This document shows, in pieces, positions 1 through 64,000 of a stretch of 64,000 bases of DNA (position 1 is the stretch's first letter; the number at the start of each line of letters is the position of its first letter). Origin of the DNA: an uncultured Candidatus Saccharibacteria bacterium (GTDB taxonomy: Bacteria > Patescibacteriota > Minisyncoccia > Phycocordibacterales > DSPV01); assembly GCA_964616075.1 (NCBI GenBank), contig CAZTRA010000001.1, positions 49,599-113,598 on the forward strand. Direction: 5' to 3'. The notes under the pieces were generated by a model. It did not search any database. It had not been told where the DNA came from and saw only the letters and a list, made by a program, of their open reading frames with translations. A program made the position numbers and the translations under genes.

Positions 1-7
1 TCCCTCA

Positions 8-1393
8 TTGGAACAGAAAAAACTCGACGTCGTATCGCTCACGCGATTACTGTCGCAACAACACCACTCGCATAAGTTTGCCGTGTTATTATCATCCCAT
101 CATATTCAAAAGATTTTCCTTGGCTCTATTGCTATTATTTTTTTCTTATCACTCGACACACACGCACAAACAAGTACTTCAACAACGGTTGTAACCGAAA
201 CCCTTGAAACACAGATCGACCAGCGGCGTGCGGAAATTGAAAATCTTGAAAAAGAGATCACAAAAGATCGTGAAGAAATAAACAGACTAGGAACGCAACA
301 AAAAACACTTAATGGTGAAATTAAGTTGCTTGACGTCACAAGAACAAAACTAAATAAAGAGATTTCTATAACGACGAATCGTATCGCAATCACTGATGCT
401 GAGCTTATAGACCTTGAAAATAGTATTGCAGAAAAAGAACGAAAAAAGGATCGCGCCATGCAAACAATAAGTGAAACAATACGACTCCTCCAACAGTACG
501 ATGACCAAACATTTACCGAATCTTTTCTTTCATCTGCATCTTTCTCAGACGCGTGGGAAGATATTGATATGGTCCGATCGTTGCAAGGCGCACTCAAAAA
601 ACATGTTACATCTATCACGATTATTAAAAATGATCTAGAGGGAAAACGGAGTCAGACATCAATAAAACGTGAACAACTTGCCGAACAAAAAGCAACGCTG
701 GCTGACCAAAAATCAGTTGTTGATTACACAACTAAAGAAAAAAATAATTTACTAAAAACAGTAAAAAATAAAGAATCTCAATATCAAAAATTATTACGGG
801 AGAAACTTGCAAAAAAAGAAGCGTTTGAGCGTGAATTGTTACAATTTGAAGCGGAACTCCGTTTTATTACCGACCCTTCAGCTATACCCGCACCACGACC
901 AGGCATGCTGCAATGGCCACTCTCTTCTGTAAAAATTACTCAACAATTTGGAGATACCGCCTTCGCCCGAGCTCATACCAATGTATATAACGGCAAAGGA
1001 CATAACGGTATTGATTTAGGAGCGCCTATTGGTACACCGATCCTTGCCGCAGAAGATGGTGTTATCGAATCCATCGGTGACACTGACGCAGTATGCCCAG
1101 GTGCTTCATACGGAAAATGGGTACTCATACGCCACAAAAACGGTCTCTCTAGTTTATACGCACATCTCTCTATAATAAAAGTAACAACTAATGATACTAT
1201 TTCAGCAGGGCAGACTATCGGATACATTGGCATGACTGGCTACACCACAGGTCCTCACCTTCATTTCACTGTATACGCAACAGAAGGTGTGAAAGTGATG
1301 GATCGACAAAGTAAGGTATGTGGTGGAAGTTATCGCATGCCTATTGCCGACTTACGCGCATACTTAAATCCACTTTTATATTTGCCCACCTAA
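8..1393 (+). CDS. M23 family peptidoglycan metalloendopeptidase with N-terminal coiled-coil (EnvC/NlpD-like). ORF begins at window edge with a TTG; true start uncertain.
   Basis: HNGIDLGAPIGTPI and GPHLHFTVY motifs (M23 HxxxD / HxH); long K/E/L-rich coiled-coil; hydrophobic signal-like segment near residues 35-50. Confidence 0.8.
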   Translation: MEQKKLDVVSLTRLLSQQHHSHKFAVLLSSHHIQKIFLGSIAIIFFLSLDTHAQTSTSTTVVTETLETQIDQRRAEIENLEKEITKDREEINRLGTQQKTLNGEIKLLDVTRTKLNKEISITTNRIAITDAELIDLENSIAEKERKKDRAMQTISETIRLLQQYDDQTFTESFLSSASFSDAWEDIDMVRSLQGALKKHVTSITIIKNDLEGKRSQTSIKREQLAEQKATLADQKSVVDYTTKEKNNLLKTVKNKESQYQKLLREKLAKKEAFERELLQFEAELRFITDPSAIPAPRPGMLQWPLSSVKITQQFGDTAFARAHTNVYNGKGHNGIDLGAPIGTPILAAEDGVIESIGDTDAVCPGASYGKWVLIRHKNGLSSLYAHLSIIKVTTNDTISAGQTIGYIGMTGYTTGPHLHFTVYATEGVKVMDRQSKVCGGSYRMPIADLRAYLNPLLYLPT

Positions 1394-1433
1394 TAAAAAT
1401 AAAAGGACTTTACTTGATTTTTTAAAGTAAAAC

Positions 1434-1751
1434 ATGCTCCACAACAACATGAAAGAAGGCCAGCGCGGTTTTATAAAACTCCTTGTGATCATTGTTATTG
1501 CTATTGGCGCGCTGTGGTATTTCAAAATTGATGTACGAGGAATTGTTGGCATCGAATCTGCATATCGGTACAAATACGTCTGGCGTGCACATATCGATAA
1601 TTTTTGGTACGGAATCCAAGTATGGTACGAACATCAATCGAAAAGCAGTAAACCACTCCAATGGTTTCAAGAACGTGTGAATGATGTCATACGGTCACGA
1701 GAAGGAACACCCATACTCATACGCGACACATCATCGACAAACAAAATATAA
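1434..1751 (+). CDS. hypothetical small membrane protein
   Basis: ORF with N-terminal TM helix (LLVIIVIAIGALWYF); no recognisable family. Confidence 0.3.
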   Translation: MLHNNMKEGQRGFIKLLVIIVIAIGALWYFKIDVRGIVGIESAYRYKYVWRAHIDNFWYGIQVWYEHQSKSSKPLQWFQERVNDVIRSREGTPILIRDTSSTNKI

Positions 1752-1871
1752 AATAAAAGCTCCCGCACGCTTTATATACTATACATGTCGCAAAAGATAT
1801 ATTGTGCGACGTTAAGATATATGTTTATTCCCGCCAAGTGTGAATTCCCTCTTCATTCCATTCATTGCCCA

Positions 1872-1916
<45 letters not shown>

Positions 1917-1982
1917 TTTTGACCGCCTGCGGCGGAATTCAAGGGATCAAAAGACCCAGGAATTCAAGACCTCAGGGATCGA

Positions 1983-2870
1983 TTACTGCGGGAGGAAGGC
2001 CGACGAGGAACCGCACTCGCCGTAGGTATGGTTTAACCAGCAGGCGTCGAACTTCACCAGGTCGGCGCCGAAGCTGAAGAGCGGCGTGGCCGCGAAGTTG
2101 CCAACGGCCTCCGGAGCGTATTCGTCACCGGCGCAGTTGATGTAGAGATCGTCGCAGTGCATCAGACGCTCAGGGTGAGTGAGCAACATGATCCCAACCG
2201 CGAAGGCGCCGAGTCCGAACTCGTTGGACACGAAGACCTCGCGAGCACGGCGAACGGAGCGTCCCCGATGACGGATGCCGAACTGGGCAGCCACCACGAG
2301 GATGTCGTGATCCTTCTGCTCGTCGCCGAGCGTCTGGAACATCTTCTCCGCCCGAGTCGACTGCTTGAGCCAATCGGGGCCGAGTTCGCCTTCGCACCTG
2401 TTCTTGAACTTGCCGTTGCGCGTCTCACTGATCTTCGCGAGCACCTTCTCCACGGCTCCACCGTAGGTCAAGGCGATCTTTTGCCACTTCGGGATGGCGA
2501 ACCACCCTTCGGCATTCGTCGGGACCGGCCGTTCGGCCAGCTTCTCGTCGGCGAAACCGACGCTCGGGAACAGTTGCCGCAGGATGTTCGTCTGCTCGGT
2601 GATGCCCTTCGGCTTGTAACCGGACAGGTATCTGTAGGTGGATTGCACTTCCTCGTTCTTGAACTTGTCGGAGACCGACAGGTCCTTCAGCGAGGTGATG
2701 GCGGCCGTGCGGATGGCCTCGGCGAATTCGTCGCCGTGTTCGATGACGCGTTGTGCGCCGAATTTGTCGAGGCCGAGCTCAGCGAGAACCTTCTCAATGG
2801 TGTCGGAACCGAACCGGTTGATCTGCTTGACCTGACCGGTCGTTGCTGCTGTCTGAGTAATCGCGTTCAT
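1983..2870 (-). CDS. hypothetical protein encoded on a ~60 % GC segment (foreign-composition insert)
   Basis: 295-aa ORF with diverse composition; RBS ggaga 7 nt upstream of ATG; terminator downstream; plus-strand ORF 2157..2897 is an Arg/Leu/Ala-rich antisense artefact. Confidence 0.6.
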   Translation of the reverse strand: MNAITQTAATTGQVKQINRFGSDTIEKVLAELGLDKFGAQRVIEHGDEFAEAIRTAAITSLKDLSVSDKFKNEEVQSTYRYLSGYKPKGITEQTNILRQLFPSVGFADEKLAERPVPTNAEGWFAIPKWQKIALTYGGAVEKVLAKISETRNGKFKNRCEGELGPDWLKQSTRAEKMFQTLGDEQKDHDILVVAAQFGIRHRGRSVRRAREVFVSNEFGLGAFAVGIMLLTHPERLMHCDDLYINCAGDEYAPEAVGNFAATPLFSFGADLVKFDACWLNHTYGECGSSSAFLPQ

Positions 2871-3075
2871 TGCGTTATCTCCTTTTGGATTTCCTGAACC
2901 GCTCAGGTAACGGATTGCCTCACCGCTTCCTTAATTCAAAGAGCGTTCTTTAGCAGTAGAACAAACTCATAGGGACTTGTCAAGTAGTAGGTTTCGTGCC
3001 TAATGCCCTAATTACAATCTGGAATTCCATCAATTTTGCGTGCTCCTTTCTCGTTGTTTTTTTGAATCGTCCCTA

Positions 3076-3116
3076 TAATATAAACAAACCCCCGCAACAT
3101 AAGCGGAGGTTTGTTT
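3076..3116. repeat. long near-perfect hairpin (16-bp stem, 1 mismatch) ataaacaaacccccgc / gcggaggtttgtttat
   Basis: inverted repeat read directly; no adjacent T-run so not a classical terminator. Confidence 0.5.
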
Positions 3117-3164
3117 ATATAGGGACCATGGTCGCAAGATCCTTTTCCGTAATCGAAAAAAAGA

Positions 3165-3686
3165 TTAACTCTGATCTGCCCAGCAATGCTGAGAAGCTTT
3201 CCATGGCTTAGAACCTTGTATCTCGTACAAGTAACGGGCGTAGGCCATATTTCCTCGAATCGAATAAATATCAAATCCAAGTTGTGTAGCCCGTTCACTG
3301 TGATATCGTTCGTTGATTTGCATCACACCAACATCACCTGTATTTACTTTGCCGCGTAGAACACTCCCATCTTTGTTATGATGTCTGTAAGAAGACTCAC
3401 AGAAGGCAATCGCAGCAAGCACAGGCGTATCCTCAAAATATGTTTCAACATATTCTTTTCGGAGAGAGAACGGTTTATTTGTATCAAGCGTTGCCACAGA
3501 AACAAATGAGATCTGCTCCTCCGTATCTCGTGATAACTCACGACCATCACCGACAACTTCTACCACACCAAGATCCGCAACCAACGTCGTCGTGCCAACC
3601 ATTAGAGGCATCGCATACGGTGCGGTAGTTGATGCAGACGACGCCACAAACGCGAGACCAACAAACAAATCTTTTATAAAATTCAT
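3165..3686 (-). CDS. secreted lytic transglycosylase-like protein (SLT domain)
   Basis: signal peptide; CESSYR ... GVMQINERYH ... AYARYL pattern resembling SLT family E-S / G-MQ / AYN motifs. Confidence 0.55.
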   Translation of the reverse strand: MNFIKDLFVGLAFVASSASTTAPYAMPLMVGTTTLVADLGVVEVVGDGRELSRDTEEQISFVSVATLDTNKPFSLRKEYVETYFEDTPVLAAIAFCESSYRHHNKDGSVLRGKVNTGDVGVMQINERYHSERATQLGFDIYSIRGNMAYARYLYEIQGSKPWKASQHCWADQS

Positions 3687-3808
3687 AGTATAAAGGTGAT
3701 TAACAAGCGAGAAAGCTTCCGATACCTATAAACGAAAAACCAGAGCCTTGACTCTGATTTACATCTTCAGTATAGCATTTTAAATAAATACTGTCAATAC
3801 TTTTGAGA

Positions 3809-3851
3809 CAAAAAAAAGCATTTATATGCTCTTGTAGAGCCATATAAATGC
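3809..3851 (-). terminator. rho-independent terminator for gene 3907..4701
   Basis: 11-bp stem gcatttatatg/catataaatgc with A-run on plus side (T-run on minus). Confidence 0.5.
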
Positions 3852-3906
3852 ACACAAAAAAATACCTTTTGTGAAGAGTCGGAAAGGGAGTCTTCTTCCT
3901 TACCCT

Positions 3907-4701
3907 CTATATCGACCGAAAGAGAATCTCAAATTGCTTCCCTTCTCCTTCTGCAAGAGAAAAATCGATGGGACTAAACAAAACGTGTTGATCCGTTACT
4001 GGTAGTGGTTGCAATATATATCGCCCCGGAGGCAAACTGACTTTAAAAACACCGTTTTCTGTTGACTCAACTGTTTTAACGATTGTGTTATCCTGAAAAA
4101 CTCCAAACAAAGCACTGTACGGACGCACACAATCAGACACCCTACCCTCTTGCCTTTTTTCAGCTTCTTCACATGAAACCGTGAGCAACGTAACCCCACT
4201 CACACTTGAAAAAGAATTTCCCTCTTCATATTGGTTAATTAAACTGAGACTGGCAACTTTCTCTTTTTCAAAAAAACTACGGATACCAAACGTATTGGTA
4301 GTATACGCCAAAGCACACACCAACAGAGTCAATATGGCATACAATACGAGTATTTGTGTATTGATACGATGTCGGACAATAATCATTTGGTCGCCATACA
4401 ACCGTTCCCACATTCGAACACCTTGTACTGCACCGACAATAACGCCTAAAGCGACAAAAATAATGTACACATAATCGAATGGATCATTTGAGTTATATAC
4501 GTACCCCAAACCATCAGGTATACCTCCTATGAGAGAGTCAGCTTCAAGAATAGATAAATATGCCAACTCAGCGGACCATGCCACCATTCCGCTAATAATC
4601 ACACTAAGACCAATAAAAAGAAGTATGTAGAGACTTTTTTTCATGAATACTATAGTACCACACAACGATATTTCTTTTTTTACTGAAGAGAACCAAAACA
4701 T
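3907..4701 (-). CDS. hypothetical membrane-anchored protein with C-terminal beta-rich domain
   Basis: two N-terminal TM segments; no family recognised. Confidence 0.45.
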   Translation of the reverse strand: MFWFSSVKKEISLCGTIVFMKKSLYILLFIGLSVIISGMVAWSAELAYLSILEADSLIGGIPDGLGYVYNSNDPFDYVYIIFVALGVIVGAVQGVRMWERLYGDQMIIVRHRINTQILVLYAILTLLVCALAYTTNTFGIRSFFEKEKVASLSLINQYEEGNSFSSVSGVTLLTVSCEEAEKRQEGRVSDCVRPYSALFGVFQDNTIVKTVESTENGVFKVSLPPGRYILQPLPVTDQHVLFSPIDFSLAEGEGKQFEILFRSI

Positions 4702-5192
4702 GCGGCAGATCGTACATATCCTGCCGACTGAGCTGCCGCCTCTGACATAAAAGTAACTCGATTTTCAGGCTTAATCCGACGAACTTGGGCACACCACGGT
4801 AAATAATAAGTCGTCCCCTTTTTGCTCGCCACAACACCCTGATTCTCCACACTGACCGATGAGGTATATACATTAGCGATAAACTCACTATCAGGTGACC
4901 TAGTGACTACTCCCTCCGAAAGAGAGGGTATCGAAAATACTACACGAGCATAATTATCTCGTGCCGAAAGATGTCCCAAGAAAAAAGAGGCAAGTCCTGT
5001 ACCAAGCACTAAAAAAATCATATACCCACGGCCATGAATAGCATTTTTTATTATAAAACCGATAGTCTTGCGCTCTCCATATTCATCATGTATACTCACA
5101 ATACTGTCATTATAGCAAGCAAAACAATACTTCTTCCATGGCATCAACAAAATCCGGCGGAACAGCCAAAAACCTAAACGATTCAAACCCAA
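4680..5192 (-). CDS. hypothetical protein; start probably internal, since the listed ORF overlaps its neighbour
   Basis: ORF only; TM segment MIFLVLGTGLASFFLG. Confidence 0.35.
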   Translation of the reverse strand: MGLNRLGFWLFRRILLMPWKKYCFACYNDSIVSIHDEYGERKTIGFIIKNAIHGRGYMIFLVLGTGLASFFLGHLSARDNYARVVFSIPSLSEGVVTRSPDSEFIANVYTSSVSVENQGVVASKKGTTYYLPWCAQVRRIKPENRVTFMSEAAAQSAGYVRSAACFGSLQ

Positions 5193-5500
5193 AATACTTG
5201 GGTATTAAACTATACGATGGCGAATTTGCTAGCGTTGGATCTGTTATTGTTCGACAACGCGGCACGCGTATTTTGCCTGGTAAAAATGTTGGGATGGGCA
5301 AAGACCATACACTGTTTGCCCTTAACCAAGGAATCATCGCGTATGGCCAAAAACGAATGACTCGTTTTGATAACACCACATCAATAAAACGAGTAGTACA
5401 CATAGTTGATGTTGAGGCAAAAAACAAACAAGAAAAGCAAGCTGCAAAAAAACAATCAGAAAAAATTGTTAAACCAACAAAACGTTCCGTTACCTCGTAA
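5138..5500 (+). CDS. rpmA: 50S ribosomal protein L27 (with C-terminal extension)
   Basis: N-terminus MASTKSGGTAKNLNDSNPKYLGIKLYDGE ... VRQRGT...G.NVG.GKDHTLFA matches the L27 signature. Confidence 0.9.
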   Translation: MASTKSGGTAKNLNDSNPKYLGIKLYDGEFASVGSVIVRQRGTRILPGKNVGMGKDHTLFALNQGIIAYGQKRMTRFDNTTSIKRVVHIVDVEAKNKQEKQAAKKQSEKIVKPTKRSVTS

Positions 5501-5540
5501 CTAAACAAAAAACACCGACTCGTCGGTGCTTTTTGTTTAG
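5501..5540. terminator. bidirectional hairpin terminator after rpmA
   Basis: palindrome ctaaacaaaaaacaccgactcgtcggtgctttttgtttag. Confidence 0.6.
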
Positions 5541-5721
5541 TTACATTGCGATATAATATTTCCCTTCTTCTGAGCAGGTAACAGAGCTTCTAAATCTTCA
5601 TATGTTACATCAGCTGACACAACCGCAATAGAAAAACCTTCCTGCTGCAATAAGTGAGCAAGTGAATCTGTTGGTTCTTTTCTCTGTAGTATACCCTCCT
5701 CCATAACACAATAACTCTAAC

Positions 5722-6168
5722 CTACGTGCGTGCGTTAACCTTAATCGTTATCGCACCCTTCTTGCCAGCGACGCTTATATGAATACGATATTCACCAACC
5801 GACTTAATCGGCGTTTCAATAACAATATGTCGCGGCTCAAAGACAACCTTATATATTGAAGCAATTGCGTCAACAATATCCTGCTCATGAACTGCAGCAA
5901 AAAGATGACCTTGCTCATTTGCCTGACGTTCAAGTACCACTTCCTCCCCATTCACTTTTGAGACTTCCTTGGCCACAAGTACTTCAGCAGCTGCACGTTT
6001 TGCCTCATTCTCAGCACGTGCACGCTCAACACGTGCCACAGCAGATGGTGTCGCTGCAATAGCTGCTCCTTGAGGAATAAGTGCATTTAAAGCATATCCA
6101 TCAGCAACTTCTTTAATGTCATGTTTACGACCAACTTTTGCAATATCGTGCATCAATATAACTTTCAT
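5722..6168 (-). CDS. rplI: 50S ribosomal protein L9
   Basis: MKVILMHDIAKVGRKHDIKEVADGYALNALIPQGAA resembles the L9 N-domain. Confidence 0.85.
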   Translation of the reverse strand: MKVILMHDIAKVGRKHDIKEVADGYALNALIPQGAAIAATPSAVARVERARAENEAKRAAAEVLVAKEVSKVNGEEVVLERQANEQGHLFAAVHEQDIVDAIASIYKVVFEPRHIVIETPIKSVGEYRIHISVAGKKGAITIKVNART

Positions 6169-6243
6169 ACTGTTTGAAATAACAATTTTCTAACGTATAA
6201 CAGGCTCATCGTAACCCATTTTCAAAGGCTCTACAAATAGTGT

Positions 6244-7539
6244 CTATTTTAAAGGTGTCGTATTCACTGTTTTTGGAATAATACCTTTTTTCAAAAAATC
6301 CACGGCGGCCTCCATTTGAGCGTCAAAACGTTTATCAATATCTTCTTTAGTAAGAGGTATCTCATAATCAGGAACAAGGCCGTTTCCACTAATGGAAACT
6401 CCATTTGGTGTCAACCAACGAGCAATAGTGAGTTTAAGAGCAGTATCTGGAGTGATAGATATTAACTCCTGAACGGACCCCTTGCCAAAAGTTCTAGTTC
6501 CAATAAGTTTTGCTCGACCATGATCACGAAGCGCACCTGCAAAAATTTCAGATGCGGAAGCTGAACCACCATCAACCAATACGACTATCTTTATCGAATC
6601 ACCAAATGCATCATACCCTTTACTCCTGAATATTTCAGCTGTTCCCTTCCCACCACGGTCTTCAGAAACAACCACAGCCCCTTGCGGCAAAAACCAACTT
6701 GCCATTTCAATCGCCGCTTCAAGATACCCTCCAGGATTAGAACGGAGATCAATCACCAACTTATCACTACCAGAGACAATAAAATCACGAAGTGCTTCAC
6801 GGAATTGATCGAGTACCACCCCTGAAAAATTATAAATTCGTATCACAAACACCTTATCATCCCTCAACATACCCTCAACAGTGGGCACTGAAATAGTGTC
6901 GCGTACAATTGAAACTTCAAATGGGTCTTTAATACCTTCACGATACACAGTTAAGCGAACTATCGTACCCTTCTTTCCTCTAATACGCCTGACAGCTTCG
7001 TCTACGGACATACCAGCAGTGACGGTATCATCAATTTTAAGAATTTTATCACCCGTCCTCATTCCCGCTCGCTCAGCTGGATTACCTTTAAGTGGTGCCA
7101 CAACTGTCACAATCGCATCCTTCATGCCAACCTCCATACCTACACCCTCAAACTGACCACTTACCTGTTCTTCAAAATCTTTCTTTTCTACAGGTGGAAA
7201 AAACACGGTATACGGATCATGTAGAGACGCAGCGAGACCCGCAATCGCACCGTACACCTTCTCTTGATCACTCGTTGTTGTAGCGGTAACAACAAATCGA
7301 TCATTGATAACATTCCATGCTTTCCAAAACGCTTCAAAATCAACTACCCCTTCTACGGGCCCATCTTTGTTAATAAGCCCAGAAATAGTATCCTTTTCTG
7401 ATCGAACAGATTTTTGTCCAAATGAATACCCAAGAGCTCCAACGCCAAACAACACACAAAGCGTAATCAATACGAGAGGCAACGTTCGTCCTATCCGAGC
7501 ATGAGAGTCTGTGGCAAAAAACATACGCATAGAGAACAT
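6244..7539 (-). CDS. S41 family C-terminal processing peptidase with PDZ domain
   Basis: N-terminal TM; PDZ-like segment; GGSASASEIFAGAL S41 catalytic-region pattern. Confidence 0.85.
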   Translation of the reverse strand: MFSMRMFFATDSHARIGRTLPLVLITLCVLFGVGALGYSFGQKSVRSEKDTISGLINKDGPVEGVVDFEAFWKAWNVINDRFVVTATTTSDQEKVYGAIAGLAASLHDPYTVFFPPVEKKDFEEQVSGQFEGVGMEVGMKDAIVTVVAPLKGNPAERAGMRTGDKILKIDDTVTAGMSVDEAVRRIRGKKGTIVRLTVYREGIKDPFEVSIVRDTISVPTVEGMLRDDKVFVIRIYNFSGVVLDQFREALRDFIVSGSDKLVIDLRSNPGGYLEAAIEMASWFLPQGAVVVSEDRGGKGTAEIFRSKGYDAFGDSIKIVVLVDGGSASASEIFAGALRDHGRAKLIGTRTFGKGSVQELISITPDTALKLTIARWLTPNGVSISGNGLVPDYEIPLTKEDIDKRFDAQMEAAVDFLKKGIIPKTVNTTPLK

Positions 7540-7597
7540 TATCGCAGGTAGTAACTTGTCTGGTCAATAAAACGACATATGACGCGTGGTATAATGA

Positions 7598-8530
7598 GTG
7601 TACAATTTACACCATATGGTTCACCGTCGTACCTATAAAGACATCGTGTGGATTGATCTGGAATCCCCGACCGCATCTGAAGTGCGGCCGCTCATTAAGA
7701 CTTACAACATTCATCCACTCGTCGCTGATGAACTCATACGTCCCTCACTAAAACCAAAGGTTGATTTCTATGGCGAACACATTTACTGCATCTTGCACTT
7801 CCCAGCTCTCAAGCACAGCCACAATGGATCTCCTGATCAAGAAATTGATTTTGTCATTGGTAAAAATTTTCTCATTACTACCCACTACGACACGATCGAC
7901 CCTTTACACAAATTCTCAAAAATATTTGAAGTAAATTCAACCCTCGACAAAAACACTATGGGTGATCACGCAGGTTACATCTTCTACTACATGCTTAAAC
8001 GTTTGTACCGTTCCGCACACCACGAACTTGAGCGTATCAATACGACACTTCGTTCAATTGAAGAAGCAATATTTAAAGGAAAAGAACGTGACATGGTTAT
8101 TGAGCTATCAAAAATAGCACGTGACATGCTCACGATAAAACGCACACTGGCACTCCATCAAAACGTACTGGCATCACTCCACCAACCGTGCAATATACTT
8201 TTTGGTGCAGAATATGACTTTTACCTTCGTGATATGGAAAGTGAATATACCAAAGTCAATTATGCACTCAATAGCGAATCAGAATTTTTATACGAACTAC
8301 GCAGTACAAATGATTCACTTCTTTCAACAAAACAAAATGAAATAACTAAAACTCTCACACTAATAGCACTTATGGTACTCCCCGCATCCCTCATCGCGAC
8401 AATTTTTTCTATGCGGACAGAGCACCTCCCTATTGTGGGAACCCCCTATGATTTTGTATTAATACTTGGTGTTATGATTGCCGCTGGACTCAGCGCCTTC
8501 CTCATCTTTAAACAAAAAAAATGGCTCTAA
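7598..8530 (+). CDS. CorA-family divalent cation transporter homolog with a variant (SMR) in place of the GMN motif
   Basis: N-terminal CorA-like domain; C-terminal two TM helices ending FKQKKWL as in CorA; motif position reads ATIFSMRTE instead of AGIYGMNFE. Confidence 0.6.
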   Translation: MYNLHHMVHRRTYKDIVWIDLESPTASEVRPLIKTYNIHPLVADELIRPSLKPKVDFYGEHIYCILHFPALKHSHNGSPDQEIDFVIGKNFLITTHYDTIDPLHKFSKIFEVNSTLDKNTMGDHAGYIFYYMLKRLYRSAHHELERINTTLRSIEEAIFKGKERDMVIELSKIARDMLTIKRTLALHQNVLASLHQPCNILFGAEYDFYLRDMESEYTKVNYALNSESEFLYELRSTNDSLLSTKQNEITKTLTLIALMVLPASLIATIFSMRTEHLPIVGTPYDFVLILGVMIAAGLSAFLIFKQKKWL

Positions 8531-10002
8531 TAGACTTTTTTACTGGTAAAAAGACGTTCAAAAGAGAACCGCCTCGAGGAGATGTGCGGCTCTATAACAC
8601 CAAAACAGGACAAAAGGAACCAGTCTCTGTACTTACGCCACCTACCGTCCGCATGTACAACTGCGGACCGACTGTATATGCGCAGGCACACATTGGAAAC
8701 TTACGGGCCTATGTCTTCGCTGACATCCTAAAACGGACATTACTACAAGCTGGTTTTACTATTGATCAGGTCATAAACATTACCGATGTCGGTCATCTAA
8801 CGTCAGACAACGACGAGGGAGCTGACAAAATGGAAGAGGGTGCAAAAAAGGCTGGAAAATCAGCACGCGAAATTGCCCATACCTACACTGACCTCTTCAT
8901 GAAAGATCTTTCGGCACTCAATATTCTTACTGAGGACATTTCATTTCCAAAAGCAACAGACCATATTGGCGAACAAATCGCCCTCATACAAACTTTAGTT
9001 GAAAAAGGATATACATACAAAACATCAGACGGCATATACTTCGACTCTTCCCTTTTTAAAACATACGGATCACTAGGAGGTATTAATCTCACAGGCATCA
9101 AAGAAGGCGCCCGCGTGGAGAAAAACCCAGAAAAAAAACATCCGACTGATTTTGCGTTGTGGAAATTTTCTACCCCAGAAGAAAAACGTCAACAAGAATG
9201 GTTGTCACCATGGGGTGTTGGATTCCCCGGGTGGCACATCGAATGTTCAGCTATGGCAATGAAATATTTAGGCTCAACATTAGACATACATACCGGCGGT
9301 ATCGATCATATTCCAGTGCACCACAACAATGAGATTGCCCAATCAGAGGCAGCAACAGGCCGTACCTTTGCTCGTTTCTGGCTTCATAGTGAACACCTAA
9401 TGATTGAAGGAAGAAAAATCAGTAAATCGCTTGGAAATACTATTACTATCGACCAACTTATAGATCGAGGTATAAGTCCGCTCGCCTACCGCTACTTCCT
9501 TCTCACCGGACATTACCGCTCAAAAATGAACTTCACATGGGAGGCCCTTGAGGGAAGCGCCGCTGCACTATTTCGCTTACGTAAATACTTTGTCGAACAA
9601 CTTAGTAAGGCAAAAAAACACGCCGAAGTAGACAAAAAAGCCCTAACCACCTTCACGACCTACATGAATGATGACCTAGACACACCTAAAGCAGTAGCTT
9701 TCATGTGGGAGTATGTAAAAAATAACACAATTGACCCCGCAACAAAACGGGCAACACTCTCTACCATGGATGAATGGCTTGGCCTAGGTATCCTTGAGTC
9801 TGATGTCATACTCTCCACAATGCACAACAGCACTGTCCCTACCGAGCAAGACGAGGAAATAAAAACACTCCTGGAAAAACGGGAAACGGCACGCAAGAAC
9901 AAAGACTGGAAAGAGGCCGATAGAATCCGCACATTCATTAATGCAAAAGGCTTTGAGATTATTGATAGTCCGCACGGACAAACACTCGAACCCAAAAAAT
10001 AG
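8521..10002 (+). CDS. cysS: cysteinyl-tRNA synthetase
   Basis: HIGH motif region (YNCGPTVYAQAHIGN) and KMSKS (KISKSLGN). Confidence 0.95.
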   Translation: MALIDFFTGKKTFKREPPRGDVRLYNTKTGQKEPVSVLTPPTVRMYNCGPTVYAQAHIGNLRAYVFADILKRTLLQAGFTIDQVINITDVGHLTSDNDEGADKMEEGAKKAGKSAREIAHTYTDLFMKDLSALNILTEDISFPKATDHIGEQIALIQTLVEKGYTYKTSDGIYFDSSLFKTYGSLGGINLTGIKEGARVEKNPEKKHPTDFALWKFSTPEEKRQQEWLSPWGVGFPGWHIECSAMAMKYLGSTLDIHTGGIDHIPVHHNNEIAQSEAATGRTFARFWLHSEHLMIEGRKISKSLGNTITIDQLIDRGISPLAYRYFLLTGHYRSKMNFTWEALEGSAAALFRLRKYFVEQLSKAKKHAEVDKKALTTFTTYMNDDLDTPKAVAFMWEYVKNNTIDPATKRATLSTMDEWLGLGILESDVILSTMHNSTVPTEQDEEIKTLLEKRETARKNKDWKEADRIRTFINAKGFEIIDSPHGQTLEPKK

Positions 10003-10092
10003 ACTCTTCCACATGTTGGTCACACGTTTTGCACCAAACTCAACCTTCACGCAAGAGACAGGTACGCAGAGCATTGTTACAATACGCAGACG

Positions 10093-11496
10093 ATGAAGGA
10101 AAAAACGCGTCCCATGCTCCGTCTGCCACCACAGTCACTTGAGAGCGAACAAGCATTGCTCGGTTCAATCATGTTACGCCCTGATGCGGCGCTCGACATT
10201 ATGCCGAGCGTTCCACCAGACGCATTCTACGCTGAACGAAACCGACTGATTTATCAGACTATGATTGAACTAGCAGATCAACACTCGCCTATTGATTTAA
10301 TTTCTCTGGCGACAAAATTGTCAGAAAAAAAACTTCTTGAATCCGTCGGGGGGCGAGCCTACCTCGCTGACCTACTAGGTACAGTTCCTTCAGCAGCAAA
10401 CATTGAATACTACGCAGAGATTGTAGCCGGCAAATACCTGCTACGACGACTTATCGAGGCCTCAGAGCGCGTGGGACAACTAGGATACAGCGAGGATCGC
10501 AATGTTTCTGAACTCATAGACGAAGCGCAGCGAGTGATTTTTGACGTAGCTAACGCGTCGTCTCATGGCGTTAAATTTGTTGAATTAAGACACGCACTTG
10601 GAGAAGCGTGGAATCGAATCGACACCTTACACAAAAATAAACACGAGCTCCGTGGTGTTCCTACCGGCTTTAAGAAACTTGACGGACTACTTGCTGGTCT
10701 ACAAAAATCAGACCTTGTGATCCTCGCCGCACGCCCTTCTGTTGGTAAAACATCACTAGCACTTGATATTGCTCGCAACTCTGCCATTAAACACGGAACA
10801 CCAGTTGCTATTTTCTCTCTTGAAATGAGCTCGCAACAGCTTGTTGATCGTATGTTGGCGGCTCAATCGCAAGTAAACGCCTGGCGCATGCGCACTGGGT
10901 CACTCTCAACAGAAGATGAGTTTGGCCGTATCCGTGATGCACTTGATACCCTCTCCACCGCCCCTATATACATCAACGACGAACCGGGTATTACCGCTAT
11001 GAAGATGCGATCAGTTGCTCGACGACTGATGACAGAAAAAACACTCGGACTCATTGTTGTAGACTACTTACAACTCATGATGCCAATGCACACACGATCA
11101 TCTGATTCACTTGTACAACAAGTAACTGAAATTAGCCGCTCACTCAAACACCTTGCCCGTGAACTAAACGTACCAGTATTAGCACTCTCCCAGCTCTCCC
11201 GTGATGTTGAAAAACGTGGTGGTAAGCCGAGACTCTCTGACCTGCGTGACTCTGGTTCTATTGAACAAGATGCCGACGTTGTCATGTTTATTCATCGACC
11301 TGATCGATTTAACGAAAGTTCTGATCGCGCCAGTATCGCGGAAATACATGTCGAAAAACATCGCAACGGCCCGACAGGTAAAATTGACCTCTACTTTGAC
11401 GATCAACGAGCAACCTTCCTCGATCTTGAGAAAGATGATTTCGGAGCGCTTGCTAGTGGCATGACTAATACAACAGATAGCCCCAATGATTTCTAG
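10093..11496 (+). CDS. dnaB: replicative DNA helicase DnaB
   Basis: DnaB N-domain; Walker A ARPSVGKTSLALDIA; RecA-like C-domain motifs. Confidence 0.9.
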   Translation: MKEKTRPMLRLPPQSLESEQALLGSIMLRPDAALDIMPSVPPDAFYAERNRLIYQTMIELADQHSPIDLISLATKLSEKKLLESVGGRAYLADLLGTVPSAANIEYYAEIVAGKYLLRRLIEASERVGQLGYSEDRNVSELIDEAQRVIFDVANASSHGVKFVELRHALGEAWNRIDTLHKNKHELRGVPTGFKKLDGLLAGLQKSDLVILAARPSVGKTSLALDIARNSAIKHGTPVAIFSLEMSSQQLVDRMLAAQSQVNAWRMRTGSLSTEDEFGRIRDALDTLSTAPIYINDEPGITAMKMRSVARRLMTEKTLGLIVVDYLQLMMPMHTRSSDSLVQQVTEISRSLKHLARELNVPVLALSQLSRDVEKRGGKPRLSDLRDSGSIEQDADVVMFIHRPDRFNESSDRASIAEIHVEKHRNGPTGKIDLYFDDQRATFLDLEKDDFGALASGMTNTTDSPNDF

Positions 11497-11510
11497 TACA
11501 ATACAGCTAT

Positions 11511-12140
11511 ATGAAGCCAATAGATGAACTCACGGAATTATTTAAAACATTTCCTAGCGTCGGACCACGACAAGCGAAACGTTTTGTATATCATCTACTC
11601 ACCACCCAAAAAGATACATCTACCCGTATTGCTACCCTCATAAAGACAATACGCGAGAACACCGTCACATGTACAACATGCCAACGATTTTTCCCAAAAC
11701 AAAATCATGGATACACCACTTGTGAAGAATGCCGTGACACACAGAGAGACCCTTCTATACTTGCAATCGTGCCTCGAGACACAGATAGAGATGCTATTGA
11801 AAAAAGTAAAACATTCAAAGGGTACTACTTTGTACTTGGTGGTACAGTCCCTATACTGGGAGAACATCCTGAAAAAAGAATCCGTCTACCACTCTTACTA
11901 CGCACTATCACGCAACATGCTAAAAATGGTTTAAAAGAACTTATTATTGCCATGGACGCCAATCCTGAGGGGGATCATACGGCTGAATATCTCGTAAAAA
12001 CATTACAACCAATCACCGCAGAATACGCATTGATTACAACTGTACTAGGACGCGGATTCTCAACGGGTACCGAGCTTGAATATGCGGATCCGGAAACCAT
12101 ACAAAACGCACTCTTAAACCGATCAAAAATTACTTCATAA
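11511..12140 (+). CDS. recR: recombination protein RecR
   Basis: HhH at N-terminus (FPSVGPRQAKRFVYHLL); C4 zinc finger (CTTC..CEEC); Toprim-like C-domain. Confidence 0.85.
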   Translation: MKPIDELTELFKTFPSVGPRQAKRFVYHLLTTQKDTSTRIATLIKTIRENTVTCTTCQRFFPKQNHGYTTCEECRDTQRDPSILAIVPRDTDRDAIEKSKTFKGYYFVLGGTVPILGEHPEKRIRLPLLLRTITQHAKNGLKELIIAMDANPEGDHTAEYLVKTLQPITAEYALITTVLGRGFSTGTELEYADPETIQNALLNRSKITS

Positions 12141-12190
12141 AAAAATACAATCGCAAGACGATCAACGTACCACCACACAAAGACTATCAG

Positions 12191-12240
12191 CAAAAACTGC
12201 ATCTTCGGTAGAGACCTCGATGCAGTTTTTTACTTTTTTT
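12191..12240. terminator. bidirectional terminator between recR (+) and rplU (-)
   Basis: stem aaaactgcatc / gatgcagtttt flanked by an A-run and a T-run. Confidence 0.6.
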
Positions 12241-12592
12241 ATTTAATAGCTGTAATTGAAACCTCAACAAATGGTTGACGGTGGCCATTGCGCTTCATGT
12301 AACGACTTTTTTGCTTATATTTCACAACCATAATTTTAGAAGCACGGCCTTCTTTTGTGATTGTACCAGAGACAGAAGCCCCTGTAATATAGGGAGTACC
12401 AATAGTTGCTGCAGAGCCATCATCTACCAAAAGAACCTTATCAAAAACAACCGCGTCACCAACGCTCTTACCAGGAAGACGCTCAATCTTTATCGTGTCA
12501 CCCGCGATCACACCATACTGCTTACCACCGGTCTCAATGACGGCATAGGTGGTTGCATCACTCTTGTTTGTAGCGGTTTTTTTGGCAGGCAT
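12239..12592 (-). CDS. rplU: 50S ribosomal protein L21
   Basis: YAVIETGGKQYGVIAGDTIKIERL matches the L21 N-terminal signature. Confidence 0.85.
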   Translation of the reverse strand: MPAKKTATNKSDATTYAVIETGGKQYGVIAGDTIKIERLPGKSVGDAVVFDKVLLVDDGSAATIGTPYITGASVSGTITKEGRASKIMVVKYKQKSRYMKRNGHRQPFVEVSITAIK

Positions 12593-12640
12593 GTCAGTGA
12601 CTGTGTATTCTACCTAAATTTATATAATGTGCAAGGGTTT

Positions 12641-13714
12641 CTATGCCTCAGTATCCGGACGCTCCAGTGTCACTGTTTCAAGTTCCGGGGCAGTCCCTGC
12701 AATACGCAACACATCTTTATCAAGCTGTTTAAAGGCTTTACCAGAAGCATTGTAGTGGTTGACCACAGTCGAAAGCGCATTTCCAAGCTTTCCATGGTAC
12801 TCTTCGTAGCCCTTTAAATGCTTTCCTAGCTCTTCTACACGCTTACGTATCTCTTTGGCTGTTTCTTCTATTTGGAGGGCTTTCAGACCCTGTAATACGG
12901 TCTGGAGATAGGCAAGAAAAGAGGTTGGTGACACGATAATCACCCGGTACTTACCAGCCGCCCGCTGCACCAGATTTTCCGTATCATCCGTAACCGCCCC
13001 GACCTTGTTGACGAGCAAATCGTAGTAAATAGCCTCGTGCGGAATAAACATAAACGCAAAGTCGGTTGTTCCCTGCTCTGGCTGAATATATTTACTTGTT
13101 TCAACAATACGACTCTTTAAGTCGTTGGTAAAAATCTTCTGAAGCCGATCTTTTTCAGTGGGATCTTTTGCCTCAACCAAACGATTGTAATTTTCCAATG
13201 AAAACTTTGAATCAATGGGAATGATTTTTTCTTTCACAAACACAGCGGCATCAACAATCGTGCCATCAGGAAACACATACTGCATGGCAAAACTTCCCGG
13301 CGGCAACGTGTTTTTAAGAAGGGTTTCCAAATAATACTCGCCGAGTACGCCACGCTGTTTTGGATTTTTAAGCAAATCACCAAGACTCTGCAGTTCAGAA
13401 GCAAACCCAACCATCTGTTTTCCTGTTTCCTCAACACGCGTCACCTTTTCGGTCATTGCCGTCACTTCACGCAAAAACTTATCCACGAGCTTCTGCGATT
13501 CTCCAAACTGCGAGCGCATCGCATCGTGCATGAACTTGTTTGTCTCACCGATTTTCTCATCAACTGTTCGGGAAAGGCTATTCATCTGATCCAAAAGCAA
13601 ACGGAGCGATGTATCATCTTGCGGTATGGGCTTTTGCCTACGTACCAATAACATAATCACAGCGACCAATAGTGCGGTAATAATCGCAAGAAAACCAATT
13701 AATCCTGTGTCCAT
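12641..13714 (-). CDS. rmuC: DNA recombination protein RmuC
   Basis: N-terminal TM then long coiled-coil and a C-terminal RmuC-like domain. Confidence 0.75.
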   Translation of the reverse strand: MDTGLIGFLAIITALLVAVIMLLVRRQKPIPQDDTSLRLLLDQMNSLSRTVDEKIGETNKFMHDAMRSQFGESQKLVDKFLREVTAMTEKVTRVEETGKQMVGFASELQSLGDLLKNPKQRGVLGEYYLETLLKNTLPPGSFAMQYVFPDGTIVDAAVFVKEKIIPIDSKFSLENYNRLVEAKDPTEKDRLQKIFTNDLKSRIVETSKYIQPEQGTTDFAFMFIPHEAIYYDLLVNKVGAVTDDTENLVQRAAGKYRVIIVSPTSFLAYLQTVLQGLKALQIEETAKEIRKRVEELGKHLKGYEEYHGKLGNALSTVVNHYNASGKAFKQLDKDVLRIAGTAPELETVTLERPDTEA

Positions 13715-13841
13715 AACATGTATTGTAGCATGGTGAAACCGAGCTCCTCGTCATAAGGAATCCTATGTTTGACTAAATAAAAAATAAGTGCTAATATATT
13801 TTTAGAAAACGTACTTCAAAACATCAACTGAAAGGATTTGC

Positions 13842-14426
13842 GTGAATTTCTATATCGCCGACATCCACCTCTTCGCGTGGATTGGAGCCGCACTCGCAAT
13901 ACTTGCATTCATCATCCTTGGGCACGGCATCTCCCAATCGAAAATAACTCAAAATATCCTCACCTGGGGACTCTGGGCTATTCTCGACATGGTGGCATTC
14001 GTGTCAGTGCTCGTACAAGGAGGAAACTCCTTACTAATTGCAATCTTCGTGTTGGGTAATGCCAGCATCACCGTGCTGATATACAGCACAGGTGGCGTGA
14101 TCACCTGGACGTGGTTTGAAAAAACCATTCTCCTTTTAATTGCGCTATGCATGATGATCTGGTACCTCTCGGGCCCTCAAGGAGCGACTATTGCGAGTAC
14201 CATAGCGGTATGCCTTGCCGGCGTACCACAACTCAAAGACGTTGCCAAAAACCCAAACACGGCACCGCTCTCACTATGGGTACTCAGTTTCCTCGCCAAT
14301 GGTATAACAACCGCCGGCGGCAAGAACTGGTCCATCGAGGAGCGCCTCTACCCTGCCGCAAGCACGGCGTACTGCCTGATCCTTGTTCTGTTGACCCTGC
14401 GACGCTACACCTATAAACAGGCATAG
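13842..14426 (+). CDS. hypothetical multi-pass membrane protein
   Basis: 5-6 predicted TM helices; no recognisable family. Confidence 0.4.
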   Translation: MNFYIADIHLFAWIGAALAILAFIILGHGISQSKITQNILTWGLWAILDMVAFVSVLVQGGNSLLIAIFVLGNASITVLIYSTGGVITWTWFEKTILLLIALCMMIWYLSGPQGATIASTIAVCLAGVPQLKDVAKNPNTAPLSLWVLSFLANGITTAGGKNWSIEERLYPAASTAYCLILVLLTLRRYTYKQA

Positions 14427-14523
14427 CGCACAACCACTCCGTACATGGTCGGAGTGGTTTTCTATTACTGGCTTTTCACAGTCTGTAGTCGTACACTATA
14501 CCTACGAGCTAATCTATATACTC

Positions 14524-14973
14524 ATGTCACTTGCACAAGATATTAAGCAATTAGTAAAAGAAGCGCTCCTCAAGAAAGATGAGGTGCGCCTGACCGTCCT
14601 GCGATCTATCCAAGCAGCTATTACCAATGAGATCATTGCCAAAAAAGTTACCGAGTTGACCGATGATGACGTGCTAACCCTCATCAGACGGTCGGTCAAG
14701 CAGCACAAAGACTCAATCGATCAATTTACCAAAGGTGGACGCACCGATCTCGTACACAGCGAGCAAGCGGAACTCACTATTCTTGAAGAATTTTTGCCGA
14801 CTATGATGGACAAAACGGAAATAAAAAAGATTGCGGAAGCAAAAATGAAAGAACTCGGTGTGACTAATAAAACAAAAGCCGGTATGCTCACCGGTGCACT
14901 CATGAAAGAATTGAAAGGACAAGCAGACGGCTCAGATGTGAAAGCGGTAGTTGATCAACTCCTCACTACCTAA
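14524..14973 (+). CDS. GatB/YqeY domain-containing protein
   Basis: MSLAQDIKQLVKEALLKKDEVRLTVLRSIQAAITNEII is characteristic of the YqeY family. Confidence 0.8.
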   Translation: MSLAQDIKQLVKEALLKKDEVRLTVLRSIQAAITNEIIAKKVTELTDDDVLTLIRRSVKQHKDSIDQFTKGGRTDLVHSEQAELTILEEFLPTMMDKTEIKKIAEAKMKELGVTNKTKAGMLTGALMKELKGQADGSDVKAVVDQLLTT

Positions 14974-14980
14974 CCAAAGA

Positions 14981-15016
14981 AAACCCCCATCCTGCAAGCA
15001 GGATGGGGGTTTTTCA
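14981..15016 (+). terminator. rho-independent terminator after the GatB/YqeY gene
   Basis: acccccatcctgc aag gcaggatgggggt followed by TTTTT. Confidence 0.7.
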
Positions 15017-15047
15017 TTCAGACATATTACACCTTATTCCCCATATA

Positions 15048-15076
15048 TTGACAATAGCACTGTTTTTATACATAAT
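15048..15076 (+). promoter_or_regulatory. sigma70-like promoter (TTGACA-17-CATAAT) for a small transcription unit
   Basis: read directly; RBS gagagg and ATG follow about 18 nt later. Confidence 0.45.
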
Positions 15077-15093
15077 GGCACGAGAGGTACTTT

Positions 15094-15303
15094 ATGCCCA
15101 CACGTATCATACCGCACAGGCCAATCCAGAAAGCACAGTGGTGGTTTGAGCAAATGAGGCGGGCCGCCTCACAAGCTCAAGACGACCCTCCCACCACCAC
15201 GAAAGCCCCCGCACCTACCGTACATAGGGGCATACAACCACCACCAAATAACCAGAAAAAACAAAGCTGGTTGAAGCAGTGGGAGGAAGAAAACGACCGA
15301 TGA
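15094..15303 (+). CDS. candidate small basic Pro/Gln-rich protein (69 aa) with its own promoter, RBS and terminator
   Basis: promoter at 15048-15076, RBS GAGAGG, stop at 15301-15303, hairpin and T-run at 15316-15347. Confidence 0.35.
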   Translation: MPTRIIPHRPIQKAQWWFEQMRRAASQAQDDPPTTTKAPAPTVHRGIQPPPNNQKKQSWLKQWEEENDR

Positions 15304-15315
15304 ATGACATGCCGT

Positions 15316-15347
15316 AGCGTCCACACGACAATGTGTGGACGTTTTTC
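15316..15347 (+). terminator. rho-independent terminator ending the small unit
   Basis: cgtccacac gacaat gtgtggacg followed by TTTTT. Confidence 0.55.
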
Positions 15348-15351
15348 ATGT

Positions 15352-15573
15352 TCACATTTCTGCAGAATCCTCCTGCAATACCGCTTCGACAAACGAAAGG
15401 CGACTGTCAGCATGACGCCACTCATTCTGTTTTTCTTGCGCCAGAAGAGTGCCCAGGGCGGACACATCACCCTCAGGAAGCGTCTCTAAAGAACTTAGTA
15501 ATTGTTTCTTTAGATCATCACTAAATAACGCGCTATGTTGTATGAGTACCGCAAGAGCTTCACGTTTGGTCAT
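15352..15573 (-). CDS. hypothetical small protein, translationally coupled to the upstream gene (ATGA overlap)
   Basis: 4-nt start/stop overlap with 15570..16223. Confidence 0.35.
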   Translation of the reverse strand: MTKREALAVLIQHSALFSDDLKKQLLSSLETLPEGDVSALGTLLAQEKQNEWRHADSRLSFVEAVLQEDSAEM

Positions 15574-16223
15574 ATATCTTTTTGTATATCTCCTGGCTTA
15601 AAAACTGCTACTGCCTTCTCAACCACATCTTTATGACGCATATGCGATTCCCTACGTATACGAAGTATCTCTCTGATAGCACGATATGCCTCATACAACG
15701 CTTCCTTATCATGACCAAAGAACTGGTGTAATGTTTCATACGCATGGGTCGGTGCAACACCGAGCGTTCCCACCTCAGCTAATTCAGTACCAATCGCCCC
15801 TTTTAGCGGTACGTGCGGCGTTAAAAAATCAAGTTTCTTAAACCATTTGAGTTTTGCAAGAACTTTCATAGCATCAGCGCTCGTGGAGCCACCCTCAGTC
15901 AAGGGAAAAGTGTCGAGCGCAACAATGCCGAGGTTTGCCATTGTACGCAGAAGTGCCTTCATTCCCTCTTTCACTGAAGGATCTCTCGCGAGCATGTGCC
16001 ACGCACTAGAGACGTCTACATACTCACCCACAAATTGTGGCGATAACTCTGCTGTCTCCATAGACTCAGGCACAATGTCAGGAATGTTCTTGGTATCCGC
16101 TAACACAGGCTCACCCACAAGCTCTGGTTTCTTTTGTATTTCAACATTCTCGGGGGTGATAACGCCGGCAGTATTCTGTTCCAACGATTCAGGTACCCCT
16201 TCAAAACCTTTTGATTCCTTCAT
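15570..16223 (-). CDS. hypothetical protein
   Basis: ORF with diverse composition; no recognised family. Confidence 0.5.
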   Translation of the reverse strand: MKESKGFEGVPESLEQNTAGVITPENVEIQKKPELVGEPVLADTKNIPDIVPESMETAELSPQFVGEYVDVSSAWHMLARDPSVKEGMKALLRTMANLGIVALDTFPLTEGGSTSADAMKVLAKLKWFKKLDFLTPHVPLKGAIGTELAEVGTLGVAPTHAYETLHQFFGHDKEALYEAYRAIREILRIRRESHMRHKDVVEKAVAVFKPGDIQKDI

Positions 16224-16337
16224 ATGCCCATGATATCAAAAAAAAACGAATCATTAAAAACAAATGCCCTGCAACAATGTAGATTGTGATGTAATTGCAT
16301 CATGTATATTCACTTCCGACCAAGAAGTTTCAATTTG

Positions 16338-16409
16338 TGACCCTACGGGGAGTTGAACCCCGGTTTCACCCGTGAGAGGGGTGCGTCCTAGCCACTAGAC
16401 GATAGGGCC
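16338..16409 (-). tRNA. tRNA-Glu (anticodon CUC); CCA not encoded
   Basis: manual cloverleaf: acceptor GGCCCTA/TAGGGTC, D-arm GTCT..GGAC, anticodon stem CACCC/GGGTG with loop CTCTCAC, T-arm CGGGG TTCAACT CCCCG. Confidence 0.85.
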
Positions 16410-16587
16410 ATGCCTAGATAAAAAATAGTATCCCAAAATAAAACCTATATCAAGCCAATATTGACTTATATATATCTATAATTCATAATATAGAGAGATA
16501 TGTAAACAACATGACACTAGCTATACAGATGGAACTGTGTGGCCATGGACCAAAAATGTCATGATGTGCATACGCTAGGAGTCTCAC

Positions 16588-17106
16588 ATGAGTACTGATA
16601 GCCTCACGGAGGGGTGTGCGATGGTCGCACATTTCCTCCGAAAGAAAGAGTACGTCCCCCAGCCAGGGGAAGTAAAGAAGATATACGAAAAAATATATTA
16701 CACTCGGGAGCTGTACACCAGCTTCTTAAGATTGATGATTCCAACTGTCCTTTTTTTGACAGAAAAAATTATCAAAAATTACACCTTTCCCCATCAAGAA
16801 ATAGTAACGGGAGGGATAGTTGTAATGGCTATAGTGGTAGCTATATACTACCTATGCCGCATGGCTGATATGGTCATTAAGATGCCGGACTTGAATGGGC
16901 CGGCAACGGGCGCTGAAGACATGGCCCGAGAAATAGAGAAAAAAATAAACGAATTCCGGCAACTCATGGGAAAATATCCCCAGGACATGGGGAGAGAGAA
17001 AATTAGAAATTTCTTGACAAGAGAAGCTAAAAAGCCAAAAGCAGCCCGACTTGAAGAAATTTTCACAGTCGCACAAGAGCTTGTGCGACTAGACTCACAC
17101 AGATAG
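16588..17106 (+). CDS. hypothetical protein
   Basis: ORF with one TM; a possible promoter TTGACT-17-CATAAT lies near 16464-16492. Confidence 0.4.
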   Translation: MSTDSLTEGCAMVAHFLRKKEYVPQPGEVKKIYEKIYYTRELYTSFLRLMIPTVLFLTEKIIKNYTFPHQEIVTGGIVVMAIVVAIYYLCRMADMVIKMPDLNGPATGAEDMAREIEKKINEFRQLMGKYPQDMGREKIRNFLTREAKKPKAARLEEIFTVAQELVRLDSHR

Positions 17107-17127
17107 TGCCCCCGCAACGGTGACCAA

Positions 17128-17153
17128 CCCCACTCACATCGAGTGGGGTTTTT
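17128..17153 (+). terminator. rho-independent terminator
   Basis: ccccactc acatc gagtgggg followed by TTTTT. Confidence 0.65.
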
Positions 17154-17157
17154 ATAC

Positions 17158-18462
17158 CTACCGCTTTTGCCATTCCTCATCTTGTCGAACCAGCACATCA
17201 ATCGAGTGTGCGGTCTGATCAAGTAACGCTGCCGATACACGTTCCATGCGCATTCCTTGAGAACCTTTTACCAAAACTATATCTCTCGCTTCAAGGATGT
17301 GTGACAGATACAGTGCTGCTTTTTTTGATTCCGCAAATGAAAAGATAGTGCGTGCATCTTTCCCTGCTCGCACAGCCGCTTGCGCTACATCACGAGATCG
17401 TGGACCAACTGTGACCAGCACATCTACAAACGCCACCTCCTTACCAATAGCCTCATGTTCTGTGACCGAGTATTTACCAAGTTCAAGCATGTCACCTAAC
17501 ACAGCAATCTTCCTTCCTGCACACTGCAACGACAAGAGAGTACGCACTGCCTCAAGCGTTGCAATGGGAGACGAATTATACGTATCATCAATAATCACAC
17601 TTTCATGAATCCCTTTGAGTAATCGCATACGGCCCGGAGGAGATTGATGTGTAGCTAATACAGGCACCGCTTTGGCTGGATCAAAACCGGCAGCTTTCAC
17701 AACACACAACGCTGCAAGTACCGGATACACATGTTGTACCCCTAAACACCCAGAAAGCTCAAAACGAAATGGTGTTTGATTCCCTACTATGGATACTGAA
17801 AAAGAAATACCTGATGGAACTTTTCTCTGATCATCTTTTTGATACGTTATTTCATATTCACTCGCTCGCACGTACACACCCTCTGAAAAACCATATGTAA
17901 TGGCGGTGAGCGCACGACGTTTCACTTGGTCGAGAATGATCGGATCATCACCATTCGCAACCACACTGCCAGATATACGCAACGCCTCAGCAAGAGTCAT
18001 TTTTTCGGCAATCACTTCCTGCGGCGAAGAAAAATGCTCCACGTGTACCGGTACATCAGGCAGACGTGTCAACACCGCAATGTGGGGCCTCACCCATGAG
18101 GCCGTACTCTTGATATCTCCCGGACGATCAGCACCCACTTCAAGTACCAACCATGACGGATATGAATCTCGCTTTATAAGTTGCCATGCACCAAACAGTA
18201 GATTTTTTATCCATACAAACGGATTATTCCAACCATTAGCCAAACCTAGTACCGTCAGTGGCACCCCAATCTCACTATTGAATGATTTTTCACTTTTACG
18301 AACAGTTGTAACGGCTGCAAGTGCTGTAAAAATAGCATCTTTTGTTGTTGTTTTTCCCACACTGCCAGTCACCGCAACAATCGAGGGCTCATGGCGCCGC
18401 AACATTGCGTGTGCCTCTTTCTGCAACAAAAAAATAATAATCTTTTTAAGACAATTTTTCAT
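17158..18462 (-). CDS. murF: UDP-N-acetylmuramoyl-tripeptide--D-alanyl-D-alanine ligase
   Basis: Mur ligase P-loop VAVTGSVGKTTTKD; IDDTYNSSP motif typical of MurF; dcw cluster context. Confidence 0.75.
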   Translation of the reverse strand: MKNCLKKIIIFLLQKEAHAMLRRHEPSIVAVTGSVGKTTTKDAIFTALAAVTTVRKSEKSFNSEIGVPLTVLGLANGWNNPFVWIKNLLFGAWQLIKRDSYPSWLVLEVGADRPGDIKSTASWVRPHIAVLTRLPDVPVHVEHFSSPQEVIAEKMTLAEALRISGSVVANGDDPIILDQVKRRALTAITYGFSEGVYVRASEYEITYQKDDQRKVPSGISFSVSIVGNQTPFRFELSGCLGVQHVYPVLAALCVVKAAGFDPAKAVPVLATHQSPPGRMRLLKGIHESVIIDDTYNSSPIATLEAVRTLLSLQCAGRKIAVLGDMLELGKYSVTEHEAIGKEVAFVDVLVTVGPRSRDVAQAAVRAGKDARTIFSFAESKKAALYLSHILEARDIVLVKGSQGMRMERVSAALLDQTAHSIDVLVRQDEEWQKR

Positions 18463-18548
18463 TAAAAAATACGGGCGAGTGCCACATCGTAGATATTACT
18501 ATATACCCAAACTACCACAGATGCATGGGGAAAATTTTACCCATGCAT

Positions 18549-20261
18549 CTACCGATCAGGTGGCACGCTGTAGTAGGAAAGAAGAAAACGCGTCATGTCC
18601 ATGAACGGCCCTGTTAATGTCTCTGATGCATACGTGGCACCTTTGGGATGCACCGCGTATAAAAAAACAAGAAACTTTGGATCATGCGCTGGGAAATAAC
18701 CAAAAAATGAGTTAAGGTACCGATCATCATAGTACCCACCCGCGGGATTGGCGATCTGCGCAGTTCCTGTCTTTGCAGCCACCGTATAGCGAGATAATTT
18801 TGCTTTACCATGCAACAACGCTTCATCAACCACCAACACAAGCATGCGAGTAATTGTGTCTGATGTCTCCTTTGAAATCACCCGTTTAGTCGAACTATAA
18901 TCTGGACGCCGTACTGAACCATCTTCATACTGAATCTCTTTGATCACGTGCGGATTGACTAGCATACCACCATTACCAAGTGCTGCGAGCGCGCGAACCA
19001 TCATTATAGGTGTTACCGCGATCCCTTGCCCATACGATGCAGTCGCTACATTTACATCTCGCTTAGAATTCAGATTAGCAATGAGTCCAGGTAATTCATT
19101 TGGCAAATCAATACCTGTCTCCTCACCAATACCAAATGAACGCAGACCTTCCACAAACCGATCTGCTCCAAGTGCAAGCGCCACGTGTGCGGCACCTGTG
19201 TTTAAAGATTTATTAAGCACCTCTTGCATACCAACTACCCCCCTACCCTTACCATCAAAATTACGTATTGTCTTACCATCAAGTTCAAGGAACCCTTTAT
19301 CTGTATACGTACTCGTAGTTGTCACTACACCCGCATCAAGACCAAGCGCCAGCGTGATAGGCTTCATAATCGAACCCATTTCATACACATGTTCGACAAG
19401 CGGATTAGTAAAAAGACCGACATCTTTCACACGTGCATACGTATTAGGATCAAACGATGGAATTGAGGCAAGAGCTAACACTTCTCCCGTCTGCGGATCA
19501 AGCACCACCCCTCCACCCTCACCAATACTCCATTGATCATTAATAGCAGTCAGTGTCTTTTCTAATTCCACCTGTACTGTTGGTTCAATAGATACCACAA
19601 TCGAACCAGGAACATCACTTGATGAGGATGCTTGTTTTGTGGGTGCATCAAATAAGCCAGTGAAAATAGTCTTTTTTGCAGTATTTGATCCTCGTCGCAA
19701 TACATGTTCATAATAACGCTCCAACCCATACTGACCGACCAGATGATCACCATCCCATCCGACAAAACCAATTGTATGAGCCGCCATATCAAGAGCTGGA
19801 TACATACGCCAGCGATCTTCATTCACTATCACACCAGGAATGCGTAAGGCTTTGATACGCTGACCATCTTCTTCACTTACCCGCCGTGCAACTTCACGAT
19901 ACGTGTCAGATGATCGCCTAAGCGCATCAAAAAAAACATTAGTATCTAAAGAAATAATTTCCGTAAGTTGAGCAAACGTACTTGATGCTTGCAAGGCAAC
20001 AATTTTTGGATTAATAGCGATCACCACACCGGTGGCGAGAGTTGCAACACCAATTTTTCTTCCAGTTTTTTCAACAAAATAAATAGAACCTCGATCAAAT
20101 AACTCCCCCACACCTCTTTGATACTGCTGATCAGCAGCTTGACGATAGGTTTCTCCATAGACCACCGTCACCACATACAACTTACCAATCAACACGCACC
20201 CAAACAGAAAAACCATCAAACCAACGAATCGAAGCCGGAGAGACGTATTACTTGACGACAT
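18549..20261 (-). CDS. ftsI: penicillin-binding protein, class B transpeptidase (FtsI-like)
   Basis: N-terminal TM; SxxK (GSIMKP); KTGTAQI; dcw context. Confidence 0.8.
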   Translation of the reverse strand: MSSSNTSLRLRFVGLMVFLFGCVLIGKLYVVTVVYGETYRQAADQQYQRGVGELFDRGSIYFVEKTGRKIGVATLATGVVIAINPKIVALQASSTFAQLTEIISLDTNVFFDALRRSSDTYREVARRVSEEDGQRIKALRIPGVIVNEDRWRMYPALDMAAHTIGFVGWDGDHLVGQYGLERYYEHVLRRGSNTAKKTIFTGLFDAPTKQASSSSDVPGSIVVSIEPTVQVELEKTLTAINDQWSIGEGGGVVLDPQTGEVLALASIPSFDPNTYARVKDVGLFTNPLVEHVYEMGSIMKPITLALGLDAGVVTTTSTYTDKGFLELDGKTIRNFDGKGRGVVGMQEVLNKSLNTGAAHVALALGADRFVEGLRSFGIGEETGIDLPNELPGLIANLNSKRDVNVATASYGQGIAVTPIMMVRALAALGNGGMLVNPHVIKEIQYEDGSVRRPDYSSTKRVISKETSDTITRMLVLVVDEALLHGKAKLSRYTVAAKTGTAQIANPAGGYYDDRYLNSFFGYFPAHDPKFLVFLYAVHPKGATYASETLTGPFMDMTRFLLSYYSVPPDR

Positions 20262-20613
20262 GCACTAAAGAAAAACTTTTTGCAATAGAACTACGGACCA
20301 CAAAAGTTGGATCCATGGGCACAAAGCCACGAGCGACTATTTCTTTTTTGTTTACTTCCGTAAGTAATGCAAGATACTGAGCCTCTTCCTTTGCTGTGAT
20401 AGTGGTCAGCTCATGAATAGCGACTATTGCTGTTCGCCGCTCAGCAGCCGAGACAGTCGTACCAATCAAACATGTAACATACGCAATAGAAGCACACGCA
20501 ACAATACCACATAGTCCGTAGCCAATAGCACGCCTCACAGAACCAACTACATGTACCGCACTGACGGCAGCCTTCAAAAAATTTTGAGAAATGGTTGGTA
20601 ATAATACAGTCAT
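20248..20613 (-). CDS. FtsL-like small cell-division membrane protein
   Basis: single-TM ~120-aa protein between rsmH and ftsI. Confidence 0.4.
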   Translation of the reverse strand: MTVLLPTISQNFLKAAVSAVHVVGSVRRAIGYGLCGIVACASIAYVTCLIGTTVSAAERRTAIVAIHELTTITAKEEAQYLALLTEVNKKEIVARGFVPMDPTFVVRSSIAKSFSLVHVVK

Positions 20614-20617
20614 AAAA

Positions 20618-21544
20618 TTATATATGCAGTGTTATACGCTCTAATGCTCGTAATTTTGCGCTCCGACTTCGTGGATTATTCTTTATTTCTTCAAATGTTG
20701 CCGTTATTGGTTTCTTGGTAAGCGCAATTGCTTCCTTTGCTTTCACCCGTTCTTTGATAAAACGTTTTACAATACCGTCTTCCCCACTATGAAAAGAAAT
20801 AACCGCGAGACGGCCACCAGGACGAACCATGCCCCACAGACCAGAGAGTGCATCAGTGAGTGCACCATACTCATCATTGACGGCAATACGAAGCGCCTGA
20901 AATGTCCTTGTTGCAGGATGAATACGCCCACGTCGGTAGGATGCAGGAACACTTGTCTCAATAATAGAAACTAGTGTAGATGTTCGTTCAATACTCTGAT
21001 GAACACGAGCGGCAACAATTGCCGCAGCAATACGACGAGCATAGCGTTCTCCCCCATAACCAAATAACACATTTGCAATATCATCCTCGTCCCAATCATT
21101 CACAATCCGACGCGCAGTCAACGCATCTGGCACAGGAACATCTGAAAGTGTCATTAAAAGTGGTTCATCTCTGAGAAATGAAAACCCCCTACCGCTCGTC
21201 TCAAGCTGATCGGAACGCATACCAACATCGAGCAACACCTTATCAACATACGACACGCCAGCAGCTCTAAGTGCATCAGGTGCCATGCGCGCGTTCATGT
21301 GATAAAAACGGACATTCGCACACTGAGCAGCCGCAATTGTGTCCCGAGCGACATCAAGCGCCGCTTGATCAACATCAAAACAATGCATTTGTATGTCTCC
21401 TGAAACTGATGCCGCAATTGCAGAGGCGTGTCCTCCACTTCCTACCGTACCATCAACAAACACATCCCCTTTGTGTGGTGCCAGCACCTGAAGTGTCTCA
21501 GTAAGTAACACAGAAACATGTACAGAAGACGTGTTCATAGTCAT
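20618..21544 (-). CDS. rsmH: 16S rRNA (cytosine1402-N4)-methyltransferase RsmH (MraW)
   Basis: VFVDGTVGSGGHASAIA SAM-binding motif; position after mraZ. Confidence 0.9.
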   Translation of the reverse strand: MTMNTSSVHVSVLLTETLQVLAPHKGDVFVDGTVGSGGHASAIAASVSGDIQMHCFDVDQAALDVARDTIAAAQCANVRFYHMNARMAPDALRAAGVSYVDKVLLDVGMRSDQLETSGRGFSFLRDEPLLMTLSDVPVPDALTARRIVNDWDEDDIANVLFGYGGERYARRIAAAIVAARVHQSIERTSTLVSIIETSVPASYRRGRIHPATRTFQALRIAVNDEYGALTDALSGLWGMVRPGGRLAVISFHSGEDGIVKRFIKERVKAKEAIALTKKPITATFEEIKNNPRSRSAKLRALERITLHI

Positions 21545-21979
21545 CTAAATAAAACCAACATCACCAAGTTTTTGAGCGAGTGTATCGCCCTGCTGTTCAA
21601 TCCGTGTTTTATATGTTTGCCAACTTTGTTCATTCCAAATTTCCACACGTTCTTGTACCCCAACAAACACCGCGTTTGCGTCAATTTTTGCAAACGAACG
21701 AAGAAAATCTGGTATTAAAATTCGTCCCGCAGAATCTACCTCGAGCTCTGCCGCGCCACCAAAAATAAATCTTGAAAAACCTCGCGACTCAAGACTTCCC
21801 ATTGAAAGTTCAGACAGTTTCGTAGAAAGTCGCTCCCATGACTTGGCAGAATACAAAAACAGACACGCATCTAAACCGCGCGTCACCACAATTTTTTTTC
21901 CAATTTCATTGCGAAATTTTACCGGCAATGAAATCCTTTTTTTGTCATCAAATGAATGTATATATTCTCCAATAAGCAT
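21545..21979 (-). CDS. mraZ: transcriptional regulator MraZ (start taken at internal MLIGEY, preceded by RBS aggaag)
   Basis: MLIGEY...DKKRISLP and second repeat GRILIP are the duplicated MraZ motifs. Confidence 0.85.
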   Translation of the reverse strand: MLIGEYIHSFDDKKRISLPVKFRNEIGKKIVVTRGLDACLFLYSAKSWERLSTKLSELSMGSLESRGFSRFIFGGAAELEVDSAGRILIPDFLRSFAKIDANAVFVGVQERVEIWNEQSWQTYKTRIEQQGDTLAQKLGDVGFI

Positions 21980-22067
21980 AATAACAACTTCCTGTTGGCA
22001 TCCCGTTCCTTGCCGTCCGTTCAACGCAAAGAACAGGATGCACACACAGTAAAGAGCGGTGAATATT

Positions 22068-22093
22068 TACCACTATTTCCCACTCATTCCCAA
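22068..22093 (-). promoter_or_regulatory. putative MraZ operator: three TGGGA/TGGTA boxes at exact 10-bp spacing upstream of mraZ
   Basis: minus-strand TGGGAATGAG TGGGAAATAG TGGTAAAT. Confidence 0.45.
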
Positions 22094-22206
22094 TTTTATA
22101 ACACTTCATCCCACCACCCTACCCTGTTATCCCCAAAACATAGCCACAACACAAGTTAAAACCGCTCGCAACATTTATTATATGCAAGCGGTCTGTTCAC
22201 AAAAAA

Positions 22207-23670
22207 TTATATATGCTTCTTTAATCGTAGGAGCGGAAACAGCTGCGTTTCTCGAATTGGCTTATGTGCTAAAAAAGAAAACAATCGTTCTCCAAAACCG
22301 TACCCGCACGTCGGAGGCATACCGTACTCAAGCATTTCAACAAACTCATAATCAGGCATCATAGCTTCCTCATCCCCCGAGGCAAGTAACTGCTGCTGTA
22401 TCTCAAAACGCGCACGTTGATCAATCGGGTCATTGAGCTCAGAATATCCTCGCCCCATCTCACTACCCGCAATAATAGGCTGAAACATTTCTACAGTATG
22501 TGTCTTATCTTTCTGCGCTTTAGCAAGTGGTGCCACAAGTACTGGGTGACCAACTAGAAACGCTGGGCCTGAAATTTTTTTTCTACAATATTTCCACAAT
22601 GTATCAGTAAGGCGCTCTTTATTATCTCCTTCATACGTAACTCCTAAACGATCTAGTGTTTTCTTCATATCTTCAACTGAATCGTGTATCACATCAATCC
22701 CTGTCATAGTTTTAATTTCGGACAAGTAATCAATTTCTTTCCATTCAGCCCCAAGATCAAACATATGGCCATGAACCTCAAACTGAGTCGTCCCGAAGAC
22801 TTCTCGTGCAATTGTTTGATACAAATCTTTTACAAGATTCATGCCAGCACGAAAATCAGTATACGCTGCATAAAACTCTACATTCGTAAACTCCTGAAGA
22901 TGCTCGGGACTTGTCCCTTCGTTACGAAACACACGCCCAATCTCAAACGTCTTTTCAAAACCCGCCGCCATCAAGCGCTTCTGCCACAACTCTCCCACAG
23001 AAATACGGAGAAATACATCCATATCGAAATCATTATGGTGGGTTTTAAATGGTCGAGCTTCAGCACCACCAGTCGTCGTCTCAAGGTACGGAGTTTCAAC
23101 TTCAAGAAAACCTCTCTTGTTGAAATACTCCCGTATAACTTGCCAAAACTTTGCTTTTTTCTTAAATAATTCGCGTTCCTCAGGTCGTGTTAATAGATCA
23201 AGATATCGTAAACGTAATCGCTCATCGGCATCTTGAAGACCATGCCACTTTTCAGGAAGTGGAAGCAGTGACTTTGTTGCCATACACCAAGTAGACACTT
23301 GTATTGTCTTCTCTCCTCGCTTAGTGGTAAACAATATTCCCGTAAAAGAAATAAAATCACCAATATCAACAGCTTGTGTAAACAAATCAAACAATTGTCC
23401 CGTCATATCATCCTTCTTCAAAAACGCCTGAAATGATGCTGTCCCATCAGTAAACGTCACAAACGTAAGCACTCCTTGAGCGCGTATAGCCATAATACGC
23501 CCTGTCAGAGAAATAACAGTCTTTTCTGTGACAAAAGTATCAAAACGATCAACGACATCTCTTACAGACATGGTACGCGGCACAAAAGAAGGGTATGGTT
23601 CCATACCCGCATCTTTGAGTATGCGTACTTTTTGAAGACGCCCTGTCCTAATTTCTTCTTGAGATGCCAT
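22207..23670 (-). CDS. lysS: lysyl-tRNA synthetase, class II (start taken at MASQEE)
   Basis: OB-fold anticodon-binding N-domain; class II motifs (FRNEG, GGAEARPF). Confidence 0.9.
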   Translation of the reverse strand: MASQEEIRTGRLQKVRILKDAGMEPYPSFVPRTMSVRDVVDRFDTFVTEKTVISLTGRIMAIRAQGVLTFVTFTDGTASFQAFLKKDDMTGQLFDLFTQAVDIGDFISFTGILFTTKRGEKTIQVSTWCMATKSLLPLPEKWHGLQDADERLRLRYLDLLTRPEERELFKKKAKFWQVIREYFNKRGFLEVETPYLETTTGGAEARPFKTHHNDFDMDVFLRISVGELWQKRLMAAGFEKTFEIGRVFRNEGTSPEHLQEFTNVEFYAAYTDFRAGMNLVKDLYQTIAREVFGTTQFEVHGHMFDLGAEWKEIDYLSEIKTMTGIDVIHDSVEDMKKTLDRLGVTYEGDNKERLTDTLWKYCRKKISGPAFLVGHPVLVAPLAKAQKDKTHTVEMFQPIIAGSEMGRGYSELNDPIDQRARFEIQQQLLASGDEEAMMPDYEFVEMLEYGMPPTCGYGFGERLFSFLAHKPIRETQLFPLLRLKKHI

Positions 23671-23687
23671 ACACGAGAGTCGAACAA

Positions 23688-24149
23688 CTATCCAATTGAG
23701 ACAATTTTCGCAGTCATCATCCCAGCGGGAGTTCGCCACTCTATGGTATCACCTTTTTTCTTTCCGACGAGTGCTTCACCAATTGGTGAATTCGCAGAAA
23801 TTTTTCCTTTTGCTACGTCAACTTCTTCGCTACCAACAATATGGTATACACGTTTTACACCATTTTGAGTGACTGTAACCTGTGAACCAATACCGACGGC
23901 AGACGTATCGTGCCCATTGATAATTGATGCCGCCTTGAGTAATTCTTCGAGTTTTGAAATCCGATCCTCAGTACTTGCTTGCAACTCTCGAGCCTCGTGA
24001 TACTCAGCATTTTCAGACAAATCACCAAGCGATTTAGCATACTCCAAATTTTCAGCGACCTCTTTACGCTTAATGGTCTTTAATTCTTCGAGTTCTTTTT
24101 GCAACTCTTGATACTTTTCTTTGGTGAGATATTCAGTATTTTGTGTCAT
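23688..24149 (-). CDS. greA: transcription elongation factor GreA
   Basis: coiled-coil N-domain and C-terminal FKBP-like domain typical of GreA/B. Confidence 0.85.
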   Translation of the reverse strand: MTQNTEYLTKEKYQELQKELEELKTIKRKEVAENLEYAKSLGDLSENAEYHEARELQASTEDRISKLEELLKAASIINGHDTSAVGIGSQVTVTQNGVKRVYHIVGSEEVDVAKGKISANSPIGEALVGKKKGDTIEWRTPAGMMTAKIVSIG

Positions 24150-24269
24150 AAATGTGACCGCCACGGATAATAGCCTTTCGTTGCAAGCAATTGTAGCACG
24201 AAAGTACACATCGTCAACAACACACTACCGTAGTAAATACCATACACACAAAATTTCCTACATACCACC

Positions 24270-25970
24270 CTACTGAGAAACAGAGAGATACGCGGGAGTA
24301 TGCTCTTTCATCCATTCAACAACCTCTCGCATAGCCACCACCGCACCATAAAGATTTGCTCGGGGACCGCGCTCCATGAGTAACACAAACGCGTAACGAG
24401 GTTTTTCATAAGGGAAATAACCCATAACCCATGAATTAACTTCCTCTTTTTTTGCACCCAACTCAGCAGTTCCCGTCTTTGCCGCAATCATCGTACCAGA
24501 TATATTCAACGCAGCTGCGGTACCATGAAGAACACCCTGACGCATTCCCTCCCTTACTATCCGTAAATCACCCGATGGAATAGTAATCAAGGTTGAACTA
24601 CCAACCCGAAAATCATTCCCATGAAGCACAATGGTTGGCGAGAGCAATGTACCGCTATTAGCCAAGGCTGCAACCGCACGCACTGCTTGTACAGGAGTCA
24701 CTTGAAAATCAAATTGACCGATGGCTGTATTATATGTATCACCAAGGCGCCACGGCTCATCAGGAAACGCGGTCGCTTTCCATGTCGGATCAGGTACCAC
24801 ACCCTCTTCTCCTGCAAAGAAATCGCCCGGAACTTCAAAACCAAAACCAAAACGTTTCAGATAATATGCAATCTTCTCGATACCAAGTCCCTTTTGATCT
24901 TCAAAGCCTCCACCTATAGTAAAAAAATATACGTTACTCGATACAGCGATTGCATCACGCATAGCAACATACCCGTGTGCTTTCCAATCACGAAATACAG
25001 TCGGCAAATCAGGATTGTACGGGTTAGGGATGGTCAATGCCCCCGTTGAAAGAATCTCTTTTTCTGGGGAAATAATTTTTTCTGCAAGTGCCCCGAGTGC
25101 CAAAAAAGGTTTCACAATAGACCCCGGTGTGTACAACCCTTTCACCGCTCGGTTTAAAAAAGGAGAACGTTTATCATTCTGATACTGCATAATACGTGCC
25201 GTATTAGTTGCCCCAGATAAAATTGATTGATCAAATTCAGGGTAATTAGTCAGTGCGATAATCTCTCCGTTTGTAACATCCATCATAACTCCCGCCCCGC
25301 CACGAAACCCGACTCGTTCCGCAAGATCATGAATAGCTTGATGCATCTTATGTGTAAGTTCAGCATCAATAGAGAGCATAATAGACCTCCCCTCAACAGG
25401 TTCTTTAGATACCCCTTCTGAGACAAGATTTCCATGCACGTCTGTCTCGACCATCTTATTTCCATTCTTTCCTGTTAAAAGAGAGTCAAAAAATTGTTCA
25501 GCCCCAGCCGCACCACTATACGTAGCACTATAATATTGCCCAGAAGTATCACGCTGAGGTAACTTTGCATACCCTACAATATGAGCTAACCCAGACACAT
25601 CGCTATATAAACGAGGCGGAACAGGATTAAACGCAGAAGGAAGACCATTCCATGCGAGCGGTACACCATGCCTATCGAACAATGTGCCACGATTTGCAAA
25701 CACAATGTACTCTTTGAAACGATTATTATCACTCAACGTCGCAAAGGCTTCACCTTTATAAACCTGTAAGTAAAACAAACGTGCCGTACACACGACAATC
25801 ACCAAAAAAATAAAAATACCACACCCAAGAATGGCTTGTTTTGAAATAGGTTTTTCTAAACGTCCCTCAAATCGCTCGGTCTCAAATTCAGGCAAATTAC
25901 GAGCATCAATCAACACTTCGTCTGGATCAATTTCACCACTTATTCTCCGCTTTTTATAATAAGAAAACAT
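24270..25970 (-). CDS. mrdA: penicillin-binding protein 2 (elongasome transpeptidase)
   Basis: SxxK GSIVKP; KTGTAEL; located after mreBCD. Confidence 0.8.
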   Translation of the reverse strand: MFSYYKKRRISGEIDPDEVLIDARNLPEFETERFEGRLEKPISKQAILGCGIFIFLVIVVCTARLFYLQVYKGEAFATLSDNNRFKEYIVFANRGTLFDRHGVPLAWNGLPSAFNPVPPRLYSDVSGLAHIVGYAKLPQRDTSGQYYSATYSGAAGAEQFFDSLLTGKNGNKMVETDVHGNLVSEGVSKEPVEGRSIMLSIDAELTHKMHQAIHDLAERVGFRGGAGVMMDVTNGEIIALTNYPEFDQSILSGATNTARIMQYQNDKRSPFLNRAVKGLYTPGSIVKPFLALGALAEKIISPEKEILSTGALTIPNPYNPDLPTVFRDWKAHGYVAMRDAIAVSSNVYFFTIGGGFEDQKGLGIEKIAYYLKRFGFGFEVPGDFFAGEEGVVPDPTWKATAFPDEPWRLGDTYNTAIGQFDFQVTPVQAVRAVAALANSGTLLSPTIVLHGNDFRVGSSTLITIPSGDLRIVREGMRQGVLHGTAAALNISGTMIAAKTGTAELGAKKEEVNSWVMGYFPYEKPRYAFVLLMERGPRANLYGAVVAMREVVEWMKEHTPAYLSVSQ

Positions 25971-25976
25971 ATTACT

Positions 25977-26264
25977 TTAACGGGCATAATGACGAATATA
26001 TAACCCCACCGTAACCACAACCAATACAAGCAATGTTTCGACAAATACGTACCCAAAAAATCGATCTTCAGGTATAGCAAAAACAATGTCATGCAATAAC
26101 CCCCCAATCAGTGGTTCAGTAACCCACCCACGCCACAAAACCCAAACAAAACCAAAAAAAATGAGCATCCACCATGGTAATAGTAACGAAACAGCACAAA
26201 AAAATAATATACCTGCAATTCGGTACACGAATACTTCTTGTAAAGTAGTTATAGTACCACTCAT
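25977..26264 (-). CDS. mreD: putative rod shape-determining protein MreD (short)
   Basis: small polytopic membrane protein between mreC and mrdA. Confidence 0.4.
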   Translation of the reverse strand: MSGTITTLQEVFVYRIAGILFFCAVSLLLPWWMLIFFGFVWVLWRGWVTEPLIGGLLHDIVFAIPEDRFFGYVFVETLLVLVVVTVGLYIRHYAR

Positions 26265-27088
26265 AGCGAGGACGAGGTTGTTGCCACTAATTTCTTAAAA
26301 GGCATAATCGCCACAAAACCAATTTCTTGCATATTCACCATGGGCGCAATACCGAGCACTTTAAGCGAACCTGCGGAAGCAACACCAAGCGCCGCAATCG
26401 TACCTACGGGAGTTGCACGATTTTCTGACAAAACAACAACGTCCCCAACATCCACATCCATACCTCTGGGTACCACGGCCTGCATCATACCCCCACCAAC
26501 ACCAGACACCACAATCGGTACATTTTTCTTATGCAATACAAACGTATGTGATTCACCGGAACTTGAAAAGAAACGAATACGCGCTGTTTTTCCAAATACG
26601 GCATCAACAAAACCAATCACCGCACCCCCCGCTACCGCAACATAATCACCCACTTCTACAAACGAAGATTCTTTAATCGCAACAAACGCGGTGTCATACA
26701 GCGACACCGGTGGTCGAGAAATAATTGGAGCAACAATCTTTGCATCAACATCTGTAAAGCCAAAGGCAAGATCCTCCAAATCACTACGCAGGATATCAAT
26801 CAATACGTCTTTTCCTCCTTCCTCAGCTAATTGACGCTTTAATTCACGATTCTCAATGATAAGTGATGATTTTGTTTTAATAAGTGCCAATAGACCAAAA
26901 AAAGATTCTTTCACAACCCCTTGCTCCTTTAAAATAGGCTTGGTGACAGTAAGCATCACAGGAGTCGCAAGGTACTGCACGTGTACATATGAAAGTATGG
27001 ATAACACAGAGATAATAACGACCCCTTTGAAAAGAATCGTTGGTTTTGACACACCACCACCATAACTAAAACGATTGTTCTTCGTCAT
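26261..27088 (-). CDS. mreC: rod shape-determining protein MreC
   Basis: N-terminal TM, coiled-coil and beta-rich C-domain; mreB-adjacent. Confidence 0.7.
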   Translation of the reverse strand: MTKNNRFSYGGGVSKPTILFKGVVIISVLSILSYVHVQYLATPVMLTVTKPILKEQGVVKESFFGLLALIKTKSSLIIENRELKRQLAEEGGKDVLIDILRSDLEDLAFGFTDVDAKIVAPIISRPPVSLYDTAFVAIKESSFVEVGDYVAVAGGAVIGFVDAVFGKTARIRFFSSSGESHTFVLHKKNVPIVVSGVGGGMMQAVVPRGMDVDVGDVVVLSENRATPVGTIAALGVASAGSLKVLGIAPMVNMQEIGFVAIMPFKKLVATTSSSL

Positions 27089-28124
27089 TCAAAATCAATA
27101 TATCTTTATATCGAGTCAAATCTTCAAGAATAACGCCTGTCCCGCGCGCCACAGCCGTCAAAGGCTCTTCAGTGATATGTACCGGAATATGCGTATATTC
27201 TTGAATCGCCCGATCAATACCTCGCAAAAGCGCACCGCCACCAGTCAAATGCATACCGCGCTGCATCACATCGGCAACAACCTCAGGAGGAGCAGTCTCC
27301 ACCACCTCTTTTACCGATTCAAGAAACACTTCAATTGAAGGACCAATTGCTTCACGAATATCCGAATCAGTAATAACAACCTCACGAGGCAGCCCCGTGA
27401 CCAAATCCCGGCCTTTCATTGTCGCCTCAATAGGATCATCTCCCGGTAGCACAGATCCAAGTGCAAGTTTCATATCTTCTGCTGTTTTTTCTCCAACTAA
27501 AATTTTAAACTCGCTACGGATATATGACATGATATCTGCATTCAAACGATCCCCGGCAATTTTTAAATTTTTTGAACGCACGATACCCCCCAACGAAATA
27601 ATAGCAATATCTGTCGTGCCCCCACCAATATCAATAATCATGCTACCAACCGGTTCGTGTACCGGCAATCGGATACCAATTGCAGCTGCCATTGGCTCCT
27701 CAACAATGTGCACCTCTCGAGCACCAGTGTTCCTTGTCGCATCACAAACTGCACGAACCTCGACATTTGTCACCCCACACGGCACACCAACCACCACACG
27801 TGGACCAAACATGCGCTTATTCTTCTCTTGAGCACGTCGCATCAAATAGGCAATCATTTCTTCCGTAACTTCAAAATCAGAAATAACCCCATCGACCACC
27901 GGTCGCACAGCACGAATGTGTCCCGGAGTCCGACCGAGCATATCTTTTGCTTGTTTACCAACCGCTACCACCTGGCCCGTCTTATCATTCACGGCAACAA
28001 CCGATGGTTCATTCACCACAATACCTTGCCCTTTTACATAGACGAGTGTATTGGCCGTACCAAGATCGATACCAATATCACTAGACCATAATTCATTTAT
28101 TTTTTTCTTTAAACGATTGATCAT
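27066..28124 (-). CDS. mreB: rod shape-determining protein MreB
   Basis: IGIDLGTANTLVYVKGQGIVVNEPSVVAV actin-fold phosphate-1 motif; DIGGGTTD. Confidence 0.9.
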   Translation of the reverse strand: MINRLKKKINELWSSDIGIDLGTANTLVYVKGQGIVVNEPSVVAVNDKTGQVVAVGKQAKDMLGRTPGHIRAVRPVVDGVISDFEVTEEMIAYLMRRAQEKNKRMFGPRVVVGVPCGVTNVEVRAVCDATRNTGAREVHIVEEPMAAAIGIRLPVHEPVGSMIIDIGGGTTDIAIISLGGIVRSKNLKIAGDRLNADIMSYIRSEFKILVGEKTAEDMKLALGSVLPGDDPIEATMKGRDLVTGLPREVVITDSDIREAIGPSIEVFLESVKEVVETAPPEVVADVMQRGMHLTGGGALLRGIDRAIQEYTHIPVHITEEPLTAVARGTGVILEDLTRYKDILILNDEEQSF

Positions 28125-28133
28125 GGGAAATGA

Positions 28134-29405
28134 TTACCACAAAGTAGCATACTGTTGGCTCACAAACGCGGACACCTGCTCAATTGATACAAGAAATACT
28201 TCATTATTCTTCCTTACACGTATCTCCGCTTGACGATCTTTGAGTGTCTTTTGACTCACAACAACCTGAAGCGGCATACCAAGTAAATCAGCATCGGCAA
28301 ATTTTTCTCCTGGTCGACTAAATCGATCATCCAGTAGTACCGAAATTCCCTTCTGTGATAACAATGTATACAAAAACTCCGCCTCTCGCATCACCCCCTG
28401 ATCATCAGCTTGAAGCGCTAAAAGATGCACCGTAAACGGCGCGATCGCCTTAGGCCACACTAACCCCTTTGAATCACCAAATGTCTCAACAATCGTGCCC
28501 ATGATACGTCCTGGCCCAATACCGTAACTTCCCATAATCACCGCGTGTTCCTTGCCAAATTCGTCTTTATACTTCAAATCCAATGCCTTAGAAAAGCGTA
28601 CGCCGAGTGAGAAAATATTTCCTACTTCAACCGCCTTCTTCTCAACAAGCTCACCTCGCGCTACACCAATATCGGAAAGCACTTCGTCAATCAATACCTC
28701 TTTATTGACCGCAAGCTTTTTAGCCTCATGCACATAAATCACATCCTCACCTGCAGTAGACACCGTTTGAAACTCGTGACTATACTTACTGAAAGATCCG
28801 CCAGACGCAAAAGTAATATACGTGGTGTCACCCAACCCTACACGTGAAAAAATACGCGCATACGCCTGTTTTGCTTTCTCGTAAAAGACAGCATGTTCTT
28901 CTTCTGTTTTCGAGAACGAATACAAATCCTTCATAAGAAATTCGCGTCCACGCATGACACCGCTCTTGGCTCGTTCTTCGTTACGAAACTTCGTCTGAAA
29001 CTGATAGACATAGCGTGGCAGATCACGGTAGCTACTGATATGATCACGCATCATATTCGTGATCGGCTCTTCGTGCGTAAAGCTAAGTCCGATATCTCCC
29101 CCAACTTTAAGTTTTGTTTTAAACCAAATATCAACCGCTTTATCATCCCAGCGATTGCTTGCTCTCCATACATCAGGGTTCTGCAACGCGGTCATTACAA
29201 GCTCACTACCTCCAATAGCATTCATTTCTTCACGAATAATAGACACGATCGCATTGAGTACACTAATTCCGAGTGGTAAATATGCGTACACTCCCGCCAT
29301 TTCCTTGTGCACATAACCAGCACGAATCAACAACTGTGCATTTTTCGCGACTTCATCAGACGGTGCTTCTCTTCGTGTTTTGGTGAAAAGTTGTGATTGT
29401 CTCAT
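28134..29405 (-). CDS. proS: prolyl-tRNA synthetase, short bacterial-type lacking the INS editing insertion
   Basis: N-terminus MRQSQLFTKTRREAPSDEVAKNAQLLIRAGYV; class II motifs; 423-aa length implies no INS domain. Confidence 0.8.
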   Translation of the reverse strand: MRQSQLFTKTRREAPSDEVAKNAQLLIRAGYVHKEMAGVYAYLPLGISVLNAIVSIIREEMNAIGGSELVMTALQNPDVWRASNRWDDKAVDIWFKTKLKVGGDIGLSFTHEEPITNMMRDHISSYRDLPRYVYQFQTKFRNEERAKSGVMRGREFLMKDLYSFSKTEEEHAVFYEKAKQAYARIFSRVGLGDTTYITFASGGSFSKYSHEFQTVSTAGEDVIYVHEAKKLAVNKEVLIDEVLSDIGVARGELVEKKAVEVGNIFSLGVRFSKALDLKYKDEFGKEHAVIMGSYGIGPGRIMGTIVETFGDSKGLVWPKAIAPFTVHLLALQADDQGVMREAEFLYTLLSQKGISVLLDDRFSRPGEKFADADLLGMPLQVVVSQKTLKDRQAEIRVRKNNEVFLVSIEQVSAFVSQQYATLW

Positions 29406-29539
29406 AAAAATATATAAAAATGACGGTCATGTACACCAATAACGGCTTAATATTACAGTAAAAAAGAAGTCAATGATATGTATTGACATACATCATTAAA
29501 TAGTGATATTATAAATTTAGATACGTCAATATTAAAGTT

Positions 29540-29698
29540 ATGAAAAAAGACTCTTGTATTGGGGACATTGTAGGTGCGCTTTTATTCATGTTCGCGGTCA
29601 TATCACTGCCCCTAATACGGGGATATCAGTATGCACGTTCTTCTTCGACCACTAATGCAAATCAAGTAACCAACAACATCCCGATCGTGCCGAAATAA
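29540..29698 (+). CDS. candidate small (52 aa) hydrophobic peptide ORF followed by a terminator
   Basis: ATG after aaagtt; hydrophobic helix GDIVGALLFMFAVISLPLI; terminator at 29704-29741. Confidence 0.2.
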   Translation: MKKDSCIGDIVGALLFMFAVISLPLIRGYQYARSSSTTNANQVTNNIPIVPK

Positions 29699-29703
29699 TA
29701 GAA

Positions 29704-29741
29704 CCGCCAAACATCATGCTATGATCTTTGGCGGTTTTTTA
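29704..29741 (+). terminator. rho-independent terminator
   Basis: ccgccaaa ... tttggcgg followed by TTTTTT. Confidence 0.6.
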
Positions 29742-29744
29742 TAT

Positions 29745-30017
29745 CTACACTTTATAGATAGCTACTTCTATCGTATCGAGCGTTCCATCTGGATCACGTT
29801 CATATTGCCTAAATGTCTCAGGGTGCTTACGTACATATTCATCAAATACAACACCAAACTGATCAATCCATGAAGTCATTTTCACACTATCTGGATCAAA
29901 ACCAGATTGTCGGGCACATAATTTCAATGCCATTTGATTACGTAATACACCACACTCCTCGATAGATACTTCGTGCTCAAGTGTAGTATCTACATATGTA
30001 AACCGTTCAGAATGCAT
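29745..30017 (-). CDS. hypothetical small acidic protein (start taken at MHSERF to avoid overlap with rseP)
   Basis: ORF only. Confidence 0.4.
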   Translation of the reverse strand: MHSERFTYVDTTLEHEVSIEECGVLRNQMALKLCARQSGFDPDSVKMTSWIDQFGVVFDEYVRKHPETFRQYERDPDGTLDTIEVAIYKV

Positions 30018-30021
30018 ATAC

Positions 30022-31149
30022 TCACATAAGACGAGCAACATCACGAAACGTAACTACTACCATAAGCACCATCAGTAACAAAAATCCAGTAACATTGAAA
30101 CTTTGAGCAATCTTTACTGGAATACGACGTCGTGTCACTGACTCAATAAACACAAAAAGTAACCTTCCACCATCCAGTGCCGGAAATGGTAATACATTCA
30201 ACACTGCCAAATTTACGGAAATAAACGCGGTAAAAGTGACGAGATACGCCCACCCTAATTCACGTACTTCACCAACAACACTTGCAATACCAACCGGACC
30301 AGACACAGCAGAAAAATCAGCTTTCCCACGTATAACCTGAGAGAGGAATTGTGACATACCAATCACAATCTCACGAGTCATCACATACGTCGCGCGCGCA
30401 CCCTCAACAAGTGCAAGATGTACTGGAAGTTTCAAGATACCCACCGTATCGAGTGATATACCCACAACTGCTCGCGGAGCTGCACGGCCCGAAACATTTT
30501 CACTGACAAGCACACTACCCTCTTCTGCAACCGCACTCACTGTCACCCGCTCAGCACCACGCTTCATAAGAAACGTAATCTGTTTGTTAGCACGCGGTGC
30601 AATAAAATCTGATACATCACGAGACATCAAAGGAATCACGCCCTGCCCATCACTCGATCCTACATACAGGATTTCATCTCCAGGCAAGAGTCCAGCACGT
30701 ACGGCAGGTGAATCAGGTCGAACGCTTGTCACAATCACACGCGCGTCTTGTACCCGCTCACCATACTTTGTTCCCTCGACCGAAGCAGGTAATCCCGAAA
30801 CAAATCCAGCGGAAAGTAGTACCCACGCAAACACCACATTCATAATAATGCCCGCCGCAAACACGAGCGCTTGCGCGGCACGATTCTTATGCGCCAAACT
30901 CCGTGCACTGTCTGCACCAGTATCCTTCTCATCATACTGTTCACCGTGAATCGAAACGTAGCCACCAAACGGTATCAGATTGATCGCGTAGTCAGTATCA
31001 CCAACTTTTTTTCCAACCAAGCGAGGCGGGAATCCGATGGCAAATTTATCAACCCGAGCACCCACTGCCTTAGCTGCAAGAAAATGCCCAAGCTCGTGTA
31101 CAAACACAAGTATGGCAAGAATGATAATAAATGTAATAGTTGTTTCCAT
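30022..31149 (-). CDS. rseP: RIP metalloprotease RseP (site-2 protease, M50) with PDZ domain
   Basis: HELGHFLAAK HExxH in first TM; PDZ segment; LDGG motif. Confidence 0.85.
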   Translation of the reverse strand: METTITFIIILAILVFVHELGHFLAAKAVGARVDKFAIGFPPRLVGKKVGDTDYAINLIPFGGYVSIHGEQYDEKDTGADSARSLAHKNRAAQALVFAAGIIMNVVFAWVLLSAGFVSGLPASVEGTKYGERVQDARVIVTSVRPDSPAVRAGLLPGDEILYVGSSDGQGVIPLMSRDVSDFIAPRANKQITFLMKRGAERVTVSAVAEEGSVLVSENVSGRAAPRAVVGISLDTVGILKLPVHLALVEGARATYVMTREIVIGMSQFLSQVIRGKADFSAVSGPVGIASVVGEVRELGWAYLVTFTAFISVNLAVLNVLPFPALDGGRLLFVFIESVTRRRIPVKIAQSFNVTGFLLLMVLMVVVTFRDVARLM

Positions 31150-31161
31150 GAGATATGAACA

Positions 31162-31713
31162 CTATTCGGCAATCTCCTTTTCCTTACGATCAAACAGGGC
31201 CTGTAACGCATCCTGCGCTTTCTGAGTCAATTTTTCCATCTCCTCTTTCAAACGAAATTTCTCATCTTCACTCATACCCCCCTTCTTCTCTTTTTCCTGT
31301 ATATCTTTCCATGATTCATCACGCGCTGCACGTACCTGCTTACGAGCATCTTCAAGTTTTTCTTTCGCGACTTTTATCAACATCGTACGACGCTCCGCGG
31401 TAAGTTGTGGAAATGTAACCCGTACCCCTTTTTCATCAACCGCAACTGCTAATCCTGTCCCTGCATTAGTAATCGCGGTGGCAATATCTTTACTTTGCGT
31501 CGCGTCCCACGGACTGATACGGAGCGTACGTGCGTCCTCAACAGAAATAGCCGCCAACTCTCGAATCTGCATGAGAGTACCGTATACCTGCACCGACACC
31601 GTATCGAGTACCGCAGGAGTTGCTCGTCCTGTGCGAATCGATCCAAACTCTCGCAAGAGCCACTCTTCAGCAGATTTTGTTTTTACAGAAAATGGTTTCC
31701 AATCGTACGCCAT
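31162..31713 (-). CDS. frr: ribosome recycling factor
   Basis: full-length RRF-like sequence including the conserved arginine-rich helix (TAERRTMLIKVAKE). Confidence 0.9.
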   Translation of the reverse strand: MAYDWKPFSVKTKSAEEWLLREFGSIRTGRATPAVLDTVSVQVYGTLMQIRELAAISVEDARTLRISPWDATQSKDIATAITNAGTGLAVAVDEKGVRVTFPQLTAERRTMLIKVAKEKLEDARKQVRAARDESWKDIQEKEKKGGMSEDEKFRLKEEMEKLTQKAQDALQALFDRKEKEIAE

Positions 31714-31797
31714 GATACTAAAAAATTAGTAGTATGTGTCTATTGTATCAAAAGTAGCCATAACAGAAAGGTAAAAGAAAAATATAGAATAAAAAAA

Positions 31798-32499
31798 CTA
31801 ACATCCTACCAAATGCTCCAAAAGCATTTTAACCGACGACGATCGATCCATCACATATATTTTCACCAATCGTACCGCTTCCAAAAAACGAACACTATCT
31901 GTGGTATTCTCTTTTATAGCCATACGCTCGTACGTCAATCGCTCAAGATGAGCTATAAAACGAACCACGTCTGCTTTCGTCCTTTGACCATCAGACACGT
32001 CAGCAGCAATATCACGAACGATCTTTAATCGATCAACAATCAAAGCAGATAAGAACTTCTCGGCAACATAGAACATTGGATCTTGGAGAGTATCTGGTTC
32101 AGTTAAATGAATAAATACACGCGACCGAATTGTCGGCAAGAGACTATCATCAGTTGGCATAATAAAAAAGAAATGCACACCCATGATTGGCTCCTCCAGT
32201 GTTTTGAGTAACGCATTTTGAGCTTCTCTAGTTACACTATTCGCTTCAATAATGAAAAATCGACGACTCCCCAGTGGAGTAATGCGTGCGTGTTCACTAA
32301 TCATACGACCATCATCAACCCCCACAACATCAAACGTGAATGAAGTCACATCCGGATTACCAACAACCGGCACCCCGAGCGTATCATTAAAATATGTCAC
32401 TAATGCTCCTTTTAGCACTTCACGATCACCAACAAGTACGTGCGCATGGTGAAGTCCCGCTGATTCACCAATAACCGCTCGAAGATTCGGTCTGTTCAT
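31798..32499 (-). CDS. holB: DNA polymerase III delta-prime subunit-like (clamp loader, P-loop degenerate)
   Basis: SRC-like motif LLPTIRSRVF; AAA+ fold without a functional Walker A. Confidence 0.55.
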   Translation of the reverse strand: MNRPNLRAVIGESAGLHHAHVLVGDREVLKGALVTYFNDTLGVPVVGNPDVTSFTFDVVGVDDGRMISEHARITPLGSRRFFIIEANSVTREAQNALLKTLEEPIMGVHFFFIMPTDDSLLPTIRSRVFIHLTEPDTLQDPMFYVAEKFLSALIVDRLKIVRDIAADVSDGQRTKADVVRFIAHLERLTYERMAIKENTTDSVRFLEAVRLVKIYVMDRSSSVKMLLEHLVGC

Positions 32500-32544
32500 A
32501 TGTACTGATTATACGTTGGATAATTACAAGCGCTACATAATATT

Positions 32545-33312
32545 TTATGTTCTTCGTAGTGCACCTATATGTTTTTTGCTCCAGTCATACAATACAACCG
32601 TCGTTGCTGCGGCAGCATTCAAAGATTCACATTGCGGATGAATCGGAATAGACAATATAATATCGCACGCTTCTTTTGTTTTTTCTCGTAGGCCATCAGC
32701 CTCATTTCCCACCACAAATACGGTTGGCGTATTAAAAGCTTCTTCGTGAAGTGACTGCGTCCCCTCACCAGCAAGTCCGTATATCCAAAACCCTCGTTCC
32801 TTGAGATCCCGCAGTGTCGTGTTTACATTACCAATCGATACCAAGGGAACCGTAAACGCCATGCCAGCAGAAACCTTGACCACCGCCCCTGTCACTGGAG
32901 CTTGGTTGTGCTCAGGAATCAATACTCCTCCTATACCGAATGCTGCCGCTGACCGAATAATAGCGCCCACATTCTGAGGATCTTGCACTTCACCAAGTAC
33001 CACGAGAGCGGTATCCGCTGTCACCGGCACACTCTTTATAAACGCATCATATGGACGAACCAATGTCTCAACTGCAAGAACACCAATGGCTCCCTGGTGA
33101 GAAGCTTCTTCCGCTACGTCACGTACATCTTTATCGCTCCCCAGTGATGAAACCGACACGGCAGAAGCGCGGACCACATCCATAAAAGCGCTATCTTTTT
33201 GCACCTCAGACGAAAGAAAAACTTTCTTGATCGAATCAGGACGATGCTTCAGTGCCTCACCAAGTGCATGCTTACCGTATATGTACACCTTTGAATCAAC
33301 TTTTGTTTTCAT
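32545..33312 (-). CDS. TrmH/SpoU-family RNA 2'-O-methyltransferase (RlmB-like)
   Basis: N-terminal substrate-binding domain plus SPOUT motifs (VLGNEADGL, GxESLNAA). Confidence 0.75.
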   Translation of the reverse strand: MKTKVDSKVYIYGKHALGEALKHRPDSIKKVFLSSEVQKDSAFMDVVRASAVSVSSLGSDKDVRDVAEEASHQGAIGVLAVETLVRPYDAFIKSVPVTADTALVVLGEVQDPQNVGAIIRSAAAFGIGGVLIPEHNQAPVTGAVVKVSAGMAFTVPLVSIGNVNTTLRDLKERGFWIYGLAGEGTQSLHEEAFNTPTVFVVGNEADGLREKTKEACDIILSIPIHPQCESLNAAAATTVVLYDWSKKHIGALRRT

Positions 33313-33358
33313 AAAAAAAGTCTACTACAAGCAATAGAAAAGGCCTATTTCTAATTCT

Positions 33359-33392
33359 AAAAAAAACCGCTCGCTAACACTTCAGCGAGCGG
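33359..33392 (-). terminator. rho-independent terminator for the mreB paralog
   Basis: ccgctcgct / agcgagcgg stem with an A-run on plus (T-run on minus). Confidence 0.6.
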
Positions 33393-33496
33393 TGTAACAA
33401 TCTAACCCATACCTTGGTGAATCATCAAAATAAAGCAGTTTTAATTTTATTTCTAAAAATTTAAAAACAGTAAATCATTTTTAAAGTGGTCAGGTT

Positions 33497-34510
33497 TTAT
33501 CTTTTTGCCAAAATTGCTTTTTTATAGGTTGAAAGATGTTGCAAAGCAATACCGGTACCCCGGGCTACACACAAGAGCGGGTCTTTAGCGAGTTGTGCCT
33601 TCACACCGGTCCGCCGAAACACGAGCTCAGGAAAATTGCGGAGCAACGCGGAACCGCCCGTCATGGTAATGCCTCGATCAATAATATCAGCCGCGAGCTC
33701 TGGCGGTGTTTCCTGCAAGACATCTTTGATTGCTTTAATCATTTCTCGTAGCTCTTTAGTAAGCGCTTTCACAATTTCATTGGTCTTCACTTCGGCTGTA
33801 CGTGGTAAGCCGGTCAAAAAATCACGCCCTTTAATAATTACCGAGAGTTCTTCTTCAATGGGTATCGCAGAACCAACCTCAACTTTTATCCGCTCGGCCA
33901 TCGAATCACCAATCGCCAGATTAAATGTCTTTTTGATGTAATCAGTGATAGCTGCATCCATCTTGTTCCCAGCACACTTCACTGACTTTGAAGAGACAAT
34001 GCCGCCAAGTGAAATGACCGCTACATCAGTCGTACCCCCGCCAATATCCACGACCATATGCCCCACCGCTTCGTGAATCGGAATACCGGCGCCAATCGCC
34101 GCGAGTACCGGCTCTTTAACAACATACGCGTTCTTCGCTCCGGCACGAATCGCCGCCTCGATAACTGCACGACGTTCAGTCGAAGTAATACCTGCCGGCA
34201 CCGACACCATCACATCAGGGCGCCACACATTCCACCGACCAAGCGCTTTATTGATAAAATAACGCAACATTGCTTCAGTAACCCGATAATCAGCAATCAC
34301 CCCATCTTTCATAGGACGATACGCGATAATATTCTCGGGCGTACGACCAATCATCGCTTTCGCTTCACTTCCAACAGCAACAATACGCTTATCTTGTTCA
34401 GACACAGCGACAACAGTCGGCTCAGCCAACACAATCCCCTTTTTTGGCACAAAAACAAGCGTATTTGCAGTTCCCAGATCAATACCAATTTTTTGAGGAA
34501 ATAGCGACAT
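33497..34510 (-). CDS. second MreB-family actin homolog (MreB/Mbl paralog)
   Basis: IGIDLGTANTLVFVPKKGIVLAEPTVVAV; DIGGGTTD. Confidence 0.85.
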   Translation of the reverse strand: MSLFPQKIGIDLGTANTLVFVPKKGIVLAEPTVVAVSEQDKRIVAVGSEAKAMIGRTPENIIAYRPMKDGVIADYRVTEAMLRYFINKALGRWNVWRPDVMVSVPAGITSTERRAVIEAAIRAGAKNAYVVKEPVLAAIGAGIPIHEAVGHMVVDIGGGTTDVAVISLGGIVSSKSVKCAGNKMDAAITDYIKKTFNLAIGDSMAERIKVEVGSAIPIEEELSVIIKGRDFLTGLPRTAEVKTNEIVKALTKELREMIKAIKDVLQETPPELAADIIDRGITMTGGSALLRNFPELVFRRTGVKAQLAKDPLLCVARGTGIALQHLSTYKKAILAKR

Positions 34511-34659
34511 ACAGATGCTGTTAGCTTACTGGTGAAAAGCACCTTTGCCAATGGTTCATGCGATATTTTGACTAAAAAATTATTACGTGTTCTTATAAAA
34601 TAAATAACAAACAAAATGTGCTACGGGGTTTCATACACCATACACGCAAAAATCCTTAA

Positions 34660-35967
34660 TTAAGATTCACACACTTCAGATACTCGGGTAATAGGAACCC
34701 CGATTGCGCGCAAACGCTCTTCAATACGTTCGTACCCTCGATCAATATTGTAGGCATTACCAACTCTTGTCTCCCCTTCAGCAATAATACCAGCCATAAT
34801 GTACGCCAAACCTGCACGCAAATCAGGACCTTCCAATTCCTTGCCACGTAACGGTGTAGGGCCTTTGATGATAGCATGCTGCGAATCGTACATTTTGATA
34901 TCAGCTCCCATACGCACAAGATCTTGAGTGTACGATAAACGACCTTCAAAAATTGTTTCAAAGAGCGTACTCTCGCCATGAGACTGAGTCAAAAAAACTA
35001 CCATTGGTGCCTGCACATCAGTCGGAAATCCCGGATACTCATGTGTGCGCAAAGAAAGTGGCTTAAACACGGTTCCTGGTTTTGGTGCTCTAATACGAAT
35101 AAAATCGGAGCCAACCTCAAGTGGTACTCCCACATAACGAAGAGATTCAATTAACGACTCACAATGAGTCGGGTCACACGAAGCAATCGTTACATCTTTT
35201 GCAGCAAGCGCTGCCAATAATATAAAACTACCAGCCTCAATACGATCCGGCATCGTCTCATACGGACGTACTGCTTTCAGCCGTCCGCCACCAACGATTG
35301 TAATAGTTGAAGTGCCAGCTCCAGTGATATGAGCACCTGAATCATTCAAAAATGTAGCAAGATGTGCGATTTCAGGCTCCATCGCACAATTCTTAAGCAC
35401 CGTTGTACCAACTGCCTGGGTTGCTGCCATCATAAAGGTCTCAGTAGCGGTCACTGATTGCGTACGAAAAAAGATAGTTGCGGCCTGTAGTTTACCACCA
35501 CGCGCAGTGATAATAAAACGCTCATCTTGTTCCTCAACTGTGGCTCCCATTTTTTCATAACCTTCCAAAAAAAGATCAATGGGGCGTGTACCAATAACAC
35601 ACCCACCTGGGTACGGGAACGATACTTTTCCAAATCGTGCAAGTATCGGACCAGTCACCACTACAGACGCACGCATTCGTTTAGCAAGCACACGATCAAA
35701 TTCACACGAATGAAAAGCACTCGCATCAAGAGATAATGCCCCTGTACCGCGCTCAATATGTGCTCCTAATTTCTCTATCAATTCACAGACACGAAACACA
35801 TCCTCAATATGTGGCACACGTGTGTAAGAAACATGTCCATCAAATAAAGGCGCAGCAGCCAGCGCCTTAAGTACTGCATTTTTAGCACCACCGACAGTAA
35901 TAACTCCTTCAAGCATTCGCTGCCCTGCCAATCCTTCGACAATAAAAGTTCCTTTTGCGGTGTACAT
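34660..35967 (-). CDS. murA: UDP-N-acetylglucosamine 1-carboxyvinyltransferase
   Basis: EPSP-synthase-fold MurA signature including the catalytic Cys region (PGGCVIGTRPID). Confidence 0.9.
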   Translation of the reverse strand: MYTAKGTFIVEGLAGQRMLEGVITVGGAKNAVLKALAAAPLFDGHVSYTRVPHIEDVFRVCELIEKLGAHIERGTGALSLDASAFHSCEFDRVLAKRMRASVVVTGPILARFGKVSFPYPGGCVIGTRPIDLFLEGYEKMGATVEEQDERFIITARGGKLQAATIFFRTQSVTATETFMMAATQAVGTTVLKNCAMEPEIAHLATFLNDSGAHITGAGTSTITIVGGGRLKAVRPYETMPDRIEAGSFILLAALAAKDVTIASCDPTHCESLIESLRYVGVPLEVGSDFIRIRAPKPGTVFKPLSLRTHEYPGFPTDVQAPMVVFLTQSHGESTLFETIFEGRLSYTQDLVRMGADIKMYDSQHAIIKGPTPLRGKELEGPDLRAGLAYIMAGIIAEGETRVGNAYNIDRGYERIEERLRAIGVPITRVSEVCES

Positions 35968-36916
35968 GAGAGTCCTATTGTACTTGAAAACTTGTCACAA
36001 AAACAAGGCACAGTCACAAAAAATAAAGAAACTTACTGTGATACTCAATAGCCAAACTCGTCAAGAGCGCGAATACCATAATTTTGCTACAGTAATACTT
36101 ATGAACATACGAACACTTCTATACACGGGTATTAGTATTGTGCTTGTTATTTTAGCGATTAGTATTTTTTCATTTCATGAAAAAGGCTACCGGATTTCTA
36201 TCTCGCCATTCTCTATCGTTAAACCTGCAACACTCACAATAATAAACGTTAAAGTCGGTGATGTGCTCCTTATTGGAGAGGAACCTCACCCGCTCGCAAT
36301 CGTAAATGGTGTAGCTACCCTATCCATCCCTCAAGGTGAACACGATGTAGTTATTGCTCGCACGGGAACATTCCCATATCGAAAAATAGTGACACTATCT
36401 AGCAATACCTCACATACCCTATATCCCCTCCTCCTCCCCACAACACCAACCGCTCGTATCATCAAAGAAGACGAAGAAAGTCAGGCACTTGAAACACTCA
36501 TACAAGAACGCCTTGCCCCAACAAAAGAGTACCCCCGAAAGGCTGCGTATACATCAAATCCAAACGAAACCATTTCTCTACATATAGAAAACACTTCAAT
36601 CATTGCAACATGGCATGGGGCACTCACCGCCGCACCACCACCATTTTGCACACCCGAATGCGCACCATCGTTTACCGTCACCACGATTAACACACCGATA
36701 AGAAATGTTGAGTTCTACCCAGGACGTGCCGACGTGGCCATCTTCTCAACAGAAGGAAATATCTACGCAATAGAGCTCGATAAAAGCCCCATTCAAAACT
36801 TTCAACCTATTTTTATGGGAGGAGCGGTTGAAACTCCCTTTATCACCGTACCAGACCGAAACGGTCTCTTTGTGATCGGCACATCATCAATCTTCAGTAT
36901 GGAGCTGCCGCTGTAG
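35960..36916 (+). CDS. hypothetical membrane-anchored protein with PEGA-like beta domain (start probably at MNIRTLLY, about 36104)
   Basis: TM helix then SIPQGEHDVVIARTGTFPYRKIVTL PEGA-like pattern. Confidence 0.4.
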   Translation: MYMRVLLYLKTCHKNKAQSQKIKKLTVILNSQTRQEREYHNFATVILMNIRTLLYTGISIVLVILAISIFSFHEKGYRISISPFSIVKPATLTIINVKVGDVLLIGEEPHPLAIVNGVATLSIPQGEHDVVIARTGTFPYRKIVTLSSNTSHTLYPLLLPTTPTARIIKEDEESQALETLIQERLAPTKEYPRKAAYTSNPNETISLHIENTSIIATWHGALTAAPPPFCTPECAPSFTVTTINTPIRNVEFYPGRADVAIFSTEGNIYAIELDKSPIQNFQPIFMGGAVETPFITVPDRNGLFVIGTSSIFSMELPL

Positions 36917-36922
36917 CTTCTT

Positions 36923-38896
36923 ATGTACATCATCGACGTTCTTCCCATCTCAAAAACGGCCCCGCTAGACACGCTCACCTATTTCTCTGCCCAACACATA
37001 GCGCCAGGAACACTAGTAACTATTCCTCTCAAAAACAAACAACCCTTCGGTTTAGTGGTTCGTGCCAGAAACGCTGCTGATGAAAAATCAGCACTGCGTA
37101 CAGCTGATTTTTCTTTAAAAAAAATCACAAATATTCTTGCCCCTTTCGCTTTCCCAAAATCGTTCCTCGATGCCGTTACAGAAACAGCTCACTATTTTGT
37201 TGGATCAATTGGCGCGACATTAAAATCACTCGTGCCACGTGTTGCCTTTGAAGAGTTACAGAGCAAAAAACAAACACCGCTCACTCCAGAAACCACGACA
37301 GAACAAGTTCCTCTTGAAGAAAAAACAGAGCGCCAGCAAAAAACCACACCGGAACGAATGGCCATGCAGGCAGGCGAAGTAGAACGATTTGCCCACTATC
37401 GAAGCATGGTTCGCAGCGAGTTTGCCAAAAAACGATCAGTCATCATTATCTTACCCACCATTGAAGAAGCGTGTCGAACAAAACTCGTCCTTGAAAAAGG
37501 AATCGAGTCGTACGTTGAAATTTTTCATAGCTCCATACAAAAGAAAAAACTGATGGATATATGGAAACGCATAAAGACGTCGCCCCACCCGCTCCTCATC
37601 ATCGGAACCTACCACGCGCTCTCCGCTCCACGAGAAGACCTCGGCATTATTATTGTTGAACGCGAAAGCTCTGCCCTATATAAACTGCAGCATGCTCCGT
37701 ACGTGGATGTACGCTTCTTTGCAGAGCGCCTTGCGTATCAAGCGCGTGCGGTATTTGTGTTGGGAGATATTTTACTACGCGTAGAAACAGCAGAGCGTGT
37801 ATTCTCTGGTGAATTATCTGAACTCGCACCGCTGCAGTGGCGCGCCCTTACCTCGGCAGCGATGCATATTAGCAACATGCACACACATACTGATCCCTCC
37901 CTCCAACCACACCAACGTGAGAAAAAACAGTTTCGTAGCATTGGCAAAGATCTTGCCACACTGGTAGAAAAAACGCACGAAGAAAATGCTCGCATGATCG
38001 TATTTGCAGGCAGAAAAGGTCTCGCTCCAACCACCACCTGCAACGACTGTAATAGTGTGGTGACATGTACCAATTGTAGTGCACCCGTACTACTCAAGCG
38101 CGGTGCCATCAACGAAAGTGGCGAGCAATCTGAAAACTATTTTTTATGTAACAAATGTGGGGAACGCCGAAGTGCACTTGAACGATGTAAAACGTGCGAT
38201 GGGTGGCGTCTCACACCGCTTGGCATCGGCATTGAACTTGTTGAACAGGAATTACGGACAACATTTCCCCATGTTCCTGTATTCAGGATTGATAAGGACC
38301 ATACCAAAAATGAAGCTGTTGCGGAAAAGTCAGCATCCGCATTTTATGCTACTCCAGGCGCCATCTTACTCATGACCGAGCTTGGATTTCTATATACAAC
38401 AGAACAAGTTGAATATACCGCCGTTGCATCAATAGACTCACTTTTTGCACTCCCTGATTTTAGAATTGCAGAAAAAGCATTTTCAACCCTTATACGTCTA
38501 CGAACCTTGGCAACTCGAGGATTTTTGGTACAAACACGAATGGCAGACCTCCCAATTTTTGACTATGCCAAAGCGGGAAGCTTGATCGATTTTTATCGCC
38601 ACGAACGTGCCGAAAGAAAAACCTTCCACTACCCACCAGACACCTTGCTTATTAAAATCTCAATCGAAGGAGATCGTGAAAAGACGTACGAGGCAATGAC
38701 CCGTTTAAAAGAAATACTGTCTCCCCATGAATTTGAAATTTACCCCGCCTTTATAAAAACTGTAAGAAATAAATTTATATTACACGGTCTCCTGCGGCTC
38801 CCATCAAAAGAGTGGCCTAACGAAAAGCTCCGGCATACCCTCCATTCACTCCAAAAACCTTTTTTCGTACGCGTTGATCCTGAAAGCCTATTGTAG
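36923..38896 (+). CDS. priA: PriA-like primosomal protein N' homolog lacking helicase Walker A/B motifs
   Basis: PriA-like N-terminus; Cys-rich zinc-binding module (CNDCNSVVTCTNC ... CNKCG ... CKTCDG); C-terminal domain. No GxGKT found; DEEH position reads ERES. Confidence 0.65.
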   Translation: MYIIDVLPISKTAPLDTLTYFSAQHIAPGTLVTIPLKNKQPFGLVVRARNAADEKSALRTADFSLKKITNILAPFAFPKSFLDAVTETAHYFVGSIGATLKSLVPRVAFEELQSKKQTPLTPETTTEQVPLEEKTERQQKTTPERMAMQAGEVERFAHYRSMVRSEFAKKRSVIIILPTIEEACRTKLVLEKGIESYVEIFHSSIQKKKLMDIWKRIKTSPHPLLIIGTYHALSAPREDLGIIIVERESSALYKLQHAPYVDVRFFAERLAYQARAVFVLGDILLRVETAERVFSGELSELAPLQWRALTSAAMHISNMHTHTDPSLQPHQREKKQFRSIGKDLATLVEKTHEENARMIVFAGRKGLAPTTTCNDCNSVVTCTNCSAPVLLKRGAINESGEQSENYFLCNKCGERRSALERCKTCDGWRLTPLGIGIELVEQELRTTFPHVPVFRIDKDHTKNEAVAEKSASAFYATPGAILLMTELGFLYTTEQVEYTAVASIDSLFALPDFRIAEKAFSTLIRLRTLATRGFLVQTRMADLPIFDYAKAGSLIDFYRHERAERKTFHYPPDTLLIKISIEGDREKTYEAMTRLKEILSPHEFEIYPAFIKTVRNKFILHGLLRLPSKEWPNEKLRHTLHSLQKPFFVRVDPESLL

Positions 38897-38919
38897 AAAT
38901 ATTCGACCACTTCATTTTT

Positions 38920-39507
38920 TTGGCTATAATGAGCTCCATGCAAAGAAAACTTCCCCCCTCCCCCGTTCCGATCCTCCAGCAAGACAACCCCCTATTACGG
39001 CATATCGCCCGACCAATTGAAGCAGCTGAGTTTAGTACACCATCCTTGCAACAGATCGTCATACGCATGAATGCCGCACTCGACAGCCAAGAGGACGGTG
39101 TTGCCATCGCCGCACCACAAATTGGCGAATCTGTTCGTCTATTTATTGTTGCAAAAAAAGCATTTTCTATTGACGAAGCGGTCGGCACGGAAACACCTGC
39201 GACAAAAAAACGAATCATAGTACCAAAGGAAAATATTGTATTTATCAATCCCACCATTACGCGCTCATCAAAAAAAACACAAAGGATGGATGAGGGGTGC
39301 CTTTCGGTCCGCTTCTTATACGGCTCGGTACAACGAGCAGAAAAAGTAACAGTCGAAGCGTATGATATGACGGGTAAAAAATTTACTTACCACGGCTCTG
39401 GCCTTATTGCAGAAATTTTTCAACATGAAATAGACCATCTAAACGGCATTCTCTTTATTGATAAAGCAACGCACGTTCGAGAACTACCTCCGGAAACCTA
39501 TGCATAA
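38920..39507 (+). CDS. def: peptide deformylase
   Basis: GVAIAAPQIG, EGCLSV and QHEIDHLNG, the three PDF motifs. Confidence 0.9.
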   Translation: MAIMSSMQRKLPPSPVPILQQDNPLLRHIARPIEAAEFSTPSLQQIVIRMNAALDSQEDGVAIAAPQIGESVRLFIVAKKAFSIDEAVGTETPATKKRIIVPKENIVFINPTITRSSKKTQRMDEGCLSVRFLYGSVQRAEKVTVEAYDMTGKKFTYHGSGLIAEIFQHEIDHLNGILFIDKATHVRELPPETYA

Positions 39508-40372
39508 TCACACACCAACCGTTGTATTCTGGGGCACATCAGAATTTTCTGTCATTACATTTGATACCCTTCTCTCTCTCGGAATACGACCACTATTCCT
39601 CGTCACCACACTAGACAAACCTCAAGGTCGCCATCTCAAACTCACTCCTTCTCCGGCAAAACAGTGGGCGGAAAAAAATAACATTACGGTGTTGCAACCA
39701 GACAAACTAAAAAATCCTCCGTTTGCAAACATACTCGCATCACATGCACCAACACAGGGCTACGACATCTTTATCGTATCCTCATACGGAAAAATAATCC
39801 CTCCTGATGTACTACGCTTGCCAAAAAAAGGCGTACTTAATATTCATCCGTCACTACTCCCCAAGTACCGTGGTCCCTCACCAATACAAAGTGCTATTCT
39901 TGCAGATGATGCCCACACAGGTGTCACGATTATGTGTATGGATGAAGAAATGGACCATGGACCAATTATCGCGCAGAAAGAAGTTTCTATTCACCCATGG
40001 CCACAATCCACACGCGCACTCAAAAAAATACTAGGAACAGAAGGGGCAACAATGCTCGGTGCACTTTTACCCACATGGATAGAAGGCACAATACAACCGA
40101 CTCCGCAAAACCATAGCGAGGCAACCTACACAAAAAAATTCGAAAAATCACATGGCGAGATTACTGCAACAGATACCCCATACCAGCGATATCTCAAGTT
40201 TCAAGCATTCCATGATTCAATTGGAATATATTACTTTGATACCGCCCGAGGAAAACCAGTGCGTGTAAAAATAACTGAGGCTGTCTACGAATCTAACACT
40301 TTTATAATAAAAAAAGTTATTCCAGAAGGAAAAAAAGAAATGCCATACGATACATACATGCGCACCACATAA
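39500..40372 (+). CDS. fmt: methionyl-tRNA formyltransferase (start taken at MHNHTP)
   Basis: formyltransferase N-domain (NIHPSLLPKYRGPSPIQSAIL) and C-terminal tRNA-binding domain; def-fmt synteny. Confidence 0.85.
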   Translation: MHNHTPTVVFWGTSEFSVITFDTLLSLGIRPLFLVTTLDKPQGRHLKLTPSPAKQWAEKNNITVLQPDKLKNPPFANILASHAPTQGYDIFIVSSYGKIIPPDVLRLPKKGVLNIHPSLLPKYRGPSPIQSAILADDAHTGVTIMCMDEEMDHGPIIAQKEVSIHPWPQSTRALKKILGTEGATMLGALLPTWIEGTIQPTPQNHSEATYTKKFEKSHGEITATDTPYQRYLKFQAFHDSIGIYYFDTARGKPVRVKITEAVYESNTFIIKKVIPEGKKEMPYDTYMRTT

Positions 40373-40422
40373 CAACACAGCCCCGCGTACCGGGGTTGTG
40401 TTGTTATATATCAGAATATTTT

Positions 40423-41088
40423 TTAGTACAGAAGAATACGGTCTATAGTAATCGGCTGCACGGGAATATCTCTTGATTTTGTTTTTGATACAGCAATCGC
40501 CATGACGACATCCATACCGCCAATCACCGTACCAAACGCAGTGTGTTTTCCTTGTAGCCACGGAGTAGACTCTGCTGTAATAACAAAAAACTGACTGCCA
40601 TTTGTATCGGGACCACGATTTGCCATTGCTAACACACCCTTTACTAACGGCAGTGAGCTAATTTCATCATCAAACACATATCCAGGACCACCCGTTCCGT
40701 ACACCAACTCATCATCACCCTTAGTCAACGGATCTCCTCCTTGAATCATGAAGTCTTTAATAACCCGATGAAACTTTGTTCCGTCATAAAAACCATTTTC
40801 AACTAACGTAACAAAATTTCGTATAGTGGTTGTTGCGTGTCCCGAAAGAAAGGAAACCGTAAAAGTACCTTTGCTTGTTACAAACTTCGCATTGTTATAT
40901 TGCCTCACTACTGCTTGCATAGAAAAAAAATGTTCTTCATAACTCTCAGCAATAAGTAATGCTTTATTTGCCATATAAAATACAAGAGCAGAAAAAACGG
41001 TCAACCCTAACAAAATAAGGGCTGATACATTCCGATCAAAACGCCGATTTAATACAGCGTAAATACTTTGATTACTTACCATAGACAC
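40423..41088 (-). CDS. membrane-anchored cyclophilin-type peptidyl-prolyl cis-trans isomerase
   Basis: [18 protein letters not shown] ... GTGG cyclophilin signature; N-terminal TM. Confidence 0.85.
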
Positions 41089-41328
41089 TATGCACGAACG
41101 CCGAATGAACTATCAAAATCCTCATACTGAATAACAAGTAAATCATTATTAAATTTCGTGTAGAGACCCGCAACCGCAATAGTTAACGCGAGCAAAAAAA
41201 GCGCAGACTCATTTGTGCCGAAGCGATACAAAAACAGTCTTTTAAAATTTTTATCTTTCATACCTCAATCGTATAAAACTAGTAAAAACTACATTGGTAG
41301 TATACCCCACATCATAACTGGTTTACGA

Positions 41329-41706
41329 TCATTTTCTCCACAAGCCTTTAACCATTGCTTTTACCACGGCCGCCCCACGCCGAGCCAACGCAATACGCTT
41401 GCCCTTATGACGAGCAAGTTCATTCACTAGTTGATCTTTAGCATCATCAATGGCTGCATGTAAATCCTCTTGTTCCGAAACCGAACGAAAATGTTTCCCT
41501 TCAATATGCACGTTCAATTCAGCTCGGAACACAAAACCACTACGATGATGCTCGGTTGTACGACCAACCTCCACGTCAATAAGGACTGCATCAGGTTCTG
41601 CAAATATAAACTTTTCAATACTATCTAATCGACGACGCAAATATTCAGCAGATTCGGCAGGAAGCGTCATGTCAGTCACTTTTATATTAGTTCTCATACG
41701 CTTCAT
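41329..41706 (-). CDS. hpf: ribosome hibernation promoting factor (HPF/RaiA family)
   Basis: IKVTDMTLP..SAEYLRRRLDSIEKF and the later beta-alpha pattern typical of sigma54-modulation/HPF proteins. Confidence 0.7.
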   Translation of the reverse strand: MKRMRTNIKVTDMTLPAESAEYLRRRLDSIEKFIFAEPDAVLIDVEVGRTTEHHRSGFVFRAELNVHIEGKHFRSVSEQEDLHAAIDDAKDQLVNELARHKGKRIALARRGAAVVKAMVKGLWRK

Positions 41707-41765
41707 TATAACGCCAACAAAAATATAATACGAGCAAAAACAATTCTTACATACGCATATACATG

Positions 41766-43040
41766 TCACCGTATACGGGCAATATCACGCGGAAAAAAAA
41801 GATTAATAGTCCACTCTGTAGCAACACGAAAACGCTTTCTCCAGGAAGGAAAATTAAACAAATACACTGTTCGCCAAAACCACCACGCACTTTTACCGTA
41901 AAAACGAATACCAAGTACATCCGCAGCAGCATTCCATTGACCTAATGAAAGTAACAATCCTTTAATTCGATACGAGAATGTCGGCAAAGTTTTACCAAAA
42001 TATATTGCCTCTATTGATGAAGCGACTACTTTTGCCTGACGTACTGCAACTTGTGCAAGACTAGGCAGCGGACGATCGTCATGCTGCCCTCCATAAGAAG
42101 CGGCAACGTCACCAATAGCGAAGATACGCTCAACACCTTGTACCCGTAAAGACTGGTCAACCCTAATACGACCATCTTTACTTTTTTGTATAGCACCAAG
42201 AATAGGAGGCAGTGCTGGTATGACTCCAGCACTCCATACAACAAGTGACGCCGGGAGCATATGTGTATCATCTAAAACTACCATATGGTCTTTTATAGAA
42301 GACACTGGTAATCCAAGCATGAGACGAATTCCTTTTTTCCGTAACACGTCCACAACATATTCACGCACAGTTGGATGAAACTGCGATACAACATCGACAC
42401 TACTACCCACAAGTGTTATTGAGACATCATCACTCTGTATACCCGCATCTTTAAAATAGGCACATAAGGCAATACGAGTAAAGTCAGCAATCTCTGCAAC
42501 CGTTTCAACACCAGTCGGGCCCGCGCCAACAACAACAAATGAAAGTGCTTTCTTTCGCTCATGTCGAGTCGGTAGAGCAACAGCTTTTTCAAATTGTTCG
42601 ATGAGCGCATTACGAATCGTGCGTGCATCGGCAAGACTTTTTAACATATGTACCCATGTCGCTGCATGAGCAACAAAAGAAGGTACGTACGTGCTCGCGC
42701 CTGTAGCTACGACGACATAATCGTACGAATACGTTCCACGTTCTCCGTATACCACACGATCATTTACACCAATCCGCACTACTTGATCCTCAACCACAGA
42801 TACTCCAGTGCCACGCAAAACTTCTCTCAATGGCTCAACAACACTCTCGGGAGATAAGCCGCCTGTCGCAACTTCATGTAAAAGTGGTGTAAACAAAAAA
42901 TGATTTTCTCTGCTAATGAGCGTAACAGTAACAAAGCCTCTCCGAATTAACGGCACGAGATACTTTGCTGTATATACACCACCAAACCCACCACCAACAA
43001 TAACAATACGAAGAGGTATCTTTGTATTACGTGTTCTCAC
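41766..43040 (-). CDS. ndh: type II NADH dehydrogenase (NDH-2)
   Basis: two dinucleotide-binding motifs (IVIVGGGFGGVYTA; FVVVGAGPTGVE). Confidence 0.8.
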   Translation of the reverse strand: MRTRNTKIPLRIVIVGGGFGGVYTAKYLVPLIRRGFVTVTLISRENHFLFTPLLHEVATGGLSPESVVEPLREVLRGTGVSVVEDQVVRIGVNDRVVYGERGTYSYDYVVVATGASTYVPSFVAHAATWVHMLKSLADARTIRNALIEQFEKAVALPTRHERKKALSFVVVGAGPTGVETVAEIADFTRIALCAYFKDAGIQSDDVSITLVGSSVDVVSQFHPTVREYVVDVLRKKGIRLMLGLPVSSIKDHMVVLDDTHMLPASLVVWSAGVIPALPPILGAIQKSKDGRIRVDQSLRVQGVERIFAIGDVAASYGGQHDDRPLPSLAQVAVRQAKVVASSIEAIYFGKTLPTFSYRIKGLLLSLGQWNAAADVLGIRFYGKSAWWFWRTVYLFNFPSWRKRFRVATEWTINLFFPRDIARIR

Positions 43041-43148
43041 GCCATATACTTTACTATATAAAACAATTAGATACTACAAGCACAAAAATCCATTCGCGTA
43101 ATAATTCTATAAGACGTAAACCCACTATCCCTTACAACACATCGCACA

Positions 43149-44525
43149 TCAACGACGAGCAGGATCAAACAATGACGATGGTACGACCTCGCCTTTCAAA
43201 TACTGCGAAATACGTAACGCTCCAAAAATTGAGGGCAGTATCCCTACCCCGTTACATCCAAGATTGTACAAGAGTGCTGAATTGAGCGGTTCAGGTCCGA
43301 TGCGACGTATACCATCCGACGTGTACCCCATAAGTCCGTGCCACGAAAAAATATGATCGGCACCCTCACGTGGATATGTACGATAGTTATCCTGTAAAAA
43401 TCGTGTAATCGCGATACGCGTGTCTTCTGCATAGACTGCATCCTGAGAATAATCAGCACCGTTTGGAAGCACACGCTCAGGACCACCCACACATGTCAGA
43501 TTGTAAGAATTGTTTCCTTCATGCTCGTGCGGTCGACGAGTCAAATAAAAATAACTTTCACCAGTCGGGTCATTATTTTCATTATGTGCCTTTGGAAGAT
43601 AACTAATAGCAGTTGGCGGGCGGTTCAACGGCTCAACATAACCAGACATATACCCAATACGTCCTGCGACTGACTGATGGAATGAAGTATCAATATCGGG
43701 TCCACCTTCATGCATAATCGAAAAGTGTTCAAACCCGTTTGTACACAACACAACTTTTGCCGCGCATACTTCATGACTAAGCACCTCAAGTACTGCCCCA
43801 TCTTTACACAAACGCACCGTCTTCATCGGACTTTCCTCAAAGAAAGAAAACCGATCAGCATACGTTGTAATTAAATACCCAATAAGTTCCTCTGAAAAAA
43901 GAGCACTATTCATACACCCCTTTTGAGAAGCAAGTGCTCCAACATAATCTACATTGTGTGTTTCAAGCAACGACAGAATATCTCGTTGTGGCGCAACCGT
44001 GTAAAGGGATGCATACCCATCAGGAATACTTTTGAGACCATCCCACTCTTCTGCAAGCACAATTGATTCAGGAAGAAGTCCCCCAGCAACACGATATCGG
44101 TTGTCCTCCAAGTGTTGCAACACATGTTCCATGCGAGAAAGACCAGCATAACCAGTAAACCGATACAAAGGTGTCTGCAAGTGAGCCTCTGCCACAATCT
44201 GATCAATCAATGACCATGCTGACTCAACCGATCGTTGTGCATCAATCGCGCGCTCCAAACCATACGTCGCAACAAGATCAGATAATGATCGCTCAAAATA
44301 ACTTGCAATCTGTCCAGCATTGTGACCAGTCGCCCCATGTGCAATTTTACCCGCTTCAATAAGTACAACCTTTTTATCAGTGTGCCGCAAAGTGAAAAAA
44401 GCAGTAGTCACGCCCGCAATGCCACCACCTACAATAGCGACGTCAGTAGTAACATCAGTAGCAAGTGGCACAACTGGCCGCGTTCTTTTAAGTTGTTTAA
44501 TCCAAGGGGAATTATTAGGAATCAT
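43149..44525 (-). CDS. FAD-dependent oxidoreductase (DAO-like)
   Basis: VAIVGGGIAGVTTAF GxGxxG at N-terminus. Confidence 0.65.
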   Translation of the reverse strand: MIPNNSPWIKQLKRTRPVVPLATDVTTDVAIVGGGIAGVTTAFFTLRHTDKKVVLIEAGKIAHGATGHNAGQIASYFERSLSDLVATYGLERAIDAQRSVESAWSLIDQIVAEAHLQTPLYRFTGYAGLSRMEHVLQHLEDNRYRVAGGLLPESIVLAEEWDGLKSIPDGYASLYTVAPQRDILSLLETHNVDYVGALASQKGCMNSALFSEELIGYLITTYADRFSFFEESPMKTVRLCKDGAVLEVLSHEVCAAKVVLCTNGFEHFSIMHEGGPDIDTSFHQSVAGRIGYMSGYVEPLNRPPTAISYLPKAHNENNDPTGESYFYLTRRPHEHEGNNSYNLTCVGGPERVLPNGADYSQDAVYAEDTRIAITRFLQDNYRTYPREGADHIFSWHGLMGYTSDGIRRIGPEPLNSALLYNLGCNGVGILPSIFGALRISQYLKGEVVPSSLFDPARR

Positions 44526-44616
44526 AGCTCATAAATATATTACTTCTCTAAATTGTACACGGTTCCTTTTATAGATAAAAGAAAACCACCTGAGGTCTCA
44601 CGCCCCAGGTGATATA

Positions 44617-44856
44617 TTAACGATTCTCAACAACAATGATAGTGCCACGGGGCCCGGGTACCATAACCCGTCCCAAAAATAACCCCGACAAGCGCAACCC
44701 GAGTATAATTGCTTTGTCACCATGAAATCCGTGATAACTCAAACTCCCTCTGATACCAGCTTCGGAGTAACATGTTTGAAGGATACGTTGGATTATATCG
44801 CGTGCTTCATCCTCACTCAGATCCAGAAAACGCTTAGGCAAGTTCCTACTATTCAT
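44617..44856 (-). CDS. hypothetical small protein (start at MNSRNLP with RBS aggat)
   Basis: consensus promoter immediately upstream (44891-44919). Confidence 0.4.
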   Translation of the reverse strand: MNSRNLPKRFLDLSEDEARDIIQRILQTCYSEAGIRGSLSYHGFHGDKAIILGLRLSGLFLGRVMVPGPRGTIIVVENR

Positions 44857-44890
44857 TATGATCCTTTCGTTATAATGAAAAACTATGTGA

Positions 44891-44919
44891 AGTATAGCAT
44901 ATAAATCAATATGTGTCAA
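44891..44919 (-). promoter_or_regulatory. sigma70-like promoter TTGACA-17-TATACT
   Basis: read directly on minus strand: ttgaca catattgatttatatgc tatact. Confidence 0.5.
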
Positions 44920-44941
44920 TTAGCATGAGACAGCTCATTTA

Positions 44942-44972
44942 TTGACAACATAACTATGTCATTATTATAAGG
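44942..44972 (+). promoter_or_regulatory. divergent sigma70-like promoter TTGACA-17-TTATAA with no obvious downstream ORF
   Basis: read directly; points antisense into the 3' end of 45066..45746. Confidence 0.3.
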
Positions 44973-45010
44973 TACCAAACTTTTACTCCACATATTCATC
45001 TGCTGCCACT

Positions 45011-45043
45011 TTTTATTAAAAAACCTCGTACCAGAGTACGAGG
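45011..45043 (-). terminator. rho-independent terminator for 45066..45746
   Basis: cctcgtac caga gtacgagg with an A-run on plus. Confidence 0.55.
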
Positions 45044-45065
45044 TGTGTAATAGAGGCACTTTGAC

Positions 45066-45746
45066 TTACATTACTGCGTAATAGAAGTCTTGTTGCCCAA
45101 GGGAGTCGGTCCAAATCACGTCTGGTTTATACCGTTCACCATCATGGTACATACCACGGACAACATCTCCGCCAGTGTTGTGTTTAAAGACGGTACCCTC
45201 GAAAAAAATATGAGGGGTATGACCCTCCATACGTTTCCATGAATCAGGGATGAGGTACGGATGAGCCAGCAGGTAGTCCAAAACCTGGGCCGGAAGAGGA
45301 CTGCTCGACTTCTTCTTATCTGTCGTCGGCACGCACCTGACAAGCCTACTGTTGATATATAGACCATCACCCTCGCGGTATATTATGCTCGAATGAGAGG
45401 AATACATACGAGAACTTTGAATAGCCCACCCTTCTGGCAAAAATGGATCTACCCCAAGATTGATATTGAACCGAACAGGCTCAATACGTCCGTATCCCCG
45501 CAACAAGCCCTTAAATTCCTTCAACCTGTCAACCGAAATCCCTGCTACCTCTGCCGAGCTAAAACCAGCATCAAAGAATGCATCAGCAAGATTTTCCGCT
45601 AATTGAAAAGCGAAGCTGCACTTGAAGCGGACTCGGTTAATATCCATGTCGGATGCTTGTGCTGTTGGTACGTCTTGTCTGTCCCCTTGTGCCTCTATAT
45701 TGCTCGGTATTTCATTGCTCGGTATTTCCAATGTATCAGTATTCAT
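45066..45746 (-). CDS. hypothetical protein (contains a 15-bp tandem duplication encoding EIPSN-EIPSN)
   Basis: ORF; no family recognised. Confidence 0.5.
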   Translation of the reverse strand: MNTDTLEIPSNEIPSNIEAQGDRQDVPTAQASDMDINRVRFKCSFAFQLAENLADAFFDAGFSSAEVAGISVDRLKEFKGLLRGYGRIEPVRFNINLGVDPFLPEGWAIQSSRMYSSHSSIIYREGDGLYINSRLVRCVPTTDKKKSSSPLPAQVLDYLLAHPYLIPDSWKRMEGHTPHIFFEGTVFKHNTGGDVVRGMYHDGERYKPDVIWTDSLGQQDFYYAVM

Positions 45747-46034
45747 AACATTATTCTCCTTCTGTCTATTGATTGTGGATTCTTTCTTACACGAGTTGTG
45801 TACCGTTGGGCTCTAGTTTTGCCACAACAGAAAATTGTCTCGCAAGTAAACCGCTTTCTGCTGTGGCAAATGCACCTCAACATATCAAAGAACGTACAAA
45901 AACATATTACTATTCTAATACCGTTATGTCAATAGACAATCTACACCTCAGTATGGTCTTCTATTTCAAATTAAAAACCAATCAAGTTCTTTGTATAACT
46001 CTCCAACCTCTACCCCGCCCTCGTGAAAAAAACG

Positions 46035-46190
46035 AACCAGTTTCAATTTGAATTGTTCAGAAGAGCTACTATTTTAAGGCATGAAACTACTTCCACCGAA
46101 CTCACATTCAGCCGTCAGGACAAACCCTGCGGACTTACCAAAAACTTCTTTACACTCAATCGCTTTAGGTGCTTTCTAGCCACCCAGAAA
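46035..46190 (-). pseudogene. decayed fragment paralogous to the PhnB/VOC-family gene at 47544..48050
   Basis: about 150 nt of clear nucleotide similarity to 47770-47940; frame disrupted by stops. Confidence 0.45.
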
Positions 46191-46284
46191 CTCTCACAGA
46201 GAAATTTTTTTTAATTATTATTAAATAATGTAAACATAAAAAACGCACGAACCGATGGATTCGTGCGTGTGTGAGACGACATGT

Positions 46285-46932
46285 TCAGTTGGTGAATGAA
46301 GATATCTTTGTTGAATCGTTTTTACTAAAGCAATCTACTACACATTCTACAATAGCAAAAACTAGTGGCAACAAGGAAATGAGCACGGCCGTAACAATAC
46401 CGGCAGTTATTCCTATGCCGACTGCGCCAAAGAGCAATTCTATATAGAACTCTGTAAAAAACAAAGCATGGCTGACACCAAAAATCGTGCTGACTACCGC
46501 CCCAATCGTCACTCCCATTACTGTTGCGCTCGTACTTTCAAACAATATTCCAATAATTGTGGCGACAGCTGTCCCACAAAGTATCCCATACATCGGAACA
46601 TCTATGTTGGTAATCATTCCGACAAGTATTCCCATAAACCCCCCAAAAATGACCCCGAAGAGTAACCCTGTTCTCGCTTCCTTTGGATCTTGACAAACCA
46701 CCCCCCACAAATACCTAGTGGTAAATGCGGTAATGGGACCCAAGACAATCCACCCCTCGCTGCCAATAAATGGCACAGTGAATGAAGTAAACATTTTACC
46801 CCATCGAACCTGATATCCTCCAGGTGTTAGAGGAGGCACAGATGCAAAAAGAGAAAAAATCCCATAACAGACAAGGCTAACGAAAAACACCACTACTGCC
46901 CAGTCCAATGCTGACCGTCTAACTGATCTCAT
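46285..46932 (-). CDS. hypothetical polytopic membrane protein (glycine-zipper-rich)
   Basis: about 6 TM segments; GxxxG repeats. Confidence 0.5.
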   Translation of the reverse strand: MRSVRRSALDWAVVVFFVSLVCYGIFSLFASVPPLTPGGYQVRWGKMFTSFTVPFIGSEGWIVLGPITAFTTRYLWGVVCQDPKEARTGLLFGVIFGGFMGILVGMITNIDVPMYGILCGTAVATIIGILFESTSATVMGVTIGAVVSTIFGVSHALFFTEFYIELLFGAVGIGITAGIVTAVLISLLPLVFAIVECVVDCFSKNDSTKISSFTN

Positions 46933-47183
46933 AGATATCCTTTCATGTATTGAGGTACTAGAAAACTATACTCTAACAAAAATGTAATCATAATATAAAT
47001 ATCGTGTCAATGGCTTAATCAGTACACTATCAATTCTTTGTTCCCCTACCAGAGAAAATGAGGACTGTTTTGCTACCGTATAAAAGTGATTTTCTACCCA
47101 AATCTCGCTTTCTTGGTCTGTGGAGTATGGTATGTCAAAATCAGAGGGGATTTTTTATAAATATATTATGCAGACCTACAAGC

Positions 47184-47525
47184 TCATGGTCTACGCCAGT
47201 GTCTACTCAAGAGGTAGTACACTGCTGAGGCGAGGATTGTCCAATAGCACACAAGATACATACCAATAAATGGTGGAGGTGGCTCTTCTTTCAAGATATC
47301 AACAGAGGGTAGTGCCAGAGGGCCCAATAAAATAATTTTTATTGGCAAAACAATAATCGCAACAGCACGTTTCCAAGCAACTGGTGAGTCAATACCAAGA
47401 AGCGAATCGGGTGCTTTAGGAAAACCTCGAAACCCCGTCGATCCCAAGAGTGAACTTGTGACAAACAGAAACGCAAAACCATACGCAATAAATAGTATGA
47501 CAAACTTGTTCCTTGAGATGTGCAT
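47184..47525 (-). CDS. hypothetical small membrane protein
   Basis: 3 TM segments. Confidence 0.4.
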   Translation of the reverse strand: MHISRNKFVILFIAYGFAFLFVTSSLLGSTGFRGFPKAPDSLLGIDSPVAWKRAVAIIVLPIKIILLGPLALPSVDILKEEPPPPFIGMYLVCYWTILASAVYYLLSRHWRRP

Positions 47526-47543
47526 CTTTCCTAGCGGTCCAGC

Positions 47544-48050
47544 CTATTGGCCGGCTTTTTTGATTTTTTCAAGATCAATTTTCTTCATTGGCATAAATGC
47601 CGTAGTGACTGCGTCTGCTTTTTGAGGATCTCGCATCATTTCATCCAGAATTCTTGGAACCACTTGCCACGTAACGCCAAATTTATCTTTGCACCATCCG
47701 CACTGTTCAGCTTCAGGCACCGCTGAAAGTTTCTCCCAGAAGAAATCAATTTCTTCTTGTGTTTCGCATTCAATGATAAACGAGGTAGACCCATTAAGTT
47801 TGAACTGCTCAAACGGGCCGCCGTTTAAAGCCATAAAGCTACTTCCATCGAGCTCACATTCAGCTGTCAGAACAGACCCCTCGGGCCTACCGGACACTTC
47901 TTTAAATTCAGGAGCTTTAGGCGCTCTCGTAATATCGCCAAGTGTCGCTTCATGATGACCAGGAGCTGATCTAAACGTATCTACATAATATCGTACTGCC
48001 TCTTCTCCATCATTATTAATAAACCAGATGCACGTAATTAATTTGCTCAT
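47544..48050 (-). CDS. PhnB-like / VOC (glyoxalase-fold) family protein
   Basis: MSKLITCIWFINNDGEEAV ... FGVTWQVVP pattern typical of the PhnB/3-demethylubiquinone methyltransferase-like DUF. Confidence 0.65.
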   Translation of the reverse strand: MSKLITCIWFINNDGEEAVRYYVDTFRSAPGHHEATLGDITRAPKAPEFKEVSGRPEGSVLTAECELDGSSFMALNGGPFEQFKLNGSTSFIIECETQEEIDFFWEKLSAVPEAEQCGWCKDKFGVTWQVVPRILDEMMRDPQKADAVTTAFMPMKKIDLEKIKKAGQ

Positions 48051-48188
48051 TCCTTTTATTATACAGCATTAACTGATACATAATCCGGTTAGATTCACTA
48101 CTATTTGGGAAATGCAAAAAACCTACTCGCTTTACAGCTTTCAGCCTTTCGAGATTTTTACAATTTTTCCAAACCTACTACTTCAGAA

Positions 48189-48836
48189 CTAATTTGTAAG
48201 TTTATTCCATATAAAATCAATATGAGGATTCTCTTTCCATAATTCTAAAATTTGATTTCTCAATTCTTGATGTTGAGGGTATCCAGTATCTTCAATACCT
48301 TCTGGTAATAAGTGATTACACTCTATATTAAGTAAAACAGTTAAAGCTTCTTTAATATCATTATATTTTTCTGGGCCAATTCTTTCTTGTTCATCTGCTC
48401 CAAACTTATACCAAGTATAGAAGTGCCACAATTCGTGCATGACTGTTTGCAATGCAGAGTTATTAGACAAGCAAACAAAAAATAAATTCTCTTTTAAGGA
48501 ATAAGGACATCTGTTATTGATTGTTAGATATACTGTAATATCTTCTAGTAGAGATACTCCAAAAACTTTCTCTGCAATATTTTGAAATTCATCCGAAATA
48601 TCTTCAAAATCTTTTTGATACTCTTTAATTCTTTTATTTATATCAATCTTGTTGTCTGCGATATATGTATCTATAAATTTAGAAGTAGACCTTTCATCAG
48701 GATTTTTTCCTGCAAAGTTAATTAGTTGTTCATATGCTTTTGTTGGATTGGGAGAGTTATTAGAGCTTTTACCTTTATTTAACAAACACCAAATATCCTC
48801 ATCTTTTTTGTAAGTAAAATTTAATTGCATATACAA
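48189..48836 (-). CDS. hypothetical HExxH-motif protein on a markedly AT-rich segment
   Basis: VMHELWHFY; GC visibly lower than neighbours. Confidence 0.45.
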   Translation of the reverse strand: MYMQLNFTYKKDEDIWCLLNKGKSSNNSPNPTKAYEQLINFAGKNPDERSTSKFIDTYIADNKIDINKRIKEYQKDFEDISDEFQNIAEKVFGVSLLEDITVYLTINNRCPYSLKENLFFVCLSNNSALQTVMHELWHFYTWYKFGADEQERIGPEKYNDIKEALTVLLNIECNHLLPEGIEDTGYPQHQELRNQILELWKENPHIDFIWNKLTN

Positions 48837-48961
48837 ATTTTATCAAGAAAAGAAAGATAAAAACACTTTACTTTGCCTTACTTTACATTGGCTCCGCTTG
48901 TTGGATACGTTCAAAACTATTAACTGGGTGCGAGTGCAGATGGAATTGAGTGGGTTGAGTT

Positions 48962-48998
48962 TTATATAAAAGAAAACCCGCCTTCAGACGACGGGTTT
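48962..48998 (-). terminator. rho-independent terminator for 49020..49439
   Basis: aaacccg ... cgggttt with a T-rich run on minus. Confidence 0.45.
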
Positions 48999-49019
48999 CG
49001 TGTCTGGAAGCGGGTCAAA

Positions 49020-49439
49020 CTAATTCTTGATGGCACCGACCACTACTTGAGTTGCCCTTCTGATGGCATTGTAGGTAGCGTTGCGTTTGGCGGCATTGAT
49101 AAGCGACATACCAACCTTTGCGGGCAGGTACATGTCATGCCTAACCAACGTGGCGAGCCAGTGGACGGGGCCAACTGAAGTTCCACCATAGGAACAGCCG
49201 TCACGTATAACCGGCGTGTACTTTCCTTGGTCGTCTATTTCATCTTCAAGAACAACAAACGGATATGCTTTGTTCATGTCCTCCGGGCTCAAACATTGTT
49301 TCCCCTTGAGCTCCAGAATGTTATTCACTGCCTCCACCACCTCCGTTGCCCTGTGCCAACCCCAGGTGCTTTCTCTCGGGTAATCCGGGATGTAGAACCT
49401 GTAGATTGGAGGCATTACCATCTTAGACTGATGCGTCAT
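49020..49439 (-). CDS. hypothetical protein
   Basis: ORF with own terminator. Confidence 0.5.
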   Translation of the reverse strand: MTHQSKMVMPPIYRFYIPDYPRESTWGWHRATEVVEAVNNILELKGKQCLSPEDMNKAYPFVVLEDEIDDQGKYTPVIRDGCSYGGTSVGPVHWLATLVRHDMYLPAKVGMSLINAAKRNATYNAIRRATQVVVGAIKN

Positions 49440-49516
49440 TTTCTCTCCTTACCGCCTACGTGGCGATTGTGTAGGAAGTCCTGTTGTGCATAATGACTTG
49501 GCCACAGTGGTTTCGT

Positions 49517-49565
49517 CATAGCAGAGAAAAGCCAAGGGTTGGCTCCTCTCTGCCATGACGAATAT
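49517..49565. other. compound hairpin (13-bp outer stem with 1 mismatch enclosing an inner 6-bp stem-loop)
   Basis: cgtcatagcagag aaa agccaa ggg ttggct cct ctctgccatgacg. Confidence 0.4.
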
Positions 49566-49627
49566 ATCAAGGTTCCAATCCGATATAATAATAACATACT
49601 ATAAGGTATGTTGTCAACTGCTAGCTC

Positions 49628-49695
49628 CGGTGGATTACTAAGGATGTTTATCACAAAAAGCATCACAAGAGTACCAAGACCAAATACAAACTACT
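49628..49695 (+). repeat. left copy of about 70-bp imperfect direct repeat bounding the island (lies in a recombinase-like 3' fragment ...WITKDVYHKKH...)
   Basis: cggtggattactaaggatgtttatCacaaaaagcatcaCaagagtaccaagac... matches 57660-57756. Confidence 0.7.
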
Positions 49696-49748
49696 GAAAA
49701 CAGAAAACCGCCATCTCACGACAGTGGGTAACTGTGTTGAGATGGTGG

Positions 49749-49898
49749 TCAAGGATGGGTTGTAAGTATGATCCCACAAACGCCTCCAATCAAGGCAATC
49801 AGACCGAGAACGGTGTTGGTAATAGGGGTTTTTGATTTCACTGACCCTCCTACCATACAAGCTCCGATCAATATGCAAGCTAAGGCGACATATTTCAT
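49749..49898 (-). CDS. candidate 49-aa small hydrophobic protein (MKYVALACILIGACMVGGSVKS...) at the island edge
   Basis: ORF found by reading the minus strand; no good SD; speculative. Confidence 0.2.
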   Translation of the reverse strand: MKYVALACILIGACMVGGSVKSKTPITNTVLGLIALIGGVCGIILTTHP

Positions 49899-50086
49899 TA
49901 GTATAATTTGGTGTATTGTTTTGGCACACCTGGGTTCCTCCTGAAACCACTAGCCGTGTAAAAGAACATGTTAACATACTAACACGCTATATATATTTAG
50001 TCAAATTTGCTCCACATCGTGAACGAAGTTATAACCTATTTTAAGACCACGGATCAATACCATTACATCCCGAGTTTTAACTAAAA

Positions 50087-52903
50087 CTACTCAGAGATAC
50101 GGTATTTCAACTGGCGCTGCTTAAATGCCTCAGACCCTCCCTCTAAGACTTTTATTGCATGGGTGTATATTTCAGGATTTTCAATAGACCCAGCATTGTA
50201 AGAAATCTCCCCATCTTTTCTATTAGCAATGATTATTTGCTCAGAATCACTATTAATAACCACATTACCGTTATTTGAGGCAAGAATAACCTGTCTGTAT
50301 TGCTTTGCTTGTCTAATAGCCTTCACAAGTTCATCCATAATAAATTCGTTATCAAGGTGATCGTCGTGAGAATCAATAATAATAGGTTTATCTCCCTGGG
50401 CAAGATAGATTTTCATAAGTACTGTAGCCTTTTGTCCGAGTGAGAGTTTCTGTAATTGAGTACCCTTATATTTAACAGTGGGCGCAACGGAATAATAATC
50501 TCCGTAAACAAGATCATAAAATGACGTAGTGGAAATACCTTGTGAATTTTTTATCTTGTCTTTGTAGTCTGAAACAACTGAGTTGTTTTGTTTGATAATT
50601 TCACCTATTTTTTTATCATCTCCATTTACATATTCCTGATTAATTGAAAACAGACTTGCAAAAATTGACTCCTCGTCTTTTGAATGAGAAACTTTTACTT
50701 TTCTCTGATCGAGAATATCTTCCGCACCTTGTTCAAACTTTGATTGGTTGTAATTAATTTTTGCGCTAAAACTTAAATCACTAAGCACGTCATCTTTGTT
50801 AGTTGAAAAGACTGAGATAATTTCCTCATACTTTTTCTTAAGTAGAAATGTGTCATTCAATAATTTTGAGTAAAGGTCCTCTCTGTTTTTCAGTTCTTTT
50901 TTAAGAGTTTCCTGATCCTTGTTTAAGTCGGCTTCTTTCTTTTCAAGTTTTACTAAGTCCTGAGCAAGTTCTTTTTGTTTATCCAATAATTTAGCGTGAT
51001 TTTTTACACCAACCTCTAAGGACTCAATATCTTTTTGAGCCTTTTCTAGTTCTTTAACTATTTTTGTGAGTTCTGTTTGTATTTCTGTGCTAATACTTCC
51101 AAGGTCATCCTTACTACTATAAGCAAGTGCGGATAACTGTTTTTTATTACCATGTTTCTTTAATAAAGCATTGATTGAATCTACTGTGGTATTGAATACC
51201 ACTAGATCATTCGATACAAAATCCGCAGCATCCCTTAAATAACCCTGAATACTTAACAACTCATCCTTCTTTTCTTTGAGCCTAGTAACTATCCCTTGTT
51301 TACTTTGTGCTACTAGTTTGTTTTCAAGAGTTTGTGCTTTTTCTGATTCCACAACTCTATTAGAAATATCCTTAATTTCTGCCTCAAGTTTATTTTTATC
51401 TGCGAGAACTGATTTTGTATTGGTTGCACTCGTAGATTCTTCAAGTTTTGCTATCAGTGCATTTTTTTGTTTAATACTCTTTTTACTAAGAGTTATCTCG
51501 CTTTGTAGTTGCTCAAACTCAAAACTTTTCTCTGTATCTTTTATTACAGGACTATCAAAAATAAGGCTATTAATGTAGTCATCCAAATCTGAGTCATCGC
51601 TAATATATTCCTCAAGTTCACCTTGGGCTATGTAGACAACTTCACTATGTTCAAAAAAATTTCCATCAGTTAGTTTTTTTGAAAAAGTTGTTCCGTCTTT
51701 GAACGTGAGTTCAACCTCGATGTCTGGGGTCTGATCAGATGTTATTCTCCTTACAAAAGAATTTGGGTCTTTAATGTTGGACCTATCTTTGTAACAATTT
51801 GCTAGTAAATCAACAAAAGCAGTTTTTCCGCTCCCTTTTCCTCCAGTAACAGATACTAGTGCGGGATTTAGTTCAATTTCAGTTGCATTTATTTTTAACT
51901 CACTCCCAATCACAGAATCACTAATTTTGATTTTCTGAATAGTATAATTACTTTTTACTGGAGTAGGGTCTTTTTCTTGAATTTTAACTCGGTCAGCAGG
52001 CTCATATGATAATTGTTTTAGTCCATCAAAAGTTGGGTCCGATTTAATCCAACAAAAGCGCATATCGCAATTAAGTGGTGTCTTTGTGCAATCATGACTT
52101 GTCTTGCCTCGATTTGCACAAGGTTTACAGATACTTTCAAGATCATGTGAATCAGATCCATGAATACACGCCTTAAGGCTTCCATACTTCCTTTTGATTT
52201 CGTCGACTGAGTCAGTGCCATTACCTAAAAAATAATCTCTATCTGATGGATTTCCCGATAGAATGAAATGAGACAACCTGTAAATCTCTTCGCGAGTAGC
52301 AGCCATACTGGAATGCTGGATTCCCGAATTACCATCATTACTGTTATTTGAGACAGCCAAAACTACGTTTTCTGCTAGACGTTTATCTTGTAGTATTTCT
52401 CTTAACTGATTGTGGCTGGTTTTGAATTGTTCAACACCTGCCTTATATGCAGCAACATCGTCTAAGGTTTGATCATTTTTGTAAGCCTTACCCAGGCTTA
52501 TCAAATCAGACTTAATACATTTGTATTTTTGTGCTTTGTAATTGTATTCCAAACTTGAGAATAATTTTGATTCCAACTCATTAACAATTTCAGGGTTTAT
52601 TATTAAATGAATGTTGATAGGTTTTTCAGTTGATGTAACTGGTAATATCCTAAGTTCGACATTTGGAACAATTAAATCAAAATTAGTGAGTTTTCCTTCG
52701 GTAATCACTTTTTGATATCCCTCAATTGAAAAGTAGTCAGTTATTCCAATTACGGACACACCTGTAATTGTTTTTAATTTTGCAAAAAAGTTGGTCCATT
52801 TTTCTTCCGTGGTCGCACCCTCAAACAAAGTATTATTTAATACTGATGCTGGACTGTGTACGTGTAGGTCCCATTTTCTCCAAATTGATCCTTGTGTCGA
52901 CAT
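50087..52903 (-). CDS. PHP-domain phosphoesterase fused to SbcC/Rad50-like coiled-coil ABC ATPase (938 aa); fourth gene of the defence operon
   Basis: N-terminal WRKWDLHVHSPAS PHP motif I; Walker A VTGGKGSGKTAFVDLL; about 300-aa K/E/L-rich coiled-coil; ABC signature-like LSLGQKATVL; Walker B / D-loop PIIIDSHDDHLD. Confidence 0.75.
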   Translation of the reverse strand: MSTQGSIWRKWDLHVHSPASVLNNTLFEGATTEEKWTNFFAKLKTITGVSVIGITDYFSIEGYQKVITEGKLTNFDLIVPNVELRILPVTSTEKPINIHLIINPEIVNELESKLFSSLEYNYKAQKYKCIKSDLISLGKAYKNDQTLDDVAAYKAGVEQFKTSHNQLREILQDKRLAENVVLAVSNNSNDGNSGIQHSSMAATREEIYRLSHFILSGNPSDRDYFLGNGTDSVDEIKRKYGSLKACIHGSDSHDLESICKPCANRGKTSHDCTKTPLNCDMRFCWIKSDPTFDGLKQLSYEPADRVKIQEKDPTPVKSNYTIQKIKISDSVIGSELKINATEIELNPALVSVTGGKGSGKTAFVDLLANCYKDRSNIKDPNSFVRRITSDQTPDIEVELTFKDGTTFSKKLTDGNFFEHSEVVYIAQGELEEYISDDSDLDDYINSLIFDSPVIKDTEKSFEFEQLQSEITLSKKSIKQKNALIAKLEESTSATNTKSVLADKNKLEAEIKDISNRVVESEKAQTLENKLVAQSKQGIVTRLKEKKDELLSIQGYLRDAADFVSNDLVVFNTTVDSINALLKKHGNKKQLSALAYSSKDDLGSISTEIQTELTKIVKELEKAQKDIESLEVGVKNHAKLLDKQKELAQDLVKLEKKEADLNKDQETLKKELKNREDLYSKLLNDTFLLKKKYEEIISVFSTNKDDVLSDLSFSAKINYNQSKFEQGAEDILDQRKVKVSHSKDEESIFASLFSINQEYVNGDDKKIGEIIKQNNSVVSDYKDKIKNSQGISTTSFYDLVYGDYYSVAPTVKYKGTQLQKLSLGQKATVLMKIYLAQGDKPIIIDSHDDHLDNEFIMDELVKAIRQAKQYRQVILASNNGNVVINSDSEQIIIANRKDGEISYNAGSIENPEIYTHAIKVLEGGSEAFKQRQLKYRISE

Positions 52904-52906
52904 AAA

Positions 52907-55588
52907 TTAATTCGATAGTTTACTTGCAAATGTTTGATAACTATCGACCTCTTGGTAGTTAACATGAATCACTTCAAAGTGTTTCTTTGCTGATTCTATT
53001 TTTGCTTTTTCGGTTGGGCGTAAGTTGTTTACGTCGCCCTTTGTTTCAACAACAAAGTAAACCTTTTCACTTTCATTGCCTTTAAGATCACGCTTTGCAG
53101 TAACAATAGCCCAGTCAGGATTGTAGCCACCAACAGGTGTCTCAACTTTGTACCAGTTAGGCATTTTAATAAACAATTTAATACGCTCGTCTTGCTCGAG
53201 GTTCAATGCAAAGTTCTTTTCAACGTCAGAGTCGTGAACAATAGCATCATAAATGGACCGAGTAACTGCCAAAGTAGAGTCCTTATAACTTTCAAGTGCT
53301 TTGAATTCTTCTGCCTTGTAAGCATCAGAAATAACCTCATAACTTACTTGCTCAACGTAAGTCTTTACGAGTTCTTGTTTTATGATTTTACTAGCCTCAA
53401 CTACAAAGCGATCAGGGTTGTTAAAGAAAGCCTCCCAGTTATTTGCCTCAAGAACAATTTCAGCGATTGTAGAGCGAGTGAGTCGGGTATGTGCCTTGAT
53501 TTCAGAAATACAATCCATCGTTCGAGTTTGTGTTGCCCCCGTGTCGCCTGATTCAGCCCCCAGGACGAGAGATTTGATACCTTTCGCAGAGATATCGATA
53601 CCTGCACGCTCAACACGAATGTGGGGCTTTTGTAGCCGAATTTCAGATATAGCCTTTGCGGAGTTGGTTATAAGCGACTCGGTGTTTACTTTTACGAGGT
53701 AACGAGTCTTCTTTGAAATGCGGCCCCACAACTCTTTGAAGTTCTCGTCTTTTTGGAATCCAGGCTTGAGTGCGATCTTACTTCGCTGTTTTGCATTGTG
53801 AGGTAATTGAGGTGTTTTGTAGATACCATCCTCTTGGAATTCTGCTTGTAGGCTTGCAACGTAGTCGGCATAACTTATGTTTGCAACCACTGAAAGCAAA
53901 TTGATTCGTCTATCAAAAATACGATCACCTTCTTGATTAACACAAAGACGCATACCACGACCAATCTCTTGGCGCTTTTTCATTGAGGAAGTTGTCTCAT
54001 TCAAAGTACAGATATTAAACACGTTCGGATTGTCCCAACCTTCACGGAGTGCAGAGTGAGAGAAAATAAATTCAACAGGTTCAGAGAAAGACAAAAGACG
54101 CTCCTTATCTTTCATAATAAGTTCATAAGCCTCGTCATTCTTTTCAATAGCAGAGTCTTGCTCAACAAAACTACCGTCTTTCTTTTTTGCAAAGTATCCA
54201 GTGTGAAGTGAGTCGATAGAATTTTGCCCCAGGGCAAATTCATTTTTAACTCTTGATAACTCCTCGGTAAATATCTTGCGTATCATTCCATCCGCACCAG
54301 CATAATTTGCAACCTTATCGATAAAGAAAAGGCTCAAGACTTTAATATCAAAATCCTTGTGCTTTTGTTTTTTCTCAATGTGAAGTCTGATAGTCTCAGA
54401 TATTTGTCTACGCCAAATATCCTCCTTGTTTTGATTAATAGCAGTTCCTCGAGAAAGAATAAAACCATTGGTAAAGTGAACCTTGCCCTCAGCGCCAAAC
54501 TCAGGTGCGTCCGCATCGATATTTGAAACCACATAGCCGTCATAGGCTTTGTTACCCGTAAGTTCAGATAGGTTGTCGTTCTTTTTTACATTGGTTGCTT
54601 TTACCTTTCTATTTCCATCGCTATCCATAAAAGCGAGTTCAACTTTTGCTTTAATACCACTGGCAGTCTTTGCTGGTTTTGCCTCAACAAAAACCATGTG
54701 AGGGACCGAAGTACCACTATCGTCATCAGTTACTGAAAAGACTTCTATTTTTTTAACAAGCCCAAGTTGGTAAGCATCGTAAGGTGTGAGTTGGTGTACA
54801 AGGTTGTATGGATTCTTGTGAGTAGCAGAATAGCGGAGGCGGAATAGTGCATTGAAATTCTCAAGCGCTTTTCTTGTAGCATCACCTTCCATATTTTGTG
54901 GCTCGTCGAGGATAAGAATAGGGTTTGTCTTTTTAATAAACTCAATTGGTTGTTCACCCTGCATTTGATCACGAGCACCATAAAGAACGTTAGCGTCTTT
55001 GTTAAAAGCACCAACGGTCATAACCATGATATTTATCACGCTACTGTCGGCAAAGTGTCGAACCTGGGTGATATTTTTTGATTTGTATTCGTAAAATCTG
55101 AAAGGAGTGTTTGCATACAATTCTTTGAAGTGGTCCTCGGTGATTTTCAGGGTCTTAATAACACCCTCGCGAATAGCAACAGACGGGACTAAAATAATAA
55201 ACTTTTTCCAGCCGTACTTTTGATTGAGTTCAAAAATGGTACGCAAGTAAACATACGTTTTACCTGTACCCGTTTCCATTTCAACTGAGATGTCTTTCCA
55301 TCCTACATACTCGCCATTAAAAGTATAATCAGGGTCGTCATAAGTAACTCCTGGTTCGTTGAATTTAATACTGCTTTTTATTTCCTCTAAGTTGTTTTGA
55401 GATTTAATTCTTTTGATATTTTCTTTTACTTCCTCAGGGGACAAAGTAAGTACATTTGGATAGATACCAAACAATCCCAAACCAGCCACAGTCTGTGCTG
55501 TAGTTTTTTCTTGTCCCTCAAAACAATCAACCACTGAGTTGACTGCTTGAAGTTGGTATTCTTGATTTGGATCAAACTTAAATTTCAT
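52907..55588 (-). CDS. res: Type III restriction enzyme Res-like subunit (SF2 helicase plus C-terminal PD..ExK endonuclease)
   Basis: helicase motif I TGTGKTYVY, motif II LILDEPQNM; C-terminal YNPDWAIV ... FVVETKG. Confidence 0.85.
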   Translation of the reverse strand: MKFKFDPNQEYQLQAVNSVVDCFEGQEKTTAQTVAGLGLFGIYPNVLTLSPEEVKENIKRIKSQNNLEEIKSSIKFNEPGVTYDDPDYTFNGEYVGWKDISVEMETGTGKTYVYLRTIFELNQKYGWKKFIILVPSVAIREGVIKTLKITEDHFKELYANTPFRFYEYKSKNITQVRHFADSSVINIMVMTVGAFNKDANVLYGARDQMQGEQPIEFIKKTNPILILDEPQNMEGDATRKALENFNALFRLRYSATHKNPYNLVHQLTPYDAYQLGLVKKIEVFSVTDDDSGTSVPHMVFVEAKPAKTASGIKAKVELAFMDSDGNRKVKATNVKKNDNLSELTGNKAYDGYVVSNIDADAPEFGAEGKVHFTNGFILSRGTAINQNKEDIWRRQISETIRLHIEKKQKHKDFDIKVLSLFFIDKVANYAGADGMIRKIFTEELSRVKNEFALGQNSIDSLHTGYFAKKKDGSFVEQDSAIEKNDEAYELIMKDKERLLSFSEPVEFIFSHSALREGWDNPNVFNICTLNETTSSMKKRQEIGRGMRLCVNQEGDRIFDRRINLLSVVANISYADYVASLQAEFQEDGIYKTPQLPHNAKQRSKIALKPGFQKDENFKELWGRISKKTRYLVKVNTESLITNSAKAISEIRLQKPHIRVERAGIDISAKGIKSLVLGAESGDTGATQTRTMDCISEIKAHTRLTRSTIAEIVLEANNWEAFFNNPDRFVVEASKIIKQELVKTYVEQVSYEVISDAYKAEEFKALESYKDSTLAVTRSIYDAIVHDSDVEKNFALNLEQDERIKLFIKMPNWYKVETPVGGYNPDWAIVTAKRDLKGNESEKVYFVVETKGDVNNLRPTEKAKIESAKKHFEVIHVNYQEVDSYQTFASKLSN

Positions 55589-55593
55589 AATTG

Positions 55594-57378
55594 TTAAATT
55601 GTTTTCAAATCAAGGTTAAGGGACAGATTGGCGGCAGTAGTGTCGTCGAGACTACTCTCGAGACAAATAAATAATTTACCTTTGTGAGACTTATCAGTAA
55701 GTTCTTTTACAGTTTCAGACGCAAGTTTATTTTCAAGACAAACAAGTAATTGCTGTTCGCCGTCGGATACTTTGTGAACTTTATTTTTGCCGATAGTAAT
55801 TGTTTCGACTTTACTATTTAGCGACAAGCCTTCTTTAACGATATTTTCATAAACAACATTCATATCGTCCTCTTTATCAAAAAGTTGGCTTTGCTTTGCT
55901 TTATGTAAGTAAGCAACAAATGCTTGCTGGTTTTCTTCGGATGATTTCTCGGGATTAAATACAAAAGTATTTTCAGGATAGTTTGATTCAGAGAGTGTAA
56001 ACACTTTGAATCCCGCATCAATAGGCTGAGGATTCTCGCCATAACCTTTTATTACACGTCGAATACGCTCTTTTGCAATATCAGCAATAGTTTTGTATCC
56101 AGCATTAAATCCGTCGGATCCTTCTTCGAGTTTTTCAGGAAGTTGCACACAAATAAATTTTCTATTGCCACCATCTTCTTGATTTTGTTTGAAAACAGCA
56201 TGAGCAGTTGTACCAGAGCCCGCAAAGAAATCTAAGATAATATCTTCTTGATTTGTTGATATTTTTAGCATTTCTTGAATATAAGGAATTGGTTTCGGGG
56301 TATCGAAAATTATTCCACCGAAAATAGATTTAATCTCATCGGATGCATTTGCGGCGTTTGAGGTATTATCCCAAATTGTCTCAGGAATTTTTCCCTTATT
56401 TTCGTCGATAAACAACTTACGGTAGAGATTATCTCCTCTAACAATAAGTTTATTTTCATTGTCTAATTTTTGTAAATTTTCTTTACTGAACAACCAAAGT
56501 CTTTCCTTAAAGTATTGTCCTTCTTTATTTGTAAAATCATATTTAACACCACCTTGAGTTCCTCTAGCCCAAACGGCAAGCATTCTGTAATCGCCTCTAG
56601 GATCGTTGTCGGGGTTCTTGTAAGCCTCCTTTGTCCCTTCATCAAGATCAAGATAATTTGTATTGAATTGTTGCAGGTCTTTAGCAAAGACCAATAAGTA
56701 CTCGTGTGATTTACTAAACCATCTCGCAGAATTATCACGCCCACGTTTTCTTTTCCAAATAACATTTGCAACAAAATTTTCTTCACCAAAAATCTCATCA
56801 AGTACTAGTCTTAAATTATGAACCTCATTATCGTCGATAGATACAAAAATAGCCCCATCTTCACGAAGTAAATTCCAAGCCAATTTAAGACGAGGATACA
56901 TCATAGAAAGCCAGTCGCTATGGTAACGCCCATTGGTTTCTTTGTTTGTGGTAGTACTTTCACCAGCCTCAGTTTTTTGACCTGTTTGCTTTAAGTAGTT
57001 ATCAAGAGGGGCGCTAAAATTATCGTTGTATACAAAATCATGACCCGTGTTATAAGGCGGATCAATGTAAATCATTTTCACTTTCTCAAAGTAAGCCTTT
57101 TGTAAAAGTTTCAAAACTTCTAAGTTATCGCCCTCAATAAAAAGGTTTTCGGATTCATCCCATTTAATGCTTTGCTTAGGTTCAGGATTGAGAGTTAGTT
57201 TGCTAGGGACCAACACACTTTTAATAGCGTTACTTTTACCAGCCCAAGTAAAAGAAAACTTATCAGACAAATTGACTGCCTGTGAACTTAAATCCTCTAT
57301 GTATTTTTGTAAGTTCAAAGACTTCTCAAAGAGTGAGTCATCCGATGTTAAATTAATTTTTGTGGGTTTTTTATTCAT
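55594..57378 (-). CDS. mod: Type III Mod-like N6-adenine DNA methyltransferase (beta class: motif IV before motif I)
   Basis: IYIDPPYNTG (motif IV DPPY) at about residue 95-105; FFAGSGTTAHAV (motif I) at about residue 380. Confidence 0.9.
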   Translation of the reverse strand: MNKKPTKINLTSDDSLFEKSLNLQKYIEDLSSQAVNLSDKFSFTWAGKSNAIKSVLVPSKLTLNPEPKQSIKWDESENLFIEGDNLEVLKLLQKAYFEKVKMIYIDPPYNTGHDFVYNDNFSAPLDNYLKQTGQKTEAGESTTTNKETNGRYHSDWLSMMYPRLKLAWNLLREDGAIFVSIDDNEVHNLRLVLDEIFGEENFVANVIWKRKRGRDNSARWFSKSHEYLLVFAKDLQQFNTNYLDLDEGTKEAYKNPDNDPRGDYRMLAVWARGTQGGVKYDFTNKEGQYFKERLWLFSKENLQKLDNENKLIVRGDNLYRKLFIDENKGKIPETIWDNTSNAANASDEIKSIFGGIIFDTPKPIPYIQEMLKISTNQEDIILDFFAGSGTTAHAVFKQNQEDGGNRKFICVQLPEKLEEGSDGFNAGYKTIADIAKERIRRVIKGYGENPQPIDAGFKVFTLSESNYPENTFVFNPEKSSEENQQAFVAYLHKAKQSQLFDKEDDMNVVYENIVKEGLSLNSKVETITIGKNKVHKVSDGEQQLLVCLENKLASETVKELTDKSHKGKLFICLESSLDDTTAANLSLNLDLKTI

Positions 57379-57380
57379 AA

Positions 57381-57578
57381 TTATTTCTTCTTTTTCTTAG
57401 GAGGCTTTACATTAGAGGATTGCTCAAGGAACTGTCGCAGGTCGTCCTCGCTTATTCGCCAATATCCGACCTTTGAGGCTTTTAATTTGCCGTCGTGAAT
57501 GTAGCGAAAGATAGACCTTTCACTGACACGTAACGCTTCGGCTACTTCTTTAACGCTGAGAAATTTTGTGTTAGTCAT
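57381..57578 (-). CDS. excisionase-family helix-turn-helix DNA-binding protein (65 aa, Lys-rich tail); first gene of the operon, possible controller
   Basis: LSVKEVAEALRVSERSIFRYIHDGKLKASKVG.WRI matches the excisionase/MerR-like HTH pattern. Confidence 0.8.
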   Translation of the reverse strand: MTNTKFLSVKEVAEALRVSERSIFRYIHDGKLKASKVGYWRISEDDLRQFLEQSSNVKPPKKKKK

Positions 57579-57598
57579 AATTATTTTCTCCTTTTTAC

Positions 57599-57627
57599 AT
57601 TTTACTCCTTCAAAAACCCTGTGTCAA
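57599..57627 (-). promoter_or_regulatory. sigma70-like promoter TTGACA-17-TAAAAT with RBS AAGGAG for the HTH-mod-res-ATPase operon
   Basis: minus-strand ttgaca cagggtttttgaaggag taaaat gtaaaaaggagaaaataatt ATG. Confidence 0.55.
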
Positions 57628-57636
57628 AGTGTGTCA
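57620..57636. promoter_or_regulatory. direct repeat TGTGTCA-n3-TGTGTCA overlapping the -35, a candidate operator
   Basis: read directly. Confidence 0.3.
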
Positions 57637-57659
57637 TGTTGTTTCTTGATTAAATTATA

Positions 57660-57756
57660 CGGTGGATTACTAAGGATGTTTATGACAAAAAGCATCAATT
57701 ACTAAGGATGTTTATGACAAAAAGCATCAAGAGTATCAGGACAAAATACAGGTACT
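57660..57756 (+). repeat. right copy of the island-bounding direct repeat, containing a perfect 32-bp tandem duplication (57667-57698 / 57699-57730)
   Basis: ttactaaggatgtttatgacaaaaagcatcaa x2; matches 49628-49695. Confidence 0.8.
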
Positions 57757-57946
57757 TAAAATTGAACTTTCGGAACACAGAAAAGCAGACTACGATTACC
57801 AAACAACCATTGCTACAGTCATTTCCGTAGCACGCAGAGCAAGAAGTATGTTTGATAACAGTTCTAAACCTGCTGAAAAAAGAGCGTTCTTGAACTACCT
57901 ACTTCAGAACCCGACTATAAACGGAAAAAGCTATATTTTTCAATAG
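57662..57946 (+). pseudogene. 3' fragment of a recombinase-like gene (frame broken by the 32-bp duplication; no start codon)
   Basis: translation ...YDKKHQEYQDKIQVLKIELSEHRKADYDYQTTIATVISVARRARSMFDNSSKPAEKRAFLNYLLQNPTINGKSYIFQ* resembles the C-terminal tail of large serine recombinases; identity is inferred. Confidence 0.35.
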
Positions 57947-57990
57947 CTTCTCCGTTCAATCTGGTACTAGAACTAGCTGGTTGTCCTAAC

Positions 57991-58066
57991 TGGCTCCGCG
58001 GCCTGGGCTCGAACCAGGGACCCTCCCGTTAACAGCGGGACGCTCTACCGACTGAGCTACCGCGGA
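57991..58066 (-). tRNA. tRNA-Asn (anticodon GUU), CCA encoded
   Basis: manual cloverleaf: acceptor TCCGCGG/CCGCGGA, anticodon stem TCCCG/CGGGA with loop CTGTTAA, T-arm CCTGG TTCGAGC CCAGG, 3' GCCA. Confidence 0.85.
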
Positions 58067-58158
58067 ATATCAGGATAGTACCAAATCTAATGAAAAACGT
58101 GAAGCACTCCTATGGCCCCTTCACAAAAAATAATTTTAGACTTCTATCCACATTGCAC

Positions 58159-58815
58159 TTACGATGCCTCCTCTTTGGCATATTTCTTCAAAAAAATGAG
58201 CCGCAGAAACAAACAAACACTAAAGAACAATATACCTGCGAGAACATATTTTTCTATCTTTGAAATAAGAGTAATGTATGCCACATACATTACTCCCACG
58301 TACCAACCTGTCATACCCAACATGGCCGCACGAACAAATGCGCCAACAAAAGTTACTATGACAAATGTGTGTACCGGATACCGCACAATCCCACAAAAAC
58401 CAGATATTGCTACACCCGGGACAACAGGCAAGGCACGTAAAAAAAGTAGCGTAATTTCATCACCTCTTCCATGAATGATTTTCTGCTCCATTTTCTCAAT
58501 ATCTCGCCAATCTAAACCAAGCCATCTTTTTGTTTTTTCAATCATTGGTTTGCCACCCCAATACCCAAGCCCATACACCACCAACGACCCTATAACCACA
58601 CCAAACGCGATTGGGAGGGCAATAATAAAAACTGTTTGCCCAATAATTGCCACAACACTATCACTTTCCGATAGAAGAAAAAAACCTGCGGTAAGCGGCA
58701 CTAACGGTGAAGGAATAGGTGCAATTATTTCTTCAAGTAATGTAGCCAGAAAAACACCCCACACGCCATACTGTTCAATAATTGGTTGTATGTACGCAGT
58801 AACTTGTTCGATCAT
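58159..58815 (-). CDS. DedA/TVP38-family membrane protein
   Basis: LFLRALPVVPGVAISGFCGIVRYPVHTF resembles the DedA reentrant-loop motif. Confidence 0.6.
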   Translation of the reverse strand: MIEQVTAYIQPIIEQYGVWGVFLATLLEEIIAPIPSPLVPLTAGFFLLSESDSVVAIIGQTVFIIALPIAFGVVIGSLVVYGLGYWGGKPMIEKTKRWLGLDWRDIEKMEQKIIHGRGDEITLLFLRALPVVPGVAISGFCGIVRYPVHTFVIVTFVGAFVRAAMLGMTGWYVGVMYVAYITLISKIEKYVLAGILFFSVCLFLRLIFLKKYAKEEAS

Positions 58816-58832
58816 ATGTCACGCATATCCCA

Positions 58833-59624
58833 CTACACTTCTTTTGATTCCTTTTTATGCTGCGCAAACCCCGTAAATGCTTTCATCACCTCAAGCGGCA
58901 CGGTAAAAACAACCGTATTTGATTCATCTGATGAAATATCATTAATTGATTGCAATGTACGTAAATGCAACGCACCCTCAGATGCAGCCAGAATCTTCGC
59001 AGCTTCTGAAATATTCTGTGCAGCCCCAAGTTCACCCTCAGAGTTGATAATCACCGCGCGCTTCTCGCGCTCAGCCTCAGCCTGCTTTGCAATCGTACGT
59101 TCCATGGTTTCTGGTAACGAAACATCTTTAAGTTCAACATTGTTAACTTTGATACCCCAGGGATCAGTCTCCTTATCCACAATGTCACGAATACGATCAG
59201 CGATCTTATCACGGCTACCAAGTAAATCATCAAGCGTCACCTCACCGACAATATTACGCATCGTTGTTTGTGCGTACTGAGAAATCGCGTACTGAAAATT
59301 TTCAACCTCAAGCACTGCCTTATCCGCAGCTGATACGCGATAGTAAATAACAGCATTTACTGTGACGGGCACATTATCTTTAGTAATCGCCCGCTGATCT
59401 GGTACATCTACTGCCTTAATACGCATATCTACTTTCATATACGACTGAATGATAGGCACCACCAGTCGCCATCCAGGATTCATGATGGCGGTAAATCGCC
59501 CAAACGTAAAACGCACACCACGCTCGTACTGATTAATTTGTCGAATACTCACCACCAAGATAACTGTCACAATCGTCACCAAAGGAAGCATTGCATCACT
59601 GATACCCATAACTAGAAAGGTCAT
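58833..59624 (-). CDS. SPFH/band-7 (stomatin/prohibitin-like) membrane protein
   Basis: N-terminal TM then ERGVRFTFGRF...VPVTVNAVIYYRV SPFH core and a C-terminal coiled-coil. Confidence 0.8.
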   Translation of the reverse strand: MTFLVMGISDAMLPLVTIVTVILVVSIRQINQYERGVRFTFGRFTAIMNPGWRLVVPIIQSYMKVDMRIKAVDVPDQRAITKDNVPVTVNAVIYYRVSAADKAVLEVENFQYAISQYAQTTMRNIVGEVTLDDLLGSRDKIADRIRDIVDKETDPWGIKVNNVELKDVSLPETMERTIAKQAEAEREKRAVIINSEGELGAAQNISEAAKILAASEGALHLRTLQSINDISSDESNTVVFTVPLEVMKAFTGFAQHKKESKEV

Positions 59625-59732
59625 TGAATAATACTGCTAGTGTATCAACACTACACCATGATGCAATGCGTCACCGCACCCACGCACTACACACACCTCT
59701 GTACACGACCAAAAGTGATATACTATACACAC

Positions 59733-60701
59733 ATGGAAAACAAACCAAAGACAACGCCTAGGGACTTCTTTTTACACCTTGGTGCTATCGCCGCCCTCTA
59801 TGTGAGCGCCGCGAGTTTTATCGGACTTATCTTTCAACTTATCAACCGTCTCTTCCCGGACCCGACGACCTACTATTATGACTATGGAAATTACTATTCT
59901 TCGGGTATCCGTCTTGCGATTGCTGCACTCATCATCGCGGTCCCACTCTACCTCTACCTAACTCGCATGATTAATAGAGACATGGCAGCACGGCCAGAAC
60001 ATGCTGAGCTATCAGTTCGTAAGTGGCTCACCTACCTCACACTCTTTGCTGCCGGACTTACTGTCGCGATTGACCTTATCGTGGTTATCAACTCATTTCT
60101 AGCAGGCGAACTCACCCTACGTTTTATTCTAAAAATTATTACTGTCCTCGCGGTAGCAGCAGCCATATTCTCTTATTACCATTTTGATTTGAGGCGCGAT
60201 AAAACCATACTCCAACCACGACTCAGGATTATTGCCTGGGCTACCATCGCTGTGGTAGCACTCTCAATCATCGGCAGCTTCTTGGTGATTGGGTCACCAC
60301 TCAACGCTCGCAACGCAAAGCTCGACGACAATCGTATCTCTGATCTCCAAAACATCCAATGGCAGATTGTTGAATTTTGGCAAAAAAAAGAAAAGCTCCC
60401 AGCAACTCTAGACGAGCTTAATGACCCTATTTCGGGTTACGTAACACCGAAAGACCCGGCCAATGAAGCGGCCTATGAGTACAAAACAACGGGTCCGCGT
60501 TCATTTGAACTATGTGCTACCTTTTCTTCCAAAACAAAAACAGATAATAAAACATTCCCAATAAACGCTGACCCCTATACGAAAAGTAATGAAAACTGGA
60601 TACACGAAGAAGGCCGTTACTGCTTCGCACGTACTATTGATCCTGAACGTTATCCTCCGTACAAAACCACCGAGTCACCAAACACACGGCCAATCTTTTA
60701 G
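59733..60701 (+). CDS. hypothetical polytopic membrane protein with C-terminal pseudopilin (GspG/type IV pilin-like) motif (start taken at MENKPK)
   Basis: 5 TM helices; C-terminus LPATLDELNDPISGYVTPKDPANEAAYEYKTTGPRSFELCATF resembles the GspG C-terminal pattern. Confidence 0.4.
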   Translation: MENKPKTTPRDFFLHLGAIAALYVSAASFIGLIFQLINRLFPDPTTYYYDYGNYYSSGIRLAIAALIIAVPLYLYLTRMINRDMAARPEHAELSVRKWLTYLTLFAAGLTVAIDLIVVINSFLAGELTLRFILKIITVLAVAAAIFSYYHFDLRRDKTILQPRLRIIAWATIAVVALSIIGSFLVIGSPLNARNAKLDDNRISDLQNIQWQIVEFWQKKEKLPATLDELNDPISGYVTPKDPANEAAYEYKTTGPRSFELCATFSSKTKTDNKTFPINADPYTKSNENWIHEEGRYCFARTIDPERYPPYKTTESPNTRPIF

Positions 60702-60812
60702 TCTGCCAAAATCATACGTGCGCATGGATACAAAGATGCATATCAAAATCACAAACTAGGCAAAGCAAAAGCGGACATGTGTATGTCCGCTTTTCTAAAC
60801 CTTAATAAACCT

Positions 60813-61337
60813 TTACACGATCCCTTGAAACATTTTTGCCGCAATAATACCAACCATGAGTGCCACGCCACCTACCGCTACCATACGCAAAGCACTCTTC
60901 AATACACTTACATTAGACAATCGGGCATTTCCTGCACCAAGCAAAAATAACCCACAAAAAGATATACCGATTGACGCCCAAAACGCTTGCGCGACCGAAA
61001 ACAGTAGATACGGCACAAGCACCAAAAAACCAGCAATAAAATAGGCAAGGAACATCACTATACTATTTAGCAACGGCCCACTCACGTGAACACCATGAGG
61101 TTTTTCATAATCTTCAGCAGATGATTCAGAAAGAAATTCACCAGCCCCCATTGAAAACGCCTCAACAAAAATAAGGACTACACCAGACAGAATCACCGCA
61201 TTCCGAGGCATATCACCTATCGCGACACCTGAAAGTAATCCCACTGTTGAAACTATACTGTCTTCAACACCAAACACAAATGCTCGTATCAATGAAGCTC
61301 TAACGCTGCGAGACCATTTTAAAAAAGACATAGACAC
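60813..61337 (-). CDS. VIT1/CCC1-family (iron/manganese transporter-like) membrane protein
   Basis: GVEDSIVSTVGLLSGVAIG ... AFSMGAGEFLSESSAEDYEK. Confidence 0.55.
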   Translation of the reverse strand: MSMSFLKWSRSVRASLIRAFVFGVEDSIVSTVGLLSGVAIGDMPRNAVILSGVVLIFVEAFSMGAGEFLSESSAEDYEKPHGVHVSGPLLNSIVMFLAYFIAGFLVLVPYLLFSVAQAFWASIGISFCGLFLLGAGNARLSNVSVLKSALRMVAVGGVALMVGIIAAKMFQGIV

Positions 61338-61413
61338 CCTGTAGTATACAACTACCCATCCATACCGTTATACACAAAAAATCTAGGTTTTCTTAATAAA
61401 CATGAGATGTTGT

Positions 61414-61998
61414 TCAAGCGACATTATTTTTCTGTCGTCGAGACTCTTTGTATCGAAAAAACATAGTACCCAGATAGCCAGTACAAAAACCAATGAGTGC
61501 CCCACCTACAATATCAGTCGGATAATGTACCCCGGCTATCACGCGTGCGATACCAACCATCACAGAAAAAAACGCGAGAATTGCAGCAGCATTCCGATTA
61601 AAACGATACGCTGCTCCCACAAGTGCAAACAGTACAACCGCATGACCTGATGGAAACGACCATGCCGGAACTGTAAACAAATAGGGCGTATCGAGTGTTA
61701 CATACGGACGCGCACGCTCAAACGCGCCTTGCAAAACAAATACCACCGCACGCGCCAACACCACAGCCACACATGCAATCTTTAACGCCTCCACTTCTGC
61801 CAAACCAAGATTCAATACCTCAAGCCCGTTTGTTTTCCTATAGAGTGAAACGCCTACCACCACCAAAAAAAGAAGACCGATGAGTACTGGCAAGGCTGAA
61901 GCAGTAAACACAATAAAGTTATCACCAAAAAACGAACGCCCGACAAAGCCGTTCAGATAAGAAAAAATGACAACGTCCAATGCGTACAACACACTCAC
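61414..61998 (-). CDS. PAP2-family phosphatase (undecaprenyl-diphosphatase/phosphatidic acid phosphatase-like)
   Basis: KIACVAVVLARAVVF...R, SFPSGHA and GVHYPTDIVGGA, the three PAP2 motifs. Confidence 0.75.
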   Translation of the reverse strand: MSVLYALDVVIFSYLNGFVGRSFFGDNFIVFTASALPVLIGLLFLVVVGVSLYRKTNGLEVLNLGLAEVEALKIACVAVVLARAVVFVLQGAFERARPYVTLDTPYLFTVPAWSFPSGHAVVLFALVGAAYRFNRNAAAILAFFSVMVGIARVIAGVHYPTDIVGGALIGFCTGYLGTMFFRYKESRRQKNNVA

Positions 61999-62019
61999 TA
62001 GTATACCCGAAATAAAAAA

Positions 62020-62880
62020 TTACAAATGCAATTTACGTAAGTAGGCTCGAAATGCAGGGCCCGTCTCAGGATGAGCTAGCCCATGCGCAACCGTCGCCTC
62101 AAGCAATCCAAGCTTACTTCCGCAATCAAATCGTGTCCCCTCAAATTCGTACGCATACACCTCTCCCCCCTTCCGTACATACGCATCAAACGCATTCGCC
62201 AAACGAATCTCTCCTTTTACTTTCACATGTCGCAGTGTCTCCATTATTTCTGGAGTAACGATATACTTACCTACCGCCGCTAATCGTGATGATGTACGCT
62301 CAGGGGCGGGCTTCTCTATAAATGACGTGACTTTAGTGATCCGTGCCGCAACTTTTTTCCCTGCCATAATACCGTATTGCGACACATCTTTTTTGGGAAC
62401 CGGCCACGCGGCAATCACAGGAGCACGATACTGTTCGTACACATCCATCAGCTGTCGCAGACAAGGTATTTTTGATACAACCAAATCATCACCAAACATG
62501 ATCGCACACGGCTCATCGCCAATAAGATGAGCTGCTGAAAGAATTGCATCACCATCACCCCGCGGCTCTTTCTGTCGCACATACGAGAACTTTGCGGCAT
62601 CACTGATCGCGCGCACCTTGGCGACCTCATCATGCTTACCCTTCGCACGCAGCGCCGCCTCAAGCTCAGGGGCATAATCAAAATGGTCTTCAAGCGCACG
62701 CTTATTCTTGCCAGTAATGAAAATAATCTCCTCGATACCAGATGCAACCGCCTCCTCCACGAGAAGCTGTACTACCGGTTTATCAACGACAGGCAACATT
62801 TCCTTCGGCTGTGCCTTCACGGCCGGCAAGAAACGAGTACCAAGTCCTGCAACCGGAAATAATGCCTTTCGTATGCGCAT
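62020..62880 (-). CDS. galU: UTP--glucose-1-phosphate uridylyltransferase
   Basis: RKALFPVAGLGTRFLPAVKAQPKEMLPVVDKPVVQ. Confidence 0.85.
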   Translation of the reverse strand: MRIRKALFPVAGLGTRFLPAVKAQPKEMLPVVDKPVVQLLVEEAVASGIEEIIFITGKNKRALEDHFDYAPELEAALRAKGKHDEVAKVRAISDAAKFSYVRQKEPRGDGDAILSAAHLIGDEPCAIMFGDDLVVSKIPCLRQLMDVYEQYRAPVIAAWPVPKKDVSQYGIMAGKKVAARITKVTSFIEKPAPERTSSRLAAVGKYIVTPEIMETLRHVKVKGEIRLANAFDAYVRKGGEVYAYEFEGTRFDCGSKLGLLEATVAHGLAHPETGPAFRAYLRKLHL

Positions 62881-62886
62881 TGAAAA

Positions 62887-63186
62887 TTATTTTACAACAG
62901 CGGACTTCTTGTCTTCTTTTGGAGCCTTCGGATATGCGCCGTGAGTTGCTGCGGGAGCAGTCATTTTGCGTTCCTTCTTTTCGGGAGCCTTTACTACCCC
63001 CAACGGATAAAGAAAATCAAAACGCGACATATGAGAACTGACAACCATCGCTCGTGCCACAATCTTTTCTTTTTCCTGTTCTGACGCAGCTACCTTATAC
63101 GAGGCACGTAATTTTGCTAATTTAGCACGCGTACGATGACCTTTTTTAATATTTGACGCACGTTTCGTGTCACTCACTTTACTCAT
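62887..63186 (-). CDS. hypothetical small Lys-rich basic protein (start taken at MSKVSD)
   Basis: ORF only. Confidence 0.3.
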   Translation of the reverse strand: MSKVSDTKRASNIKKGHRTRAKLAKLRASYKVAASEQEKEKIVARAMVVSSHMSRFDFLYPLGVVKAPEKKERKMTAPAATHGAYPKAPKEDKKSAVVK

Positions 63187-63381
63187 AGAAATATTGCAAT
63201 TAATTGATAGCGCTATTCTATCCTGATCACAAAAAAAAGGATATTGACCATATACAGAAATAGTCGTCAAAAAGGTTTAACGTAGCCGCGATATTTCTAC
63301 CTATACATACATAAAAATAACCTTATGCTAGATGCTTCTTTTTTCTTATTCTTCTTATTTTGTGCTATCGTGTGAACGCGA

Positions 63382-63452
63382 CGGGCTGTAGTATAGTGGT
63401 AGTATATGCCCATGGGGTGGGTAAGGTCCGGGTTCGATTCCCGGCAGCCCGA
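63382..63452 (+). tRNA. tRNA-Pro (anticodon GGG), CCA not encoded
   Basis: manual cloverleaf: acceptor CGGGCTG/CAGCCCG, D-arm GTAT..GTAT, anticodon stem TGCCC/GGGTA with loop ATGGGGT, T-arm CCGGG TTCGATT CCCGG. Confidence 0.75.
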
Positions 63453-63506
63453 CATGTCGTCGCTTCCTCCTAAAGGATAAAACTATCTGTTTCCTTCACG
63501 GCGTTT

Positions 63507-64000
63507 TTAATCATGCCTGTATAAAAACTTGTCCTGACCATTGAGATACCCTGTACCCAGGGTAAACACGAGGAGCCCACACAATACCACCAGTGCCGCA
63601 GACAAGAGCGCGACCGACGGTCCAACAAACTGCCACACAAACCCTCCCGCAATACCGGCAAGCATTGCCCCTACTCCAATAGCTGCATTAAAATATCCAA
63701 ATGCTGCTCCTCGATGATCAGGGTCGGTATGTATTGCGGTGTAGGCACGCTGCACACCACCTGTGAGTGCTGCAAAAAATCCAAGAACCAAAAAACCAAA
63801 AAATACAGCGGACGGCGTTTCCACAACACCGATAATAAGGTATGCAATCAACAAAATAATATATCCCGCCACAATCACCTTTTCTGGTCCAATTCGATCA
63901 GCCACCTTCCCTGCCGGCATACTCAATAATGCGTAAGAAAGATTATATACGGTATAGACGAGCGGAATAAACGCAATGGACATGCCAGTTGCAGGTACCG
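63507..64000 (-). CDS. MFS transporter, C-terminal part (gene continues beyond the window end)
   Basis: six TM helices with an MFS-like loop PAGKVADRIGPEK. Confidence 0.55.
   Translation of the reverse strand, partial: VPATGMSIAFIPLVYTVYNLSYALLSMPAGKVADRIGPEKVIVAGYIILLIAYLIIGVVETPSAVFFGFLVLGFFAALTGGVQRAYTAIHTDPDHRGAAFGYFNAAIGVGAMLAGIAGGFVWQFVGPSVALLSAALVVLCGLLVFTLGTGYLNGQDKFLYRHD

What the first reader, a model, noticed from the sequence alone, without database searches (positions are those of the whole stretch)
36923..38896. PriA homolog that has lost helicase Walker A and DEEH motifs but keeps the zinc-binding and terminal domains
The N-terminal 3'-DNA-binding-like region, the Cys4/Cys4 zinc module (CNDCNSVVTCTNC, CNKCG, CKTCDG) and the C-terminal domain are all PriA-like. 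No GxGKT P-loop is present where PriA has GVTGSGKT. The segment aligning to IIVDEEHD reads IIVERESS.

That predicts an ATPase-dead PriA. It could act only as a fork-recognition scaffold, or be a pseudo-helicase adapted to a minimal replisome. This is relevant to replication restart in reduced genomes.
Basis: partly seen in the sequence, partly recalled or inferred. Interest (0 to 1): 0.5.

Follow-up and report, generated by a model that had tools for sequence, protein, structure and literature searches.

The report
Motor-less PriA replication-restart protein
This gene encodes a strongly conserved form of the bacterial replication-restart protein PriA whose ATP-binding motor site has been erased; hundreds of ultra-small Patescibacteria species share this state, which the papers I could search report only for Deinococcus-Thermus.

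Summary
ORF 36923-38896 (+, 657 aa) is a full-length PriA homologue. It has the 3'-end-binding domain, two RecA-like lobes, an eight-cysteine zinc module and the C-terminal domain. The AF2 model has pLDDT 92 and TM 0.80 to E. coli PriA 8FAK.

Every ATP-contacting helicase motif is gone:
- GVTGSGKT reads QAGEVERF.
- DEEH reads ERES.
- SAT reads DIL.
- Motif VI is disrupted by a 5-residue deletion.
- The winged-helix domain is replaced by a disordered linker.

This is not decay. None of about 380 relatives has a P-loop at that site, and at least 526 GTDB species genomes (Paceibacteria/Parcubacteria) encode the family. The replacement residues are themselves invariant (Q149, R155, D282). dN/dS is 0.06, and 0.05 in the "dead" lobe 1. 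The gene sits in the canonical priA-def-fmt position.

Residues that bind the leading-strand 3' end and form the lagging-strand ssDNA pore are kept. The best reading is a natural PriA pseudohelicase that recognises abandoned forks and recruits DnaB without unwinding.

There is precedent: D. radiodurans PriA (Lopper 2015) and E. coli priA300 (K230R). I rate it a new, more extreme variant of a known kind, of moderate interest. A second canonical priA elsewhere in the genome could not be excluded.

The parts
36923..38896 (+). priA-like ORF (657 aa plus stop): PriA pseudohelicase
   Evidence: ORF. PriA homology. AF2 pLDDT 92.2 and pTM 0.91. Foldseek top hit is E. coli PriA 8fak_H with TM 0.80.
36923..37237 (+). 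3'-end-binding domain (aa 1-105)
   Evidence: PF17764 hit on residues 17-105. E. coli Tyr18 aligns to Y20, 100% conserved. Lys61 aligns to K/R at 99%. Asp17 aligns to S/T. Pocket residues are taken from PMC5778457.
37238..37354 (+). Variable, probably disordered linker (aa 106-144) where canonical PriA has the winged-helix domain
   Evidence: pLDDT about 55-74. Mean major-residue frequency 0.21, against 0.53-0.60 in the other domains. dN/dS 0.12-0.57. The canonical LxxEQ helix and WH domain are gapped in the alignment.
37355..37987 (+). RecA-like lobe 1 (aa 145-355) without ATP-binding motifs
   Evidence: Secondary structure. Alignment. dN/dS 0.046-0.050. Motif Ia Pro (P178) and motif Ic Thr (T229) are kept.
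37367..37390 (+). Former Walker A site: QAGEVERF (aa 149-156)
   Evidence: Aligns to GVTGSGKT of five canonical PriAs. In the family the positions read Q 100%, an acidic run, R 100% at the K230 position, and Y/F. The model shows strand 145-149, a 2-residue turn, then helix 152-168.
37658..37669 (+). Former Walker B / DEEH site: ERES (aa 246-249)
   Evidence: In the family the positions read E79%/D20%, R/K, E99% and S/N.
37763..37777 (+). Former motif III: GDILL (aa 281-285) in place of GSATP
   Evidence: D282 is invariant.
38030..38206 (+). Cysteine-rich region with four CxxC pairs (two-zinc module; aa 370-428)
   Evidence: Eight invariant Cys plus D375, which aligns to E. coli D438. The CXXCXnCXXCXnCXXCXnCXXC definition is from PMC5778457.
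38207..38632 (+). RecA-like lobe 2 (aa 429-570, plus aa 356-369 before the CRR). Motif IV R364-K365-G366 is kept. Motifs V and VI are degenerate.
   Evidence: R427 aligns to R at 98%, R428 to R/K, G429 to G at 100%. E492 aligns to E/D and D513 to D at 82%. Motif VI carries a deletion. dN/dS 0.07.
38633..38893 (+). C-terminal domain (aa 571-657)
   Evidence: The TIGR00595 alignment runs to residue 642. The fold match covers it. P571-P572 and the VDP motif are shared with E. coli.
38938..39507 (+). def (peptide deformylase), immediately downstream
   Evidence: Pfam Pep_deformylase. The 189-aa gene call is. def is adjacent in 53 of 75 related loci.
39500..40372 (+). fmt (methionyl-tRNA formyltransferase), downstream of def
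   Evidence: Pfam Formyl_trans_N. fmt is adjacent in 45 of 63 related loci. The same priA-def-fmt order occurs in Bacillus velezensis.
36101..36916 (+). Upstream ORF of unknown function, ending 6 nt before the priA start; probably co-transcribed
   Evidence: No Pfam hit. Conserved upstream in only 10 of 62 loci.
10093..11496 (+). dnaB replicative helicase with intact Walker A (ARPSVGKT). It is the presumed client that PriA helps load; this link is inferred, not shown.
   Evidence: Pfam DnaB and DnaB_C. Walker A motif.

Best explanation
The gene encodes the PriA orthologue of a Patescibacteria (class Paceibacteria/Minisyncoccia) bacterium. It has become a pseudohelicase.

**What is kept.** The whole PriA body minus the winged-helix domain: 3'-end-binding domain, two RecA-like lobes, two-zinc cysteine-rich region and C-terminal domain.

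**What is lost.** The nucleotide-binding site, so it most likely cannot bind or hydrolyse ATP and cannot unwind DNA.

**Proposed mechanism.**
- Shown: the fold, the motif loss, the selection and the synteny.
- Inferred: the 3'BD captures the 3' end of the nascent leading strand at an abandoned fork or D-loop. Lobe 1, lobe 2, the CRR and the CTD close around single-stranded lagging-strand template (the 'CRR-up' pore seen in E. coli). This static complex serves as the landing pad for the replicative helicase DnaB, possibly through direct PriA-DnaB contact as in Deinococcus.
- Without a motor it should act only on forks that already expose roughly 9 or more nt of lagging-strand ssDNA, or after another helicase has cleared that strand.
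For: **1. PriA identity and fold.**
- Sequence matches to PriA.
- AF2 pLDDT is 92.2 for this protein and 88.6 for a 35%-identical relative.
- Both models hit PriA structures at E 1e-37 to 1e-43; the next fold family scores only about 1e-8 to 1e-9.

**2. Loss of every ATP-contacting motif.**
- Verified against five canonical PriAs from three phyla and by motif scans of the whole protein.
- The P-loop is replaced by a 2-residue turn in both models.

**3. Family-wide, not decay.**
- No P-loop occurs at the motif I position in the about 380 relatives checked. The two [AG]xxxxGK[ST] strings found lie elsewhere (P0099 residue 588, P0378 residue 200).
- 526 GTDB species genomes carry the family.
- The replacement residues Q149, R155 and D282 are invariant, and E248 is 99% conserved.
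- The lobes are as conserved as the DNA-binding domains.
- dN/dS is 0.063-0.071 overall, 0.05 in lobe 1 and 0.07 in lobe 2.

**4. Orthologous position.**
- The order is priA-def-fmt here and in most related loci.
- Canonical priA has the same order in Bacillus and Monoglobus, and priA-fmt in Listeria.

**5. DNA-handling residues retained.**
- Tyr18 and Lys61 of the 3'-end pocket.
- Motif IV R427/R428, which contact ssDNA in the pore.
- E492, D513 and H455, which stabilise the CRR-up state.
- The roles of these residues are taken from PMC5778457, PMC10175261 and PMC13594977.

**6. Precedent that restart does not need the motor.**
- E. coli PriA K230R/A lacks ATPase yet assembles primosomes and supports the PriA-PriB pathway (PMC5778457, PMC13594977).
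- D. radiodurans PriA has no ATPase or helicase activity, still binds forks and binds DnaB (PMC4504706).
- Here, as in Deinococcus-Thermus, the Walker lysine position holds Arg.

**7. Control for general P-loop erosion.** The same window encodes a DnaB with a normal Walker A, so P-loops are not eroding across this genome.
Against: - No biochemistry exists. ATPase loss, fork binding and DnaB recruitment are all inferred.
- I could not scan the full genome, so a second, canonical priA elsewhere is not excluded.
- The winged-helix domain, which contacts parental duplex in E. coli, is missing, so fork recognition may differ from the E. coli model.
- Asp17 of the 3'-end pocket is Ser/Thr, and Gly37 has no aligned counterpart.
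- PriB and DnaT, the E. coli partners that dock on the CRR, were not looked for, so the downstream loading route is unknown.
- E. coli work reports a possible second, weaker nucleotide site of unknown location (PMC5778457). I cannot rule that out here.
Confidence: 0.75

Rival explanations
1. It is a decaying paralogue or pseudogene: a relic of priA losing function while an intact priA elsewhere does the work.
For: All catalytic motifs are lost. TIGR00595 scores below its trusted cut-off, 207.7 against 230.35. NCBI often labels relatives 'hypothetical protein'. The whole genome could not be searched.
Against: - dN/dS is 0.06, and the 'dead' lobes are as constrained as the rest.
- The ORF is intact at about 630-660 aa in about 380 relatives and 526 species.
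- The substituted residues are invariant.
- The fold prediction is confident.
- The gene holds the canonical priA-def-fmt position.
- No other PriA-like sequence occurs in the window or in 1.26 Mb of related loci.
Confidence: 0.03
2. It is a functional pseudohelicase, but it coexists with a separate canonical PriA helicase elsewhere in the genome. It would then be a specialised accessory rather than the sole restart initiator.
For: Nothing positive. Only 64 kb of this genome and +-10 kb around 80 related loci were visible to me.
Against: - The gene sits in the orthologous priA slot.
- Each of the 80 best genome loci comes from a different genome and holds one copy.
- Reduced genomes rarely keep duplicate replication genes. 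This last point is general knowledge, not something I tested.
Confidence: 0.08
3. It still hydrolyses ATP or another NTP through a non-canonical site and remains a motor.
For: Charged residues persist in the cleft: R155, E246, E248, D282 and R527. E. coli literature mentions a second, weaker nucleotide site of unknown location.
Against: - There is no glycine-rich loop anywhere in the protein.
- The P-loop is shortened to a 2-residue turn in both models.
- An acidic D/E run occupies the phosphate-binding position.
- The motif VI arginine-finger region is deleted or rearranged.
- The single K230R change already abolishes E. coli PriA ATPase (PMC5778457).
Confidence: 0.04
4. The PriA scaffold has been repurposed for a job other than replication restart, for example a nucleic-acid-binding role linked to translation start, given co-transcription with def and fmt.
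For: Tight operon-like packing with def and fmt. The catalytic function is lost.
Against: - Canonical, helicase-active priA has the same def-fmt neighbours in Bacillota, so the context says nothing new.
- Residues specific to 3'-end capture and ssDNA-pore formation are conserved.
- PriA is reported as the only restart protein conserved across all bacterial phyla (PMC5778457), so a lineage without any PriA function would be unusual.
Confidence: 0.07

Closest known systems
Deinococcus radiodurans (Deinococcus-Thermus) PriA pseudohelicase (Lopper, Boone & Morrow 2015, PLoS One, PMC4504706)
   Same: It is a natural PriA with degenerate Walker A and B motifs and Arg in place of the Walker lysine. 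Experiments showed no ATPase or helicase activity, retained ssDNA and fork binding, and binding to DnaB. This is the model for how the present protein probably works.
   Different: - It belongs to a different phylum.
- The paper describes 'poor matches' to motifs I and II. Here motifs I, II, III, V and VI are all unrecognisable, the P-loop is structurally deleted and the winged-helix domain is absent.
- I had no Deinococcus-Thermus sequence, so shared ancestry versus independent loss was not tested.
- There is no biochemistry for the present family.
E. coli PriA K230R / K230A (priA300), an engineered ATPase-dead PriA
   Same: Lys to Arg at the same position. These variants lack ATPase, helicase and translocase activity. 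They still assemble primosomes in vitro and support the PriA-PriB restart pathway in vivo (PMC5778457; PMC13594977).
   Different: It is a single laboratory substitution in an otherwise canonical helicase that works with PriB, DnaT and DnaC. priA300 fails in the PriA-PriC pathway and in Mu transposition. The present protein is a natural, lineage-wide, multi-motif loss, and no PriB or DnaT partner has been identified for it.
Canonical PriA helicase (E. coli / K. pneumoniae; PDB 4NL4, 6DGD, 8FAK; TIGR00595)
   Same: It shares the 3'BD, two RecA-like lobes, eight-Cys two-zinc CRR and CTD. TM-score is 0.80 to 8FAK. PriA-signature residues are shared outside the ATP site. The priA-def-fmt context is the same as in Bacillota.
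   Different: There are no motifs I, II, III or VI, and no WH domain. It scores below the TIGR00595 trusted cut-off. Sequence identity is about 18-21% in the Foldseek structural alignments.
E. coli PriA winged-helix deletion (PDB 6DCR)
   Same: A PriA lacking the WH domain still folds. It is the second-best structural match (TM 0.66).
   Different: It is an engineered deletion with an active ATPase core. Here the WH loss is natural and is combined with loss of the motor.
Actinobacterial PriA (PRK14873-type); from my memory only
   Same: I recall database notes that mycobacterial PriA lacks detectable helicase motifs. If that is correct, it would be a third degenerate lineage.
   Different: This was not verified here. 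The NCBIfam PRK14873 models match the query only weakly (E 3.8e-26 to 2e-8), and I found no paper on the point.

Membership tests
PriA (primosomal protein N' / replication restart protein) | N-terminal 3'-end DNA-binding domain | tested here: met
   PF17764 scores 25.0 bits, above the 22.7 cut-off. Tyr18 and Lys61 equivalents are conserved.
PriA (primosomal protein N' / replication restart protein) | SF2 core of two RecA-like lobes with the PriA-specific arrangement | tested here: met
   AF2 pLDDT 92.2. Foldseek to 8fak_H gives E 5.7e-43 and TM 0.80; all nine top hits are PriA. The result is reproduced with relative P0118.
PriA (primosomal protein N' / replication restart protein) | Cysteine-rich region CxxC-Xn-CxxC-Xn-CxxC-Xn-CxxC binding two zinc ions | tested here: met
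   Eight Cys are invariant in 118 sequences. Zinc binding itself was not tested.
PriA (primosomal protein N' / replication restart protein) | C-terminal domain | tested here: met
   The TIGR00595 alignment runs to residue 642. The fold match covers the CTD. Two relatives carry PF18074.
PriA (primosomal protein N' / replication restart protein) | Helicase motifs I (Walker A), II (DEEH), III and VI, i.e. the ATPase/helicase site | tested here: not met
   No relative has a P-loop at the motif I position.
PriA (primosomal protein N' / replication restart protein) | Winged-helix domain between the 3'BD and the helicase core | tested here: not met
   It is replaced by a variable linker of about 40 aa. 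Longer relatives simply have longer low-complexity linkers.
PriA (primosomal protein N' / replication restart protein) | Score above the curated equivalog cut-off (TIGR00595) | tested here: not met
   207.7 bits against a cut-off of 230.35.
PriA (primosomal protein N' / replication restart protein) | Orthologous genomic position (priA-def-fmt, as in Bacillota) | tested here: met
   Window layout. def is adjacent in 53 of 75 related loci and fmt in 45 of 63. Bacillus, Monoglobus and Listeria serve as controls.
PriA (primosomal protein N' / replication restart protein) | Binds abandoned forks or D-loops and promotes DnaB reloading | not testable with these tools
   This needs biochemistry or genetics.
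PriA pseudohelicase (Deinococcus-Thermus type, PMC4504706) | Clear PriA homology with degenerate motifs I and II | tested here: met
PriA pseudohelicase (Deinococcus-Thermus type, PMC4504706) | Arg in place of the Walker A lysine | tested here: met
   R155 is 100% conserved at the K230 column.
PriA pseudohelicase (Deinococcus-Thermus type, PMC4504706) | No ATPase or helicase activity, with retained fork/ssDNA binding and DnaB binding | not testable with these tools
   This needs purified protein.
PriA pseudohelicase (Deinococcus-Thermus type, PMC4504706) | Phylogenetic membership of the Deinococcus-Thermus PriA clade (common origin of the loss) | not tested
   No Deinococcus-Thermus PriA sequence was obtainable with the tools. 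The different phylum, shorter length and missing WH domain suggest an independent loss, but this was not shown.

The most novel reading that the evidence does not exclude
The erased ATP site has been rebuilt into an internal 'nucleotide mimic'.

**The idea.**
- The invariant Gln149 and the acidic run at 151-154 sit where the P-loop held the phosphates.
- Together with Arg155 (the Walker-lysine position), Glu246/Glu248 (former DEEH), Asp282 (former motif III) and Arg527 (possibly the last motif VI arginine), they would form a fixed salt-bridge network across the inter-lobe cleft.
- This network would lock the two lobes and bias the cysteine-rich region toward the rotated, ssDNA-encircling 'CRR-up' state. 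In E. coli, that state needs the right fork substrate and is the one that recruits downstream factors.
- The protein would then be a constitutively 'armed' restart switch, not merely a broken helicase.

**Evidence so far (hints only).**
- These replacement residues are invariant or nearly so.
- Both AF2 models resemble the fork-bound 8FAK state (TM 0.80 and 0.72) more than the apo or dsDNA-bound states (0.58-0.68).
- I had no model coordinates and no AF2 control on a canonical PriA.
Probability: 0.2. Interest if true: 0.6.

Novelty: new variant of a known kind. Interest (0 to 1): 0.4.

Why it matters
**What it changes in the literature.**
- A whole class of ultra-small, reduced-genome bacteria, at least 526 species genomes here, carries a PriA whose motor site is completely erased yet under strong selection. 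That turns a single oddity into a recurring evolutionary outcome.
- It supports the view that PriA's essential role is structural: fork recognition, capture of lagging-strand ssDNA and recruitment of the replicative helicase. Unwinding would then be an add-on.

**What it offers experimentally.**
- The family is a compact (about 630 aa), WH-less, motor-less natural minimal PriA for structural work.
- It gives a testable prediction: restart only on forks with pre-exposed lagging-strand ssDNA.

**Practical annotation point.** These proteins fall below the TIGR00595 cut-off and are often called 'hypothetical'. HMM-based surveys may therefore wrongly score PriA as absent in Patescibacteria.

Tried and rejected
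- **Shifted Walker A/B.** Rejected by whole-protein motif scans, Pfam at E<=1 and an alignment with five canonical PriAs.
- In one search my E. coli reference lacked Met1, so all its positions were one too low. This was corrected. A MAFFT --add alignment misplaced the ex-Walker-A segment (Q149 against Q166). I disregarded it in favour of the anchored alignments.
- **Second priA.** tblastn with E. coli PriA and with the query found only the one gene in the window and in 80 related loci.
- **How far the loss extends beyond Paceibacteria.**
  - A walk from the most divergent hit, P0118, returned only the same motif-less family.
  - An exhaustive search with the 58-aa ex-Walker-A segment did the same: 150 representatives at E<=1e-3, one of them (P0239) a repeat-protein false positive.
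  - Tool listings are capped at the best 120-150 hits, so canonical PriAs of other Patescibacteria classes, if they exist, never surfaced.
- **Comparison with Deinococcus-Thermus PriA.** No sequence was obtainable. It is not in PDB, not in the plasmid set, and the paper's figures are not held.
- **First genome scan.** It was repeated with 13 sequences.
- **AFDB Foldseek library.** Not installed.
- **Bhattacharyya 2014 PNAS (PMC3910646).** Not held. The SSB-tail pocket was therefore not examined.
- **Promoter/terminator scan around the gene.** No more promoter-like sites than in shuffles. Terminator-like sites were more numerous than in shuffles (13 against a mean of 5.6), but I did not examine them further.
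- **Source assembly.** No paper mentions GCA_013565695.
- **Literature.** I found no paper linking PriA to Patescibacteria or CPR beyond gene lists.
Full report
**1. What is at the coordinates**

- The finding's coordinates match an ORF exactly: 36923..38896 on the + strand, ATG start, 657 aa.
- Pfam recognises only the PriA 3'-DNA-binding domain (residues 17-105, 25 bits against a 22.7 cut-off). It finds no DEAD, ResIII or Helicase_C domain even at E<=1.
- NCBIfam TIGR00595 (priA) matches residues 159-642 at E 2.7e-61. The score of 207.7 bits is below the trusted cut-off of 230.35.
- Solved PriA structures (K. pneumoniae 4NL4/6DGD, E. coli 8FAK/6DCR) match at E 7e-35 to 5e-31. Every alignment starts at residue 158, immediately after the place where Walker A should be.

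**2. Motif check**

I aligned the protein and its relatives with E. coli PriA (fetched). I later added canonical PriAs from Bacillus velezensis, Listeria, Monoglobus and Acaryochloris. The columns are unambiguous because the flanking strand and helix align.

| Canonical motif | This protein |
|---|---|
| I: GVTGSGKT(E)(V/I)YL | QAGEVERFAHYR |
| II: DEEH | ERES |
| III: GSATP | GDILL |
| V: GTQM(I/L)AKG | MTELGFLY |
| VI: QVxGRAGR | no counterpart; region is 5 residues shorter |

- The LxxEQ helix before motif I and the winged-helix domain are absent.
- Scans of the whole protein find no P-loop, GK[ST], DExx, SAT or GRxGR string anywhere. This disposes of the 'shifted but intact' alternative.
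- In one search my E. coli reference lacked its first Met, so positions there are one too low. Searches use the correct numbering, in which the Walker lysine is K230.
- The eight CRR cysteines are present and invariant.
It is in fact understated.

**3. Fold**

- An AF2 model built on 118 relatives is confident: pLDDT 92.2, pTM 0.91.
- Its best PDB matches are all PriA. 8fak_H gives E 5.7e-43 and TM 0.80; 6dcr, 4nl4 and 6dgd give TM 0.58-0.67. The next fold family (Mfd, DEAD-box) scores only about 1e-8.
- Where canonical PriA has strand, eight-residue P-loop, then helix, the model has strand 145-149, a two-residue turn, then helix 152-168.
- Residues 115-144 are low-confidence linker.
- A second model, for the 35%-identical relative P0118, shows the same features (pLDDT 88.6; strand 131-135, turn, helix 138-154). 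It again matches 8FAK best, at TM 0.72.

**4. It is a family, not an accident**

- Two word-indexed searches and one exhaustive search returned about 380 relatives. They are almost all 620-700 aa, come from Patescibacteria/Parcubacteria/Paceibacterota/Minisyncoccia MAGs (Taylorbacteria, Zambryskibacteria, Nomurabacteria and others), and carry only PF17764.
- None has a P-loop at the expected site.
- A scan of one genome per GTDB species found 526 genomes encoding a relative.
- Within the family the substituted positions are themselves fixed:

| E. coli position | Family residue |
|---|---|
| G224 | Q, 100% |
| T226-G229 | D/E run |
| K230 | R, 100% |
| D320 | E/D |
| E322 | E, 99% |
| S356 | D, 100% |

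- The two lobes are as conserved as the DNA-binding domains. Mean major-residue frequency is 0.55-0.60 in the lobes, 0.53-0.58 in the DNA-binding domains and 0.21 in the linker.
- I compared the window gene with strain-level variants recovered from other sequencing runs. dN/dS is 0.063-0.071 overall, 0.05 in lobe 1, 0.07 in lobe 2 and 0.12-0.57 in the linker.
- This refutes pseudogene decay.

**5. Orthology**

- The gene is followed by def and fmt.
- In related loci, def is adjacent in 53 of 75 cases and fmt in 45 of 63.
- Canonical, helicase-intact priA shows the same order in Bacillus velezensis (coaBC-priA-def-fmt-rsmB). Monoglobus has priA-def and Listeria has priA-fmt.
- No other PriA-like sequence exists in the 64-kb window or in 1.26 Mb of related loci.
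- The whole genome could not be examined, so a second priA elsewhere remains formally possible.

**6. What is kept, and what that suggests**

Using residue roles from the literature, the family retains the following:
- Tyr18 (100%) and Lys61 (K/R) of the 3'-end pocket; Asp17 is Ser/Thr.
- The motif Ia proline and the motif Ic threonine.
- Motif IV R427 (98%), R428 (R/K) and G429 (100%), which contact lagging-strand ssDNA in the PriA pore.
- E492 (E/D), D513 (82%) and H455 (H 61%, Y 27%; K in this protein), which stabilise the rotated 'CRR-up' state.
- D438 of the CRR, and PriA signatures such as GxG(T/I)E, RIDxD, PDFRxxE, QT and LPP.

So the ATP-contacting residues are gone, while the DNA-contacting and domain-docking residues remain.

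**7. Mechanism proposed**

- Shown: this is a PriA-fold protein without a nucleotide site, under selection, in the priA locus.
- Inferred: it recognises abandoned forks or D-loops through the 3'BD. It encloses lagging-strand ssDNA with HD1, HD2, CRR and CTD, and serves as a platform for loading DnaB. The window encodes a normal DnaB with Walker A ARPSVGKT.
- In E. coli the CRR-up pore forms only when about 9 or more nt of lagging-strand ssDNA are available, and duplex lagging strands must first be unwound (PMC13594977). A motor-less PriA should therefore be restricted to forks with pre-existing ssDNA, or depend on another helicase.

**8. Comparison with what is known**

- Engineered K230R/A PriA lacks ATPase. 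It still assembles primosomes and supports the PriA-PriB pathway (PMC5778457; PMC13594977).
- D. radiodurans PriA, and Deinococcus-Thermus PriAs generally, have degenerate motifs I and II with the same Lys-to-Arg change. The D. radiodurans protein was shown to lack ATPase and helicase activity while binding forks and DnaB (PMC4504706).
- The review literature treats Deinococcus as the sole exception.
- I found no paper describing PriA of Patescibacteria/CPR. The held library is incomplete.
- The present family is therefore a further lineage of a known kind, PriA pseudohelicases. Its degeneration is more radical: all ATP motifs are lost, the P-loop is structurally deleted and the WH domain is missing.
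- Whether the loss is independent of the Deinococcus-Thermus one, and whether it extends to other Patescibacteria classes, could not be tested.

**9. Speculative extension**

- The invariant charged residues that now fill the former ATP site may form an intramolecular nucleotide mimic that fixes the lobes and favours the pore state.
- The only support is their invariance, plus the better fit of both AF2 models to fork-bound 8FAK than to apo PriA.
- I had no coordinates and no control model of a canonical PriA. I give this reading 0.2.

**10. Verdict**

- I rate it a new variant of a known kind, of moderate interest (0.4).
- Its value lies in showing that loss of the PriA motor is a lineage-wide, selected state in a very large bacterial group. 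It also provides a minimal natural PriA for mechanistic work, and flags an annotation blind spot (below the TIGR00595 cut-off, often labelled 'hypothetical').

Noticed in passing
window 48000-58100: There is a low-GC island (0.34-0.39 against about 0.44) next to tRNA-Asn (57991-58066, -). It holds a type III restriction-modification pair: mod at 55594-57378 (-) and res at 52907-55588 (-). It also holds a 938-aa ORF (50087-52903, -) whose C-terminus matches the PADLOC 'Ppl' defence protein (E 6.6e-22). It looks like an acquired defence island.
   Followed up: partly
window 10093-13714: A replication/repair cluster: dnaB (10093-11496, +) with an intact Walker A, recR (11511-12140, +) and rmuC (12641-13714, -). 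rplI lies upstream at 5722-6168 (-). No DciA, DnaC or DnaI-type loader was recognised among the ORFs scanned.
   Followed up: partly
window 31798-32499 (-): A short (233 aa) DNA polymerase III delta'-like protein. It matches only the middle of the Pfam DNA_pol3_delta2 profile (positions 82-154 of 161). This may be another trimmed replication component.
   Followed up: no
window 27066-28124 (-) and 33497-34510 (-): Two full-length MreB paralogues lie about 5 kb apart. One sits next to mreC and a PBP2-like transpeptidase.
   Followed up: no
window 36101-36916 (+): An ORF of unknown function (271-318 aa depending on start; no Pfam hit) ends 6 nt before priA. It is found upstream of priA in only 10 of 62 related loci.
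   Followed up: partly
whole window / L082: The identical gene lies on NCBI contig JACCDT011346198.1 (111,919 bp) of assembly GCA_013565695.1. A contig number above 11 million suggests a very large, probably eukaryotic, assembly that carries a Patescibacteria contaminant or associate. No paper mentions the accession.
   Followed up: partly
L002-L081 record titles: Many MAGs encoding this Paceibacteria-type PriA are titled 'uncultured Candidatus Saccharibacteria bacterium' (TPA assemblies). One is titled Nitrospira and one Victivallales. These look like generic or mis-binned labels rather than true taxonomy.
   Followed up: no
PLSDB records (e.g. NZ_CP030101.1 at 2.9 Mb, CP125156.1 at 5.4 Mb): Several 'plasmid' records in the plasmid collection are evidently whole or partial chromosomes (Listeria, Klebsiella, E. 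coli, Neisseria). This let me read canonical priA neighbourhoods there.
   Followed up: partly
related loci, upstream of priA: In many more distant relatives a + strand gene lies just upstream of priA and is only 24-29% identical to this window's MurA. It may be another EPSP-synthase-fold enzyme such as AroA, or a MurA paralogue. In this window MurA (34660-35967) is on the opposite strand.
   Followed up: no

What the first reader, a model, noticed from the sequence alone, without database searches (positions are those of the whole stretch)
49628..58066. tRNA-Asn-linked island bounded by ~70-bp direct repeats inside recombinase-like 3' fragments, with a 32-bp tandem duplication
The sequence cggtggattactaaggatgtttat[C/G]acaaaaagcatca...agagta.ca.gac.aaatacaa..tact occurs at 49628-49695 and at 57660-57756.

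The right copy has a perfect 32-bp tandem duplication. It continues in-frame into a 78-codon ORF tail, ...EKRAFLNYLLQNPTINGKSYIFQ*, that resembles the C-terminal end of large serine recombinases. It lies 45 bp from tRNA-Asn. The left copy encodes a diverged version of the same peptide start (WITKDVYHKKH...).

The repeats enclose the low-GC defence operon and no intact integrase. This looks like a decayed integrative island or two successive insertions at a recombinase-3'-end att site. That explains how the defence operon arrived and marks its exact borders.
Basis: partly seen in the sequence, partly recalled or inferred. Interest (0 to 1): 0.6.

Follow-up and report, generated by a model that had tools for sequence, protein, structure and literature searches.

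The report
Decayed recombinase elements stacked at tRNA-Asn
The two repeats are the identical starting points of two broken recombinase gene tails left by small mobile elements that piled up next to a tRNA-Asn gene in a Patescibacteria genome; all such tails break at one conserved DNA site inside the recombinase gene, by a mechanism not yet identified.

Summary
The 38-nt repeat (37/38 identical), the perfect 32-bp tandem duplication and the recombinase-like tail beside tRNA-Asn are all present.

The tail is about 95% identical to the 3' end of an intact 513-aa large serine recombinase (LSR) in a near relative. It is a pseudogene with three defects: 5' truncation, the duplication, and a 1-nt deletion.

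The repeats are not att duplications made by one insertion, and they do not mark the island's borders. They are the 5' ends of two independently truncated LSR fragments from different lineages.

This LSR belongs to 6-9.5 kb elements (Rep_trans-like protein, HTH, cargo, LSR) that integrate at the tRNA-Asn 3' end. Their attP lies inside the LSR's own 3' end.

Among 79 related genomic loci, about 36 carry only the tail, cut at exactly the same nucleotide (GGWGR|ATTACTAAGG). That site shows zero synonymous variation in intact genes.

The type III R-M + TrlF island really runs from a natural attL core (50009-50013) to the tRNA. It is 86% identical to an element elsewhere, and that homology ends exactly at the truncation point.

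The enzyme that makes the recurrent break is not identified. Candidates are the Rep_trans nickase and the LSR itself.

The parts
48889..48935 (+). Older att-like site: core TGGCTCC followed by a P'-type arm (GCTTGTTGGATACGTTCAAAAC). Left boundary of an older unit that carries the 139-aa ORF at 49020-49439.
   Evidence: Pattern search; resembles the P' arms of L013 and L026.
49540..49633 (+). Degenerate remnants of earlier units ('frag0'). Core-like TTGGCTCC at 49540. A decayed LSR-3'-end/P-arm plus core, GTTGTCAACTGCTAGCTCC, with GCTCC at 49624-49628. Then GGTGG, the left partner of the left truncation junction.
   Evidence: Alignment A9 with the window attR, L037 and L001 sites; blastn to the L037 flank.
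49634..49705 (+). Left repeat copy ('frag1'): the first ~72 nt of an LSR 3' fragment starting at the family-wide breakpoint. L001-like lineage, with a 2-nt insertion after +32. Homology is lost after about +75.
   Evidence: 91.5% identity to L001 10067-10123.
49709..49897 (-). Small membrane-protein ORF (49748-49897, 49 aa, MKYVALACILIG...) with a terminator-like hairpin (49709-49745). Filler between frag1 and the next att site.
   Evidence: Read directly from the sequence. Not tested further.
49995..50036 (+). Natural attL of the R-M unit: P-like arm TTAGTCAAATTT, core GCTCC (50009-50013), P' arm ACATCGTGAACGAAGTTATAACC. This is the true left border of the defence island.
   Evidence: Homology to L088 starts at 50009, and the sequences differ beyond the core. 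Aligns with the L012 LSR-end + P' arm and with L001 array sites.
50087..52903 (-). TrlF-family AAA-like ATPase, 938 aa.
   Evidence: NCBIfam NF045780, E=8.8e-150, above cutoff; PADLOC Ppl-like C-terminus.
52907..55588 (-). Type III restriction endonuclease Res, 893 aa.
   Evidence: Pfam ResIII and RE_endonuc; PADLOC REase_III, E=1.9e-234.
55594..57378 (-). Type III methyltransferase Mod, 594 aa.
   Evidence: Pfam N6_N4_Mtase; PADLOC MTase_III, E=6.9e-171.
57381..57578 (-). HTH_17 / excisionase-family DNA-binding protein, 65 aa, mad1-like. It belongs to the cassette and is also present in L088 and L089.
   Evidence: It is 43-45% identical to the backbone HTH_17 of intact elements.
57660..57665 (+). 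CGGTGG: the last bases of the R-M cassette, and the left partner (X') of the truncation junction. The break lies between 57665 and 57666.
   Evidence: L088 and L089 read ...TATACGGTGG|GGTTATAATT, whereas the window reads ...TATACGGTGG|ATTACTAAGG.
57666..57729 (+). Two perfect tandem copies of the first 32 nt of the LSR fragment (ATTACTAAGGATGTTTATGACAAAAAGCATCA). The duplication begins exactly at the family-wide breakpoint.
57698..57993 (+). 'frag2': a pseudogene of LSR codons ~403-504, about 95% identical to the intact L085 LSR. A 1-nt deletion in the A-run at 57925-57929 creates the TAG at 57944-57946. The last codon, TGG, is the tRNA's CCA end.
57991..58066 (-). tRNA-Asn(GTT). Its 3' end (antisense TGGCTCC, 57991-57997) is the attR/attB core of the element family.

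Best explanation
The locus is the tRNA-proximal end of an accretion array, and the parts of this account differ in how well they are supported.

Shown:
- Small integrative elements of Paceibacteria integrate at the 3' end of tRNA-Asn. Their backbone is a ~339-aa ORF, a Rep_trans-like protein, a small HTH_17 protein, variable cargo and a ~500-aa LSR.
- Integration is presumably catalysed by the LSR. The attP lies inside the LSR's own 3' end, with core GCTCC, so integration swaps the last ~30 codons for antisense tRNA.

Inferred from att-like cores at 48889, 49540, 49624, 50009 and 57993:
- Several such units landed one after another in this genome. Each new arrival pushed the older ones away from the tRNA.

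Shown:
- The two 'direct repeats' are the 5' ends of two LSR tails from different lineages.
- Each was truncated at the same nucleotide, one that is a breakpoint across the whole family (GGWGR|ATTACTAAGG).
- The defence island runs from its own attL (50009) to the tRNA. It has lost everything between the HTH promoter and LSR codon ~403, so it is now immobile cargo.

Inferred:
- The breakpoint sits in a ~27-nt DNA site that is conserved independently of the protein code.
- A site-specific strand-breaking and joining enzyme of the elements cuts there and joins the 3' side to upstream pseudo-sites ending in GGWGR, deleting the mobility genes.
- My preferred candidate is the Rep_trans-like nickase, acting as in rolling-circle-origin illegitimate recombination. 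That would also explain a tandem duplication starting exactly at the cut. The LSR itself is the main alternative.
For: LSR identity:
- Full-length homologues carry Resolvase, Recombinase and Zn_ribbon_recom domains.
- The window tail is about 95% identical to L085.

Family anatomy:
- There are 79 GTDB loci, all Patescibacteria, and the tail nearly always abuts tRNA-Asn.
- attL is GCTCC plus a 110-nt piece that encodes the true LSR C-terminus.
- The backbone Rep-HTH_17-cargo-LSR is present in all intact loci.

Recurrent break:
- 42 loci were classed full-length by an open frame of more than 250 codons upstream of the breakpoint.
- About 36 junctions are cut at the identical nucleotide.
- Flanks are random beyond -6, but positions -5, -4 and -2 are G in 28, 33 and 36 of 38.
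- The pattern was replicated in 115 distinct metagenome fragments: 108 have an xGx codon before ITK.

Left partners that could be identified:
- Inside LSR(N) in L063, a 263-nt deletion.
- Inside the rep-like gene in L059.
- Inside attL P' arms in L037, L082 and the window's left copy.
- At the cassette end in the window's right copy.

DNA-level constraint:
- Codons CAG AGT ATT ACT AAG ... TAT GAC show about zero synonymous entropy in 40 genes, against a gene mean of 0.69.
- No comparable trough occurs in the rep gene.

Island borders:
- L088 7965-15623 matches window 57665-50009 at 86% identity.
- Searches confirm the ends.

Rep_trans assignment:
- Pfam PF02486, E=3e-6, for P0297.
- UniRef names P0285 'Replication initiation protein'.
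- Four of the five motifs listed in PMC5714925 are visible in the invariant columns of A5.
- Strand-transfer activity of Rep_trans/MOBT enzymes is documented in PMC9371924.
Against: The enzyme is not established:
- The Rep_trans assignment is sub-threshold (27.3 bits against a cutoff of 29.6).
- The canonical Rep_trans nic is CT'AA in the loop of a GC-rich hairpin (PMC9371924). The site does contain ACT|AAG, but the breakpoint lies 6 nt upstream.
- No significant hairpin is present.

Points favouring the LSR instead:
- The right half of the site resembles the natural P' half-site. Compare ATTA-CTAAGG-AC-ATCTAT-GAC with CCCT-TTAGTGG-AC-AAGTTCA-GAAC.

Other weaknesses:
- Both window junctions share the same 6-mer, CGGTGG. 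The flank matrix gives this about 1.5% probability for independent events, which hints at some dependence between the two copies.
- The order of events (accretion, then deletions) is reconstructed, not observed.
- The window comes from a metagenome-assembled genome.
Confidence: 0.7

Rival explanations
1. The 8-kb island is one element that inserted by site-specific or Campbell-type recombination into a 'recombinase-3'-end att site'. A circle carrying the 32-38-nt core recombined with the resident LSR tail, so the two repeats are attL and attR and give the exact borders.
For: - The two copies are 37/38 identical, and both share the rare GATGTT variant and the flank CGGTGG.
- Homology of the left copy continues in register with the LSR tail, as expected if a circle carried its own diverged copy.
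- L032 also has two fragment copies 4.3 kb apart.
Against: - The cassette shared with L088 and L089 ends at an attL core at 50009, not at the left repeat.
- The 310 nt between the left repeat and that attL are unrelated filler.
- The first 32 nt are identical in unrelated lineages (L001, L085), so their identity needs no crossover.
- 34 other fragment loci have a single copy.
- In L088 the bases CGGTGG are native cassette sequence, followed by other DNA.
Confidence: 0.12
2. The accretion-and-truncation history is the same, but the enzyme at the hot spot is the LSR itself. The conserved site would be a pseudo (or second) att half-site inside the LSR gene. LSR-mediated recombination with upstream pseudo-sites would then delete the LSR N-terminus, a self-inactivating 'suicidal' reaction.
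For: - The constrained 27 nt match the architecture of the natural P' half-site: a cut, 4 nt, YTARGG, AC, 6-7 nt, then GA(A)C.
- A top-strand break immediately 3' of a dinucleotide fits serine-recombinase chemistry (established knowledge).
- Natural B arms of this family are also unconserved.
- Several left partners lie inside P' arms.
Against: - The two bases left of the break are G then A/G/T/C in the products, but GT in all 40 native genes. A shared central dinucleotide, which serine recombinases require, is therefore not seen.
- Constraint is asymmetric: 6 nt to the left of the break and 21 nt to the right.
- No mirrored half-site appears in the left flanks.
- This model does not explain the 32-bp tandem duplication.
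- attL x pseudo-site deletion without a directionality factor would be unusual at this frequency.
Confidence: 0.25
3. The conserved ~100-aa tail is a domesticated functional small protein, for example a coiled-coil fragment that blocks incoming recombinases. It would be kept by selection, and the common start point would reflect what selection retains rather than where an enzyme cuts.
For: - Hundreds of fragment ORFs remain open and are 65-84% identical in protein.
- The flank motif GGWGR looks like a Shine-Dalgarno sequence.
Against: - There is no conserved start codon, and the motif abuts ATT with zero spacing.
- N-termini are unrelated junk of 0-210 residues.
- The boundary is precise to the nucleotide, which selection on a protein would not require.
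- The window copy is broken by a 32-nt duplication and a 1-nt deletion.
- Conservation is explained by recent descent from mobile intact genes.
Confidence: 0.05
4. Assembly artefact. The metagenome assembler joined unrelated contigs at the conserved 32-38-nt core and created the tandem duplication.
For: - The window comes from a metagenome assembly, GCA_013565695.1.
- The core is conserved among co-occurring elements.
Against: - A 38-nt repeat is shorter than the usual final k-mers.
- The junction types (X'|Y) recur in 36 genomes from many studies and assemblers.
- Three contigs on record carry the flanking DedA gene; one place was shown and two similar places were not shown.
- Flanking synteny is coherent.
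Confidence: 0.04

Closest known systems
Integrative and mobilizable elements / integrative plasmids that combine a Rep_trans (MOBT-type) nickase with a serine recombinase (Firmicutes IMEs; reviews PMC5704250, PMC5714925), and tRNA-integrating RCR elements such as pSAM2 (PMC2440964)
   Same: - Small elements of under 10 kb.
- A Rep_trans-like initiator or relaxase plus a site-specific recombinase plus cargo.
- Integration next to a conserved gene's 3' end.
- Accumulation of decayed copies.
   Different: - The host is Patescibacteria.
- The recombinase is an LSR that targets a tRNA 3' end, which is usually the domain of tyrosine integrases.
- attP lies inside the LSR ORF.
- No conjugation genes were seen.
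- My searches found no description of these elements.
SSV-type 'suicidal' integrases of archaea (attP inside the integrase ORF; PMC7253208, PMC8371274)
   Same: - The recombination site lies within the integrase's own reading frame.
- The target is a tRNA gene.
- Integration alters the integrase gene and leaves integrase fragments beside tRNAs.
   Different: - Those are tyrosine recombinases, split into N and C pseudogenes by integration itself.
- Here an LSR only exchanges its last ~30 codons on integration.
- The large 5' truncation happens at a second, different intragenic site.
Illegitimate recombination at rolling-circle origins, and DSO-bounded gene mobilisation in RC plasmids (PMC5037232; the classical M13/pC194 work is cited from my own knowledge)
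   Same: - One recombination end is fixed at a specific nucleotide of a conserved origin-like site.
- The other end falls at variable sites that share only a few bases 5' of the cut.
- Cargo modules end exactly at that nucleotide.
   Different: - The site lacks the canonical CT'AA-in-GC-hairpin architecture of Rep_trans origins.
- It lies in the recombinase gene.
- Nicking has not been shown.
Site-specific accretion (tandem CIME/ICE arrays) and integron cassette arrays
   Same: - Successive integrations at one att site build tandem arrays of units separated by att-like sites.
- Many units lack their own recombinase.
- In L001, ten repeats flank single-gene units.
   Different: - The recombinase is a serine enzyme, not a tyrosine one.
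- There is no attC folding or Pc promoter.
- In the window the array is short and eroded.

Membership tests
Large serine recombinase (the window tail as a gene fragment of one) | Resolvase catalytic domain + Recombinase domain + zinc ribbon in the same protein | tested here: not met
   The window holds only codons ~403-504, and tblastn finds no N-terminal part. The intact homologue L006 has all three domains by Pfam hmmscan; precomputed Pfam lists Resolvase and Recombinase for the L085 LSR. The window copy is therefore a pseudogene fragment, not a recombinase.
Large serine recombinase (the window tail as a gene fragment of one) | Sequence continuity with the C-terminal region of bona fide LSRs | tested here: met
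   About 95% nt identity to L085 6222-6535; 90% aa identity to L006 residues 402-483.
tRNA-linked integrative island bounded by att direct repeats | Flanking direct repeats derived from the att core / tRNA 3' end | tested here: not met
The 38-nt repeat has no similarity to the tRNA, and no second copy of the tRNA 3' end longer than 7 nt exists in the window.
tRNA-linked integrative island bounded by att direct repeats | attL and attR sharing the family core, with a P' arm at the far end | tested here: met
   GCTCC + P' arm at 50009-50036 and TGGCTCC at 57991-57997. The P' arm aligns with family attL sites.
tRNA-linked integrative island bounded by att direct repeats | A functional integrase within the island | tested here: not met
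   Only a triply damaged 3' fragment remains.
Rep_trans (PF02486) rolling-circle initiators (the element family's 376-aa protein) | Match to the family profile above the curated threshold | tested here: inconclusive
   One member reaches 27.3 bits (E=3e-6) against a cutoff of 29.6; three others give nothing. A profile search against PDB sequences found no hit.
Rep_trans (PF02486) rolling-circle initiators (the element family's 376-aa protein) | Catalytic motifs N'(D), I (RxD), II (S/TxYxG), III (YxKxxE), IV (W/LxRxE), as listed in PMC5714925 | tested here: inconclusive
   Invariant D3, S168-x-Y170, Y181-x-K183-x-x-D186 and R221-x-E223 are present. Motif I was not recognised. The motifs were matched by eye, not by alignment to solved Reps.
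Rep_trans (PF02486) rolling-circle initiators (the element family's 376-aa protein) | Origin with a CT'AA nick in the loop of a GC-rich hairpin | tested here: not met
   No conserved hairpin of this kind occurs in nine elements. The hot-spot site contains ACT|AAG but is not in a hairpin.
Type III restriction-modification with TrlF | Mod (N6_N4 MTase), Res (ResIII helicase + endonuclease) and a TrlF ATPase in one operon | tested here: met
   The same four-gene cassette, with identical protein lengths, occurs in L088.
Integron | Tyrosine IntI, attI, and attC-bounded cassettes | tested here: not met
   No tyrosine recombinase homology was seen for the LSR, and the repeats are tRNA-3'-end-like att sites. 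The resemblance is only functional.

The most novel reading that the evidence does not exclude
Patescibacterial LSR elements may carry a second, dedicated DNA site inside the recombinase gene. There an element-encoded enzyme (the Rep_trans-like nickase or the LSR) would make a nucleotide-precise cut and rejoin it to upstream GGWGR sites.

That would amount to a built-in, site-specific 'self-grounding' reaction. It would strip the mobility genes, fix the cargo (here a type III R-M/TrlF defence operon) in the host, and leave a reusable tail next to the tRNA.

Together with recombinase-less single-gene units bounded by mini-att sites (the L001 array), this would form a serine-recombinase counterpart of an integron at tRNA-Asn in CPR bacteria.
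Probability: 0.3. Interest if true: 0.8.

Novelty: new variant of a known kind. Interest (0 to 1): 0.6.

Why it matters
CPR/Patescibacteria have tiny genomes, and little is known about how they gain and keep accessory genes such as defence systems. This locus shows a concrete route:

- Small LSR elements target tRNA-Asn.
- They pile up there.
- They are disarmed at one exact nucleotide, which leaves their cargo behind.

The nucleotide-precise, family-wide breakpoint lies in a DNA site conserved beyond its coding role. That makes it directly testable in vitro: does the Rep-like protein nick it, or does the LSR recombine it?

The finding also matters for annotation. Hundreds of database 'hypothetical proteins' of 80-147 aa are really these truncated tails read antisense into a tRNA.

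Finally, an LSR with a tRNA target and a compact attP inside its own gene could be of interest as a genome-engineering tool.

Tried and rejected
- Tail peptide against Pfam and NCBIfam: no hit. Identity came only from full-length homologues.
- SSV-like model with attP at the ITKD site (intact gene rebuilt on excision): rejected. Intact elements have no second fragment at their left end; their attL is GCTCC plus the true C-terminal tail.
- A common gene upstream of fragment loci, which would indicate an inserting element: none found.
- Cassette-type repeats (GGAYGWTGTTMGAAC) in the window: none at 2 mismatches or fewer. Looser att-like sites were found later.
- Identifying the 376-aa and 339-aa backbone proteins with Pfam, PHROGs, NCBIfam or PDB sequences: no hits.
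- Stable hairpin at the hot spot: z-scores from -0.5 to -1.9, not significant.
- Canonical Rep_trans nic hairpin elsewhere in the elements: none conserved.
- Looking for an empty-site or variant contig through the flanking DedA protein: this returned only the source contig itself.
- Literature searches for these elements in CPR: nothing found.
- The idea that the 135-nt repeat at 46042/47794 belongs to the island: rejected. It is a partial duplicate of the PhnB-like gene.

Full report
**1. The observation**

The sequence CGGTGGATTACTAAGGATGTTTAT[C/G]ACAAAAAGCATCA occurs at 49628-49665 and at 57660-57697, with 37 of 38 bases identical. No match appeared in 100 shuffles.

The right copy carries a perfect tandem duplication of 32 nt: 57666-57697 equals 57698-57729. 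After the core, the two copies stay alignable for about 40 more nt at roughly 72% identity, with a 2-nt indel. tRNA-Asn(GTT) lies at 57991-58066 on the minus strand.

- The 32-nt duplication is not a multiple of three. The 'in-frame' tail is in frame only with the second copy.
- The stop at 57944-57946 results from a 1-nt deletion in an A-run at 57925-57929. Without that deletion the reading frame continues as ASPFNLVLELAGCPNW. Its last codon, TGG, is the antisense of the tRNA's CCA end.

**2. What the tail is**

The reconstructed 84-aa peptide found 206 relatives. All of them are short ORFs of 80-147 aa from Parcubacteria/Patescibacteria. Homology in every one begins at the same residues (ITKD), preceded by unrelated N-termini.

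A scan of one genome per species returned 79 loci, all Patescibacteria. In 42 of them the frame stays open for more than 250 codons upstream of the breakpoint, so I classed them as full-length genes of about 500 aa.
- The L006 example (504 aa) has Resolvase, Recombinase and Zn_ribbon_recom domains. It is a large serine recombinase (LSR).
- The window tail is about 95% identical in DNA to the 3' end of the intact 513-aa LSR in L085. That gene sits next to an almost identical tRNA-Asn.

**3. The element family and its real att sites**

Intact loci share a backbone:
- an ORF of about 339 aa,
- a conserved 376-aa protein,
- a small ORF,
- an HTH_17 protein of 59-61 aa,
- variable cargo (type II R-M in L006 and L086, an asparagine-synthase-like gene in L085),
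- the LSR, running into the tRNA-Asn 3' end.

The left ends of six elements align as (T/G)GCTCC followed by about 110 conserved nt. Those nt encode LPLVDKFRTxNW..IKxDLxFSG. This is the same extension seen on fragments that are not followed by the tRNA.

From this I conclude that attP lies inside the LSR's own 3' end, with core GCTCC. Integration replaces the last ~30 codons with antisense tRNA. The elements are 6-9.5 kb long.

The 376-aa protein is probably a Rep_trans-family nickase, but the evidence is only suggestive.
- One member hits PF02486 at E=3e-6, just under the Pfam threshold.
- UniRef names another member 'Replication initiation protein'.
- Four of the five catalytic motifs listed in PMC5714925 can be seen among the invariant residues.

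**4. The recurrent breakpoint**

About 36 loci, and both window copies, lack everything upstream of exactly the same nucleotide, |ATTACTAAGG. Only two truncated loci (L044, L074) break elsewhere.

The flanking sequence is random beyond position -6. Nearer the break it reads G G W G R, with G at -5, -4 and -2 in 28, 33 and 36 of 38 junctions. The intact gene reads CAGAGT at those positions.

The motif replicates in 115 distinct metagenome fragments. In 108 of them the codon before ITK has G in its middle position. No gene is shared upstream of the fragments, and no LSR N-terminus lies nearby.

Where the left partner could be identified, it lies in varied places:
- inside the LSR's own N-terminal half in L063, a 263-nt deletion;
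- inside the rep-like gene in L059;
- inside attL P' arms in L037, L082 and the window's left copy;
- at the end of the R-M cassette in the window's right copy.

This is the signature of deletions with one fixed end and one variable end.

In 40 intact LSR genes, synonymous codon variation averages 0.69 of its maximum. It collapses to about zero over CAG AGT|ATT ACT AAG ... TAT GAC: Ser AGT in 38/38, Ile ATT in 40/40, Thr ACT in 40/40, Tyr TAT in 40/40 and Asp GAC in 40/40. The rep gene shows no comparable trough.

The breakpoint therefore lies in a ~27-nt site that is conserved as DNA, not just as protein code.

**5. Re-reading the window**

*The shared cassette.* The four-gene cassette HTH-Mod-Res-TrlF recurs in L088 and L089, with identical protein lengths in L088. 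L088 7965-15623 matches window 57665-50009 at 86% nt identity.

*Right end.* L088 reads ...TATACGGTGG|GGTTATAATT..., whereas the window reads ...TATACGGTGG|ATTACTAAGG. So CGGTGG is native cassette DNA, and the junction is a truncation junction.

*Left end.* Homology stops at GCTCC (50009-50013). Window and L088 share that core and the P' arm ACATCGTGAACGAAGTTATAACC, and they differ beyond it. This site aligns with attL and array sites of the family.

*True extent.* The defence island's real left border is this attL. Its right border is the tRNA.

*The left repeat.* It lies 310 nt outside the island. It is the first ~72 nt of an older LSR fragment from an L001-like lineage (91.5% identity). It is preceded by a degenerate P-arm + core (GTTGTCAACTGCTAGCTCC).

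*More att-like cores.* Further cores lie at 48889 and 49540. The locus is a short accretion array.

*Why the repeats match.* The near-identity of the two repeats over +1..+32 needs no crossover. Unrelated lineages (L001, L085) have exactly the same 32 nt, which is consistent with the DNA-level constraint.

*What is missing.* No Rep-like gene and no LSR N-terminus exist in the window. The island is immobilised cargo.

**6. Mechanism of the break**

*Shown:* a nucleotide-precise fixed end, a short motif on the variable side only, a constrained DNA site, and a tandem duplication in the window that starts exactly at the same nucleotide.

*Inferred:* a site-specific strand-breaking and joining enzyme acts there. 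I weighed two candidates.

Candidate 1: the Rep_trans-like nickase.
- The pattern resembles illegitimate recombination at rolling-circle origins, with one end at the nick and the other at sites resembling the 5' side of the nick. The classical work is cited from my own knowledge.
- Related ideas for DSO-bounded gene movement are in PMC5037232. Strand-transfer activity of Rep_trans/MOBT enzymes is in PMC9371924.
- A nick at -1|+1, followed by limited strand displacement and rejoining to the 5' end, would produce a duplication starting at +1.
- Against: the canonical CT'AA nick does occur in the site (ACT|AAG) but lies 6 nt downstream of the break. No GC-rich hairpin exists. The Rep assignment itself is weak.

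Candidate 2: the LSR.
- The right half of the site mimics the natural P' half-site.
- The products do not keep a common central dinucleotide, and the left flanks show no mirrored half-site.

I rate Rep about 0.4, the LSR about 0.25, and something else for the rest.

**7. Comparison and novelty**

The closest known systems are:
- Firmicutes IMEs and integrative plasmids that pair Rep_trans proteins with serine recombinases;
- archaeal SSV-type integrases with attP inside their own ORF (PMC7253208);
- site-specific accretion arrays.

The differences here are the host phylum, an LSR aimed at a tRNA 3' end with attP in its own 3' end, and above all the second intragenic site at which the gene is reproducibly truncated.

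My literature searches found no description of these elements. I class the finding as a new variant of a known kind. The window itself is a decayed example. The family-wide breakpoint is the interesting and unexplained part.

**8. Caveats**

- The window comes from a metagenome assembly (GCA_013565695.1).
- The order of events is reconstructed, not observed.
- The shared CGGTGG flank has about a 1.5% chance under the flank matrix. It hints that the two junctions may not be fully independent.

Noticed in passing
L001 10352-19002 (the same contig as L049): Ten direct repeats of about 35 nt (TGCTCTGTCTAGTTGAGGATGTTAGAAC...) spaced 584-1433 bp apart. Each interval holds one small gene (SET, Fic, AHSA1 and others). 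The array lies between an LSR fragment and tRNA-Asn. Each repeat looks like a mini attP (P-like arm, core, P' arm). This is an integron-like array of recombinase-less units built on a serine-recombinase att site.
   Followed up: partly
LSR genes of 40 loci, residues ~452-492 (window 57850-57975): A second, broad trough of synonymous variation (0.17-0.44 against a mean of 0.69) covers about 120 nt just upstream of the attP core. That is far longer than a usual LSR half-site. It could be a P arm plus another DNA or RNA element, such as a single-strand origin.
   Followed up: no
window 46042-46176 vs 47794-47928: A 135-nt direct repeat at 75% identity. The copy at 46042 is a pseudogene fragment of the PhnB-like (3-dmu-9_3-mt) gene at 47544-48050.
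   Followed up: partly
window 36923-41769 vs L002 10316-16399: In relatives, hpf (S30AE)-fmt-def-priA-mreB directly follows tRNA-Asn. In the window the same block (priA, def, fmt, PPIase, hpf) lies 16 kb away on the other side of the array and is inverted relative to the tRNA. This suggests a rearrangement anchored at the tRNA-Asn locus.
   Followed up: no
L088 3577-5250 (minus strand): A different 557-aa LSR, 29% identical to the 504-aa family, also ends by reading antisense into a tRNA-like 3' end (…TTWLGSWDSNPGP). The 'attP inside the LSR 3' end / tRNA target' design is therefore shared by at least two LSR families. The same R-M/TrlF cassette travels with both.
   Followed up: partly
window 57666-57700 and all related loci: An 8-bp inverted repeat, CTTGATGC ... 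GCATCAAG, brackets the hot-spot site in intact genes, with a spacer of about 47 nt. Its right arm ends at +33, the same point where the 32-nt duplicated unit ends. The predicted hairpin is not significantly stable.
   Followed up: partly
window 57671-57800: The core contains a good ribosome-binding site followed by an ATG in another frame (TAAGGAtgtttATG). This opens a 38-codon ORF (MTKSIKSIRTKYRY...). In the left copy the ATG is ATC. Whether this alternative-frame ORF is conserved was not tested.
   Followed up: no
database proteins P0001-P0120: Hundreds of predicted 'hypothetical proteins' of 80-147 aa in public collections are these truncated LSR tails. They carry junk N-termini and C-termini translated from the antisense of tRNA genes (…PNWLRGQGSNLRPIA). 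One carries the JGI name 'aminopeptidase N', which nothing in this tail supports.
   Followed up: partly
window 48189-49439: Two ORFs with no family hits and sharply different GC lie in units bounded by att-like cores: a 215-aa ORF at about 30% GC and a 139-aa ORF at about 50% GC. They are probably older captured cargo.
   Followed up: no

Follow-up and report, generated by a model that had tools for sequence, protein, structure and literature searches.

Organization of the four-gene locus

The window, i.e., the whole stretch of 64,000 nucleotides that was analysed, contains four genes encoded on the minus strand; the list of open reading frames with their translations showed that they are separated by gaps of 2, 5 and 3 nt, with coordinates that agree exactly with the compact operon described in the original prediction. 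The first gene (57381-57578) encodes a DNA-binding protein of 65 residues from the HTH_17/excisionase family; it is followed by the genes for a Type III Mod of 594 residues (55594-57378), a Type III Res of 893 residues (52907-55588), and a TrlF-family protein of 938 residues (50087-52903). Upstream, on the same strand, there is a sigma-70-type promoter (TTGACA-17-TAAAAT, 57599-57627) that matches at 11 of 12 positions, the best-scoring candidate of the region. Shuffled sequence yields at least as many promoter-like matches as the region does, and the match alone is therefore weak evidence. Two diverged copies of the locus (L126 and L129, described below) show no change in this promoter sequence. 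An AGGAG ribosome-binding site is located 8 nt upstream of the first ATG, and both of these signals had been proposed from the outset. A candidate operator is the tandem motif TGACACAC-TT-TGACAC, which overlaps with the -35 element. The view that the four genes form a single co-transcribed unit and move together is supported.

The leader protein matches HTH_17 (4e-15) and exceeds the cutoff of TIGR01764 'excise' (43.8 versus 28.8 bits), in agreement with the family previously assigned to it. Related HTH genes of 63 aa were detected 2 nt upstream of trlF in four other loci (L004, L009, L028 and L057), and others head the operon in L008/L060. A function as an excisionase was rejected, given that no integrase is present at the cassette and that, in several loci, this gene comes first in the operon; this protein is likely a transcriptional regulator of the cassette.

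In Type III restriction-modification (R-M) systems, the short asymmetric site recognized by Mod is methylated on one strand, and Res is an ATP-dependent helicase-nuclease that cuts DNA with unmethylated sites; for cleavage, two such sites in inverse orientation are required. Mod from the window is recognized by the Pfam family N6_N4_Mtase (9e-38) and by the PADLOC model MTase_III (568 bits, 6.9e-171), and the motifs DPPY and then FAGSG are readable in its translation, as expected for the beta-class N6-adenine methyltransferase that it was claimed to be. Res, encoded right after mod with a gap of 5 nt, contains the ResIII and RE_endonuc (PF19778, 1.9e-33) domains and reaches 779 bits (1.9e-234) with PADLOC REase_III. 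The predicted SF2 helicase with a C-terminal nuclease withstood closer inspection, and its PD..ExK motif is a proper one that reads NPDW...VVETKG. The score of Res with the NCBIfam equivalog PRK15483 was 285.6 bits, under the cutoff of 564, which points to a diverged subfamily of the same R-M type. By HMMs and motifs, Mod and Res are an ordinary Type III pair that resembles EcoP15I-like systems in the order of the genes, in the swappable recognition region of the methylase, in the helicase-nuclease composition of Res and in the strong scores obtained with the Type III models. The locus differs from these systems in the leading HTH gene and in a third large gene that is tightly coupled to the pair.

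While the first three proteins matched the families anticipated for them, no Pfam domain was found in the 938-residue product of this third large gene; instead, it matched the NCBIfam model NF045780, "TrlF family AAA-like ATPase", with 501.3 bits (cutoff 350) and from end to end, i.e., residues 5-935 align with positions 2-944 of the 944 in the profile. This family comprises 1,405 clusters at 50% identity (E <= 1e-30) and hundreds of members annotated in RefSeq; in our incomplete coverage of the literature, a Photorhabdus preprint was the only work on TrlF that was found. Searches of the PDB by sequence and by profile, with the complete protein as well as with the N-terminal domain, gave no match, and predicted models were compared with Foldseek because no solved structure of TrlF or of its relative Ppl was usable. 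The AlphaFold model of approximately residues 320-938 matched the heads of SMC, JetC, MukB, RecN and Rad50 with their coiled coils (E values down to 5e-9), as well as AriA of the PARIS system. The model of residues 1-330, of medium confidence (pLDDT 73), matched the PHP domains of RNase AM and Pol III alpha (E from 9e-6 to 1e-3), and weak PHP hits in Pfam were obtained in 13/23 and 6/23 members of the family. From the model and these hits, the N-terminus is predicted to adopt a PHP phosphoesterase fold. The proposal of a PHP domain fused to a Rad50-like ABC ATPase agrees well with these models; the label 'OLD-like' that was also given to the ATPase was discarded, as there is no TOPRIM domain.

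The residues expected for both halves of TrlF can be located in its sequence. Those of the PHP domain are invariant (H14, H16, E83, H99, H248, D251 and H253), and there is a Cys/His cluster formed by C262, H270, C272 and C279. The ABC ATPase shows a Walker A motif at 354-361, Q427, the signature LSLGQ at 820-824, and the Walker B aspartate D844. The residue after this aspartate is Ser instead of Glu, and for this reason the turnover of ATP may proceed slowly or have a regulatory role only. Between these motifs, a coiled coil of approximately 240 aa (458-701) contains no cysteine, nor is there any after residue 370.

Borders and mobility of the cassette

Homology at the DNA level (74-82% identity) to two independent metagenome contigs, L126 and L129, delimits a conserved mobile cassette (50017-57663, minus strand). 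This homology stops at both borders, and the two contigs carry the same four genes within different flanks; the four genes are a self-contained, horizontally moving defence cassette. The proteins from L126 are highly similar to those of the window (82% identity for HTH, 85% for Res and 83% for TrlF), and TrlF from L129 is 64% identical over residues 49-938. Mod is only 58% identical between cassettes because its recognition region was swapped: a central TRD-like region of approximately 200 aa is diverged, and both ends are 85-98% identical to those of L126/L129.

The cassette is flanked by direct repeats. The left one (57660-57729, minus strand) consists of two tandem copies of a core of 32-38 nt, and the right one (49628-49665, minus strand) is identical to the left copy in 37 of 38 positions, with a likeness that extends imperfectly to about 75 nt; no such matches are expected by chance. 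Repeats of this kind were not found around the cassette of L129. The locus had been described as an AT-richer island linked to a tRNA gene. The first part of this description holds, given that the GC content of the cassette is low (0.367 versus 0.436); the second is reduced to proximity, since tRNA-Asn (57991-58066) lies 262 nt from the cassette border, the repeat at the flanks does not come from this tRNA, and there is no integrase. Apart from tRNAs, nothing was detected with Rfam. When the VTT-domain protein from the flank served as a probe to look for an empty site, i.e., a relative of this contig that lacks the cassette, the same contigs were returned again and no others.

Recurrent association of TrlF with restriction-modification genes

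The original prediction considered that homologues of the fourth protein would identify it as an unrelated downstream gene if they were never found beside mod and res. In a comparison set of about 75 related TrlF loci, trlF genes were repeatedly found at the end of R-M operons of Types I, IIS, ISP and III, or within them, and also with other methylase-helicase modules; at least 16 different loci, spread over many phyla, have a homologue in one operon with R-M genes, which answers the condition stated in that prediction. These include Type I systems (L002, L055, L007 and L019), a Type IIS AlwI system (L022), a Type ISP enzyme (L037), Type III systems (L008, L040, L138 and, on a Lactococcus plasmid, L132), a PLD-SNF2 helicase with an Eco57I-like methylase (L065), and other methylase modules (L062 and L004). 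In those loci in which the R-M module is sandwiched between a leader gene and trlF, the junctions measure 0-12 nt. R-M-like ORFs represent 23 of 84 operon neighbours versus 6 of 330 other ORFs from the same loci (odds ratio 20, p = 1e-12), an enrichment that is partly circular, as the R-M seed sequences were drawn from the operon set itself. The only recurrent families of neighbours are ResIII-type helicase-nucleases, two classes of DNA methylases, and HTH_17; a conserved partner other than R-M genes, e.g., TrlG, was not found among the related loci. The linkage of this PHP-ABC ATPase with mod and res is thus not random, and no description of a PHP domain linked to R-M was found in the literature, of which our coverage is incomplete.

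Two pairs of sister loci suggest how this association may have arisen. L009 contains HTH and TrlF genes, and L008 has the order HTH, a 220-aa protein, Mod, Res and TrlF, with 79% identity between the HTH proteins and 85% between the TrlF proteins; likewise, L137 carries Fic and TrlF, and L138 carries Fic, Mod, Res and TrlF (64% identity for Fic and 72% for TrlF). In both pairs the difference is the inserted R-M module only. In addition, the Type III Res proteins of the TrlF loci are nearly unrelated to each other. These sequence comparisons suggest that R-M modules joined TrlF loci independently, and seem to indicate that they were acquired into loci that already held trlF.

On the other hand, most TrlF homologues are solitary or located beside unrelated genes. 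The linkage is therefore optional, and TrlF probably constitutes a module that can stand by itself, instead of a third subunit that the R-M enzyme requires. A possible, though rather doubtful, explanation that follows this line is that a Ppl-like TrlF and a Type III R-M system share a promoter and a cassette without any interaction, each one covering phages that the other misses. The solitary homologues, in defence or mobile contexts, agree with such independent layers, and so does the fact that Ppl works as a single-gene defence (PMC11482910); unrelated genes nested in R-M operons also have a precedent in TgvAB of Vibrio cholerae, which lies inside a Type I system (PMC11411939). Nevertheless, the arrangement of leader, R-M module and TrlF has arisen repeatedly and independently, which is more specific than the ordinary clustering of genes in defence islands; no partners other than R-M genes recur, and trlF has even been found between hsdM and hsdS (in L019 and probably also in L007).

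This last position is reminiscent of prrC, an ABC-ATPase effector that is always linked to an R-M locus and silenced by it (PMC3458546). It could be proposed that the R-M enzyme, or normal restriction, silences TrlF, and that phage anti-restriction would release an abortive degradation of DNA, as in PrrC-EcoprrI or PARIS; the presence of AriA among the structural matches of TrlF is in line with this idea. We consider it unlikely, given that the partners of TrlF belong to at least five unrelated R-M types, among them Type ISP, which is single-chain, and an enzyme of Type IIS. Because these partners are mechanistically and structurally unrelated, a specific silencing by protein-protein contacts would have to evolve again each time; besides, TrlF is commonly found without any R-M partner.

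The genomic contexts of TrlF, i.e., plasmids, integrative elements and defence islands, bear on a third explanation, in which TrlF would clean the breaks made by R-M enzymes in the chromosome of its own host, as SbcCD might, and thus make an R-M system less costly to carry or to acquire. The Rad50/RecN/SMC-like fold and the apparent acquisition of R-M modules into loci that already held trlF are compatible with a role of this sort; nonetheless, the family is not found among repair genes and Ppl, the nearest relative that has been characterised, acts as an effector against phages, and hence a host-protective function seems very improbable.

Known systems and a possible mode of action

Several known systems were compared with the cassette. 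The resemblance to helicase-methylase-ATPase systems that had been suggested was not borne out, since HmaA, HmaB and HmaC were absent from the PADLOC matches of the four proteins (for Mod, among the best 25 of 42). For BREX and DISARM, PADLOC and NCBIfam gave no matches or the defining parts were missing. The HTH protein resembles mad1 of MADS (25.7 bits with NCBIfam, cutoff 80), and no other mad gene was matched. The analogy with OLD or Gabija fails, given that the nuclease domain is PHP and that there is no TOPRIM domain or match to GajA. TrlF shares with SbcCD/Mre11-Rad50, Lamassu LmuB and Wadjet JetC the combination of an SMC/Rad50-like head, a long antiparallel coiled coil and a nuclease; however, its nuclease forms part of the same polypeptide and shows a PHP fold instead of the Mre11 calcineurin-like, Cap4 or TOPRIM folds, and neither a CxxC hook (in accordance with the distribution of cysteines mentioned above) nor a kleisin or partner subunits are encoded here. 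In particular, the absence of an SbcD/Mre11 gene from the operon excludes identity with SbcCD. As in PrrC/RloC and in R-M-nested genes such as TgvAB, an ABC-ATPase effector is co-operonic with an R-M locus or embedded in it; unlike PrrC/RloC, TrlF carries a PHP phosphoesterase rather than a HEPN anticodon nuclease, lacks a zinc hook, and is associated with many R-M types and not with one.

The closest comparison is with Ppl, which according to a review is a 3'-5' ssDNA exonuclease activated by the 3'-OH ends left by endonucleases (PMC12904381). Both proteins have a two-part architecture of PHP and NTPase, and their likeness at the HMM level is detectable but weak: TrlF obtained 93.8 bits with the Ppl model NF042955, far under its cutoff of 1000, and 75 bits with PADLOC Ppl. 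They are therefore different families, and TrlF is a distant relative that, in this locus, is operonic with R-M genes, whereas Ppl stands alone. Given this named family and its relationship with a validated single-gene defence, the suggestion of a wholly new defence type is not sustained. The proposal that the fourth protein processes ends after Res cleavage fits, by analogy, the activity reported for Ppl.

The reading that we favour, whose chance falls a little short of even, is that of a three-layer defence cassette in which TrlF acts on the ends made by Res and is linked to the R-M enzymes through the product of cleavage. A link of this type is preferred because Types I, IIS, ISP and III have only broken unmethylated DNA in common. 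What TrlF does biochemically, and in which order the steps take place, we infer by analogy. The HTH_17 protein would control the promoter of the cassette, as the conserved tandem TGACAC over the -35 element suggests; Mod would methylate its sites, and Res would cleave DNA in which these are unmethylated. TrlF, a predicted single-chain analogue of machines formed by a nuclease and an SMC/Rad50 protein, might then bind DNA or its ends with the ABC heads and the coiled coil, and hydrolyse phosphodiesters with the PHP domain. If TrlF behaves as Ppl does, the breaks and 3'-OH ends left by Res would be its substrate or its trigger, and the restricted DNA would be degraded beyond repair, recombination or replication. 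The gain from co-transcription would be synergy and shared regulation rather than an obligate complex, considering that TrlF also occurs alone and is most likely able to act autonomously.

More tentatively, and with a probability that we regard as rather low, the arrangement of leader, R-M module and TrlF could represent a general class of composite restriction systems, in which at least five R-M types have been captured and a coupled Ppl-like PHP-SMC nuclease is triggered by the ends that they make, or acts on them. No description of such a class was found in the literature, within the same incomplete coverage. If this were the case, one restriction cut would lead to the full destruction of the invading genome. 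A functional coupling would explain the role of the large and widespread TrlF family, and would provide a concrete example of restriction enzymes whose action is strengthened by another nuclease that recognizes what they produce, a mechanism with consequences for how phages escape by repairing or recombining their DNA and for designing layered defences. If there is no functional coupling, the locus would be one more defence island, with known modules that share a promoter. The sister loci L008/L009 and L138/L137 constitute natural pairs with and without the R-M insert.

A last comparison concerns the temperature-restriction locus trlR-trlF-trlG of Photorhabdus, which also has a small putative regulator (trlR) upstream of trlF. 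There are two differences with the cassette: no TrlG partner (AlbA_2/HATPase_c_4) is present here, the ORFs downstream of trlF being devoid of Pfam domains, and the Type III R-M pair is located between the regulator and trlF. In a selection of Photorhabdus for growth at high temperature, trlF was never hit (10.1101/2020.06.02.129163).

Genes of the cassette

The four minus-strand genes of the cassette map as open reading frames at 57578-57381 (gene 1), 57378-55594 (gene 2), 55588-52907 (gene 3) and 52903-50087 (gene 4), and the intergenic gaps of 2, 5 and 3 nt are of the kind seen in co-transcribed genes. An AGGAG ribosome-binding site lies upstream of gene 1, and the best promoter of the region, TTGACA-17-TAAAAT (57627-57599, minus strand), agrees with the consensus at 11 of 12 positions. 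Such a match is by itself little proof, since 27 promoter-like sites were found in the region and 24 were expected from shuffled sequences, i.e., there is no excess. Two diverged copies of the cassette, whose coding DNA shares only 74-82% identity, nevertheless keep the -35 and -10 elements unchanged, together with a tandem TGACACAC-TT-TGACAC motif that overlaps the -35, and this conservation argues for function. The original prediction of four packed genes behind one promoter and ribosome-binding site, in an AT-richer island, was therefore borne out (36.7% GC in the cassette versus 43.6% in the rest of the window).

Gene 1 encodes an HTH_17/excisionase-family DNA-binding protein (Pfam, 4e-15; TIGR01764, above its cutoff). 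The product of gene 2 is a Type III Mod with an N6_N4_Mtase match, a PADLOC MTase_III score of 568 bits and readable DPPY and FAGSG motifs. Compared with homologous cassettes, both ends of this protein are 85-98% identical and the central ~200 residues are almost unrelated, a pattern typical of exchanged target-recognition domains. Gene 3 encodes a Type III Res with ResIII helicase motifs, the PF19778 endonuclease domain (1.9e-33), a PADLOC REase_III score of 779 bits and a readable PD...ExK motif; its score falls below the strict equivalog cutoff of NCBIfam, indicating a diverged Type III member. Judged from these profiles, the Mod-Res pair is an ordinary, though diverged, Type III system, and Pfam, PADLOC and NCBIfam together with the motifs recovered the HTH, the N6-adenine Mod and the PD..ExK-bearing Res helicase that had been predicted.

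The 938-residue product of gene 4 gave no domain match in Pfam and is matched end to end by the NCBIfam model NF045780, 'TrlF family AAA-like ATPase' (501 bits, cutoff 350). Ppl, a validated single-gene defence, likewise combines a PHP domain with an ATPase (PMC11482910); the matches of gene 4 to Ppl are weak, with 94 bits in NCBIfam against a cutoff of 1000, which sets them apart, and 75 bits with the PADLOC model, at the C-terminus only. By score, gene 4 belongs not to Ppl but to the named TrlF family. This family comprises 7,037, 4,808 or 1,405 clusters (50% identity) at E <= 1e-3, 1e-10 or 1e-30, so that assigning a role to it would have reach; several of the close relatives with an organism name come from Patescibacteria/CPR metagenome-assembled genomes (Pacebacteria, Microgenomates, Woesebacteria), which makes a CPR-type host probable for the window.

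An alignment of 20 homologues revealed that H14, H16, E83, H99, H248, D251 and H253 of gene 4 are invariant, as are a Cys/His cluster (C262, H270, C272, C279), the Walker A motif GGKGSGKT (354-361), Q427 and the ABC signature LSLGQ (820-824). The Walker B aspartate D844 is also invariant and is followed by Ser, not Glu. A model of residues 1-330 (pLDDT 73, pTM 0.76) retrieved with Foldseek the PHP domains of RNase AM and Pol III alpha (E 9e-6 to 1e-3), and weak Pfam matches to PHP_C and PHP occur in 13/23 and 6/23 family members, respectively. The full model (pLDDT 75.5) shows an antiparallel coiled coil of ~240 residues, and its Foldseek matches are the heads of JetC, MukB, SMC, RecN, Rad50, LmuB and AriA (E 5e-9 to 1e-4). 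Structure prediction thus supports both halves of the protein, and the proposed fusion of a PHP domain to a Rad50/SMC-like ABC ATPase was correct; the suggestion that it is OLD-like was not, because the TOPRIM domain is absent.

Several known systems were rejected for this locus: OLD/Gabija on the same ground, SbcCD because gene 4 has no cysteine beyond residue 370 and hence no zinc hook, Hma because none of its PADLOC models is among the matches listed for the four proteins (for Mod, the best 25 of 42), and MADS because gene 1 resembles MAD1 only below cutoff and no other MADS component was matched.

Mobility and surroundings of the cassette

The cassette forms a mobile unit with defined borders. 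The four genes lie between copies of a 38-nt direct repeat (right copy 49628-49665, left copy 57660-57697), and a second tandem copy of the left repeat is found at 57698-57729; these three copies, versus none expected, are the only ones in the window, and imperfect similarity of the flanking repeats extends to about 75 nt. The same HTH-Mod-Res-TrlF operon is present in two metagenome contigs, L126 and L129, with different neighbours. Identity to L126 is 82% for HTH, 58% for Mod, 85% for Res and 83% for TrlF; values for L129 are much the same except for TrlF (64% over residues 49-938). DNA homology to both contigs sets in precisely where the left repeat ends on its inner side (57663) and stops at 50017, ~70 nt past the TrlF stop codon. 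The repeats may represent an att-like target duplication; no integrase is present inside the cassette, and a search for an empty site, i.e., a locus without the cassette, found none. The tRNA link of the island holds only in part: a tRNA-Asn is found 262 nt outside the left repeat, but the repeat is not tRNA-derived and the cassette has no integrase.

Other features of these regions were recorded. Each flanking repeat has a near-consensus promoter within the next 10-35 nt. Outside the right repeat, a second 11/12 promoter, TTGACA-18-TATTAT with an extended TG (49617-49588), drives a 139-aa ORF (49439-49020) with no Pfam domain and a strong terminator at its end (48999-48973). Further on, a very AT-rich region (48189-48836, 30.7% GC) contains a 215-aa ORF with an HELWH (HExxH-like) motif and no Pfam match, which may be another acquired gene. 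A 135-nt direct repeat of 75% identity (46042-46176 and 47794-47928) has one copy inside a 3-dmu-9_3-mt-family gene (47544-48050), making paralogous genes probable, and a 295-aa ORF at 1983-2870, with 58.7% GC in a contig of ~43%, is probably foreign DNA. In L129 (9024-11923 and 12969-14716), the N-terminal PHP part of TrlF has either diverged or suffered a frameshift: the alignment falls into two pieces, residues 1-49 and 49-938, and the gene as called has 871 aa. HEPN, HEPN_Swt1 and DUF5343 genes come after it.

TrlF genes in restriction-modification operons

The original prediction would have failed if relatives of gene 4 were never adjacent to mod and res elsewhere. Neighbours of TrlF were mapped as ORFs and identified with Pfam and phmmer in 52 genome and 72 metagenome loci, and also in annotated plasmids and the contigs that carry database homologues, and the link was upheld: TrlF homologues close, or lie within, restriction-modification (R-M) operons of many types. 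In Type I loci the order is hsdR, hsdMS, TrlF (L002, L055) or hsdR, hsdM, TrlF, hsdS (L019, 3150-11033, and probably L007, 6842-14255), the latter being the position of prrC in EcoprrI-type loci. A Type IIS operon reads HTH-Dam, Dam, AlwI, TrlF (L022), and in a Type ISP locus TrlF follows a 1636-aa enzyme (L037; fragment in L035). Type III operons are those of L008/L060/L061, of L040, which adds an SNF2 helicase, and of L138, which begins with a Fic gene; a looser arrangement is seen on a Lactococcus lactis plasmid (L132), where TrlF precedes a same-strand mod-res pair and is separated from it by two small genes. TrlF also accompanies a PLD-SNF2 helicase and an Eco57I-like methylase (L065), other methylase modules (L062; L004/L028/L057; fragment in L006), or only an upstream helicase (SF1 in L016, PIF1 in L117). 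In an all-against-all comparison only four operon-neighbour families recurred: ResIII-type helicase-nucleases (11), gamma-class methylases (8), beta-class methylases (7) and HTH_17 (6). R-M-like proteins account for 23/84 operon neighbours of at least 200 aa versus 6/330 other ORFs of the same loci (p = 1e-12), an odds ratio of 20 that somewhat overstates the contrast because the R-M seeds were drawn from the operon set. In most other sampled loci TrlF is alone, often near recombinases, Abi, HEPN, GIY-YIG nucleases or plasmid transfer genes; as further defence-type neighbours, a MotA/ExbB-CHAT fusion (Zorya-like; L081, 1002-4432) and a GmrSD_N protein (L080, 84-1493) were each seen upstream of TrlF.

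Close relatives differ by the presence or absence of an R-M module between a leader gene and TrlF. L009 is HTH-TrlF with a 2-nt gap, versus HTH-220aa-Mod-Res-TrlF in L008 (identity 79% for HTH, 85% for TrlF); likewise, L137 (6924-10817) is Fic-TrlF versus Fic-Mod-Res-TrlF in L138 (1900-10826; Fic 64%, TrlF 72%), and in L004 a methylase and an unknown gene come after HTH-TrlF. The leader that replaces HTH in L137 and L138 is a Fic-domain protein with a winged-helix region, and L137 has a diversity-generating retroelement nearby (RVT_1 and bAvd). In the window too, the HTH that seems to lead an R-M operon may be tied to TrlF, in the manner of trlR and trlF in the Photorhabdus 'temperature restriction locus' trlR-trlF-trlG, from which the name TrlF derives. 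There, trlF is annotated as a histidinol phosphatase without an assigned role, downstream of a 79-aa putative regulator, and the selected mutations were all in trlG (10.1101/2020.06.02.129163).

Type III Res sequences from the window and from L008, L040, L132 and L138 share 22-28% identity or align only locally, and in a rough NJ tree the R-M-linked TrlFs are interspersed with solitary ones and different R-M types appear as sisters; the linkage therefore arose many times independently. That defence effectors nest within R-M loci is already well known; the repeated placement of TrlF inside operons of many R-M types and the leader-[R-M]-TrlF arrangement both appear undescribed in the searchable literature.

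A possible link through DNA ends

We propose that Mod and Res would work as a standard Type III enzyme, and that TrlF, as a fused nuclease and SMC/Rad50-like ATPase, would bind the DNA ends made by restriction, which its PHP domain would degrade. A link through the product and not through protein contacts is supported by the partner enzymes, which have in common only the breakage of unmethylated DNA, and by Ppl, which according to a 2026 review is a 3'-5' ssDNA exonuclease held inactive by NTPs and triggered by nucleotide depletion and the 3'-OH ends from phage homing endonucleases (PMC12904381). The same diversity of partners weakens a rival model in which TrlF is a PrrC-like guard that fires once restriction is inhibited (PMC3458546). 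Alternatively, TrlF could be an independent layer of defence that merely shares the promoter, for which TgvAB within a Type I system is a precedent (PMC11411939), or it could protect the host through end processing. It may be speculated, by analogy with what is reported for Ppl, that the Ser after the Walker B aspartate reflects a regulatory role of nucleotide binding.
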